A stretch of 58,295 nt of DNA from Octopus bimaculoides (taxonomy: Eukaryota), in NCBI RefSeq assembly GCF_001194135.2, contig NC_068986.1, forward strand, positions 73,072,535 through 73,130,829, written 5' to 3'. Positions 1 through 58,295 of the stretch are shown here, piece by piece. The notes under the pieces are model-generated. The model ran no database searches. It had not been told where the DNA came from and saw nothing but the letters and a program-made list of their open reading frames with translations. Numbering within the stretch: position 1 is the stretch's first letter; the number at the start of each line of letters is the position of its first letter. The position numbers were made by a program, and so were the translations under genes.

Positions 1-226
1 CGGAAAAATCGAATCTTGTGAATTTTCCGAAAGTTCTCTCCCCGTTTGCGCAAATTTTTTTTGTCATTCGTTTTCTACACAGTTGTTAACACCTAGTAGG
101 CTGTTTTTTTTTTTTGTTAACGGGTGAAGATCTTTATATTAACCGACTTACAAATGTAGCAGGTAACAGCTAACCTTTGGGCGATGTTTTGAACCCCGTT
201 GTGTCTACCATGTACTGAATTTAGGT
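1..226 (+). promoter_or_regulatory. Candidate promoter / non-coding first exon of gene A
   Basis: Relatively CpG-rich segment with candidate donors CAG|gtaaca (163) and TAG|gtaaat (225). An upstream exon is required because exon 1900 starts at an acceptor. Confidence 0.35.
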
Positions 227-436
227 AAATAATCCTTTGAACACACGGTCAGTAGCGACATCTACTTGGTTTGGCTGCTCTACATTGATAAAGGGCAAAT
301 ACCCTGAAACTAGTCTGTAGATGCCAGACCAGCAAGGGGAAGTGGCTGACCTTCCCTGTTTGAAGGTTATAATGGACACAGGTTCATCAACGGCAGCATT
401 CATCCTATTTTTCTGGACTGCCATGTTAGCTTGGCA

Positions 437-900
437 ATCATCATCATCGTTTAACGTCCGCTTTCCATGCTAGCATGGGTTGGATGATTTGACTGAGGAC
501 TGGTGAACTGGATAGCTGCACCAGGCTCCAATCTGATCAGGCAGAGTTTCTACNNNNNNNNNNATGGGTTGGATGATTTGACTGAGGACTGGTGAACTGG
601 ATAGCTGCACCAGGCTCCAATCTGATCAGGCAGAGTTTCTACAGCTGGATGCCCTTCCTAACGCCAATCACTCCGAGAGTGTAGTGGGTGCTTTTATGTG
701 CCACCGGCACAAAGGCCAGTCACGCGGTACTGACAACGGCCACGCCCAAAATGGAGTTTTTTTTACGTGCCACCTCCACAGGAGCCAGTCCAGCGGCACT
801 GGCAACAACCTCGGTCGAATGACTTTCTAACATGCTAGTAAGGCGACGCTGGTAACGATCATGCTCAAATGGTGCTATTTACGTGCCACTAGCATGGAAG
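437..900 (-). mobile_element. Non-autonomous repeat sharing the RTE 3' UTR and (GAT)n tail
   Basis: Same sequence as 37210-37625. Other copies at 3232-3485(-), 3850-4030(-), 9480-9735(+), 9750-10200(-), 11220-11400(+), 28255-28420(+), 31640-31735(-), 43640-43825(-) and 52875-52990(+). Confidence 0.8.
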
Positions 901-1900
901 CCAGGCAGCTGCTCTGGCAATGATCATGTTCGGACAGTGCTGTTGGTGCTCCACTGGCACAGGTGCCAGTCATCGAATATAGTTCAATTACGATTTCGAT
1001 TTCACTTGCCCCAACAGGTCTTCGCAAGCAGAGTTTAGTGTCCAATGAAGGAGAGGTTAGCATGGGTGCCAGTTGTCGAATTCGGTTCAATTTCAGTTTC
1101 AAATTCACTTGCCTCAACAGGTCTTCGCAAGCAGACAATAACTATTAATATATATATATATATACATACATACACACACGCCTATATATGATGGATTCCC
1201 TCGTCGTGAACAACAAATGAGGGTTCAGTAAAATGAAGTGGTAATCATGTTCTATGGACATGAGTGTGTCTCTTGAGGCCTGTTGATGCCTTGCAAACCT
1301 TTTGGCAAATGGGACAAGTTGAGGACTCAGTTTGCTTGAGTGCTTGTGGATTATTTACTATGTGTTTTCTTAAGTGGATGGCAATATATATATTGCTTCT
1401 TCATAGCACCTTCTGTCACTTTGGGCAGGTGTCCTCTGCTACAGCCTCAGGCCAACCATAGCCTTAGGAGTAGATTTGTAAGGCAGAGACTAAAAGTTCA
1501 TCATGTGTCTATGTGTATATGAGAGTTCTTGTGTCACCTTGTCTGGGCTTCACACAATAAGTATTCAAAAAACAGATTTTGTTCTTTCACTATATATTTC
1601 CACTTCTGCAACTATGACCGTTCTTCTCATAGGCAGATACATATTTCTAGTAAATAATAGACTGACTTCAAATATAGTGATCTTCAGATAATTTGAAGAA
1701 AAAAACCTGAAGTAGGAAGCATTTAAAATATTCTGAAATGATAATGTTATAGAATAAATAAGATTAAAAAAAGAAATTGTTATAATAATATTCATCTTTG
1801 TTTATATATTATGTTACAGTTCCTTGAAAATTTATGTAATTTTGATGACCAAATTATATGAGCTGCTATGACTGGTATTTTATTAATATATTTCAACAGG

Positions 1901-1994
1901 ATGTCTGGATCAACACAATATAAAGTGTGGGATGCTAAACGGATTGTTCGCAAAGGTGTAGTTGCCAATGGCTTTACTGATCTAATTGAAAAAG
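1901..1994 (+). CDS. DFFA-like: DFFA/ICAD-like CIDE-N gene A, coding exon 1 (MSGSTQYKVWDAKRIVRKGVVANGFTDLIEK)
   Basis: Acceptor tttcaacag|G then ATG at 1901; donor AAAG|gttggt at 1995 (phase 1). The peptide matches the N-terminal half of CIDE-N (YKV..R..RKGV.A....L..K). Confidence 0.9.
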
Positions 1995-2105
1995 GTTGGT
2001 TTGTTTCTCTTTAGATTGTTTCCCTAGATTTCGAAGTAAATTGTTGTCTTCTGAAAGAAGTTTACCTTACAAAACATATCAAGACTGCTTAATCTCTCTC
2101 TCTCT

Positions 2106-2146
<41 letters not shown>

Positions 2147-5100
2147 TGCCAATAAGGAAATATTAGTCTACTGTTAGAAATGAAGGGTATGATGTACTGA
2201 GAGTAACCTTGAAGACCAAAGATCTGTCTCTGAAATTCAAATGTGTACTTTCCATTCAAAGAGAAGGGTAGGTAAAAGAAATGTGTAACTCCCAGTTCTG
2301 TAGTTTTTACTTGATCCAGTAGTACTGATGAACAAAAACTGAGTAGCCGATTTGTTTTATTAAGAAGCTAAAATAAGTGATCTGTAATGACAAAATTGGT
2401 TGACAGAAAAACCAAAATCCGTGTGATACTCCTATGTAAAAATATTAATTGTTAACAAAAAAATGACATTTACATCTAGTGAATCAGTTCGTATGTGTCT
2501 GTATAAGATATCTGTGTCAGTAGTTGTATTTGAATACTGTAGTGATGACATAAGTTCCTGCTGCAATTCATCCTAGCCGTGTTAGAACTATGAGTCAGTT
2601 ACCAGATAAACCATAGATATGTTCCCATTGGTCTGTCAAAGAAAAGCCACCAACTATGAAATTGCTAATGACAATCCAATATGTTGTTTATCCCAAAATG
2701 GTTAGGTTGTTTACAACTTTGATGCTCAGCTGAGCTATTGATAAAAACAAATTCTTAATGTGCTTAAAAGAAACCAGAATGCTTAGTTGCTTGCTGACAT
2801 CATCAATCCCTGATAAGGTTCTGTTTGTTATTTATAACTATTTCCATGCCTGAACATAAAGATTTTGGATTCACTTCTTAGGCAGTGAGTTGGTGTCAGA
2901 GACTCTGCCCATATTCCTGCAATAAATTTTTCCTTCTGGTTTCCCTTAGACTTCAATTATTGTTCAATGAAGTGAGACCTAGTGGACAGAGTAGCAGGCA
3001 ACCAACTGAGAGTTTATAAACTGTCCTCAGTACTGGCCAAGACATATAACTCTCAAAAAGCCTTGTCTACTAGGTTGGTAATTAGCTACTATACATTATG
3101 TGCCAGGTTCGATTCCTCCTATGATCTCTCAGTTAATAACTTAAAAGTACAAAGACTAGAGTTAAATACCAGACCATATGGATCATTGAGATTCTCTTCT
3201 GAACCTCATCTATTGACTTACCATTATGAATACTCATCATCATTATCGTTTAATGTCCATTTTCCATGTTGGCATGGGTTGGATGATTTGACAGAAGCTG
3301 TCCAGGTTCCAATTGTCTGTTTTGGCATGGGTTCCACAGCTGGATGCCCATCCTAATGCAAACTACTTCACAAAGTGTGCTGGGTCTTTATATACATGCC
3401 ACTGGCACAAGTGCATTTTACTTAGCACCAACATGAGTGTATTCTATGTGGCATCGACATGAGTGCATTTTATGTGGCACTGGCAAAACAAAAAACTTTT
3501 CGGCTGGGAGAGGGAGTGGGCATATGGCCATAAAAGACATTCCTGTATGTATAGACATATGAAATAATGTATATATGAATACTGAAGATAAATATAAGAA
3601 TATATCATTCTTATTTGGAAAAAATTAGCATTGCATATTTCATTGGAAAACCTAGCAGTCAGTACTCAAGTGAATGGAACTCAGCTACTCAAGCTGCTCT
3701 TACTTCCCTTTCACTTTACCTTCTCTCTTTTTTTTTTGAATGCATCAGATGCTGCAAGTTTCAGCTTCTTTCTTGCCTCTTCAAAAGCCACTTTTACATG
3801 CTGTTAAGGTTTACTGATTCATTCAGTAATGGTATTCAGGCTACATCTTCATCATCATCAATATCCATTTTTTAATGTCCACTTTCCAAGCTGGCATGGA
3901 TAGAACAGTTTGACAGAATTCAACAGGCTGGAAGTCCATGTCTTCTTCCAATATCTCATATTTGGTATGGTTTCTACAGCTCTATGCCCTTCTCAACACC
4001 AATCACTTTACTTAGTATATTGGATGCATTTTTGTGGTACAGGGCTACAAAGGTTGCCTTGTCATGAGCAAGACTAATGAACCCGGTCAACATTTAGAGT
4101 TTACCCGGCACTTTCTGTGGTATCAGTACTGTTAGGGTCATTGCAGATTGCAAAGAGAAAGAGAGTAGCAACTTGTGATGGAAAGGAACAGATTTACTGT
4201 GAGATGTTAATGGAATGAATAACAGAGGGATCAGTTTTGGGATGGGAGTAGAGGAGACAGGAAGGGAAGGAGAAAAGTAACATTAGGAGTAAGCATGAAG
4301 GAGAGAGGGAGGGGACAATGGGGTGAGTAGATGAATCCAGTGAAGGGATGAGTCAGTCTGTTTGCTATTGGTTGGATGGTTCATTAGGGTCCAAGACAGT
4401 TCTTAGAGTTATATAGGTCTATTTGTTCAGGAAAGGGAGTAATTGGAAGTAAATGAAAGTAGCATCAGGGGATTAGTGAGAAAGAAAGTGTGATGACAGA
4501 GTGGGGGAGGGTTGAGTAGGAGTAGGTATAATGCTACCCCATGTTATATATGAGCAGGTAAAGTGGTGCACGAAGGAAAGATAAGATAGAAGTAGGTAAT
4601 GGGCTGGAGGAAAGGTAGTATTAGAAGATTAATGAGAGAGTGAGGCGGGAAGATGAGGAGGTTGAATAGGGGGGATGCAGTGCTAATCCATGTTATATAT
4701 GGAGTGGGATGAATGGTGCAGAGGAGAGATAGATAAATTAATGATGAAGAGCCAGTGTTTATCCTCAAGGTAATATGTCCAAACAAACATGGTGATGGAA
4801 GAGTGAAAGAAGGCAGGTAAATGTTACCAGTGTGCACTCACTCCCCACTTAAGTATCATGAAATATGAATTGGGAAGGTGGAGAAGGTAGCAGGATATGG
4901 GTGATTGATGTATGGGGAAGGGAGATATCCAATCTTACCTTTTTATCTTTTAGTTGTTTCAGTCATTAGTAAGTCTGGTACTTATTCTATCGGTCTCCTT
5001 TTGCTGAACTGCTATGGTACAGGGATGTAGATAAAGTAACACCAATTGCCAGATGGTTGCGGGGAGCAAGCACAAAGACACACGCACATACATACACATG

Positions 5101-5947
5101 TGCACACATATATACATACAAGGGGCTTCTTTCAGTTTTTGTTTACCAAATCCACTCACAAGGCTTTGGTTGGCCTGGATCTATAGAAGGAGACACTTGC
5201 TCAAGGTGTCATGTAGTGGGACTGAACCAAGATTGGGAAGCAAACTTCTTACTCCACAGCCATGCTGAGCACTTTCCTCTCAGTTATGAGTATCATGGCA
5301 TGGTGAGTAGGGGAGATGGGAGGGTACAGAATAGGCATAGTGGTTAGGGAAATAGATGACTCTGGGGTGTGAAGGTATGGAATGGACAAGTGGGTGGGGA
5401 TGCATGTTCAGAGGGCACAGAATAGGTGTAGTGAAGTGAGGGGCATGTGCACTAAATGTGTGTGGGAGGTCAGGTCTTTTGCAACATTGCATATCACCTG
5501 TGGACATGCTTTTCAGTCATCTCCTTTGACAGATGTACCATCTTGAAATCATTTTGCAACATCCCAAATTTTCCCTGGTCTCTTCCTCCTGCTGGTGCCA
5601 TTCACTTTAAATGTTTGACAGTTGTTTTTGCAGCTGTTATCCTCCATTCACTTCGTATGCCTGCACCAACATAATTTTATACACTACAACTGACTCCTCT
5701 TAGACTCAGTTTGTCTCTCAGTTCATTTATACTTTGTCATTCAAGCACATAACATGGCACATCCAATAAAGATGCTCACCTCATTTCTTTCAAGTCTTTA
5801 CATGTCTTCCACCCTCAAGGTCCATGTCTTGCTGCTGTGCAGCAGTGCATTTTGCACACAACCATCATGCAGTCTGTCTTTGATCTTGAGAGATAAACTC
5901 TTTTCTATCAGCAAAGGTAATAGCCTCCTAAACTTCCTCTTACCTGC

Positions 5948-6075
5948 TCTTATTCCAGCTACCATACTTTCAGGACCCCCCCCCCATCCCTAGTTCTTAT
6001 TCTAGCTACCATACTTTCAGGACATCAACCCCCATCCCCATTGTTCTTATTCCAGCTACCATACTTTCAGGACAT
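5948..6075 (+). repeat. Three tandem 47-50-bp units (tcttattccagctaccatactttcaggac + spacer)
   Basis: Units start at 5948, 5995 and 6045. Confidence 0.85.
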
Positions 6076-6231
6076 TGCTAATTTGGTCACCTAGGTAGCA
6101 AAAACTACCAACCCCTTCTAGGGAGTCAACTGTGCATTTGGGGGACTCTATTTCCTAGGCACTCTAAGTGCTTACTATCCCAGTGCAACTGCTCTATTTG
6201 AAATATACCTTTTCTGTTAACCTGCTTTTAA

Positions 6232-6450
6232 CCCTTTAGCATTCAGATTATTCTATCAAATGTAATACTTGTTTATTCACATTGTTTTGAATTAATGAAG
6301 CATTGTCTTGAGGCTTCAAGATATCAATGCTGCAATTATTTATTTTTACTATGATGTTGTAGGCTAAGTGTGAGATGTCGGATCTCACCAGTTTGAACAT
6401 AAAAAGGCAGAATATTTTGGCTGGATATGGCTGGATTAAATGCTAAAGAG
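6232..6450. mobile_element. piggyBac-type MITE (TTAA TSD; CCCTTTAGCATT...AATGCTAAAG(A/G)G)
   Basis: TTAA on both sides, short TIRs; homologous copies elsewhere in the window. Confidence 0.75.
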
Positions 6451-6603
6451 TTAATCCAACTATTGCTTACACTAGATATATCTTATAGAGTTTCTACTAA
6501 TTCCTTCACTATCATCATAATTTTTTTTATGTCTGTTTTCATATGTCAATATGACTAATAAAAAACATGCAGTATTATGTTCAATTCATGTTTTACTTTT
6601 CAG

Positions 6604-6762
6604 CTCGGAATAAGTTCAATGTTTCTCCATCACAAAAGGTAAGAATCTGCCTTGAGTGTGATGGCACAGAAGTAGATGATGAGGAATACTTCAACCACCT
6701 TCCTGAAAATACTGTATTTCAGGTGATTCTTGGTTCAAAAAACTGGACAGCACCTTATCCTG
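6604..6762 (+). CDS. DFFA-like: DFFA/ICAD-like gene A, coding exon 2 (CIDE-N core: LECDGTEVDDEEYFNHLPENTVFQVILGSKNW)
   Basis: Acceptor ttttcag|CT, donor CCTG|gttggt; 159 nt, phase 1/1. Contains the hallmark CIDE-N motif DGTEVDDEEYF..LP.NT and the terminal Trp. Confidence 0.93.
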
Positions 6763-6819
6763 GTTGGTATATTCTAAGAATTTCATAAAATAGTTTGATG
6801 ACAAAATGTATATTAAAAT

Positions 6820-6882
6820 ACTACTGCTGCTGCTGCTACTACTACTACTACTACTACTCCTCCTCCTCCTCCTACTACTACT
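6820..6882. repeat. Compound trinucleotide microsatellite (CTA/CTG/CTC)
   Basis: Direct reading; produces the poly-Leu pseudo-ORF. Similar tracts at 7270-7385, 37597-37750, 38085-38147, 50664-50750, 51215-51263, 51800-51870 and 52108-52240. Confidence 0.95.
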
Positions 6883-7271
6883 CGTGGCACTCTGCCTGTT
6901 ACAACAACAAGGGTTCCAGTTGATCCGATCAATGGAAAAGCCTGCTCATGAAGTTAACATGCAAGTGGCTGAGCACTCTACAGACACGTGTACCCTTATC
7001 GTAGTTCTTTGGGAGATTCAGTGTGACACAGAGTATAACAAGGCTGGCCCTTTGAAATACAGGCACAACAGAAACAGGAAGTAAGAGTGAGAGAAAGTTG
7101 TGGTAAATGAATGCAGCAGGGTTCACCCCCCCCCCACGCCTGTTGGAGCCTCGTGGAGACCTAGGTGTTTTCACTCAATAAACACTCACAGCGCTCCGTC
7201 TGGGAATCGAAACCATGATCCTATAACTGCAAGTCTGCTGCCCTAACCACTGGGCCATTATGCCTCCACAA

Positions 7272-7307
<36 letters not shown>

Positions 7308-8246
7308 TACTACTACTTCTACTACTACTAATAATAATAATAATCATGATGATAATAATAATAATATCATCATCATCATCATCATTTAATGTCTGTTTTC
7401 CATGCTGGCATGACAACTATTATGTGATGGTCTGGGGAACAATTTGGACATAAACAAACCAACACTGATTATCAAGTGGTATTGATTTTCTAGGACCTTT
7501 GCTTCCAAAAAAACCTTTCTGAATTACTGATTCTCCTGAACGAGGGGAGGTTACCTTTGACAACGCATTCTAAATTAAACAAACATTAAATATACTTTGG
7601 TATTTACAGGTGTGGCTATCTGGTAAGAAGCTTACTTCTCAACCACATGGTTCCGGGTTCAGTCCCATGGTGTCGCACCTTGAGCAAGTGTCTTCTACTA
7701 TAGCCATGTGAGAGGATTTGGTAGATGGAAACTAGAAGAAGCCTATCATATATTTATATATATATGTATTTGTGTATGTGTGTCTGTGTTTGTCCCTCCA
7801 CCATTGCTTGACAATCGATGCTGGTGTCTTTATGTCACTGTAACCTAGCGGTTCAGCAGAAAAGACCAATAGAATAAGTACTAGCTTACAAAGAATAAGT
7901 CCTGTGGTCGATTTCTTTGTCTAAAATCCTTTAAGGCATTAGCTCCAGCATGGCTGCCATCAAATGACTGAAACAATTCAAAGAATAAAAGAGTTACATG
8001 AAATACAGGTACTTGTACGTTAGTATAAATGATTTATAAAAGAAAGTTTATTAACACTGTACTGTACACTGTACCAATAAACTAGTCTGGTAGCTGCAGG
8101 AATTTGAAAATCCTGCTTGTAAATTATTGTTGATTATAAAGGTTCTAAACCTTTAGTGTCCAGAAAGTCAGTGTTGTATCTGTGTGTGTGTATGTGTCTG
8201 CATCATCATCATCATCATCATCATCGTTTAACGTCCGCTTTCCATG

Positions 8247-9069
8247 NNNNNNNNNNNNNNNNNNNNNNNNNNNNNNNNNNNNNNNNNNNNNNNNNNNNNN
8301 NNNNNNNNNNNNNNNNNNNNNNNNNNNNNNNNNNNNNNNNNNNNNNNNNNNNNNNNNNNNNNNNNNNNNNNNNNNNNNNNNNNNNNNNNNNNNNNNNNNN
8401 NNNNNNNNNNNNNNNNNNNNNNNNNNNNNNNNNNNNNNNNNNNNNNNNNNNNNNNNNNNNNNNNNNNNNNNNNNNNNNNNNNNNNNNNNNNNNNNNNNNN
8501 NNNNNNNNNNNNNNNNNNNNNNNNNNNNNNNNNNNNNNNNNNNNNNNNNNNNNNNNNNNNNNNNNNNNNNNNNNNNNNNNNNNNNNNNNNNNNNNNNNNN
8601 NNNNNNNNNNNNNNNNNNNNNNNNNNNNNNNNNNNNNNNNNNNNNNNNNNNNNNNNNNNNNNNNNNNNNNNNNNNNNNNNNNNNNNNNNNNNNNNNNNNN
8701 NNNNNNNNNNNNNNNNNNNNNNNNNNNNNNNNNNNNNNNNNNNNNNNNNNNNNNNNNNNNNNNNNNNNNNNNNNNNNNNNNNNNNNNNNNNNNNNNNNNN
8801 NNNNNNNNNNNNNNNNNNNNNNNNNNNNNNNNNNNNNNNNNNNNNNNNNNNNNNNNNNNNNNNNNNNNNNNNNNNNNNNNNNNNNNNNNNNNNNNNNNNN
8901 NNNNNNNNNNNNNNNNNNNNNNNNNNNNNNNNNNNNNNNNNNNNNNNNNNNNNNNNNNNNNNNNNNNNNNNNNNNNNNNNNNNNNNNNNNNNNNNNNNNN
9001 NNNNNNNNNNNNNNNNNNNNNNNNNNNNNNNNNNNNNNNNNNNNNNNNNNNNNNNNNNNNNNNNNNNNN
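8247..9069. other. Assembly gap (N run)
   Basis: N tract. Other gaps: 554-563, 17556-18309, 20889-21135, 36827-37124, 38148-39034, 49899-50523, 53693-53955. Confidence 1.
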
Positions 9070-10234
9070 TGCTTTTCCCTTGGATAACATCAGTGGTGTG
9101 GAGAGGGAAGACTGGTATGTATGGGCAACTGCTGGTCTTCCATAAACAACCTTGCCCAGACATGTGCCTCAGACGGTTAACTTTCTAGGTACAATCCCAT
9201 GGTCATTCATGACCGAAGGGGGTCTTTACTTTTTACACTTATACATACATACATTAAAAAATATGAGAGAAACAATAAAATTCACAAGACTTTTTATTCA
9301 GAACTATAATGATGGTTTTGACTCATCATGCACTGGTACCTTGCAGATGAGATGCTGTACAGACAGTTGTGATGCATTGTAGGTGCAAGTACATCTCATG
9401 TAACTTTTCAGCATACTACAAGGTGTATACCTGAATATAAAATGATTGCATATATTACATATTATATATCATCATCATCTTGCAGGTGGCACGTAAAAGA
9501 CATCATTTCGAGCGAGGCCGTTGCCAGTACCACCTGACTGGCCTTCGTGCCGGTGGCACGTAAAAGCACCCACTACACTCTCGGAGTGGTTGTCGTTAGG
9601 AAAAGCATCCAGCTGTAGAAACTCTGCCAAATCAGATTGGAGCCTGGTGTAGCCACCTGGTTCACCAGTCCTCAGTCAAATCGTCCAACCCATGCTAGCA
9701 TGGAAAGCGGACGTTAAACGATGATGATGATGATCATCATCATCATTATCATCATTTAATGTCTGTTGTCCATGCTGGCATGGGCTGGACAGTTTGGCCA
9801 GGGCTGGCAAGCTGGAAGGTTGCATCAAACTCCAGTCTGATTTGGCACAGTTTCTATGGCTGGATGCCCTTCCTAACGCCAACCACTCCGAAAGTGTAAT
9901 GGGTGTTTTACAGGCCACTGGCATGGGTGCCATTTATGTGATACCAGTATCTGCCATGACTGTGATTTTACTTGACTTGATAGGTCTTCTTCTCAAGCAT
10001 GACATAATGCCATGGTCTTGGTCATTCATCATTGCCTCTATGAAGCCCAGCATTCAAAAGGAGCTTTTCATGTGCCACTGGCATCGGCCACTTTGCCTCC
10101 ATGAGGCCCAATGCTTGAAAAGTGCTTTTTATGTGCCAGTTACATGACATCAGGATTGACCATGACTACAATTTCACTTGACTTGATGGGTCTTCTCAAG
10201 CACTGCATGTAATATATATGTTTATCAGCGTGGA

Positions 10235-10590
10235 AAGTAAAAAGGGTAAAGACCCCCTTCAGTCATGGATGAGCACAGGATTGCACCTAGAAAGTTACCC
10301 ACTGAGGCACCACTCCAGGCAAGGTTGTTTATGGAAAAGTAGTAGTTTCCTATGCATATCAAACTCCCCTCTCCATGCTACCGGTGTTACCCAAGGGAAA
10401 GGCAAAGACTGATACAGTATGGCACCAGTGACATTGCAACTCATTTCTACAACTGAGTGAATTGGAGTAATGTGAAATAAAGTCTCTTGCTCAAGAACCC
10501 AACACACAGCCTGGTCCTGGAATCAAACTCACTATCTCCTGATGATTGTGAACTCGATGCTCTAACCACTGAGCCATGTACCTTTACTAG
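10235..10590 (-). mobile_element. tRNA-derived SINE family 3 with CORE-like central domain
   Basis: Head ggctcagtggttagagc and ttgagcaagagactttatttcac core. Its 3' half also occurs at 9070-9235(+), and a related head/core at 40735-41000(+). Confidence 0.75.
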
Positions 10591-10814
10591 CATGGAAAGT
10601 AGGCATTGAATATAATGCATATTCTCTTTCATCAATGAGATTATAATTTTTCAGACAAGTAACCCAATCTTTAGAGACTAAATATTTTTTTAAATTTACA
10701 TTATTATATTTAAACTATTATATTTACAATATATTCATAAATTATAATCTAATTAACAGTAATAGATTTCACAATTTTCAACATTTAATTCTACATTCTT
10801 TGTTTTCTTTTTAG

Positions 10815-10954
10815 TTACATCTTCATTTAATATTCCTTTTGACACCACGGATGGACCATCTGATACCAATATTTCTAACGAAATTGTTAATTTGTTGTCT
10901 GGAATTCATTCAGATATTATTAAATGTATATCCTTTTCAAATAGTCAGTTAGAG
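10815..10954 (+). CDS. DFFA-like: DFFA/ICAD-like gene A, coding exon 3 (contains DTTD|G caspase-type site and start of DFF-C-like helices)
   Basis: Acceptor ttttcttttttag|TT, donor GAG|gtaagt; 140 nt, phase 1/0; keeps the frame. Aligns with exon 3 of gene B (DGP..LLSGI.SD..KC). Confidence 0.85.
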
Positions 10955-11041
10955 GTAAGTAAATAAATTATTTCTGTTGTTAGTAATTACTTTTGGTAAT
11001 GATCTGTGATCTGCATTTCATTAATTATTAGAAATAACTTT

Positions 11042-11233
11042 GTGGTGCTATGTAAAAGCACCTGTGTGGTGACACATAGAAGCATCCATATGGCGACATG
11101 TAAATGCGCCCATGCGGCAACACATAGAAGCACCTGTGCGGTGTCACATAAAAGTGTCTGCGTAGTGTCACAGAAAAGCTCCTGTCCGGTGCCACATAAA
11201 AGTGCCCATGTAGTGTCACATAAAAGCACCCAG
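11042..11233 (+). repeat. Minisatellite, 8 x 24-bp degenerate units (gcggtgccacataaaagcacccat-like)
   Basis: Strict 24-nt periodicity read by hand; the last unit runs into the RTE-3'UTR repeat. Confidence 0.85.
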
Positions 11234-12324
11234 CACACTCTGTAAAGTGGTTGGCGTTTGGAAGGGTATCCTGCCATAAAAACTGTGCCAAATCAGACTG
11301 GAACCCCCCCCCCCCTCGGGCTTGCCAGCACTGGTCACACTGTCCAACCCATGCCTGTATGGACAACAGATGTTAAAATGATGTTGATGATTATGAACTG
11401 AGATCCCCACCCACCTCTTTCTTATCTACACTCCAACATGATCTTCCTCTCTAACTTCTTGGGTGAATACACTTTTCTACCACTGTGTATCAGATAATCC
11501 TTAACCAACCCTAAGCATCCAGGTTTCTATCACTGTGGCTACTACAAAATAGTAATTCTTTCTACAATAGACACAAGGTCTGAAATTTGAGAGAGGGAGC
11601 TTGTCAGTTACATCGATTCTGAAAGGAGGAAAGGCAAAGTTGACCTTGGCAGAATTTGAACTCCGAAGGTAAAGACCAGAGGAACTGCTGCTAAGTATTA
11701 TGTCTGGCATGCTAAAGACTCTGCCATCTTGTCACCTTTCTTTCTAATTTTGGCAGTAGGTCAGTAATTTAGAGGAGAAAGCCAGTTACATTGACTCCAT
11801 TGCTGAACTCGTACTTATTTTATCGAGCCCAAAAGGATAAGTAGAGTCAACCTCGGTGATATTTGAACTCAGAATGTAGTGAGCCAGAAGATAAACTGGT
11901 AAGCATTTTGTTCGGTGATCTACCAATTTTGCCAGCTCACCACTTTACCACTACTAAATAATAATAATGGCATGTAATATGTAAGTATCTAACACCATAG
12001 ACATCCAAATGAAGAAAAGAATGATGATAATGATAATAATAATAATAATTTCACCACAAGGCTGTCAAGTTAGTGGGATGGAGTAAGTTGATTACATCAA
12101 CCCCAGTGCTCCACTGGTACTTATTTTATTGACCCTGAGAGGATGAAAGGCAAAATCGACCTTGGTGGAATTTGAACTCAGATTGTAAGGATGGATAAAA
12201 TGCCATGAAGCATTTTACTCAGTATGTTAAGTAATAATAATAATAATAATAATAGTAATAATTTCAAATTTTGGCATAAGGCCAGCAGATTTGCTGGGTG
12301 GGCTGAGTTAGCTGTGTGAAGAAG

Positions 12325-12500
12325 TGCCGATCTCTGATGGTGGAGGGAACCTTTGGAAGAGGTAGATCCAAGGACATGGGATGAGGTGGTGAAGCATGAT
12401 CTTTGAATGTTGGGCCTCACAGAGGCAATGACAAGTGACCAAGACCTTCGGTGATATGCCATGCTCAAGAAGACTTCTCAAGCCAAGTGAGATCACAATT
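12325..12500 (+). mobile_element. Older RTE LINE 3' ORF-end fragment
   Basis: Diverged homolog of 37125-37210 and 39035-39200 (gggcctcacagaggcaatgac...ccaagtgagatc). A similar piece lies at ~28560-28690. Confidence 0.7.
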
Positions 12501-12666
12501 GAGTTGATGAAGACTGGGGATCAAACTGATTGAACTGTAGTGCAGATGTTAATATTCAAAATATTTTCATCTTCATAGATTAAAAGTTTATTATCCTATT
12601 CTGTAATATGAATTACAATATTTAATAGTACTCATTATAATATTTCAATTCTTATTTTATTCTTAG

Positions 12667-12882
12667 GCAATACTTCGTCTTGATATTGGTACATTGGCTG
12701 ATTATATGAATGATAATAAACGATTTGCATCTGAATTCAAAGAATGCTGCAAACAGATACTAAATAAACGTAAAAAACAAGAAGAAATTTTGCATCATCT
12801 CAGAACACTAAATGTCGTTCACAGATTAAGTCCTTATGTTTGTACCGGTGCTACTCAATCAAGTCCAGAATCTGAAAACTAG
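12667..12882 (+). CDS. DFFA-like: DFFA/ICAD-like gene A, terminal coding exon 4
   Basis: Acceptor ttttattcttag|GCA, phase 0, in frame with the tracked ORF 12694-12882 and ending at TAG. Total CDS 94+159+140+216=609 nt (202 aa). Aligns ungapped to gene B exon 4 (LA....D...FA..FKE.C). Confidence 0.85.
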   Translation, partial: AILRLDIGTLADYMNDNKRFASEFKECCKQILNKRKKQEEILHHLRTLNVVHRLSPYVCTGATQSSPESEN

Positions 12883-13117
12883 TAACTGAAAATCGTTTTA
12901 CAAGTTCCTGGAATACTTTTCATACAACTCTCAAATGATTATTTTCATTGCACCACATCTATTCAGAGCAAAAAGTACCAAAACTGTACTTGTAGTTGCA
13001 ATCATAATTTTATTTTTTCTACTTCTTTTTTCACTTGAAAATTTTTTGTAATGATTGAATATTTTCTTCAGAACAGATTCAAAGAGAAATGAATCAGATT
13101 CAAATAATACTAAAAAA

Positions 13118-13123
13118 AATAAA
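13118..13123 (+). terminator. Candidate poly(A) signal of gene A (AATAAA)
   Basis: First canonical AATAAA after the stop codon at 12882; lies in an A-rich tract at the edge of a repeat. Confidence 0.45.
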
Positions 13124-13150
13124 AAAAGAAATATATTTGATGCAGCACAG

Positions 13151-13206
13151 AATTTTGTCAGTGAACAGGTCGCAGTCTCAAAGTGACGAAAATATTTTGA
13201 CAAATT
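13151..13206 (+). ncRNA. Minimal type I hammerhead-ribozyme-like motif with G3:C8 core variant
   Basis: Stem I tttgtca/tgacaaa; core GUGAACA plus one extra G; stem II gtcgc/gtgac; GAAA; palindromic stem III AATATT; predicted cleavage between 13197 and 13198. Confidence 0.6.
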
Positions 13207-13849
13207 AAATTTAAATGTTGAAGTGAATCTAACGGTTTTTGTGTTTTATTTTAAATGGCTTATAAACACCTTCCACGCTGCAATTGTTTTCGTTCCAGCA
13301 CACGATCTCAGATCAAGTCACATGCTATGCAAGTACATCTCCGTAATGTGTTTATTGTTTGTGTGATTCTGTGTTTCTTTTTTTTTCCCTGCTTGTTGGG
13401 TCTGGAGGCAGTTTCAATGGCCTTTTGTAGACCTCTTAGATGGTGAAATTGATGTCAAATCTTTGCAAATCAACACCTGCAGGAAAAATCTTCTTGAGAG
13501 CCTGTGTTCTGGGTAGAAGTAATGGCCATAGTGATTAGTGCAGGGTTTGGAGAGTAGGAGTGGATTAGATGCACCAAGAATGATAAGTAGAATCACATGA
13601 CTAGCTATCTCTAAGAAACAGGCCATTATAGTAACGATGGAAAGACAGAAAGAGAAGACAGAGACTGGAGCATGTCTGCGAGTGACTTTATATCAATCAG
13701 ACAGGTGGTTCTTTTCTGGATGTGATTTTCCTAGATGTGAGACCAATACTGTATTGTGGGCCTAACCTGAACTTAGTAGAGTGTTAGTAACTGCTAAAAC
13801 ATGAAAGTTGGGCAAGATAAAAATACAGAAGTCATCATATATATATATA

Positions 13850-14070
13850 TATTTCTTTATTGCCCACAGGGGACTAAACATAGAGGCGACAAACAAAGGG
13901 ATTAAGTCGATTACATCGACCCCAGTGCATAACTGATACTTATTTAATTGACCCCGAAAGGATGAAAGGCAAAGTCGACCTCGGCAGAATTTGAACTCAG
14001 AAGGTAATGGCAGACAAAATACCGCTAAGCATTTTGCCCGGCGTGCTAACGATTCTGCCAGCTCGACACC
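13850..14070 (-). mobile_element. tRNA-derived SINE family 2 (gtcgactttgcctttcatcc core)
   Basis: Head gagctggcagaatcgttagc and conserved core. Other copies: 11590-11730(-), 11740-11945(-), 12050-12230(-), 26382-26570(+), 43840-43990(-), 44140-44550(-, two copies), 45112-45312(+), 48438-48615(+). Confidence 0.85.
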
Positions 14071-14227
14071 CTATATATAGTCATCATATATGTTTCGTGT
14101 TAAAAATAGATCTAGTAGCATTTATGTAAGAATTTTAAGTTGAAATTTGCATGTGAAACTCCTGGAAAACAATATCTAGGCAAATGATAGATCACTGTAG
14201 CATTTTAGAAAAGAAAGGCATAGAATT

Positions 14228-15160
14228 GTGAGCAAGAAAACCTGTGATGAACCTTTAAGCATAGATACTTTAGAAGCTGAGCTATATATAAGTGAACTTA
14301 TTTGGTCTAAGGATCTTATTTGCAATGTTGAATCTAGCTTTTTAATTGTGCTGTTCCTGAAAGTACTTTGGCCTACAAATTATAAACAGAGGACTCCAGA
14401 CTGCAAGTTAAATAAAGAGCAAATTTCTGCCTTATTCTTTGCAAATGCTGATGGCTTGCATCACCTGGAGGTCATAGATGTGAAAAATAAAACATCTCTG
14501 AAAGATATAAATCAACTAACCTCTTATATACACCAGTTCAAAGAACATGTGGTTTACTTCAGGAATCTTTTCTTGCTGGTTCTTCAAGTACTTAGTGTCT
14601 GATGTAAACTTCCAGACAAATATTCTGGAAGTTTTCTACAATAATGTAAAGGTATTGTTACCTCTTGACAATAGCCCTTCTAACATTAATGCAAAAATAG
14701 AGCTGGTAGAATTAAATATCACTTTTTGCCTCCATGTACATCTTAAGTTAGTGCACTTGGGGAGAGTTTTGTCTGCAAGAGACAATAAAAGAATATTTTT
14801 TTAAGAAATAATGATTAGGCTGTAGGATGAAACTAATGCAGAAAATACAAAGGTTGGGGATGGGCAGGACACTTCTGAATCTAAGAGCCTACAATATTAA
14901 GTCTGCCTTTTTTTAACTTTGCAAATGTTTGGAAGGAGTTGAAGATGATTTTAGCAAATGAGTGTAAAATATTGTTAAACAACACTAAACCTAATTATAA
15001 AAGCTCAGGCAAATTACTTTCAGCACACCTATGTAAAAGATAACAACTAGGAAACAACTGAAAATGATGTTCAGTAATGGCTTGAAATTAATAAAGGCGA
15101 TACTAGGTATCAAATTCTCAGTGATGAAGAAATTGCAGATGAGGTTCTTCCTAATTAGGC
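14228..15160 (+). mobile_element. Decayed pogo/Tigger-family transposase fragment
   Basis: Remnant motifs KEQISALFFANADG, WFTSGIFSCWFFKYLV and KVLLPLDNSPSN lie in different frames. Boundaries are approximate. Confidence 0.65.
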
Positions 15161-15824
15161 AGGAGAAGAAGAAAACATTGGGGAAGTGGAAGTTTTATAG
15201 GACAACTAACATGACCCCTGTGTATGGAATCTTCTGAACTTTTCAGTTCACTCCTACAGTGGCATTATGTGATTTTGAGACTTAACCTTACTATGAACAT
15301 ATTCAACATTTCATGGAGATAATAATTAAGAAACAATGTTAGTATGGAAAACAACTGAAGCTGTATCCTTTTCTTTTATGATAACTTTACTGACTCCCAA
15401 TCCAGTTTCATCTGTGGCCTGTTTAAAACCATCTAAAAGCAAACAGATAAAACCAGTGATTCCATCTGAGTACATTTCAAAAGTGTCTGAAGGTGGTGAC
15501 TTCCTAACACTTCTACCTTTAAATAATGAACAAAGACTGCTCTATTACCAACATGGTCTCAGCAAAACACTCCTCAACCACACAGTAAAAAGTTAGATAA
15601 AAATTACATGTTCTTTATTTTCATTTCATAAATGTGTGGTTTGCATATTGCTTTAAAGTATTTTTTTACATAAAAAAAAGTTGCTCTTTAGTTGGTTTTG
15701 ATTTTAGTTGATTTTGATTTTAGTCTGCATTAACAGACACACCTTTGTATTATTAACTCCTGTTAAATCAAGGGTTTACTATGTAATTTCTTTTTAAGAT
15801 TGAAAATATAAAACTCCTGTATTA

Positions 15825-15859
<35 letters not shown>

Positions 15860-15989
15860 TCACTTAGGTATTGTGTGTGTGGGTGTCTGCATACACACAT
15901 GCATGTGTTCATATGTTCCAGTGCATATGCATGTCTCTGTGTATTTGCAAAGGGTGTCATAAAAGTGGTCCTTCTGATCATTTGGTAGG

Positions 15990-16260
15990 CCCGCTTATGG
16001 GGCATAGGCAGAGATAATTGTAGCTTATACTATTCTGCAGGACTAGCCTGAGCTTAAGCACTCTATTGCATACCCTGACTACCTCTATGACCTTACCCAT
16101 CCATTTCCCTGCAAGGAGTATCCCTACCCTCACTACTCCATCACTGTTACCTTCCCAGAAGGTACCTTGCCTGTGAGGACCCTGGCTGAAGCTCCTCTCC
16201 ACCTTATCTCTTGTATGCAGCATACATCAACATGTCTCCGTTCAAGCATCTCTACAATCT
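15990..16260 (-). mobile_element. RTE LINE apurinic endonuclease fragment
   Basis: GNSDGVVRVGILLAGKWMGKVIEVVRVCNRVLKLRLVL resembles the APE-domain GVG-L...RI motifs. Confidence 0.65.
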
Positions 16261-17251
16261 CACTAGACCTACCTTTCAATGTGCCTACATTGACAGTGCC
16301 AACTCTAAAAACTGGGAAAGAAATGTGGGAGGAGGCATAGGGAGGGGAGATGTTATTCAGTGCCTGAAAAGAAGAAGGTTCCTGTGTTCATTTGACAGAC
16401 ATGCTACACCTGTCCTTACTTTCGACCTGTTATCATTCAAACATTCAAGTGTCTTAAGAATGTTACCCCTACTGAGGGTAGGAGTAGGTGTTAGCGGCGT
16501 TGTGAGTATAAGCATTACTGGTGTTGCAGATATAAATAAGTAAATCAATAAAGATAGATAAAGGGGAATATGAATACCAATTTGCCAATGTTAGATTAAG
16601 AAGGTGGGCAGCTAAACTAGTTGCATTTTTCCAAGGGGAGAGAGAGGGTTTCCGGTGAGAGAAGAGAAGAACAAGCATGCCTATACACACACCCACACAC
16701 AAGAACAAGCACACACACACACACACAAGACAAACATGCACACAGATAAGAACAAGCACGCACACACACACAAAGGAACAGCATGTATGTACAGCCCATT
16801 AGCTTTCTCTTTCCACATTGATACGTCCATGGAAATTACTGAGTAGTTTGTTCACAAATTTTGAGTGAAAACAAAAGGTAGGTGGGCAGCTAAAGTAGTG
16901 GCATTTGTCCTGGGAGGAGATTGCAGGTATGATAGAGGATACCACCAGTGAGGGAGGGGTTTCCGGTGAGAGAAGAGAGATATCCAGTGATAGTGTTGGG
17001 AGAAGAGAGATATCTGGTAATGGTGGTGGGAGAAGAGAGAGATATCAGGTAATGGTGGTGGGGCTGGTGGTTGTGGTGGGAATGGGTGGGTGCACCACGA
17101 ACAAGCAAGGGTTAACTTAGAGAGTTGGTACAAAAAATATGTAGTCAACTTGAGAACACAGGAGGGGAGGGGAGATTTCATTTAGAAAATTACATGAAAA
17201 ATTAAGGTGAAATGAAGGTTGAGAGAGATTAGGAAGTTATATATTGAAGGG

Positions 17252-17488
17252 TCAAGAAGTGGTAAATGTCCAAGTGAAGTGTATACTGCAGGCTACTCTT
17301 CAGGTAGAAGATATCTTGATTAAATGAAATGTTGCATTCTTGCAAGGAGGTAAATATTGATACTTGGAAAGTTCCAGGCATCAACATGTACCTCCTTGCA
17401 GCAATGTAACATTTCATCTAATCAAGATATCTTCAGCCTGAAGAGTAGCCTGCGGTATACACCTTGCTTGGACATCTACCACTTCTGA
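17252..17488. repeat. Long foldback (98-bp inverted arms, 87/98 identical, near-continuously paired centre)
   Basis: 17255-17352 is the reverse complement of 17389-17486; the centre pairs as ttgat/atcaa and cttggaa/ttccagg. Confidence 0.9.
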
Positions 17489-17521
17489 GGTTCCGCTTGC
17501 TATGAAACATATGTAGCTTGG
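17432..17521 (+). ncRNA. Type I hammerhead-ribozyme-like motif with canonical core and extended stem II
   Basis: CUGAAGA (17438-17444); stem II gtagc/gctat extended by gcgg/ccgc; GAAAC-ATAT-GUA, with cleavage predicted after 17515; weak stem I agc/gct. Confidence 0.6.
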
Positions 17522-18309
17522 CTTTTATCTATTCCATTCTGTAACTCATATATATNNNNNNNNNNNNNNNNNNNNNNNNNNNNNNNNNNNNNNNNNNNNN
17601 NNNNNNNNNNNNNNNNNNNNNNNNNNNNNNNNNNNNNNNNNNNNNNNNNNNNNNNNNNNNNNNNNNNNNNNNNNNNNNNNNNNNNNNNNNNNNNNNNNNN
17701 NNNNNNNNNNNNNNNNNNNNNNNNNNNNNNNNNNNNNNNNNNNNNNNNNNNNNNNNNNNNNNNNNNNNNNNNNNNNNNNNNNNNNNNNNNNNNNNNNNNN
17801 NNNNNNNNNNNNNNNNNNNNNNNNNNNNNNNNNNNNNNNNNNNNNNNNNNNNNNNNNNNNNNNNNNNNNNNNNNNNNNNNNNNNNNNNNNNNNNNNNNNN
17901 NNNNNNNNNNNNNNNNNNNNNNNNNNNNNNNNNNNNNNNNNNNNNNNNNNNNNNNNNNNNNNNNNNNNNNNNNNNNNNNNNNNNNNNNNNNNNNNNNNNN
18001 NNNNNNNNNNNNNNNNNNNNNNNNNNNNNNNNNNNNNNNNNNNNNNNNNNNNNNNNNNNNNNNNNNNNNNNNNNNNNNNNNNNNNNNNNNNNNNNNNNNN
18101 NNNNNNNNNNNNNNNNNNNNNNNNNNNNNNNNNNNNNNNNNNNNNNNNNNNNNNNNNNNNNNNNNNNNNNNNNNNNNNNNNNNNNNNNNNNNNNNNNNNN
18201 NNNNNNNNNNNNNNNNNNNNNNNNNNNNNNNNNNNNNNNNNNNNNNNNNNNNNNNNNNNNNNNNNNNNNNNNNNNNNNNNNNNNNNNNNNNNNNNNNNNN
18301 NNNNNNNNN

Positions 18310-18344
<35 letters not shown>

Positions 18345-18356
18345 AGTGTGTATGTA

Positions 18357-18389
<33 letters not shown>

Positions 18390-20071
18390 TTGTGTGTCTG
18401 TGTTTGTCTCCTCCAACATTGCTTGACAACCGATGCTGGAGTGTTTACGTCCTCGTAACGTAGCGGTTCGGCAAAAGAAGCCGATAGAATAAGTATTAGG
18501 CTTACAAAGAATAAGTCCTGGAGTCGATTTGCTCGACTAAAGGCGGTGCTCCAGCATGGCCACAGTCAAATGACTGAAACAAGTAAATGAGTATATATAT
18601 ATATATATATATGAAATAGTCTTGTTTCAGTTTCTGTCTACCAAATCCACCCATAAATCTTTGGCTGACATGCGGCTATAGTAAGAAGACGCTTGCTGAA
18701 GCCAAGACCATGTAGTAGCAAAGCGAACTTCTCCCATACAGCTCCATCTGTGCCTATATAGTCATCGATGTATTTAATTATTCATAATTATTCCTTCTTT
18801 TGCACATTTTTTCATCCAATCACCAAAATCATTAAGGCTCCTGTAGTTATCGTTCTTTAATTTTTATTTTACAAGAGTTACTGTTCTTGCTCCATTGTTG
18901 GATTTCCTATATTTGTAAAGAATGCTGTCAACGAAACTTTAGGTATTTACTATTTATTTATTAAAAAAACAAACAAAGAACATTGAACATTATAAGATTA
19001 TCAAAATATTGTCTGCAGTAGTGTCAGATATAGTTCGCAGGAGATTTAGCTGTTACCTACCTCTGAGTATAAAGTTTGCAATTTCATCATCACCCAATTT
19101 AAAAACACAAATATCAAAATTAGTTTATCGTACGTTGTTACTTCCTCCTCAATGACACATTTGATTACGCAAGAAACCATACCTTGTTTCGTTCATGTTC
19201 AAACACGATCGATCACACCCATAATGAAAGGCATTCCAACCGCAAATTATCCTATATTTCTAGGAGTATCTAGGATATACATTATAATGTATTCATCCTC
19301 TTTTTTAAAAGACGTTAGTTAGATACTAAGGAAATTTGCTGCTTTTAGCATGTCGAGAAATTGTATGTATTTGTGTTTCCTTCGATGGTTCGTTAAATAA
19401 TTATGTATTAAGGTTCACTGTGAAATTAGGCCCAAGTGGACCCTTTTGGCAGGCTCTGGTAGGGAAAGAACTGGTGAGTTTCATTATTAAACGATTCATG
19501 GGAATACGCTCCTCTTCTCTCTTACCAACGATAAATTAGCGGAAGTCTCTTTATCAAAAGGTAAACAACTTGTGTGTCTAGTCACAACTTGTTTACATAA
19601 TGGTTGGTATACTGTATTGGTTCTCTATAGATTATGGTTGGTACGTTATCCCAATTATGAGAATGATGTGTCTATTACAAGTTTAGTTATCAATAAGTAA
19701 TCTTCGATTACTTTATCGCCATCTCAGAAGTAGTGAGGTGAACCATTCTGATGAATTGTTTAAAAACGTTGAAGGCAACCGGTTCAATTCATATCCTAAG
19801 CTGCCGAAAAACACCCTCGTGGGACTAATTTTACAGCCAAATTTGGCCTAATGCGTTTTTTTTTTCAATATTTAATTTTGCTTGCAATAACTGGTTCTTT
19901 TGGCCAAACTATCGTTTCTCCAGCTGCCAAGATATGAAAACTCAGTGTAGTACGTTCCACATACGACAATTTTGCAAAAATATTTCTGACTGAAAATACC
20001 ATACATGCATGGAGTTACGATTTTATGCATCCAACAAAGTATTATTGTTAAGCTGAAACTGTTGCTAATGT

Positions 20072-20490
20072 AAAAAAAAAAAATAAAAAAAATTTGAATA
20101 GCGAAACTATGCAGCCCGAAGTTTTGTCAGTGAACAGGTCGCGGTTTCAAAGCGACGAAAATATTTGGTAATTTTTCAGATTAACACTCGCACGATCTTC
20201 ACTAGGGTGTTAGGGTTACGGTTAGGGACGGAATTCCCTAACCCAAACCCTAACCGTAAAACACTAACCCAAACCCTAACCCTAACCCTGACCCTAACAC
20301 GTGCGGGTGTTAATCTGAAAAATTACCAAATATTTTGACACAAATTAAATTTAAATGTTGAAGTGAACCTAACGGATTTATTATTTGTGTGTGTTCTTAG
20401 AAGGCTTATAAACATCTTCCCGCTGCAATTGTTTTTGTTTCAGCACACGATCTCAGATTCAGTCACTTGCTGTGCAAGTACATATCCATA
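20072..20490 (+). mobile_element. Penelope-like pseudo-LTR repeat (copy 2, interrupted by a MITE)
   Basis: Same sequence as 13110-13346 with a 161-bp insertion and an 8-bp duplication. Confidence 0.55.
20167..20327. mobile_element. Merlin-type MITE with internal telomeric (TTAGGG/CCCTAA) repeats
   Basis: 28-bp TIRs GGTAATTTTTCAGATTAACAC(T/C)CGCACG with one mismatch. Flanking AAATATTT duplication (20159-20166 and 20328-20335) is confirmed by the empty site at 13190-13197. Confidence 0.75.
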
Positions 20491-20595
20491 ACTATTTTTT
20501 CGTTTTCTGAAAAAGCAACGTTTTGGACATATGACACTTTTACATAATAGCAACGATATAAATTGCGAGTTCATGTGTTTATATATCAGGTAAGG
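20490..20595 (+). promoter_or_regulatory. Candidate non-coding first exon of gene B
   Basis: Strong donor CAG|gtaagg at 20590 downstream of a CpG-enriched zone (~19100-20500). The ATG exon of gene B starts at an acceptor, so an upstream exon is needed. Confidence 0.35.
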
Positions 20596-20605
20596 TAAAA
20601 CTTAA

Positions 20606-21567
20606 TCTGGCGGAATTCTGGTTTAAGCACTCCGGTTAATGTTTACTTGAACTCCCGATCACCAAAACAAGATTTTTCCCTCATAACTTTCAGGAAAACG
20701 TGTGTTATTTAAGGGCGATTTAGCTGGTGTTTTTAACACATCCCACGACCACCTGATACTGTTCACGTTTCTTTGTCACTCTGAAATGTATGTATGTTTT
20801 TCTATATTTTTCTCACCATAGACACATTCTATGGAATGATGATGCACCCAAGGGTGATCCATTGCTGGGATTTATGCAAAAAAATTCGNNNNNNNNNNNN
20901 NNNNNNNNNNNNNNNNNNNNNNNNNNNNNNNNNNNNNNNNNNNNNNNNNNNNNNNNNNNNNNNNNNNNNNNNNNNNNNNNNNNNNNNNNNNNNNNNNNNN
21001 NNNNNNNNNNNNNNNNNNNNNNNNNNNNNNNNNNNNNNNNNNNNNNNNNNNNNNNNNNNNNNNNNNNNNNNNNNNNNNNNNNNNNNNNNNNNNNNNNNNN
21101 NNNNNNNNNNNNNNNNNNNNNNNNNNNNNNNNNNNCCGCATATTTTGGAAACAAAAAATTCTGAAAAAAGTTAAAAATGAAGGAAATGGGGGTGGAGGGT
21201 GGTAATTTGGAAATGTTGATTTTTGCCAATTTTTTGCAGATTTGTATTCCCTGTGGCCGAAAAGCAGGGTTTGTGTCGAAAAAAAAAAAAATTTTAGGGT
21301 GGTTTTTGGGGTGGGGGACGAGCGGAAGTCTTGTCAAAATTCGGACTGTCTATTTTAAACTATGATTTTAAAAGAATTTAAAAAAAGAGTGGAAATTTTA
21401 GGATTGGTGGGGGGCAAGGGGAAGTTTACAAAATTTAAGAAAAAATTTCTTTTTCATAATTGTATGAATTTCTGTGTGTAGAAGACAAATTGGCAATTTC
21501 TTGAAAATTCCAAAAAATAAAAAAGTTATGAGGGGCTATATGGAGTGCTTAAACCAGATTTCTACCT
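20606..21567. mobile_element. Kolobok-like non-autonomous DNA transposon (spans a gap)
   Basis: Inverted repeats GAATTCTGGTTTAAGCACTCC / GGAGTGCTTAAACCAGATTTC; right end ...ACCT|TTAA; left end degenerate after TTAA. Confidence 0.4.
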
Positions 21568-23024
21568 TTAATCTTAATTATCAAATCTAGTATGAAGAGC
21601 AGTAAAAAAATCAACCTTAACTGGGTTTGAACTCAGACTATTGACAAACCAGGCTAGCGTTCTTGACAATAAGTAGTGAATTATAGAAGTGATATAACCA
21701 CTCCTTAAATCCAGATATCATGAGTTGTTTTAATTTTTAAAGAAAGATAGCTGTTGGTTAGCTCCAGGACAGCCCTGAACAAGTGAATCTATGATGAAAA
21801 GCGTTTCAGCCATGACTATTCTGTCTTTTTTTCTTTTAGACAATATTATCTAGTACATCTTTTTTTAAACTGCAGAATTTGGTTTGTAGATTTGAAGCTT
21901 GCTGACCATATAGAAAGAGATGGTTTGGTAAAATAGGGAAGTAAGGATGTTTTGACAGTTAGCTGAGAGATGAGTGGTACATAGTCTATTACTGATGGTC
22001 ATGACATTCAGCAATCCACATTGCTTAATGTTGTATAGCTCAGACCTTATTAAACAAACCTATATTCCAGCAATGGCAACCATCTCATCATTTTTACTAT
22101 GTGTACATGTGATTACTCAATGTGTTTTTCCTTTTGCAATACAGTAGGGACTGGATGCAGAGAAATTTGGTTACTATTTCTAACTGGTTGGGACCATGTA
22201 AGTAGAGGCTTACTCAATTGTTGTGTAGCCTTAGATTAACTGTAAGCTAGGTGACATATGTCACATGTATAACATTGTGCAACAAAATTGTTATTTTTTT
22301 CTTTGTCTTTTGTTAGTAAGCGTTATTTCCTATTTGTTTCTATCTAGAAATTAAAGGAAATGACTACTACTCCCTTCAAACTTTGCTTTTGTGACCTGGA
22401 CTTCAGTGTTTTGAAACTGACCTATTTTCCATTACATTTAAGACATTCAATGCTGAGTTGCTGAAGCAGAAATATTGTTATAGCAAATATTTAGCTCAAT
22501 ACCACAGATTTGCTTGTCAGTTGTTTGACCTTAACCAGTTGAGCACGTCCCTTAGTGGCTGACAATTTGTGCAGCTCTAATCATGAGCACAAATAGTGGG
22601 GGAGCATCATAGCCTTGTGTTGAGAGGGTATTCTTTGGGGTTTGCATAAATGTAAGAAAAGCAAAGTCTGAAGGAAATATTAGCCATTTTTTATATTTTC
22701 TAGGGGTAAACAAATAGGAAACAACAGTTGCTACCCAAGGACAAAAATCTGTTACACAGTGTAATTAGTTAAATGACTTTGCAGAAACTGCAAACCTTTT
22801 CCAGACATACAAGGTCTGTGTCTAGTTGAGGACCTTTACTGCACACTCCAGCATGTAGTGAAGATTCATATGAGGTACCTCCTTAAATAGATATAACAAG
22901 AGCAACAGTATTTGGGGTAGGTCTTTGAATAAATGTAATCAACAACAACATTATCAAATGATATGTAGGTTTATTTGTAGTTGTACTTTATTTATATTTT
23001 AGAGCTGTTTAATAACAGAAGACC

Positions 23025-23118
23025 ATGTCATTTTATAAAGAATACAAAGTGTGGAACACAGAACATAATGTTCAAAAGGAAGTGAAAGCAGAAAGTCGGG
23101 AAGATTTGCTCATTAAAG
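23025..23118 (+). CDS. DFFA-like: DFFA/ICAD-like CIDE-N gene B, coding exon 1 (MSFYKEYKVWNTEHNVQKEVKAESREDLLIK)
   Basis: Acceptor tatttttag at 23001-23002, ATG in gaccATGt context, donor AAAG|gtaaat at 23119. Same 94-nt coding length and phase as gene A exon 1. Confidence 0.88.
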
Positions 23119-24275
23119 GTAAATATGACTTTTTTTTGAAGATAGGATTGTTATTGAAATTTGTTCAAATCCAACGTAACTTCTAATTTATTTAGCTTCA
23201 AGTTAGCTCTGGCTGAGCAGACTTGTAATCAAGTTTTCCATTGTTCTGATAATTCTATCAATTTTGTAGTTATTTCTAATAGATTGAACAACCACATGGG
23301 GGTTCTCTTATTGATAAGTGACATTGACATCACAAATTACACTCTTATCTTGGTATCTCTAAATCATATTTGAAAGTGATATTGCTGTATTGTCATTATA
23401 ACTTGTACTAAGACCCTTAAATGAGATACATATTTCTTAAAGGCTTGTTGACTATGTAGAAGGATGAGGTTTGATAAGGTAAGAAAGTAAGGATGTTTGG
23501 ACAATTTGCTAAGGGATTAGTGGTCCATATTCTGTCACTGACATTCAGTATTTGCAAATCAGAACTGATTTAATGTGTTGGACATTCCTTTAAAGTCTAT
23601 CTAAAAAAGATCACATACAAATCATACATTTTATGCAAATGTCATTAATCTTTTATTAAAACTCAAAGTTGATGAAAGAAAATTCTAGTCTAACATATTA
23701 ATTGGACAGCTTAGATCACAGAAATTAACATTTAAAATGGATCTTTATCAGCTCTATACTGTCTGTTCTTGAAGAATATGAAACTTCTTGCACTGGGTTT
23801 GATATGTATGGATACCCATAATACTAGCAACAGCAGAAAATATTGCAATTTTAAACAGTTGCTGATCTTATGCAGTGCTGCAACAAATAATTGTGTATGA
23901 CACATGGTAGGTGCAGGTGATGCTCGTTTCCAGTCTTCCATGGTCAAGTATTACCTTACTTGGAAACATGTAAGAATTAGCAACAGGAAGGGCATCTGTC
24001 TATAGAAAATCTGTCTCAATAAATTTTGTCTGATCCATGCAAGCATGGAAAAGTGGACATTAAATGATGAGTGTGATGATGGCATACACATACACACATA
24101 CATTTAGTTACTAATGCTAACCACTTACCTATAATTTTCTTTCTCTTACTGCTGTCTCAATATTTGTTTTACACAACTAGTTGACTTTATATCATATTGA
24201 TTTAACCTTCCTCTTATTTTTATTGTCTCACCTCCATCACCAACTTTAGACTTAATCTGTTGGGACCCACTTTAA

Positions 24276-24493
24276 CCCTTTAACATTCAGATTATTCTGT
24301 CAAATATAATGTGCTTATTTACATTGTTTTGAATTAATCCCACATTATGTTGCAACTATGAGATTTTCATGATGTGATTGCTTGTTTTTAGAATGACATT
24401 GTAGGGTAGGTGTGGAAGGCTGCATCTAGCTGGTTTGAACATAAAACAGGTAAAATATTTAGGCCGGATATGGCCAGTTTGAATGCTAAAGGG
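24276..24493. mobile_element. piggyBac-type MITE, same family
   Basis: TTAA|CCCTTTAACATTC...GAATGCTAAAGGG|TTAA. Confidence 0.8.
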
Positions 24494-26630
24494 TTAACAC
24501 AACCAGTTGCTTTAGCAGAGTCCACTCTGTTGTAAGTATTCTCCAGTGTGAAGATTACCACCACTTGCACCTCTTACTAGTTTCAGAGACCCTAACAAAG
24601 GCCATGGCTACTGCCTTTCTTCCTCTGATTAAGCCATAAAAAGACCAAAAATACCCTTTCCAGAACAATATTCCTTTCTCCTGGTATTTATAACAAAAGC
24701 ATTAACCATTATTAACTTTAAAAAAAGCTGAGTATTTCCATTAACGCTGACAAACTGCTAAAGAAGTCTCCAAACTGCTCAAGAGTAGACCTTATGGAAC
24801 ATTATGCATTTTTTAATATCTTGATTTTCGTGAAAATCTGGTATAATTTTAATAGTAGCTGCCACTGTTGTTTTTCCATGCTTGCATAACTCTTTTCTAT
24901 CTCATCACTTGTTGCAGTCCTTTGTCATCTTCATGAGACAAAGCTTCAGCTTTCACCACTTTCTATCTTCCTTCCACATACTTTTCGTTTGGATCACTTA
25001 ATATTTCTTTACCCACCTATAATCCTCCATACATATCCTTTATCTTTTACTTGTTTCAGTCATTAGACTGTGGCCATGTTGGGGCACCACCTTGAATTTT
25101 TAATTGAATGAATCAATCCCAGTAGTTTTTTTTACTTACTTTATACGTTTTTTTTTTACTTTACTTGATACTTATTCTATTGGTCTCTTATGCTGAACCA
25201 CTCAGTTACAAGAATGTAAACACAACACCACTAGTTGTCAAGCAGTGGTGAGGGACAAACACTGATACAAGCCACACACATATATATATGGGAACCTTCT
25301 TTCAGTTTCCGTCTTCCAAATTCACTCACAAGGCTTTAGTTGGCAGCACTTGACCAAGGTGCCACACAGTGGGACTGAACCCAGAACCATGTGGTTGGGG
25401 AAGCAAACTTCTTACTATACAGCCACGTTTGCATCTATATCTTTTCTCTTGTGTATTACATCTAAGTCTTCTTATTTATGGTTTTTCTCTTTATCAATTT
25501 TTCATTCTTTCTTCTTATTGATAATTCCCCAGTGTCTGTTAAGTTCCTTCTAGCCTATTAATGTATTTTTATAACATTTTCTAAAACATGTATATCCCAC
25601 CCCATATTACTTTCTTAAGACTTTCTATTTGTAAATTAAAAATGTTGATTAAATTCTATTTCTATCTGGAATCTATGTGGGATGATATGCTAAATTTTTA
25701 GTATTGTCTGCTTATCTAAATTTGATTAATTTACCAGTTTACCATTTAAACAAATTAATTAGGTTCAGAGAGCAGGTTTTTCAGACAAGTGAGAATGCTG
25801 GGAATAATACACATTCTGAACGCTTGTGGGGCGGGGAAAGAATGGAGAATATAGTTCAAATGTTTGTAACAAAGTAAATCCTACCTAAAGTATCCAAGGA
25901 CCATGTAGTGGTATTCAAGTTGGCAGTGTGTTGACAACTAACCATGTAATAATATGAAAGTGGAGCACGTTAGTGACCATCCATACAGGGTTATTATAGT
26001 GGGCAGTGTGTTAAGTGCTTAAGATATTGAATATCAGTGTGTAAAGGTACATGTTCCTTCAGCTGCGTAGAGGCCCTTTCCATTGATTATTTTGTTTGCT
26101 GTTGTCTCATTTAAACTGACCATATCTAGCTCAATTATTGTACCTGTTTTTATGTTCAGACAAGACAGATCTGGCCTCTCACACTTACCCTACAATATCA
26201 TTCTAAAAGCACACAGTCACATCTAGATAATGAATGGTAAATGCAAAATGATGTGAATAAATAAGCTTTGCAATTGACAGGATGATCTGAATGCTTAAAG
26301 GGTAAAGGAAGAAAATATAATACATTATGTTTTGGTGCATATTACCATTTGTTAACAAATAATATTTAACCCAATAGAGGCGGCGATCTGGGCAAAATGC
26401 TTAGCAGCATTTCATCTGCCCTTTTATTGTGAGTTCAACTTCCAATGCGGTCCACTTTGCCTTTCATCCATTCAGCGTTGATAAAATAAGTACCAGTTGA
26501 ACACTGGGTCAACATAATCGACTTATCCCCGCTCCCAAATTACTGGTCTTCTGCCAAAATTTGAAACCATTATTTAACCCAATAATATATAAATTATTAA
26601 TAATATTACTTATTTCTTTTTAAATTCCAG

Positions 26631-26789
26631 CAAAAGCTGAATTTGACATTGATTCTACAACAGAAGTAAAATTAGTTTTGGATGAAGATGGAACCGAAGT
26701 TGATGATGAAGACTACTTTCACTTTGTTTCTTCGGACACAACACTTCAAATTTTGTTGTCATTTCAGTCATGGTCACCAATCCATTCAT
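26631..26789 (+). CDS. DFFA-like: DFFA/ICAD-like gene B, coding exon 2 (CIDE-N core LDEDGTEVDDEDYF)
   Basis: Acceptor tttctttttaaattccag|CA, donor TCAT|gtgagt; 159 nt, the same length and phase as gene A exon 2; EDGTEVDDEDYF motif. Confidence 0.93.
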
Positions 26790-29700
26790 GTGAGTATCTA
26801 ATAGTAACATATCTTATGTTTTCTCTTGAACTTTTTAATTAACAATTGTTATTTCAAATAAATTTAAAGAAAGTATAAAAAAAAAGTTTCTTCCTGAATA
26901 CACGAGCAAATTTTGCACATATTTTTCTATTTCTGTACAGTGGCTGTGTGGTAAGTAGCTTGCTTACGAACCACATGGTTCCAGGTTCAGTCCCACTGCA
27001 TGGCACTTTGGGCAAGTGTCTTCTACTATAGCCTCAGGCTGACCAAAGCCTTGTGAGTGGATTTGGTAGACAGAAACTGAAAGAAGCCCGTTGTATATAT
27101 GTATGTGTTTGTCCCCCCAACATCGCTTGACAACCGATGGTGGTGTGTTTAAGTCCCTGTAACTTAGCGGTTCGGCAAAAAGACCGATAGAATAAGTACT
27201 AGGCTTACAAAGAATAAGTCCTGGGGTCGATTTGCTCGACTAAAGGCGGTGTTCCAGCATGGCCACAGTCAAATGACTAAAACAAGTAAAAGAGTAATGT
27301 CAGATCAATAATTCTGTAAAGTCGTAGTAGCTATATTATTGGCAAGTCCTTTACAAGAAGAGTCAAGTATAAAACTTCCACATTGCTTTCAAGGCTATTG
27401 TAAATCCTACAGGTTGGAGATTTGTTTTGGTATTGATGCCAATGTTGCAAAATGCTACAGGTAAAACGGTGTCTTAGAGATTTCATAGTTGGCATTAGGA
27501 AGGGCATCCAGTTGAAGAAACCAAGCCAAAACAGACAATAGAGCCTGGTGTGGCATGGAAAATGAACATTAAATGTTGATAATGAAGATGATGATGATAA
27601 TTGCTTTTAAAAAGTTGTTCTGGATTTATTTTTTTTGCATGGTGACATTAATGGAGTAAATGGCTTGTCTCAACACCATAGCAATTTCTCTGTTGGTGTT
27701 AGGAGAACACTGTCATCAAGCAGGTAGAGAATATTGAAGCAACCAATGTCTTCACATATACAGATGATCTTTTCCATATGCAACAACATTGTTTTTAATC
27801 TTGTCAGTTTATATCTATCCATGTTTTGTGGGTTTCAATAACTAGAAAAGAACCTTCATCACTGAGCTCTCAAGTCAATCAGAATCATGCTAAACATTAG
27901 AAATTATACTGTATTTTACATTTAATCTTTCGGGTTTGCATAAGTTTATAAACTCAAGTTTTTCACATGTTGTTATAACAAGTATTTTATACTTAAATTT
28001 GAGATGAGCTGCTGTTAACATGAGAATTTTTTTAACTGTTAATCTTATCTTTAGAGATGAACATTAAAAAACATATTTACATGCACATTTCTCTTTCTAC
28101 ATGTGTGTAGCCATGCAACTCTTCTACAAGAACCTGCTCATCCCCTTCTTTCGTGTTTTACCTTTTGCCCCATCATAAAGCTGACTCACCTCCCACTCCC
28201 TCAGGGCTTGTAGTCTTGTGAGTTTTATAATTACCTTAATAGTGCTTTTGGCAGGAAAAAAAAAGCACCCAGTACACTCTGTAAAGTGGTTGGCGTTAGC
28301 AAGGGTATTCAGCTGTAGAAACCATGCCAAAGCAGACACTGGAGCACAATGCAGTGCTTGGAGCCATTGGTTCCTGTCAAACCACCCAACCTATGCCAGC
28401 ATGGAATGTAGATATTACATGATTATGATGACTATTTTTCAGTTGATTTTACTCCAGATTGACATCAGAAAGTGTAGATAATATCAGGCATTTTTACTTG
28501 ATATTCTTTTCAATGCCTGTTGTCATGATGACGATAAACAGATGAATTAAGTTGGATTGGATGGAACTTGCAGAAGAGGGAGACCCAAGAAAACAGGGGA
28601 CAAAGTAGTGAAGGCTTATCTCAAGATGCTGAATCTCATGGAGTGGATGACTGGTGATTTGCTATGCTTAAGAAGACCCCTCCATCACAACAGAAATAAT
28701 ATCCTAAAACTACTTAGGTTATGCTTCTGCTTGTAGGACCCTGTCCAGCCCCACCTCTCTCTGCCCTGTTAAGCATTTTCCCACATTTCATCCCCTAATA
28801 CCTCTCATTTCTCTATCTATAGTATAATACTCAGTTGCTGTAATCACTTTCATTTCTCATTATCATCCCTGTCCACACTGTTTTCATCAGTCATCTCCTT
28901 TTCTGCCTTCACATACAGCTCATCCCTCTCACATCTAACATCACACCCTCACTTACCATAATGCCCTTGAGCCACTTGCATATCTCTCACCATCACTTGC
29001 TTACAAGCACCTCTGTTCCCATCTTTTCCCCATCATGATCCACTGTATCTTGAAATGCTCCAGTACTTCTGACTTCTTTCCAAATTACTCAGCATTTTTT
29101 GTTGTCTAAGGAGAGTCATTATCCCAATATAATTAACACACACACTGGTTCAATTCCACTCCTTCTCTTTATTATTAGTCAATTGGTTAAATATCCAACT
29201 AATTTGTTTTGTTTTTGAGAAACAAAAGCAAAACAAATTAGTTGGATATTTTACCAATTGACTAATAAAGAAAAGGAATGGAATTGAACCAGTGTGTGGG
29301 TTAATTATACTGGCATAATGACTCTCCCTAGCCCACAAAATTTGTTTCAACACTCAAATTCACATAAAGAATCTTGCAAACCAAATACAAAAACAAAGTA
29401 AACTACTCAGCCTTGTATCTCTATTACAAATCATCTAGGCTTGCTCTTTCATCACACTCTTGTCTGTCAAGACCTGGCATACAACCATTATATGAGAAAC
29501 AATTGCTAAGAATCATAGTTTATTTAGTTCAAATGTTTGACTTCAGTTGTCTGTATGTATAAGTGTATGCTTGCTATTTTTGCAAATGGTAGCTGTCAAC
29601 CTTCAACCATAGTTCACCATAAAGCACCTGGATCAGGACATTATTATAATGATTTCATAGCAAAAGTAAAAAATATATTTTAACTTTAAGCACTGTAACT

Positions 29701-29902
29701 TGTGTGTAAGAGTTCAGCTTTACAAATTGAAGACAAATTTGAGAGTACATTGTTTAAAATATACTCCATTTCCAATGTACAAAATGACAAAGATGAGTTA
29801 AGTACACTTCTCACTGCAGATTTCACTCTCAGTTTCCTATGATGTAATATGGAAAAATAAATAAGAAGTTATAATACTGCTGTAAAGTTCTAGAAAATCA
29901 GT

Positions 29903-30754
29903 TTAGTTGGTACTAATATATATCATTACATTGTCTCTTTTAATCTTACCAACTTCATCATCTTCATAGGTATTGGCAGGAGTGGGAAAACCATCATCAA
30001 AAGGAAGTTGGTCTTCTTCTAAAAAGTCATTAAACTCTTCTTCAGTGCTAAGACAGAAATTATGTAAGACACAGCAAGCCATTATAACATTTGGAATGAG
30101 TGCAGTGCGGGTCATTCCAACAAATTGTAGTCGACACCATCGACCTCTGAGCAGATTAAAAGCTTGTTGTGTAACCAGTCGAGTTTCAGTTAATCTTTTA
30201 TTGTACTCTTGCTGATCTGGAACGAGGCAAGTTTCATCTAAGAAAGGGGTCAACAACCATTTTTTCAGTGGATATGCTGCAGCCCCAAGCAAGTGTATGT
30301 CTTCTTTAATAAAGAAATTTGTTGGATTATTTTCTATTTCATGGAATATATCTGATTCACACAAAACAACAGAATCATGGACAGAACCAGGCCAGCCAGT
30401 GTAACAATCAGTAAACTTCATGTTGTGATCACAGATTGTCTGCAATACCATTGTATGAGTCTTTTTACGGTTGATGTATACTTCAGGGTGATCTTTTGGG
30501 CTGAGAATTGATATGTGTGTAGTAGCCATGATACCAAGAACATTTGGAAATGCACTGATGTTGTAGAAACCTTGGACAATGTCTTCAACCTCAGTATGGT
30601 TTGGCCATTTGATAACAACTGTTTTCAGTTTGTTTAATCCTTTGATTATGCTGTCAAGAATAACTGATGCAGAAGATTCACAGACTTGAAATTGTTTTGC
30701 AATGTTACGTACTGATTCACCTTTGGCACCAAGAAACCGCAAACACATCAGCAC
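29903..30754 (-). CDS. HARBI1-like: PIF/Harbinger transposase-derived gene, coding exon 2 (283 aa; HTH plus DDE_Tnp_4-type core with substituted catalytic triad)
   Basis: Acceptor ttttaccattcag|GTG. Motifs WP, FPNVLG..THI, YINRK, Q.ICD...KF, GWPGSVHD, LLG..AYPL..WLLTPF, YN...TR....AF.LL.GRW, CCVLHN. The 852-nt frame is uninterrupted. Confidence 0.92.
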   Translation of the reverse strand: MLMCLRFLGAKGESVRNIAKQFQVCESSASVILDSIIKGLNKLKTVVIKWPNHTEVEDIVQGFYNISAFPNVLGIMATTHISILSPKDHPEVYINRKKTHTMVLQTICDHNMKFTDCYTGWPGSVHDSVVLCESDIFHEIENNPTNFFIKEDIHLLGAAAYPLKKWLLTPFLDETCLVPDQQEYNKRLTETRLVTQQAFNLLRGRWCRLQFVGMTRTALIPNVIMACCVLHNFCLSTEEEFNDFLEEDQLPFDDGFPTPANTYEDDEVGKIKRDNVMIYISTN

Positions 30755-31420
30755 CTGAATGGTAAAATGTTTATAGCAAATAATAATCCAAAATTAAAGT
30801 AGGAATATGTAGACTAAACATCAATATACAAAATGTGAAAGCTTGAGAAATCTGTAGTTTTTTTTTTTTTTTAAGCACAGGTCAGATAGATTTTAATATT
30901 TCGGCTATTCTTTAAGACATTATATGAGGAAACAGCCTACCTTTATCTCCTTGAATAATTAGTTTTATCTTACAGTTCTTCTTCAACACTGACATTAATA
31001 TTAGGCAAAACAGGTTTTGTAAATTAAAGTATTATCCTTAGGATGTGTATTTGTGAAAATGAAGGTTCACAGTTTGGAAACCATTAGCATTGTGCCCTCA
31101 GAAAAGGAAATCAACAATTGCTAGCTCAGAAATTCTAAGTACAGCTCAGTGTATGTGTGTTCTGAGTGTTTTATTAATTAACAGTGTTAAGTTTAAACCT
31201 TTCAGTTCTAAGAGCAAAGGAGGGGTGGGGTGGATGTCATCAGTAGAATAACAGGGAGATAGTCTGTAGTATAAAGTGATACGGAGACAAGTCAAAAACT
31301 GTTTACATGTCTTTTTATAATGATATTGATAAAAATGTTACAAAAAAACAAAGAATTAATTTTGCAACTACAAATTTATGACTTCCATTGGATTATGAAA
31401 ACACCTATTATCTCTGTTAA

Positions 31421-31620
31421 CCCTCTAGCATTTAAAGCAGCTATAATATTCTCTAGTTGAAACTGGCCAGATCCAGCTTCTTGCATCTATCCTACAATGT
31501 CATTATAAAAGTAAACAATCACATCATAAATCTCAAGGTTGTGAGATAATGCATGATGAATGCAAAGCAATATGAATAAATAAGCAGTACATTTGACAGA
31601 GTAGTCTGAATGCTAAAGGG
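31421..31620. mobile_element. piggyBac-type MITE inside the intron of the Harbinger-derived gene
   Basis: TTAA|CCCTCTAGCATT...GAATGCTAAAGGG|TTTA. Further partial copies at ~26109-26303, 42330-42533 and 47960-48166. Confidence 0.7.
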
Positions 31621-33582
31621 TTTATCCTCAAAATAACTGTCATCATCATCATTGTTTAACGTCCGCTTGCCATGCAAGCATGGGTTGGACGGTTTGACTG
31701 AGGACTGGTGAGCCAGAGGCTGCACCAGGCTCATGCATTTAATTTCAAAGAAAACAAAATGGGATAATAATAATACAAAAACGATAGAAATTATTCCTTC
31801 CAATAGCTGAATGTGTCAACTGCCTTTGATATGCTAATAAACCAATATCTCAGTGCTGATTTTCCATTAGAACTGTGCAGTTAATATGAAGAATGTTGTC
31901 CTCATCTATATATTCAATCATTATTATTAAGCAAATGTAAACCAAATTACAAAAGAATTTAGGGATAGCATTTGTTCTCTTGTACCAGTTCTGTAAATAA
32001 CACTGTGGCATTTTATTTTGAGGCAAGGCAAGCTAGGTAAGTCACTGATTAGTCCTTGGACAATTTCAATATGCTATCTCCTCTGTCTTTTCTCCTGACA
32101 CTATAATATCTCCTGGTCCTCAGAGCTAGCTGGATCCATACTACCTCACACAGGCATCCCACAGCCACTAATCTCTGCTCCTTTTATGGCCCTTTTTGTG
32201 TACCAGCTTCAGACCCCATACTAATCACGTAATCCCAGTCCTTCTTTCTCCAAGTGCTATCCTCTGGAATGATGTTCAGAGAAGTCTAACTCTTGAATCT
32301 TTTTTCATGCATCATTATTCACCTGTTAGCTACTCTACTATTTAAAATAGTCAGTGGCGAACACCAATTAGCAATAGTTTCTTGTGAATCTTTGATCATT
32401 TGTTTTTGAAAGAGAGAGCAAGCGAGAAGGGATTTCCCTCAAAGCACTCAGTTTAAAGGAATCTGAAGGCCTGTCTTGTACTGCTTTTCTCGTGTTGGAT
32501 CAACAAAGCTACTTTGTCAAAAATAATTTACATTTAAAAAATGGCTACATAGACTGTACCACGGGCTAATTTCTTCCTTTCAATAATCCCAACTGAAAAC
32601 AAACAAGGGAAGCATTAACATTATACTTTCTACAAGTTACATAGAAAGAACAAAACCAAGATAGATAGGCTTGTTTGGCAACCTAATAGAAATAACCCGT
32701 AATAATAAATATTTTCTTTAAACGTTTTAAAGATAGGAGATGTATTAAGATAATTTTTTGGACGATGAATCTCAAAATATTTAATTAACTTATGAGTTTG
32801 CTGCCTTTAGGTTTTGTTGATGAAAAAAAATTAAAGGAATATCTAATTTTTAATATTAAAAATATTTGTTACATTGGGATGACGAGTTTTGTGGTGTTGT
32901 CTTCGTATACATTCAACAGACGACGAATGACTTTTATGTTGTTCTGTGTTAAGTCAGCCAGGATTTGAGGGAGACTTAGCTGCTATTTCCAGCACTTAGA
33001 GACTGTCGTTGTAGAGTTGAACGTCAGTTTATTCTACATTTTACTGAATGAACCAGCAGAGAAAAATAACTGGTTATAAGTAGTTGTCAAGATACCAAAA
33101 TTACAACTAACACCATGAAATTATGTTTGAAGTCTATTTCCTTACGTGATATTTACCATTTTAATTTTCCATGCTAAAATAGGAAAGTACTTAAGATAGT
33201 AACTTCGTATATATTCAAATTAACGACGTTGGTTCGGTAAATTTTTACGCCGTTAGTTCTACGTAGTCACTTGATTTGCTAGAAATAGCAATCAAATTTT
33301 CTCTAAATCACACACATTGCTGTCTTCAAAAAAAGGAAGCACATGTTAACGTCCTAGATATACTATATCAGAATAAAAGACAAAGTGGTAATAGCTGGAA
33401 CGTCCTTCATCATTGATCTGCTCGATAACAGTTAACCTGGGGCTAAACCAACTTCGTAAACCCAGTGCAGACGTTCAAACAATAAATAAAAAAACATATG
33501 CAGACAGTGATAAAAGAGATAAACATCCCCAGACATTGGTAGTAAATACATTGTTTATTTAATGTTATTATTGTATGTTTAC

Positions 33583-33954
33583 CTTCCTGTCCAACGGAAC
33601 TGGTTTCCTGCCTCGGGTTTGATTCTCTCTCAAGATATGCGGCGATAGGTTTGAACATAGTGTTTCGAATGTTTCCGGATCCATTCGAAAATATTGACGG
33701 AATTGGTTGTCCCTAAAATTAAATAACACATCTCTTTCATTTGAACCTCGTACTTGAGCTTTGTTTTGTTTGTTAGATGTTGCGGCTGATTCACCTTTTC
33801 TCGCTAACGTCGCCAGCAAGCAGGTCGCCATATTATTATCCTTGTTGCCAGACAAGCTATTTTTCCTGAGAGGAAAACAATCATCCATTAGAAACAGATC
33901 GCATGCTGCATACAATGTAGCCAGAAAGGCCGTATCTTCCTGAGAAACTTCCAT
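33583..33954 (-). CDS. HARBI1-like: PIF/Harbinger transposase-derived (HARBI1/ALP1-like) gene, coding exon 1 (124 aa)
   Basis: ATG at 33954, Harbinger N-terminal motif FRQYFRMDPETFETL..L.P and RGRKPVPLDRK, then phase-0 donor AAG|gtaaac at 33582. Confidence 0.85.
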
Positions 33955-35300
33955 AGCTGTTAGAATTTATTCACCTTGTGATTAGTTGTCGTTCACAACA
34001 TACATGAATGGAATTCAATGCCAAACGCGCGTAGAATGCTCATTCATAAAATATTACTCAGAACGAGGCTCCCCCTCCCTTTACTCAACAAATTTTTCAT
34101 AATTTAATATTTTTTTTTTTTAAATCTTGCTATAATTCTAATTTTAACTCATATATTAAATTTTTTAATCCCAAAATAAATATATCGTCATCGCTGCTAT
34201 TGCTGCCGCCGTTGCTGTCTTCACTGTTATCATCATTATCATGATCATGATCATCATCATCGTCGTCTTCTTTTTATGTCGACTGTCTATATTGACATGG
34301 GCCAGGCGTGTAATCTCAGTTCTGAATTCGTTCTTATTTGAAGTTACTGTTCCCTACTCCCCGAATGAACGTATGTCGTCAGTGTTCCATTTTTGACCTA
34401 ATTTCTACGACTGGATGCCCTTCCTAATGCTAGTCACTTTACAGAATGTATTGTGTACATTTGACATGTTTCATTCCTAATATGTTTTATCATCTTTCTG
34501 TCATTAGACTGCAGCCATGCTGGGGCACTGCCTTGAGGAATTTTAGTCAAATGAATCGACCCCAGTACATTTTTCTAATCCTGGTACTCACTCTATTGGT
34601 CTCTTTTGCTGAACTCCTAAGTTACAGTGGTGCAAACACAACACCAGTTGTCAAGTGCTGTTTGGGGACAAACACAGAGACAAAAACACACATAAGTATA
34701 TGTATGACAGGCTTCTTTCAGTTTCTGTCTACCAAATTCACTCACAAGGTTTTGATTGGCTTGAGGCTATAGTAGAAGATACTTGCAAAGGTGTCATGCA
34801 GTAGGACTGAACCTGGAACCATGTGATTGGGAAGCAAACTTCTTACTACATAGCGATTCCTAGTAAGAATGGTTATAAATGCTATCGACATTTTAGTATA
34901 TAATTTTCCACTATGTATCTTTCCACACCATGTATAACAAAGATGTACTTCCATCATCAGATATAATAACAGAATCAACATTCACACTGCATTGAAAAGA
35001 AATTCCATCAGCATTTCCATTCATGTCATCTTATGTTTAGGCCAAACTCTTTAGCAAAACATGTAAAGCTGTTCAAAACTGTTGATATGCCTTCCAGTTT
35101 TTTTTACAGGAAGATAGAGTCATCTGCATTTATTATAATTGCCACTTTTGTTGTGAAAATAGTCCTTTAGTTTGGTTTCACTGTCATGGACTTTGATTGC
35201 TTCAGCATGACCTTACTTGTAATTCTCAGCAGATGTCATGCTGGAGCACTGCCTTTGGTACGAGTATGTATGTATATATATATACATATGCATATATATA

Positions 35301-36500
35301 CAGGGTTTGGACAAAATGATGGAAACACCTAGCATCATAGCATCATGATTTTGAAATTTCTATAAAACCGTCAAAAGCTTGTTTATTTTTATGTTTTTTG
35401 ATTTATTATTAGTGTTGCTTAATATGTTTTGCTAAGATTGCTGTTTCTGTTCAGATATCATCAGAAAAAGGTAATTGATATTCATTAAAATGACAGATCT
35501 ATTGGATTTTCAAAGAGGTCAAATTGTTGGTGCTCGTATGGCAGGTACCAGCACAATGAAAACAGCCGAAATGTTTGATGCATCAAGAAGTACTGTCTCG
35601 AAAGTGATGACAGCTTTTGAGAAAGAACTCCGGAAGGAAACAAAAACTTTCTGATAGGGACCTTGTGATTCTTACGCGGATTGGTAGAAAGGATCACAAA
35701 AGTACAGCTCCCAAAATTACTGCAGAGCTTAATGACCACCTCGAGAACCCAGTTTCCACAAAAACTGTTCACCGAGAGCTGCACAAAGCTGGAGGGCTGC
35801 AATCAGAAAACCACTGTTTTCACAAACAAATGTTGCAAAGCATTTAGAGTGGAGTAAAAACCTACAGAATTGGTCCCTAGAGCAGTGGAAGAATGTTATT
35901 TTCTCGGATGAGTCAGCCTTTACCTTATTTCTGACCACCGGCCGAGTATACGTGTGGAGACAGTCAAAAGAAGCATTTGACCCAGACTGCCTTCTTTCAA
36001 CTGTTAAACATGGAGGAGGATCTGTGATGATCTGGGAGTGGGGGTTATATCTTGGAAATCCGGCAGCCCAATGGTTTCCCTTCATGGCAGAATTAATAGT
36101 CAAGACTATTTAAGCATCTTATCTGATCAAATTCATTCTATGGTTGCGGAACTTTCTGGAGGGAAACACAATCTTTCAGGATGATAATGCACCAATTCAC
36201 ACAGCCTAAGTTGTTACTGAATGGCATGAGGAACATTCTAGTGAAGTTGAACATCTTATCTGGCCACCACAGTACCCAGATCTCAATATTATTAAACATT
36301 TATGGTGCAATTTAGAAAAACAAGTAAGGAGTTGATATCTTCCATCATCATCACTACAAGTACTGGAGACTGTTTTAGCTGAAGAATGGACAAAAATTCC
36401 TTTGGATACAATTCAAACTTTGTACGAGTTCATACCTCATAGAATTTAAGCTGTAATTACTGCCAAAGGCAGTCCTACTCCATATTAAAATAAATTTGTA
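35301..36500 (+). mobile_element. Decayed Tc1-family transposon (left TIR plus frameshifted transposase; right TIR missing)
   Basis: TA|CAGGGTTTGGACAAAATGATGGAAACACC; ATG at 35490 (MTDLLDFQRGQIVGAR); GRKQKLSDRD, VIFSDES, FQDDNAPIH, WPPQYPDLNII; stop at 36488; frameshifts and stops. Confidence 0.9.
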
Positions 36501-36519
36501 TATATATATGTATATACAC

Positions 36520-37596
36520 AAACCCCTTCAGGTAGATGGCCCTGCTCAATATGTAGAAAAGGAGTAGGTAGTAACTCTATAAGATGTACCCGGTGCAAGC
36601 TATGGACACATAAGAGGTGCAGCAACACCAAAGGCAGGTTAACTAGGAAGTTAGTTTTTGTTTGTGGCAGATGTTCAGGTGCAATAAAGACTGTAAACAA
36701 ACAGGAAACAACTTCTATCTCATTCCAGGGTGAAAAACTAGAGGTAGTCGATAGCTTCCGCTATCTGGGCGACCAAGTTAGTAGTGGGGGTGGGTGCGCA
36801 GAAAGTGTAGCTGCTAGAATAAGAATNNNNNNNNNNNNNNNNNNNNNNNNNNNNNNNNNNNNNNNNNNNNNNNNNNNNNNNNNNNNNNNNNNNNNNNNNN
36901 NNNNNNNNNNNNNNNNNNNNNNNNNNNNNNNNNNNNNNNNNNNNNNNNNNNNNNNNNNNNNNNNNNNNNNNNNNNNNNNNNNNNNNNNNNNNNNNNNNNN
37001 NNNNNNNNNNNNNNNNNNNNNNNNNNNNNNNNNNNNNNNNNNNNNNNNNNNNNNNNNNNNNNNNNNNNNNNNNNNNNNNNNNNNNNNNNNNNNNNNNNNN
37101 NNNNNNNNNNNNNNNNNNNNNNNNACATTGGGCCTCACCGAGGCGATGACTACTGACCGAGACCTTTGGAAATGTGCTGTGCGTGAGAAGACCCGGCAAG
37201 CCAAGTAAGATCGTTGCCAGTGCCCCTGGACTGGTTCTTGTGCGGGTGGCACATGAGATGCACCATTTTGAGCGTGGCCGTTGCCAGTACCGCCTGACTG
37301 GCTCCCGTAGGATTTTTGAACGAGATCGTTGCCAGTGCCCCTGGACTGGCTTGTGCGAGTGGCACATAAAAGACACCATTTCGAGCGTGGCCGTTGCCAG
37401 TATCGCCTGACTGGCCTTCGTGCAGGTGACACGTAAAAGGACCTACTTCACTCTCTGAGTGGTTTGGCGTTAGGAAGGGCATCCAGCTGTAGAAACTCTG
37501 CCAAATTTAGATTGGAGCCTGGTGTTGCCATCCGGTTTCACCAGTCCTCAGTCAAGTCGTCCAACCCATGCTAGCATGGAAAGCGGACGTTAAACA

Positions 37597-37625
<29 letters not shown>
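36520..37625 (+). mobile_element. 5'-truncated RTE-clade LINE (PHD finger, RT C-terminus, 3' UTR, (GAT)n tail; spans a gap)
   Basis: Open frame 36525-36826 (WPCSIC...CGRC...EKLEVVDSFRYLGDQ), ORF end DLWKCAVREKTRQAK*, then a 3' UTR ending ggacgttaaacaa(tga)n. Confidence 0.85.
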
Positions 37626-37628
<3 letters not shown>

Positions 37629-37682
37629 ATACACACACACTCATATGAGTGAATTTTGTAAACAGAAACTGTATGGAAGTGT

Positions 37683-37754
<72 letters not shown>

Positions 37755-38093
37755 CATACAGGGTGATTATGTATGTATATATGTATTAGTAGGTATGGGG
37801 AAATATTTCCTTGCTTGGGAATAGGTGAGGACTGGCAACAGGAAGGGTATCTAGCCACAAAAAAATCTGTCTCAACAAATTTCATCTGACCTACACTAGC
37901 ATGGAAAAGTGGATGTTAAATGATGATGATCACAATATATTTCATGTATTGAATATACTTTATATATTGGTCTGTCTAATTTACTTATCCATACCATTTA
38001 CTTCTAAATCCAGTCAAGTTTAAATCTCTTGAACACTACTAATTGTATTCTATACAGAGAATATTTGGCTCTCATCTATGAACTATATATATA

Positions 38094-38147
<54 letters not shown>

Positions 38148-39034
38148 NNNNNNNNNNNNNNNNNNNNNNNNNNNNNNNNNNNNNNNNNNNNNNNNNNNNN
38201 NNNNNNNNNNNNNNNNNNNNNNNNNNNNNNNNNNNNNNNNNNNNNNNNNNNNNNNNNNNNNNNNNNNNNNNNNNNNNNNNNNNNNNNNNNNNNNNNNNNN
38301 NNNNNNNNNNNNNNNNNNNNNNNNNNNNNNNNNNNNNNNNNNNNNNNNNNNNNNNNNNNNNNNNNNNNNNNNNNNNNNNNNNNNNNNNNNNNNNNNNNNN
38401 NNNNNNNNNNNNNNNNNNNNNNNNNNNNNNNNNNNNNNNNNNNNNNNNNNNNNNNNNNNNNNNNNNNNNNNNNNNNNNNNNNNNNNNNNNNNNNNNNNNN
38501 NNNNNNNNNNNNNNNNNNNNNNNNNNNNNNNNNNNNNNNNNNNNNNNNNNNNNNNNNNNNNNNNNNNNNNNNNNNNNNNNNNNNNNNNNNNNNNNNNNNN
38601 NNNNNNNNNNNNNNNNNNNNNNNNNNNNNNNNNNNNNNNNNNNNNNNNNNNNNNNNNNNNNNNNNNNNNNNNNNNNNNNNNNNNNNNNNNNNNNNNNNNN
38701 NNNNNNNNNNNNNNNNNNNNNNNNNNNNNNNNNNNNNNNNNNNNNNNNNNNNNNNNNNNNNNNNNNNNNNNNNNNNNNNNNNNNNNNNNNNNNNNNNNNN
38801 NNNNNNNNNNNNNNNNNNNNNNNNNNNNNNNNNNNNNNNNNNNNNNNNNNNNNNNNNNNNNNNNNNNNNNNNNNNNNNNNNNNNNNNNNNNNNNNNNNNN
38901 NNNNNNNNNNNNNNNNNNNNNNNNNNNNNNNNNNNNNNNNNNNNNNNNNNNNNNNNNNNNNNNNNNNNNNNNNNNNNNNNNNNNNNNNNNNNNNNNNNNN
39001 NNNNNNNNNNNNNNNNNNNNNNNNNNNNNNNNNN

Positions 39035-39350
39035 CAACGATCTTACTTGGCTTGCCGGGTCTTCTCACGCACAGCACATTTCCAAAGGTCTCGGTCAGTA
39101 GTCATCGCCTCGGTGAGGCCCAATGTACGAAGGTCTTGCCTCACCACCTCAGCCCAGGTCTTCCCGGGCCTACCTCTTCCACGGGTTCCCTCAACTGTTA
39201 GGGTGTGGCACTTTTTCACGCAGCCATTCTCACCACATGTCCATACCAGCGCAATCGTCTCTCTTGCACACCACAACTGATGCTTCTAATGTTCAGCTTT
39301 TCTCTCAAGATACTTACACTCTGACGGGTATTCACATTGACATTACACAA
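39035..39350 (-). mobile_element. RTE LINE ORF2 3' end (inverted relative to the 36520-37625 copy)
   Basis: VEGTRGRGRPGKTWAEVVRQDLRTLGLTEAMTTDRDLWK; 90 nt are identical to 37125-37214. Confidence 0.85.
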
Positions 39351-39458
39351 GTATCATAAAAGCATGAAACTATTAGTAGCTCTTTTGGTATTGATATTTA
39401 GCTCTCACTTGGATGAAGTACTTTTTTTGTTGAATCTACCTCTATATTGGATCTATAA

Positions 39459-39494
<36 letters not shown>

Positions 39495-39535
39495 ATACAC
39501 ACACACACACACACATATAAACTTTATTTTTACAG

Positions 39536-39657
39536 TGAGAGCTTCATATGATGTTTGTGATGGACCAGTGGATACATCTAATGATCTTATTTTGCTGTTA
39601 TCTGGAATAAAATCTGACTTGGCCAAATGTTTGGCTTTATCTGATGATCATTTGGAG
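39536..39657 (+). CDS. DFFA-like: DFFA/ICAD-like gene B, coding exon 3 (contains DVCD|G)
   Basis: Acceptor tttatttttacag|TG, donor GAG|gtgagt; 122 nt, phase 1/0; homologous to gene A exon 3. Confidence 0.87.
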
Positions 39658-40344
39658 GTGAGTTGTGAATTTGACCATATTGGATATCAGGAATATTCAC
39701 ATTCATGTTGATGTTACTGATTTATTGTTGTGAATATTTGCTGTGGTTTAGTGGTTAGGCTATTTGGCTCACTCATCTATTAACATGTACTCACTTCCAA
39801 AAGCTACAATTGGAGTTATTTCATCATTTGGAATACAAGCTTTCAAAAGTTGAGTGTACAAGACACCTTGTGACCTCCCCAATTTCAACAGCATAATGAA
39901 CCTATCAGTAGCCTCTTAGATCAATGGTTCTCAACCATTTTTACCTATGAACTCCTTTGATTCTTATTTTACTCAAGGGAAGAGGGACCCTGATAGCCAT
40001 TCAGCATCTAAAATCTCCTTTTACATTTTTATGATTAAACATTATTCGGAATTGTATAAAAGAATGCTTAAATATTTTGTAGAAGTATAACCAATTTATT
40101 GCTCATAAATTTTAACAGCAAAATCTTATATGAACCCCAGTTGAAAACGACTGTCCTAGATTCTTCTTTTAACCCAAACATGCCATAAAGCTACCATTGT
40201 TACTGAATATATGTAATGGAAATAAGAAAGGGAAACTGAGAAATATCTCAGAAATTAACATTTTTTTGAAATTATGTTTCTTACTCATCTACAATAACAG
40301 TTGTTAATGATCTTTGTTTTTTTTTCTCTTTTTTTTTCTGTCAG

Positions 40345-40551
40345 GAAATTACTAAAATGCCTGTTTCTGACCTAGCTACTATTTTAGTAGACAGTGAACA
40401 GTTTGCAAGAAATTTCAAGGAGGCATGTGAAATAGAGTTGATTACACGTGAGGACAATGATGACTTGTTACGGCTTATACGACTGGCTACTGAACATCAA
40501 AATGGAAGTGTGAAAAGACAAAAGATTGATAACACTGAATCTGATGATTAA
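40345..40551 (+). CDS. DFFA-like: DFFA/ICAD-like gene B, terminal coding exon 4 (ends ...VKRQKIDNTESDD*)
   Basis: Long polypyrimidine acceptor tttttttctgtcag|GAA, in frame with the tracked ORF 40357-40551. Total CDS 582 nt (193 aa). Confidence 0.87.
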   Translation, partial: EITKMPVSDLATILVDSEQFARNFKEACEIELITREDNDDLLRLIRLATEHQNGSVKRQKIDNTESDD

Positions 40552-40646
40552 ACAAAGATTAATTTCTACTTTTGAAAAGTTCATATACATTTTTGCCTAT
40601 TTTTCTAATTAAAGTGTGAAAAAAAGAAGTAAAGAAAAAAAAGACT

Positions 40647-40652
40647 AATAAA
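40647..40652 (+). terminator. Candidate poly(A) signal of gene B (AATAAA)
   Basis: AATAAA 96 nt after the stop codon, followed by a U-rich tract. Confidence 0.55.
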
Positions 40653-43109
40653 GCATTTATTATTTTTTTTTAAATTTCGTATTGATTCAAATTATTTTCT
40701 TGGCTTTGAGATTAAATAAAATCACTTATGTGTGAAGGTGCATGGCCCTAGAGGTTAGGGCATTGCTCCCCCAATCGCAAGGTCATGCTTTTGATTCCCA
40801 GACTTGCTATGTGCTGTGTACTTGAGCAAAACACTTTACTCTAGTTCACTCAGCTGTAAATGGGTAACTCTGTGACAGATTGGCCTTCTGTTCATGGGAA
40901 ATGTTGCCCTGCCTGCCTAGCCAGTAGAGTGGCATCATTCAAAAACTACAGCAATGTGAGGAAGCGCATTGTGACCAGTGGTGTATAAGAACATTCTAGT
41001 TGAAATAGTAATACAATGATTGTTTTATTATTCAGTATGAGTGATTCAGATTGCAAATAAATTCTAGACCATCATTATACCATCAGGCAAGGAAAATAAA
41101 CTTTAGATACTTCTATGCCATTTTAAAACCATTAGATGCAGGTGTGGCAGATAAACTCAGTTCTTTATCATTATTTAATCCAAACATCAGATTAACCGTA
41201 TCTAGTTTTTTTCATTTGCCAAATATACATCTTTTAAAAGACAGTAAAAAATTTGAAAATTGGATATAATAATAAAGTTTTCCTGTCTAATTGCTATGAA
41301 GGTATGCTGTTGTGGAGAAAAAAATTAGAGGGAAAAGTTACAGAGGTTTAAAAATCGAAAAATTGCATATTTTTAGCCAATAGCGAGACAGAAATTTTCT
41401 GCATTTAGCAAAGCAGTGTCAACTTTAAGGTTGTACCTTGCGAAATTTATAGTTTAGTGTCTGTGAGATGACCTCTTCATTGTAGGTTTCTAAATAAACA
41501 GAAATACCTAATCAAATCAACATATATCATCTTACTGTTTCTTTTGTCACTTCATTGATTGAATGTTTTTATTATTTTCTGAAAATTTGTTATATTAATA
41601 TATTTGTCTGCACGTGTTTACTTTATGTGTATTTCAGTATTATGTATACCTGTCGTGTATTTGTGTACATCATTATTATATAAGTGCATGTGTGTGTGAG
41701 AAGAGGGCGTCTATCTCCAAAACTTCAAAGTTGAGTAACGTTTCCATGTTTAGATTTGTAAACTATGATAAGGATAACACTGGTCAATAAAGAATTTGTC
41801 CCAAGAAAAAGAATACCTGTATCTTATATGTTTTTGCATGCAGAATTAAAAAATAATGTCAAATTATCTGTACTAAGTTTACATATTCCATTCACCTTCA
41901 TAATGCCAAGAAACTGTATAAACATTGCAAACAACTTTTGCTATATATGAAAAATAAGTAAAATATTAAGACAATTGACGAAAAATATCTATAATGAAAT
42001 TCTAATTGATAAATATAAACTTTTACTTAAATAAAACACACTGGTGAAGTAAATCTTGTGGTGTGAAGAATCAACACGTGGGTGAAATACAACATACAGT
42101 TGTCATGGTTACAAACTGTTTAATGCCTTGCTGTCTGTTGATTGGCTAAAATTATCCAAATTTCCTGACTTTAATTCCAAATAACATCAGATTCTTTTAT
42201 TTATGAGATAAAGCAATTGGTTGATTGTGGTCAAAATTCTGACTTGCATTGATATACCAAAACTGAAAGCAATCTGAGTAAAATTAAAGGGAGCTCATTT
42301 TGTGAATGAGAAAGACTAGATCCGATTAACCCTTTAGATTACTCTGTCAAATGTAATGCTTATTTATTCACATTGAGATGAATTAGATATGCATTACTTT
42401 GTAGCTTTGAGATTTCGATGATGTGATTATTTATTTTAAAAATAATAGGGTAAATGTGAGAGACCAGATCTGGCCAGTTTAAAGATAAAAACAAGTAAAT
42501 TCTTTTGGCCAGAAATGGCAGGTTTAAATGCTATATTTTCCTCTGTCAGTCATTCAGTTTCTCTACACTTGCTTTACTAATAACCAGTATCTGCAACACT
42601 CTCTCATTCTACAGTTAATACTCTTTGAAGATGAACAAATAAACATTTTTTACAGGGTTCAGCAATCTGCTAGAAATAACAGCTAAGCCTTCCTCACATT
42701 ACTTTTTTCTGCTTTAAAAAAGAAGACACATTGGACAATACAGTTCTTGATAGACAAAAGGACAGCCTGGTCATGGCTGTCACACCTTTGATCACAGGTT
42801 CGCCCAATGGTGACTTGAAGCTAAACTACAACATCAGCAACAACAAATTTAACAGATCTCAATTTTAGTTACAATGAAAATTCAATTGCCATTTGTGACA
42901 AGATCCAATAATAAAATATTTGTATTTTATTACATAGATGTAGGTATGGCTGTGTGGGAAGAAGTTTGCTTCCAACCACATGGTTCTGGGTACAGTCCCA
43001 TTGTGTGACCCCTTGGGCAATGTGTCTTCTATTATAGCTCCAGGTTGAGCAAAGCCTTGTGAGTGGATTTGGTAGATGGAAACTAAAAGAAGCTCATCAT
43101 ATATATATA

Positions 43110-43448
43110 TGTGTTTGTGGCAGATGTTCAGGTGCAATAAAGACTGTAAACAAACAGGAAACAACTTCTATCTCATTCCAGGGTGAAAAACTAGAGGTAG
43201 TCAATAGCTTCCACTATCTGGGTGACCAAGTTAGTAGTGGGGGTGGGTGCGCTGAAAGTGTAGCTGCTAGAATAAGAATAGCCTGGGCAAAGTTTAGAGA
43301 GCTCTTACCCCTGCTGGCGACAAAGGGACTCTCACTCAGAGTAAAAGGCAGACTGTATGACGCATGTGTACGAACAGCCATGCTACATGGCAGTGAAACA
43401 TGGGCTGTAACTGCTGAGGACATACGTAAGCTCGCAAGGAATGAGTAA
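43110..43448 (+). mobile_element. RTE LINE ORF2 fragment (RT thumb / C-terminal region)
   Basis: LEVVNSFHYLGDQ...ARIRIAWAKFRELLPLL...KGRLYDACVRTAMLHGSETW; near-identical to 36660-36826. Confidence 0.88.
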
Positions 43449-45364
43449 ATCTTTTATTGTTTACTTGTTTCAGTCACTGGTTTGTGGCCATGCTGGGACA
43501 TCACTTCAAAGGGTCTTAGTAGAATGGGTTGACCCCAGTACTTATTTTATCAATCTCTTACAATGAACCACTAAAATACAACATAAACAAACAAAAACGT
43601 GTGGTGAAGCAGTGGTAGGAGACAAACACAAACACACACATACATCATCATCATCGTTTAACATCCGCTTTCCATGCTAGCATGGGTTGGACGATTTGAC
43701 TGAGGACTGGTGAAACCGGATGGCAACACCACTACACTCTCTGAGTAAAAGCACCCACTACACTCTCTGAGTGGTTGGCGTTAGGAAGGGCATCCAGCTG
43801 TAGAAACTCTGCCAAATTAGATTGAAGAAGAAATATTTATTTTGTTATTGCCCACAGGGGGTTAAACATAGAGGGGACAAACAAGGACAGACAAGGGGAT
43901 TAAGTCAATTATATCGACCCCTAGTGCGTAACTGGTACTTATTTAATTGACTACGAAAGGATGAAAGGTAAAGTTGACCTTGGCGGATATGAAGAAGAAA
44001 TATTGTATGAAAAATGGCTATAAGAGACATTAAGGAAGTAACCTGACAATACAGTTTCACTACTCAAAGTTATTTTACTTCTTTTGACCTACATTGGACA
44101 CAATGTCTTTTAAAGATAATACTGGTTTCATATTTTAGCACAAGGCCAGCAATTTTAGAGGAAGGTTAAGTTGATTGCATTGACCCCATTTCTTAACTGG
44201 TACTCATTTTATTGACCCTGAAAGGATAAAAGACAAAGTTGATTTTGTTGCGATTTGAACTTGGAACATAAACAGCTAGATGAAATGCTGCTAAGTAGTT
44301 TTATCCAATGCTTTAATGATTCTGCCAACTCACTGCCTTAAATAATGGTTTCAGTTTTGATATAAGGTTAACAAATTTAAGGGCAATTACATTGACTTTA
44401 GTGATCAATTAGTACTTATTTTATCAACCTTGAAAGGATAAAAGGCAAAGTCAATCTCAGAAGAATTTAAACTGAAAACATGAAATCAGAAGAAATGCTA
44501 CTAAACATTTCGTCTGGTATGTTAACGATTCTGCTAGCTTGCTGCCTTTTTCAAAGCTAATAATACTGGAGTTGTTGTTCCTCACAGGAATACTGTAATT
44601 GTTGGGGTTTATACCTGCATCTGCCCCAACACTGCAATTGGTTTGAAGAAGATTTCTTTAAGATTCTCAGCTATAATCACTTCTTGAAGAAACCAAGGAG
44701 ACAAAAGTGTCAGTGAATTAAATCAAGCCCTGTACTAGGAAGTGCTGAAAAGTTCCTGGCTTTGGGTAAATGAAAATACAGGAGGATCAGTTAATTACAA
44801 TTATTCAACATATTAATCTTTCAGATTCACAAATTTATTGCAGTGGTCCTTCAGTTTTTCTAAGCCCTGTAAAATAACTCAGAAAGCTGGGCTTCCAACC
44901 AGGCCTTTCATGATACCCTTAAAGCTTGGAACTTTTCAGCACTCCCTCGTACTTGACAGCAACTTCATTTTATCAACTACTAGATGGATGAAACAAAAGA
45001 TTGATTCAGCAGAAATTGGACTTGGAATGTAAATCCCCAAAACAAATACTGCTAAGTATTTTGTCTGCTGCTACAATGATTCTGTCAATATTTTACATTA
45101 CTTAAGGCAACAAGTTGGCGGAATCGTTAGCACACCAGGCAAAATGCTTAGCAACATTTCGTGTCTTTATGTTCTGAGTTCAAATTTATCCGAGGTCGAC
45201 TTTGCCTTTCATTCTTTCGGGGTCAGTAAAATAAGTACCAGTTGAACATTGGGGTCAATGTAATTGACTTAATCCCTTCTTGAAATTGCTGGCCTTGTAC
45301 CAAAATTTGAAACAAAACTTTTTGGCATGTGTAAGCAAAAGCAAAGTATTGTAATCATTCATCT

Positions 45365-45480
45365 TTGCCTGTTTGCCTGTGTGTTTGCAAAATTACTGGA
45401 AAACAGCTGAACAGATTTTCACCAAATATGGCAGAAATATTCATTGACTGAGTGGCTCGAAATGACGAAAATTTTGTTTA
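45365..45480 (+). mobile_element. Possible DINE-1/Helentron-like non-autonomous fragment
   Basis: (gcct)gtgtgtttgcaaaattactggaaaacagctgaacagattttcaccaaatatggcag resembles the DINE core motif. Confidence 0.3.
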
Positions 45481-48400
45481 TCTTCAAACATCTGTAGATA
45501 CACGACTCTGTGTGTACAGTGATGAATTCGAGGGTGTCATTTATTTACGAGTTGATTTCTTAATTTCACTGGAGTATAAATACTTATAATGATGATATTT
45601 AAAAATAAAAAATTTTTAATCGAACTTAGAAATTTCCCGATAAGCAAGTTTAGTCAAACACTTACAAAGCTTAATTCAGTTCAATTAAAAAGCAACGCAT
45701 TGTAAGCCACACTATAGTTTTCGGAAAATTTTATCTGCTCGCAAGATACACACCGTTTCTCCAATGCTTTTTTTTCTTTTCATATTGCTTTTGTGAGTGA
45801 TATGAACATCATATAATTTTATTTCTTTTAACAATGTACAATATCAATATTTAGTAATGCATATCACAGCATAATAACGAAACTCCAGTAAGCTGCAGCT
45901 ATGCATCTGATACCTAACTAACCTCCGTGTTAAGTTTTCATTGATAAATCCTCATTTTGAAATTAATATGTAATATTTTTATTATTTTCTCTGTATTCAA
46001 AGGGGATAACTTCTGTCTGTTTTTCTGAAAGGCAAATTAATGAACTTTAAAATTGAGCCGTTAACGTTATAATGAGTATACAACTGTAAAGATACGTCGT
46101 TGACTTTCTCAAGGAATGTCTTAGTTTGTTTTTAGATTTGTCCCACTCATAGCAATATTTTAAATGCCAGTACTAAAGCAAAAAGAATAGTGTGGATAGA
46201 GTAGCCTCCCAAAGCAGGAATAATTTTAAAAAATCGTGTGAATAGAGTAGCCTCCCTTTATTAAATAATCTCCCTTAGCTGTAGGCTGTGTTGGAAACAT
46301 TACCTTTTCAGATTCAATAATTTAAACTCTATCACACTTATGTAGTTCAAATTTATTTTATTTACAGCTCTCAAATGTTTTATTTTTGTATTTTTCCCTT
46401 TTTTCAGAACTTTTAGCTAATTTTGTTCGAAATCGAAAGTAACTTTGGCAAAAAAAAAAAGGCATTAACATCATTTTCCCCTCCATATTTCAAAGAGGTC
46501 ATAAGGCCAACAGGTTTTGGAGTCTGAAGATACACCGTAAAGTTAAACCCTTTATGGACGGGAAACCCAGGGTAACCCCATGAATCCGCCTTCACCAGGA
46601 AAAAAAAATGTATGTATGTATGTAATCATCAACATCATTTAACATCCCTTTTTCCATAGTGAGATGGACTGGACAGACCACGTATTTCATAATCCTTTTC
46701 TGTGCGAACACTTTTCTCTCCCCTGCCCAGAACTACTTCATATGACATCCACTCTTCACACTGTCACTCACCATTCACATTTTACATTTATCACCCACCC
46801 TTCTGTGCTCCAAATTATCTCTCCCTTTCCTATGAACCGTTTGATTTGTTTCTATGACCAGACATCTTCCACTCTCCCCACACAATACAGCTGTCTCTCC
46901 TTTTATGTTCTTACAACATACCCATCCACATGTCATCTCCCTTTAATTCATTTCCTGTCTACTGTATTATTATTTCTATTCTGCTGCTTTTCATTCCTTT
47001 CTGTACAGCCAGTCATCATTTACTCTGTTCTACCTTCCCTTTATCTCATATGTATCATTGAGCATGCCTTCACCCTGATCCATCATTCAATTACATCTAC
47101 CTTACCAAAGCTTTACAGTCATTATCAACTCTTTCTTACTGTCCCATCAACTCATAGATTTTATCAACTGCCCCTCAATTCTTGTGTCATTCCTCATATT
47201 CACTTTCTTATGCTTGACCCATTTCTAACCATACCTCACTCACCCCGTACACTCTTGTAACCCTTACTCACCAACCCTTCCCATTCTCCTATTTCCACTC
47301 ACTTCTATTCACCTTCTACCTTGCATCCCATCACTACCATCTTTATCTCTCTTTCTAGCTTTATCCTGATAACTCTGCCCCACTCTTGTTTAATGCAAGT
47401 AGCTAGGTATTTCCTCTACAACAAAAAACCTGTTCCAGCTCAGTTGTCTGCTTAGCATGGTTTCCAGCCTTTCATAGAAGTACTTCCATACCTTTTTCTT
47501 TTCAGAATCATTAAGTACAAGTATTCCATTATCCATTTGAACACACTTTTATTCAACAACATCTTACCTTTTCTCTGATACACTGCCTTGCAGCCTGGAA
47601 CACCTTATGCTTCTGGTCCACAAGTCGAACATTGGCAAACCTACTTTCTGTTTCTCTTTCTAAATAAACTTGTCATCTACCTACCGTGCAAACTACTTGG
47701 TATAATTTTCTGCTGTCCCCATTTTGCTAATCTTTTTTTAAGCTTATCTCTTCACTTTTATGTCTCTTACCACATCACCCTTGCACTGGCTGGAACTTTG
47801 CAATCTTAAAGTAGTATTTCAAGAACTAAAGTGGAATACATAGTGGCTAATTATTAATGTTAACTAAATGATGATATATGCACATACAGCAAAATATATT
47901 TCAAAACTATACCAAGACATAGTACTTGCCAACAGATATGGATGAGAGTGATGGACTACAATAGCTAGCCATATCTAGCCCAAATATTCTACCAGTTTAA
48001 TGTTGAAACTGGTCAAATCTAGACTCTCACACTTGCCTTATAATGTCATTCTAAAAATAAACAATGACATCATTGAAATCTTGAAACTGAGAAAATGCAT
48101 GATTAATTCAAAACAATGTGAATGAATAAGCACTACATTTTACAGATTAATCTGAAAACTAAAGGGTTAAAAGTTAAAATAGGCAATTAGTGAAACTTAT
48201 CTTCATTGATGTTCATTCCCTGGTTGACCTTGGCACAATATGCGAGCCTTAATATCCCACCAGTGGAAAATTACAGAATAGAAAGCAGAGAATGCTGCTT
48301 GTACAATTATTCATGAAATTTTCTTAAAATTTAAATATTTTAATATTTGATATCTGAAAGTAACTCTTCAAAAACTAAAATGAAACATGTACTAGTTAGT

Positions 48401-48829
48401 GATTAATACTAATATAATGTAAAAGGTGGTTGGAAAAAGCTGGTAGAATCATTAGCACGCTGGGCAAAATGTTTAGCAGCATTTCATCTATCTATGTTCT
48501 GAGTTCAAGCACCACTGAGGTCAGAAATGATAAAATAAGTACCAGTAGATTACTAAGGTCAATGTAAATGACTTACTCCTTCCTCCAAAATTGCAGGCCT
48601 TGTGCTAAAATTTGAAATCAATATTGATGCAATGAAAAGTACACACAGAAGAGAACATCATACTCTCTTGTAAAATTATTAATGAAATGTAGAAATATTC
48701 ATGCTTCAAGTAATATTGGGTTGAGGAATAATTCATGAGCGTTTTTTACAAAATTTATTTTAAACAAAACAACTACAGAGTTACCCCCCCAAAAACAAAA
48801 CAAAACTCACAAATCTTTGAATAAAACTG

Positions 48830-49140
48830 TTTGAATAAAACAATGCAGAGGGATAGATCAAGATGAACAGTGGTTCCAGTATGATGGGGCTACCCACCAA
48901 GCATCAAATGACTCCCTAGCCTGGCTGTGAGACCAATTTCAGGAGAGACTGATCAGCAAGAAGTGTGATGTTGAGTGGGCACTGCATTCACCGGACTTGA
49001 ACCCCCTGCCCAGATTTTTATCTGTGGGGATATCTCAAGGATAATGTTTACCAGAACAACCCTCAAATGATTGGTGAACTGAAGGTGGTAATCACAGCAG
49101 AAATCAGGGAAATCTCCAAAGAGGAATGTGTTTGAGTAAC
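48830..49140 (+). mobile_element. Tc1/mariner-superfamily catalytic-domain fragment
   Basis: WFQYDGATHQ...WALHSPDLNP..FYLWGYLKDNVYQNNP motifs with stops and frameshifts. Confidence 0.75.
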
Positions 49141-49149
49141 CTGAATGAG

Positions 49150-49522
49150 GTTAGTCTCCAGCAACAAGTGACCATTCCTAAAGTGTGAAAATCACTTGTA
49201 AACTTGTAATTTGCTCATAGGAGCATCCTTGTAAGTTGTTTGAAGCATGATAACTGGTTTGGCTGCTGTTTTCCTCAGCTGGAAACAGAATTTCATGGAA
49301 GCAAGCTGTTCCTTCATTTCAGCCATTGCAAAAATTGATGAACAGGGGAGAAGCATTGCAAATTGGAGATGCGCTACATGGCAGTATGGCTTCACCTGAT
49401 GACACCGGTTGACAAACTGATGCCTGAGGGTTGCATCTAGTGGCTTCTAGTGGCAGAAATCTGAACTACAATGGGCTTGTCCCACAGAGAAGGTTTCTAG
49501 TTACTTTTGGTTTCCCCCTCGT
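49150..49522 (-). mobile_element. Mariner 5' end (TIR plus HTH fragment)
   Basis: TA|CGAGGGGGAAACCAAAAGTAAC terminus and MAEMKEQLASMKFCFQLRKTAA...SKLQVYK, a mariner paired-like HTH. Confidence 0.65.
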
Positions 49523-49552
49523 ATGTATGCTTGTGTGTATGCATGTATGTAT

Positions 49553-50663
49553 ATTATCAATCAGTTTCATTTCTGTATTTCTTGTCCATAGAGAAAGAGC
49601 CGGACTCTAACATAGATTCAAGGCTCCTTCATTGGAACTTTTATCAACATCATCTAGGTATTTGTGCATATGTGTGTGTGTGCAGTATTTGGTGTTAGTG
49701 TATGCGCAGATTTGTATGTTTGTTTTATGGATGCGTTTTTATGTCTAGATGCATGCATATGTATTTATGTGCTAAATTTTTGGAAAGTTTTACATATCTT
49801 TACAGTTCCATTGATGGCTTGAATCTGTAGTCTTCTAATCAGCCTTTTTCTTTCAGGTTTTGAGAACCCTAATTTTTCCAGGTTTTTGTTGAGGCAGTNN
49901 NNNNNNNNNNNNNNNNNNNNNNNNNNNNNNNNNNNNNNNNNNNNNNNNNNNNNNNNNNNNNNNNNNNNNNNNNNNNNNNNNNNNNNNNNNNNNNNNNNNN
50001 NNNNNNNNNNNNNNNNNNNNNNNNNNNNNNNNNNNNNNNNNNNNNNNNNNNNNNNNNNNNNNNNNNNNNNNNNNNNNNNNNNNNNNNNNNNNNNNNNNNN
50101 NNNNNNNNNNNNNNNNNNNNNNNNNNNNNNNNNNNNNNNNNNNNNNNNNNNNNNNNNNNNNNNNNNNNNNNNNNNNNNNNNNNNNNNNNNNNNNNNNNNN
50201 NNNNNNNNNNNNNNNNNNNNNNNNNNNNNNNNNNNNNNNNNNNNNNNNNNNNNNNNNNNNNNNNNNNNNNNNNNNNNNNNNNNNNNNNNNNNNNNNNNNN
50301 NNNNNNNNNNNNNNNNNNNNNNNNNNNNNNNNNNNNNNNNNNNNNNNNNNNNNNNNNNNNNNNNNNNNNNNNNNNNNNNNNNNNNNNNNNNNNNNNNNNN
50401 NNNNNNNNNNNNNNNNNNNNNNNNNNNNNNNNNNNNNNNNNNNNNNNNNNNNNNNNNNNNNNNNNNNNNNNNNNNNNNNNNNNNNNNNNNNNNNNNNNNN
50501 NNNNNNNNNNNNNNNNNNNNNNNCATGCATGGTCTTCTGCTGGAATGCATTCATCCTCTCTGATGTTATGTTACGGTAGAGTCTTGCAATTTCTTTGGGT
50601 AAGAGTTCAGGGTTGCCGAATAGGGAATGCTTGTCAAGTAGTTGCCTTCCCAATCTCATGATG
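49553..50663 (-). mobile_element. 5'-truncated R4/Dong-like (RLE-type) non-LTR retrotransposon remnant spanning a gap
   Basis: Peptides AFQQKTMHG before the gap and LNKNLEKLG...IRRLQIQAINGTVKICKTF* after it resemble R4-clade motifs (K.LHG; LQK.A.LGT..I); followed by a ~210-nt 3' UTR. Confidence 0.5.
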
Positions 50664-50676
50664 GTATGTATGTATG

Positions 50677-50710
<34 letters not shown>

Positions 50711-51237
50711 TGTATGTATGTATGTATGCATGCATGCATGCATGTGTGTATGTGCTGACAGTAGTGTAAGAGATACAGAATGTAATAGAATGTAATTGAA
50801 CAATAGAAGAATCAGGATTTCTCACATAACTGCAAAAGGAGAAAATGGAAAGATGTGTCTTTCATTCCTTTGAAAAGAATATCCACGATTCAAGTTAATG
50901 GAGTTTTCATTCAGGATTGCAAGCAAACAGTAGGGCTCAACATTGCATCATTACGCCTGTCAAAATCAATGGGACTAGAAAACCAAGATTTCTGTTCCTT
51001 TCATCTCCTCTCTCTCTTATTCATTCATATTTTCATCTTATATATGGCTCCAGTATCACCCCACCCAACTTCTTTATTTCTCTCAGTCTCTTTAGACACT
51101 CTATCTTTCTTAACCTCTAATTGTCTTATGCTTTTTTTCTCTACCTTTACATCTCTTTCTATCTTTTTTCTCATGTGCTACTACCTTTTCTACCCCTCCC
51201 ATTTCTACACACGTACACACACACACACACACACACA

Positions 51238-51268
<31 letters not shown>

Positions 51269-52112
51269 TTTGTTCACTATTTTTGGACATCAGTTTAGCC
51301 ATCCATGTTCTATTTCCATTATACTCTCATTGAATTCACGCCCTATTGATTACAAGGTTTCCTGGAAACTATTTTCACTTCAATTTCATTCCAAATTTTG
51401 ACTGCAAAGCCTTTTGTCTTTCTTTGTCTCATTGCATTTCAATTTCCAGTATAAACGTAAATCTGTTATTTTGTTTGGAGTGTATTTCAAATACCTTTTT
51501 ATACCATTGCTAGAGAAGGAAGGTCAAATAATGTCAACAGAAGAGATATTATTATAAATTACATCAGTTTGTTGCTCTTTCTATAATGTGGCTCTCATAT
51601 TCTTACTAATGTAAATTTGGACTCAAACCTTCAAAAGGAAATTACAAATTTACATTAGTTTTTACAGATATAGTGTTATTATAAATGTGTGTGTGAAAGA
51701 GAGAGGGAGCATACACCTAGAAAGCTATGTATCTCTACTTATAATAGGGGGGGTTCTCTATTGCTCAGCAGCTCTGTCTTTCTCTCTCTGTATTAACATA
51801 CATACATACATGCATACATACATACATACATACATACATACATACATACATACATACATACATACATACATAACGTCTAGTTAGAATAGAGGCAGCTGAC
51901 AAAGGATTAATTCCAAGTGGCTATCTGTTTTCCTATGTGTTCGTTCCGTGGTCTGTAGTTCATTGTTCTTACGTCCTGTACCCTGATATGCATCTATATA
52001 CACATGTAGATATAAGTAAGTACATATATGTGTGTATACATGCATATATATTCTTTGTTTTATTACATCATCGAATGCACACGTCCTTTTTGCAAGTAAG
52101 TTTGTACATACA

Positions 52113-52146
<34 letters not shown>

Positions 52147-52193
52147 CATACATACATACATATATATTAATATATGAATAAGCATAAATAAGT

Positions 52194-52244
<51 letters not shown>

Positions 52245-53573
52245 ATGGAAAAGAGGTATGGAAATGAAAAAAAGAACACACAACACATATTGTGGAAGTG
52301 AAAAATGTGTATATGATTGACTTGATACTGTATAAGTTCTATAGATGTAAATCTGTATGTCTAATTTGTGAGATGCGTTGGAATCACAAGTATAAGTTGT
52401 TTCTAAGCTAGGTGATCAGGTAAATACAGATAAGGAAATACCTGTTTCATTCTTCCATGTTAACATGAGTTCAGATAAGGATAAGGAATTATTTGAGGCA
52501 GAAGTTTAAGGCTGGATGTTCTTCCTGTCACCAACCCATACTTGTTTTCAAATAAGGTTTTCAGAGGTCTTTGAAAGCAAAGAGACTGGTCATAATGTTG
52601 ACAAGGAATGTCAATGTTACCACTATTCTGCTCAAGCAATGACAAATGTAGAATATCAACATTCATACACATTCACAAACACATGGATACTTCATCTCCA
52701 CTACCTATCTCTCCACAGCTCCTACAGATCATTGTCTTTCTCTCTTTCTAATTGTGAGTAACCACACAGCTTCTCTTCAGCGACCTGTTCTGCCATCCAC
52801 CACTTCTCTCATACTTCGTCTCTTGAGGTTTGCAGTCTTACAAGTTACATAGCAACCTTAATAGAGCAGGCAGTATGAAAAAAAGCACCTCCCCACTACA
52901 CACTATAAAGTGGTTGGCATCAAGAAGGGTATCAAGAGCTGTTGAAACTATGCCAAAGCAGACATGCAGACATTGGAGCACAATGCAATTCTTGGATCAA
53001 GCCTTGGGTCACATGGAACAGAGATTTTAGAACTAGCTACTTTGCTCGTTATGAGATCAGTGGCTGTCTACCGCTTCTCTGTTTATATATTGTGAGTAGG
53101 GACAATTGACTGCCATCTCTAGCAGGTAGATATCCAGTACCGTTGAAGGGTAAAGACCCAGAAACCATGGTCTACTGGTCTTGTCAAGCTGGAGGAGAGT
53201 GATTCACTTCCTTACTCACAATATATCGGACATAGGTTGTGTATTGTTAACCAGCTGGAAAAGACATTTTCCTGGGGTTAAAATGTAGTAACATAGTTCT
53301 TTATTGAACAGCCATGTTATAGTGGCAAAAACATGTTACCGTATATATATATTACTCTCTTTTACTCTTTTACTTGTTTCAGTCATTTGACTGTGGCCAT
53401 GCTAGAGCACCGCCTTTAGTTGAGCAAATCGACCCCAGGACTTATTCTTTGTAAGCCTAGTACTTATTCTATCGGTCTCTTTTGCCGAACCGCTAAGTTA
53501 CAGGGACATAAACACACCAGTATCAGTTGTCAAGCGATGTTGGGGGGACAAACACAGACACACAAACACACAC

Positions 53574-53604
<31 letters not shown>

Positions 53605-54024
53605 CGACGGGCTTCTTTCAGTTTCCGTCTACCAAATCCACTCACAAGGCTTTGGTCGGCCCAAGGTTATAGTAGAAGACACTTGCCCAAGGNNNNNNNN
53701 NNNNNNNNNNNNNNNNNNNNNNNNNNNNNNNNNNNNNNNNNNNNNNNNNNNNNNNNNNNNNNNNNNNNNNNNNNNNNNNNNNNNNNNNNNNNNNNNNNNN
53801 NNNNNNNNNNNNNNNNNNNNNNNNNNNNNNNNNNNNNNNNNNNNNNNNNNNNNNNNNNNNNNNNNNNNNNNNNNNNNNNNNNNNNNNNNNNNNNNNNNNN
53901 NNNNNNNNNNNNNNNNNNNNNNNNNNNNNNNNNNNNNNNNNNNNNNNNNNNNNNNTATATATATATATATATATACATATATACATATATACACACATGC
54001 ATGACATACATACATACATATATA

Positions 54025-54191
54025 GGCGTAGGAGTGGGTGTATGGTAAGTAGCTTGCTAACCAACCACATGGTTCTGGGTTCAGTCCCACTGCATGGCAT
54101 GCCACCTTGGGCATGTGTCTTCTACTATAGCCTCAGGCCGACCAAAGCCTTGTGAGTGGATTTGGCAGACGGAAACTGAAAGAAGCCCGTC

Positions 54192-54245
<54 letters not shown>

Positions 54246-54457
54246 TTGTGTCTGTGTTTGTCCCCTCCCCACATCGCTTGACAACTGATGCTGGTGTGTT
54301 TAGGTCCCCGTTACTTAGCAGTTCGGCAAAAGAGACCGATAGTATAAGTACTAAGCTTACAAAGAATAAATCCTGGGGTCGACTTGCTCGACTAAAGGTG
54401 GTGCTCCAGAATGGCTACAATCAAATGACTGAAACAAGTAACAGAGTAAAAGAGTAA
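54025..54457 (+). mobile_element. tRNA-derived SINE family 1 (full length; internal TA/TG microsatellite)
   Basis: A-box/B-box-like head (tggtaagtagc...ggttcagtccc) and (agagtaa)n tail. Other copies: 4950-5265(-), 7608-7992(+), 18310-18590(+), 18620-18755(-), 25045-25430(-), 26935-27297(+), 34495-34855(-), 42945-43095(+), 43455-43640(-), 53352-53692(-). Confidence 0.85.
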
Positions 54458-54784
54458 TACATACATACATACATAAAAAAACCATAAGCATCACTCACAT
54501 TTGTATCATGTACCATGTGGTCAAGTGGTTGCTAGTAAACAAGACAGTGGTATGTATATGGAGTACTTACAGAGGAAGAGAGCTGGATACAGAAGTGTTA
54601 AGCAATACAAATGAAAACATGGGAAAGAGGAAGGCAGGTTAAGAAATACTGAAAGCTGATTTTAATAGGCTAAACATCAAGAATATGCCAATGGACTGCA
54701 ACAAATAGAGATGGAAAGAAGTCATAGAGAAAACACATCGAAATTACGCAAGTATGGTAAAAGGATGTACACTGATGATGACTA

Positions 54785-54826
<42 letters not shown>

Positions 54827-54959
54827 TCACACACACATATGTCTGTACATACACTATATATATGTATACATACACACACATGCACACACACATAAATAAA
54901 TAAAATGGGTACATATATAAGGTGGCCCTACCAAAATGCATACACATACAACAGATGAC

Positions 54960-56430
54960 AACTCAATCTTTATTTCTTTTCAGATTTAACCCATTCGAAT
55001 TAATGAAGGGAATAAGACTAAACTTTGAACAAAGGGAATTTATTTTAAACTACTATTGGAATTTCAAAAAAACAATCAGAGTGCAAATACAGTTTAGTGA
55101 GGAGTTTGAAATAAATCCATCTATGTGACTTGCCATCACTTGAATTACTGATAAGTTTGAAGCAGATGAAACTGTTCAGATTCACAAGAAATGTTCTGAA
55201 AGACTGTGGTCTCAACGAGCCCCAGAAAGCAAGAAATAGTTCTAGAAATGTACTGCTGAGTTCAAGAAAATTTGTGTGGCAAATGTGTCATGTGAGAGGA
55301 ATTTCAAAATCAGGCATCCAAAATCAAGCTGTTGTTGAAAAGTTACATTCTGAGAATAGCCCCTGCTCTTGATAAAAATGATCCAGATTGAAGAGCGAAG
55401 TTTTGCAAGTGGTACTTGGAAAGATGAGTAGAAGATGCACACTTTTCAATAAAGATTGTTTGAAGTGACAAGGTTAAATGGTTCAATTAACCACCACAAT
55501 TACACCTACTGAGGAAATGAGAATCCATATATTATGAAGGAACATAATATATTAGGAGTTTCAGTATGGTACAGCTTCTCATTAAGAAGATTAATTGGAC
55601 CATTCTTTTTTGACAGTACTCTGACTGGTCCTATTTACTTGAACTTGCCATAATAATCTGTTGTAGTGGGAATGTTCAGCAGTTACATCAATACACCCAA
55701 TGTCATGATTTGCTAGGATATTTCCCATGTGATCAACAAAATCTGACCAATCACGACTTCACGAATAGGTTCCAGCAACAATTTCATTTTTTGGCACATT
55801 TCCTTCTGAGTCCATCCATCAGTATAAATTTGGCACAACTTGACTACTAGACAGAGAGCTTTGGGAGACAACAGAGATGAGACAGCAGATAGATGGCAAA
55901 CAGATGCAGACAGCAGCTGACAACAAACACAATGAACAACTGGTGACAGTAACATAACCAGCAGTTAGCTTTTTGACTACTATTATAATTACACTAAGAA
56001 TAATAATATTCAAACTCTCTCTATATTTTGTCATTCATAGTAACCTTCTCCAGTGTTCTTCTTTAACAGTAATATCAAGCATTCAAGAAGACTTTGAAGA
56101 TGTGGAGTTTTATTTCCAGCCAAATGGGGCATCCCCACCCTACCATAGTAATGAAAGGGCCTACCATGATGAGATTTTGCTAAGCAGATATATTGGACAA
56201 AGAGGTTCATTAGAAAGCCTTCGATGTTCATTGGACCACATACCACAAGACTTTTTTATGGAGATGCTTAAAAGATAAAGTTTATGGTACAAAATTGTTG
56301 ATAGTTGATATATTGAGGGTAACCATTGAATGAAAATGTAAACAAATACTAAATGCCTGTGATTCCATTGCTTTGCATTATCAACTGTACCTGGACCAGA
56401 ACTGTCATTAGTGTGGAAACAGGCGTCTAT
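54960..56430 (+). mobile_element. Decayed Tc1/mariner-superfamily transposase with an internal insertion
   Basis: LNFEQREFILNYYW...DKFEADETVQ N-terminus; [13 protein letters not shown]; FYFQPNGASPPYH...YIGQRGS. An unrelated segment occupies ~55690-56040. Confidence 0.7.
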
Positions 56431-57945
56431 ATTATAATGAAGAAAACTGCTTATTTATTAATTGGAATTATGTAACTTTTACCAAAAAAAAAAAAGCAAT
56501 TATTAAATTCTCCATTGCCCAGAAAATTTTTAAAATTCCAGTTTTAATATATTTTTATCAATGTATGCTTTTCAAGTTTCTTTTCAAATAAACAGTTAAT
56601 TTTAATTTGGTGTCAGCATTTTTCAAAGTCTTAAATTGCAAGGCAGGAAATACGACTGTCTCTATTACCTTACTGTCTTACTGCCTTCTCTCTCTTTCCA
56701 CCTCTTTTTTGTTTATATATTTGTGATAGTTAATTCTTTTGATGAAACATCTACTGAATGGGAATAAAAAATATCATTTCCCATCTCTGTACATCTGAAG
56801 CTGTGTGTTTATATAGTTTAGGTTATTAATACATTTTAGTATTAATATTTGGTATAAATATAAATGTTGATGCAAAAAAATAAGTTAGAACCAATAGCAA
56901 GTTTTTCAGTATGATTTTTTTGCAGTACATCCCTTAAAACACTTTGAACATCAGAGAATCTGAATCTGAATTTTTTTTTTAAATAACATGATTTTTTTTA
57001 TTACAAACTAGTCATCAAAATATATATTATATGAAACAAAATATATTAATACACATAAGCCTTAAGTGCAAATGAAATATATCTATATACAAAACAAAAT
57101 ATATATCCATACATAGTTATTGTATAAAAAATATATTTATATACTTTCGATGTTACTTCAACTTTAACCAGCAAAGTGAATTACACATATACACCTAATG
57201 CATACACAAACACAGAAAACACACTTTATTTGCCTCAAATGTAACAACTATTTGGGGGAAGATTTAATGGGGTAATCTGAATTAATCTTAGCCCCTCCTT
57301 AATATGAACATCACTCCAAATTATCAGGGAGGTCAGCTGAAAATGTGGGAGGGAGAAAGGATCTGAAATTGTTACAGGGGCATAATTTGAAAAAAAAAAA
57401 TGTAAAAGCCAGAGGCGGATTTGTTGGTATGGCTTTTTGATTGGCCTTAGAATATACCCATGTGATCCTTACTATTTCTTGCATATCAAATCACCATGTA
57501 AAGGATGAATTACCTTTGAGCTTCTTTGAAAGAGAGAGATTAAGACTGCAAAAAAATAATGAAAGCAACATTTACTGAGTTAGTGAGTGTTATTAGACAA
57601 ATAAAGAATACAAAGAAAAATTAGATGTAACATATCAGAAAAATTACACAGATTGGAAATCAAATGTGTATATATTTAATAATTTAGCCACTAGCAGAAA
57701 AATGCCTGGGTGGCAGTTTTTTTCTCCTTGCTCATAAAAATATCAAATTCTGTCCATAGGCTCTATTAAATTTTGAAAATGAAATGTATTTCAATAAATG
57801 CTGACTTTATAATCATTCAATGCGTGTATATATTTTTAAGGACACTGTAAATATACATACATGCATGCACATGTGTGCACGCATGCACACACACACACAT
57901 GTACACACACACACACATGCACACACACACTTCAGTTAAGCAGCA

Positions 57946-58295
57946 TTACGTAGAAGAGTAGCTGTCCATAAGGAACAAATAAACCTCCCTCAATACCGCC
58001 AAATTCCACTTAGTGGCCACATAGACTCTTGCGCCAGAAACAAAAACCCTAAATTCATTATATTCCCTTTCTATCAATGTAAAGACAGAATCTCCACACA
58101 AGAAAGAATCAACAAGGAGAATCTTTTCATAGAGAAATTCCAACCATTTCTTAACACACACACCCCTCAGTGACCTTATTTCTCTATGAACAGACACAAA
58201 CTTCCTGTTGGGAAAAAAAGAGTTCATAACTCTAACTAAAAACACTTGTCTCCCCTTACACACACTTCCTGTTTTGACACCACATTTCCTGCTTA
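57946..58295 (-). other. Open frame running off the window edge; possible L1/Tx1-type ORF1 fragment
   Basis: The 105-aa tracked ORF is open to the edge (SRKCGVKTGSVCKGRQVFLVRVMNSFFP...). No diagnostic motif was recognised. Confidence 0.2.

What the first reader, a model, noticed from the sequence alone, without database searches (positions are those of the whole stretch)
29903..33954. Intact but nuclease-dead Harbinger transposase gene nested antisense inside an ICAD-like gene
Seen: a spliced 407-aa ORF (124+283 codons, GT-AG, phase 0) on the minus strand within intron 2 of gene B. It has no stops or frameshifts, unlike the decayed Tc1, pogo and mariner transposases in this window. All three canonical PIF/Harbinger catalytic residues are replaced: GAIDGTH->GIMATTH (A201, 30524-30526), LLGDSAY->LLGAAAY (A282, 30281-30283) and VERAF->TQQAF (Q320, 30167-30169). 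The HTH region, GSVHD and CCVLHN scaffold are retained. Its 2.8-kb intron has itself accumulated a MITE and a repeat fragment, and I see no TIRs or Myb/SANT second ORF. Known: Harbinger transposases have been domesticated repeatedly (vertebrate HARBI1 with NAIF1; plant ALP1 and HDP1 as chromatin regulators working with Myb/SANT-type partners). Inference: an old, possibly mollusc- or cephalopod-specific, domesticated pseudo-nuclease acting as a chromatin or protein scaffold. The equivalent intron of gene A has no such gene.
Basis: partly seen in the sequence, partly recalled or inferred. Interest (0 to 1): 0.85.

Follow-up and report, generated by a model that had tools for sequence, protein, structure and literature searches.

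The report
Dead Harbinger transposase kept by cephalopods
A jumping-gene enzyme that has lost all three cutting residues has been kept intact as an ordinary single-copy, spliced gene in octopuses, argonauts and cuttlefish, so it is a transposase recruited for a host function, a known kind of event not yet described in cephalopods.

Summary
Window 33954..33583 and 30754..29903 (minus strand, GT-AG, phase 0) encode a 407-aa protein identical to Octopus bimaculoides LOC106873678. It has a DDE_Tnp_4 (PIF/Harbinger) domain, with A201/A282/Q320 where 82-87 of 90 non-cephalopod homologues have D/D/E.

It is not a transposon copy.
- Orthologues with the same two-exon structure and the same A/(A or V)/Q triad occur in O. 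sinensis, Argonauta hians, Sepia pharaonis and other decapodiforms. Decapodiforms carry two paralogues.
- Pairwise dN/dS is 0.05-0.10, and 0.03-0.05 in the dead catalytic domain.
- In Octopus and Argonauta the gene sits antisense in intron 2 of the same CIDE-N gene. Only its two exons are conserved inside that intron.
- I found no TIRs, no second Myb-like ORF and no other copy.
- Sepia transcripts are spliced exactly at the homologous junction.
- Among 1.84 billion representative proteins the clade is isolated (812 and 636 bits, then 246).

Verdict: a coleoid-wide domesticated, catalytically dead Harbinger transposase. It is a new member of a known kind (HARBI1, ALP1, HDP1, insect PLGs). A role as a non-catalytic DNA- or partner-binding adaptor is inferred, not shown. 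The host gene is a 193-aa CIDE-N protein; calling it ICAD-like rests on a sub-threshold DFF-C match.

The parts
33583..33954 (-). Exon 1 of the Harbinger-derived gene (codons 1-124). It covers a poorly structured N-terminal region with the conserved LYAACDxFLMDD motif, and the start of the helical (HTH-like) region.
   Evidence: The ORF and the GT donor were read directly. It is conserved with Argonauta L001 10001-10369 from the ATG onward. dN/dS for exon 1 is 0.08-0.17.
30755..33582 (-). Single phase-0 GT-AG intron (2828 nt). It contains interspersed-repeat fragments at 31456-31635 and 31640-31732.
   Evidence: Splice sites were read. The same intron position occurs in Argonauta, S. pharaonis and both paralogues on the ENA decapodiform contig. 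The repeats recur 5-8 times in the window.
29903..30754 (-). Exon 2 (codons 125-407 plus stop). It covers the rest of the helical region and the DDE_Tnp_4 RNase-H-like domain, with A201 (30524-30526), A282 (30281-30283) and Q320 (30167-30169) at the catalytic positions.
   Evidence: Pfam places DDE_Tnp_4 at residues 202-356, E=1.4e-29. Catalytic columns were checked. dN/dS of the domain is 0.03-0.05. In the AF2 model (pLDDT 85.8) A201 lies on strand 196-207, A282 just after strand 278-280 and Q320 on helix 303-329.
23025..40551 (+). Host gene B, a 193-aa CIDE-N protein with exons 23025-23118, 26631-26789, 39536-39657 and 40345-40551. The Harbinger-derived gene lies antisense in its intron 2.
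   Evidence: Exons were mapped by conservation with Argonauta and by splice enumeration. Pfam gives CIDE-N at E=3.3e-19 and DFF-C at a sub-threshold E=0.0035.

Best explanation
This is a host gene of coleoid cephalopods that arose by molecular domestication of a PIF/Harbinger transposase.

Shown:
- It is single-copy in the window, has two exons, and its orthologues are transcribed and correctly spliced.
- It has been kept since before the octopus-cuttlefish split.
- In octopods it sits in a fixed position, antisense in intron 2 of a CIDE-N gene.
- The three metal-binding residues D-D-E are replaced by A-A/V-Q in every member.
- The whole protein, and most of all the dead RNase-H-like domain, is under strong purifying selection.

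Inferred from established knowledge of DDE enzymes: without any of the three carboxylates the protein cannot cut or join DNA. For PIF/Harbinger, mutating a single triad residue already drastically reduces transposition (stated in PMC4671723).

Inferred by analogy, not tested: the conserved helical N-terminal region and the RNase-H-like fold are kept as binding surfaces. The protein would act as a non-catalytic adaptor that binds DNA and/or a Myb/SANT/MADF-type partner and brings it to a nuclear, probably chromatin-modifying, complex. This is how ALP1-ALP2 work with PRC2, how HDP1-HDP2 work in a histone acetyltransferase complex, and how HARBI1 pairs with NAIF1.

I give about 0.9 to 'domesticated, non-catalytic host gene' and about 0.4 to the specific adaptor mechanism.
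For: - Identity and domain.
- Dead triad in 9 of 9 coleoid sequences, against D/D/E in 82-87 of 90 other homologues.
- Orthologues in O. sinensis, Argonauta hians and S. pharaonis, plus unnamed decapodiform transcripts.
- Identical intron position in all genomic copies.
- dN/dS of 0.073 (bootstrap CI 0.047-0.105) for Octopus-Argonauta, 0.061 and 0.100 for two decapodiform pairs, and 0.03-0.05 for the DDE_Tnp_4 domain.
- Synteny. The gene is nested antisense in the orthologous CIDE-N gene in Octopus and Argonauta. Conservation inside the intron is limited to the two exons. It starts at the ATG and ends at the stop.
- No TIRs.
- One copy in the window.
- An isolated clade. Among 1.84e9 representatives the scores are 812 and 636 bits, then 246.
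- Monophyly at 100/100.
- Spliced S. pharaonis transcripts.
- Confident RNase-H-like model with the three substituted residues on the expected elements.
- All domestication criteria used for insect PIF genes (PMC9710019) are met.
Against: - No functional data of any kind.
- I found no Myb/SANT partner in the host intron or within 10 kb of the decapodiform copies.
- No Pfam HTH model recognises the cephalopod N-terminal region, so DNA binding is unproven.
- I could not count copies genome-wide in O. bimaculoides; no cephalopod genome collection was searchable.
- I did not see splicing in O. bimaculoides itself.
- The only Logan contigs for O. bimaculoides carry the unspliced exon-1 ORF (P0099).
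- No solved structure of the family exists for comparison.
Confidence: 0.8

Rival explanations
1. It is a recently inserted or slowly decaying Harbinger transposon copy whose ORF happens to be still open, with no host function.
For: It has DDE_Tnp_4 homology. It lies in an intron full of other transposon debris.
Against: - Orthologues sit at the same nested position in Argonauta.
- The same gene occurs in cuttlefish.
- dN/dS is 0.05-0.10 while synonymous sites are saturated.
- There are no TIRs.
- No close paralogue appears in the protein databases.
Confidence: 0.02
2. It is a domesticated gene that still works as a nuclease or recombinase, using non-canonical catalytic residues located elsewhere in the fold.
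For: The RNase-H-like domain is the most constrained part (dN/dS 0.03-0.05). This shows that the fold matters.
Against: All three carboxylates are replaced by residues that cannot bind metal (A, A/V, Q) in every member. The neighbouring residues of the D1 motif also changed (GAIDGTH to GIMATTH). For PIF/Harbinger, loss of one triad residue drastically reduces transposition (PMC4671723).
Confidence: 0.05
3. The conserved feature is the nested antisense arrangement itself. On this view the gene is kept because its transcription regulates the host CIDE-N (ICAD-like) gene, or the reverse. Alternatively the dead nuclease works in the same apoptotic DNA-fragmentation pathway as its host.
For: The nesting in intron 2 of the orthologous CIDE-N gene is conserved between Octopus and Argonauta, where dS is about 1.2.
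Against: Purifying selection acts on the amino-acid sequence, not merely on transcription. In three decapodiform loci no CIDE-N exon lies within 10 kb of the gene, although larger introns could hide one. Conserved nesting is also the passive outcome of an old intronic insertion.
Confidence: 0.08

Closest known systems
[quoted passage not shown]
   Same: Both derive from a Harbinger transposase. Both have a degenerate catalytic triad; ALP1 has DGA (PMC4671723). Both are single-copy conserved genes with one conserved intron near the 5' end. NCBI's automatic name for the O. sinensis and Argonauta orthologues is 'protein ALP1-like'.
   Different: The origin is independent. Plant ALP1-like proteins share only 25-27% identity (P0093, P0095), and the coleoid clade groups with animal elements. 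Here all three residues are lost, not two. PRC2 association and an ALP2-like Myb partner are untested.
Vertebrate HARBI1 (with its Myb-like partner NAIF1)
   Same: Both are animal genes domesticated from a Harbinger transposase, single-copy and conserved across a large clade. An earlier RefSeq name of this protein was 'putative nuclease HARBI1'.
   Different: HARBI1 keeps the DDE triad (my own knowledge of Kapitonov and Jurka 2004 and Sinzelle et al. 2008; not re-tested here). This gene has none of it. Proteins named HARBI1 from vertebrates are only 27-34% identical. The closest relatives are invertebrate elements with intact DDE (Mytilus 37%, and P0007 of unknown origin 39%). It is therefore not an orthologue.
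Insect domesticated PIF transposase genes (DPLG, APLG, LPLG, BPLG; PMC9710019)
   Same: The evidence pattern is the same: an intact ORF, conserved exon-intron structure (BPLG1/2 also have two exons), microsynteny, no TIR or TSD, single copy, and dN/dS of 0.04-0.33.
   Different: The host phylum is different and the origin independent. No adjacent MADF/Myb gene was found here, whereas several insect cases are co-domesticated pairs.
Active PIF/Harbinger transposons of molluscs, e.g. the Mytilus element encoding P0009
   Same: They share the DDE_Tnp_4 fold at 34-39% identity, including the GSVHD and CVLHN motifs.
   Different: The Mytilus gene keeps D-D-E. Its intron is at another position, after residue 38. 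It has a Myb_DNA-bind_4 gene 2.7 kb downstream. The octopus gene has none of these.

Membership tests
PIF/Harbinger transposase superfamily (by descent) | DDE_Tnp_4 / Plant_tran transposase domain | tested here: met
   Pfam PF13359 E=1.4e-29 (103 bits, cutoff 24.8). PF04827 E=1.1e-7.
Active PIF/Harbinger transposon | Intact D-D-E catalytic triad | tested here: not met
   A201, A282 and Q320, in columns that read D/D/E in 85, 87 and 82 of 90 non-cephalopod homologues.
Active PIF/Harbinger transposon | Terminal inverted repeats and 3-bp target duplication flanking the element | tested here: not met
   The only flanking inverted repeats are interspersed repeats present at least 8 times elsewhere in the window. 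Octopus-Argonauta conservation stops at the ATG and at the stop codon.
Active PIF/Harbinger transposon | Second ORF encoding a Myb/SANT-like DNA-binding protein inside the element | tested here: not met
   tblastx of host intron 2 between Octopus and Argonauta finds only the two transposase exons. Caveat: the window has N gaps at 36827-37124 and 38148-39034. As a positive control, the precomputed gene annotation lists a Myb_DNA-bind_4 gene beside the Mytilus relative.
Active PIF/Harbinger transposon | Multiple near-identical copies in the genome | tested here: inconclusive
   There is one copy in the window and one O. bimaculoides protein in the clade among 5.8e9 clusters and 1.84e9 representatives. 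The genome itself could not be searched.
Domesticated PIF/Harbinger transposase gene (criteria of PMC9710019) | Orthologues at a syntenic position in distantly related species | tested here: met
   The gene is nested antisense in intron 2 of the orthologous CIDE-N gene in O. bimaculoides and Argonauta hians. Synteny in decapodiforms is not resolved.
Domesticated PIF/Harbinger transposase gene (criteria of PMC9710019) | Purifying selection (dN/dS significantly below 1) | tested here: met
   Nei-Gojobori dN/dS is 0.05-0.10 with bootstrap upper bounds of 0.14 or less for the three unsaturated pairs.
Domesticated PIF/Harbinger transposase gene (criteria of PMC9710019) | Intact ORF and conserved exon-intron structure | tested here: met
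   The two exons and the phase-0 intron between ...PLDRK and VLMCL... are found in Octopus, Argonauta, S. pharaonis and both paralogues of the ENA decapodiform contig.
Vertebrate HARBI1 orthologue group | Orthology to vertebrate HARBI1, and a retained DDE triad | tested here: not met
   The triad is lost. Vertebrate proteins named HARBI1 are 27-34% identical and rank below invertebrate elements. The coleoid clade is monophyletic with a long stem. A true HARBI1 reference sequence was not included in the tree.
Plant ALP1 / PRC2-accessory group | Orthology to ALP1, and association with PRC2 through a Myb partner | not testable with these tools
   Sequence shows only distant homology, 25-27% to plant ALP1-like proteins. 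The interaction needs experiments.
ICAD/DFF45 (host gene B) | N-terminal CIDE-N domain | tested here: met
   PF02017 E=3.3e-19 at residues 5-80. PDB CIDE-N chains of CIDE-B, DREP2, CIDE-3 and ICAD match at E of 2e-11 to 4e-6.
ICAD/DFF45 (host gene B) | C-terminal DFF-C domain | tested here: inconclusive
   PF09033 gives E=0.0035 and 17.8 bits, below the 25-bit cutoff, at residues 107-185. The PDB DFF45 C-domain 1iyr matches at E=0.24. The protein is 193 aa, against 331 aa for human ICAD (the human length is from my own knowledge).

The most novel reading that the evidence does not exclude
The gene may be older than coleoids, and the first documented mollusc-lineage domesticated Harbinger transposase with a dedicated, still unknown partner. 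An unnamed relative (P0115, run SRR29346471) also lacks the triad (S/Y/D). Its ORF is preceded by a splice acceptor at exactly the coleoid intron position. The nearest DDE-intact relatives have no intron there. If P0115 is a deep orthologue, for example from a nautiloid or another mollusc class, the dead transposase would have been kept for far longer than about 270 My. In that case it would be an adaptor for a conserved nuclear complex, with a decapodiform duplication allowing the two copies to diverge in function.
Probability: 0.25. Interest if true: 0.6.

Novelty: new member of a known kind. Interest (0 to 1): 0.5.

Why it matters
Domesticated transposases are a recurrent source of new regulators, such as RAG1, HARBI1, ALP1, HDP1 and the insect PLG genes. 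In the searchable literature no Harbinger-derived host gene has been described for cephalopods, a lineage noted for unusual genome and transcriptome biology.

This case is clean. All three catalytic residues are gone, yet the dead domain is the most constrained part of the protein, and the gene dates to at least the octopus-cuttlefish ancestor. That makes it a good system for asking what a nuclease-dead RNase-H fold is kept for. It also gives a concrete bait for finding its partner.

It also corrects the database names 'putative nuclease HARBI1' and 'ALP1-like'. The protein is very unlikely to be a nuclease, and it is not an orthologue of either gene.

Tried and rejected
- Structure prediction from the six cephalopod sequences alone failed (pLDDT 34.9). 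The 96-sequence alignment was needed (pLDDT 85.8).
- Foldseek against the PDB gave no match at E<=0.001. There were only weak hits to the Metnase, Mos1 and Tn5 transposase domains. A sequence search of the PDB found nothing. No Harbinger structure is available for an active-site overlay, and I could not read model coordinates to measure distances.
- The long inverted repeats 27012-27600 and 34227-34786 first looked like TIRs. I rejected that reading because they are common interspersed repeats.
I replaced that check with tblastx conservation between Octopus and Argonauta.
- A search of papers for the SRA/ENA run numbers, to name the unnamed species, found nothing. Only the S. pharaonis assignment, from 99.8-99.9% identity to its genome, is firm.
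- A link to gastropod 'ALP1-like' genes (Haliotis P0117 with D/D/Q, Lymnaea P0140 with D/D/S) was considered and rejected. Bootstrap support is 2/100, the Haliotis gene has no intron, and its host gene is different.
- The sister grouping with P0115+P0143 has only 43/100 support and is left open.
- A Biopython bootstrap run timed out and was redone with numpy.
- No CIDE-N exon was found within 10 kb of the decapodiform copies, so synteny there is unresolved.
Full report
**1. What is in the sequence**

On the minus strand, 33954..33583 (372 nt) and 30754..29903 (852 nt) join through a GTAAAC donor and a ...ccattcag acceptor in phase 0. The result is a 407-codon ORF with a single terminal stop. 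The protein is identical to XP_014776632.1, 'uncharacterized protein LOC106873678' of Octopus bimaculoides, so the window is octopus DNA. Pfam finds DDE_Tnp_4 at residues 202-356 (E=1.4e-29) and Plant_tran (E=1.1e-7), both signatures of PIF/Harbinger transposases.

**2. The catalytic triad is really gone**

- I aligned 96 homologues. At residues 201, 282 and 320, the 90 non-cephalopod sequences carry D in 85, D in 87 and E in 82.
- All cephalopod sequences carry A, A (or V) and Q.
- The codons are GCT/GCG, GCT/GCG/GCA/GTT and CAA/CAG. Each is one substitution away from GAT/GAC or GAA/GAG.
- The neighbours of the first aspartate also changed (GAIDGTH to GIMATTH).
- The family-wide motifs PGSxHD and LHN are kept.
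- An AlphaFold model built on the 96-sequence alignment is confident (pLDDT 85.8, pTM 0.83). It shows the expected strand-strand-strand-helix-strand-helix core. A201 lies on the first strand, A282 just after the fourth strand and Q320 on the long helix 303-329.
- No solved structure of the family exists for a closer comparison.

**3. It is a conserved gene, not a transposon copy**

*Homologues.* The homology search returns a tight group and then a gap:

| Sequence | Identity to the octopus protein |
|---|---|
| O. sinensis 'ALP1-like' | 96% |
| Argonauta hians 'ALP1-like' | 84-85% |
| Sepia (Acanthosepion) pharaonis CAE1322978 and unnamed relatives | 58-67% |
| Next hits (P0007, origin unknown; Mytilus), with intact D-D-E | 37-39% |

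An exhaustive profile search of 1.84 billion representative proteins shows the same gap. Two representatives score 812 and 636 bits, and the next scores 246. In a neighbour-joining tree of 62 sequences the coleoid clade has 100/100 bootstrap support and a long stem. Octopods and decapodiforms are each supported at 100/100.

*Gene structure.* The structure is shared. The Argonauta gene (L001 10001-10369 and 11874-12722), the S. pharaonis gene (L009) and both copies on an ENA decapodiform contig (L002, L012) all have one phase-0 intron between ...PLDRK and VLMCL.... One of these introns uses a GC donor (GCAAGT). The nearest DDE-intact relatives do not share this intron. The Mytilus gene is interrupted after residue 38, and a Haliotis relative has no intron.

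*Selection.* Nei-Gojobori estimates on a codon alignment are as follows:

| Pair | dN/dS | Note |
|---|---|---|
| Octopus-Argonauta | 0.073 | bootstrap CI 0.047-0.105; dS 1.18 |
| Two type-A decapodiform sequences | 0.061 | |
| Two type-B decapodiform sequences | 0.100 | |

Octopod-decapodiform synonymous sites are saturated. By region, the dead DDE_Tnp_4 domain is the most constrained (0.03-0.05). The helical region before it gives 0.04-0.07 and exon 1 gives 0.08-0.17.

*Synteny.* In both O. bimaculoides and A. hians the gene lies antisense inside a CIDE-N gene of 193 and 191 aa. blastn and tblastx between the two loci find six colinear conserved blocks: four host exons and the two transposase exons. 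Conservation of the latter starts at the ATG and ends at the stop codon. Nothing else in the host intron is conserved.

*Transposon hallmarks.* These are absent.
- The inverted repeats that flank the gene (27012-27600 and 34227-34786) belong to interspersed repeats found at least eight more times in the window, in both orientations.
- There is no second copy in the window.
- There is no conserved second ORF.
- The precomputed gene annotation does show a Myb partner when one is present. The Mytilus relative has a Myb_DNA-bind_4 gene 2.7 kb downstream.

*Transcription and splicing.* Short Logan contigs carry uninterrupted full-length ORFs with UTRs. Two of them (SRR6517992, ERR4031017) match the S. 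pharaonis genome at 99.8-99.9% in two blocks, with the 2.46-kb intron removed exactly at the homologous junction. I could not inspect octopus RNA directly.

**4. Additional anatomy**

- Decapodiforms have two paralogues, type A (P0003, P0100, P0102, P0004) and type B (P0005, P0006).
- Both lie on one ENA contig (ERZ21867824 ctg118036l), about 50 kb apart and convergent.
- Both are transcribed in the S. pharaonis run ERR4031017.
- Both keep the dead triad, so inactivation preceded the duplication and the octopod-decapodiform split.
- That split is usually dated to about 270 My. This figure is my own knowledge of Albertin et al. 2015 and was not checked here.
- One transcript, P0112, is intermediate between the two types and may be a chimeric assembly.

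**5. The host gene**

Gene B has exons 23025-23118, 26631-26789, 39536-39657 and 40345-40551 on the plus strand and encodes 193 aa. It has a strong CIDE-N domain (E=3.3e-19). Its DFF-C match is sub-threshold at 17.8 bits against a cutoff of 25. 'CIDE-N protein, possibly ICAD/DREP-like' is therefore the safe description.

Gene A is a tandem paralogue with exons at 1901-1996, 6591-6749, 10823-10954 and 12670-12804. It has no transposase-like sequence in its intron 2, although that intron contains an 823-N gap.

**6. How it most likely works**

*Shown.* This is a conserved, expressed, single-locus protein with a folded RNase-H-like domain that lacks all three metal ligands.

*From established knowledge.* DDE enzymes need these carboxylates. 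For PIF/Harbinger, a single triad mutation drastically reduces transposition (PMC4671723). The protein is therefore not a nuclease.

*Inferred.* The constrained fold and the constrained helical region serve as binding surfaces. This would match other Harbinger-derived proteins, which work with Myb/SANT-type partners in chromatin complexes:
- ALP1 with ALP2 and PRC2 (PMC4671723, PMC7282668).
- HDP1 with HDP2 (PMC5339849).
- HARBI1 with NAIF1.

No Pfam HTH model matches the cephalopod N-terminal region even at E<=10, whereas the Mytilus relative gives a weak HTH_Tnp_4 hit. DNA binding is thus an open question.

*Rivals.* A decaying transposon copy is refuted. Residual non-canonical catalysis is unlikely. 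A function tied to the nested arrangement with the CIDE-N gene is possible but unsupported outside octopods.

**7. Comparison and novelty**

The gene meets all the domestication criteria applied to insect PIF genes (PMC9710019). It is not an orthologue of vertebrate HARBI1 or plant ALP1, despite its database names. Identities are 25-34%, and the clade is separate and well supported.

Literature searches found no description of a cephalopod Harbinger-derived gene. It is a new member of a known kind. The find is solid and tidy, of moderate interest, and useful as a bait for discovering the partner and function.

**8. Open lead**

Two unnamed Logan proteins, P0115 and P0143, also lack the triad (S/Y/D and S/S/R). 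They group with each other (89/100) and weakly with the coleoid clade (43/100). P0115's ORF is preceded by a polypyrimidine tract and an AG at exactly the coleoid intron position. Naming their source organisms would show whether the domestication predates coleoids.

Noticed in passing
L002 and L012 (ENA ERZ21867824 ctg118036l, about 84.6 kb + and about 136 kb -); L006/L011 (ERR4031017): Decapodiform cephalopods carry two paralogues of the dead transposase gene. They lie about 50 kb apart in convergent orientation on one contig. Both are transcribed in a Sepia pharaonis RNA run, and both have the dead triad.
   Followed up: partly
L002 1782-1787: The intron of the type-B paralogue uses a GC-AG splice pair (donor AAG|GCAAGT) at the position where the other copies have GT.
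   Followed up: no
L013 1-931 (Logan SRR29346471), protein P0115; also P0143: These are unnamed relatives without the DDE triad (S/Y/D and S/S/R). P0115's ORF starts right after a ...ttttacag acceptor at exactly the coleoid intron position. They could be deeper orthologues or an independent domestication. The organism is unknown.
   Followed up: partly
L014 10001-11203 (Haliotis asinina), proteins P0117/P0259; Lymnaea P0140: Abalone 'ALP1-like' gene with triad D/D/Q. It has no intron, lies antisense inside a 906-aa gene and is at least 90% identical between H. asinina and H. rubra. Lymnaea has a relative with D/D/S. This looks like a separate gastropod domestication; the link to the coleoid clade has 2/100 bootstrap support.
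   Followed up: partly
L015-L017 3001-4778 and L017 7480-7778 (Mytilus): An identical 378-aa DDE-intact Harbinger transposase is annotated in three Mytilus assemblies. It has one intron after residue 38 and a Myb_DNA-bind_4 gene 2.7 kb downstream. It is either an active element or a co-domesticated HARBI1/NAIF1-like pair.
   Followed up: no
proteins P0031 (Pempheris), P0061 (Salarias), P0120, P0151, P0152, P0156 (Chara): Several other homologues in fish, a charophyte and unnamed samples have lost one to three triad residues. This hints at further unrecorded Harbinger domestications.
   Followed up: no
window 1901-12804 (+) and 23025-40551 (+): Two tandem CIDE-N genes. Gene A has exons at about 1901-1996, 6591-6749, 10823-10954 and 12670-12804. 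Gene B is the host. Their CIDE-N exons are only about 34% identical, so the duplication is old.
   Followed up: partly
window 35475-36430 (+): A frameshifted Tc1/mariner-type transposase remnant lies about 1.5 kb upstream of the Harbinger-derived gene, inside the same host intron. Pfam hits are sub-threshold (HTH_23, HTH_Tnp_Tc3_2).
   Followed up: partly
window 27012-27291, 34485-34786, 53362-53686, 54111-54449, 18387-18593, 7773-7988, 25043-25340 and others: An interspersed repeat of about 290 bp occurs in at least 8 copies in both orientations (68-90% identity). Two copies happen to flank the gene in inverted orientation and mimic long TIRs.
   Followed up: yes
window 554-563, 8247-9069, 17556-18309, 20889-21135, 36827-37124, 38148-39034, 49899-50523, 53693-53955: The window has eight runs of N (assembly gaps). 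Two lie inside host intron 2 and one inside intron 2 of gene A. Statements about absence in these introns therefore carry a small caveat.
   Followed up: yes
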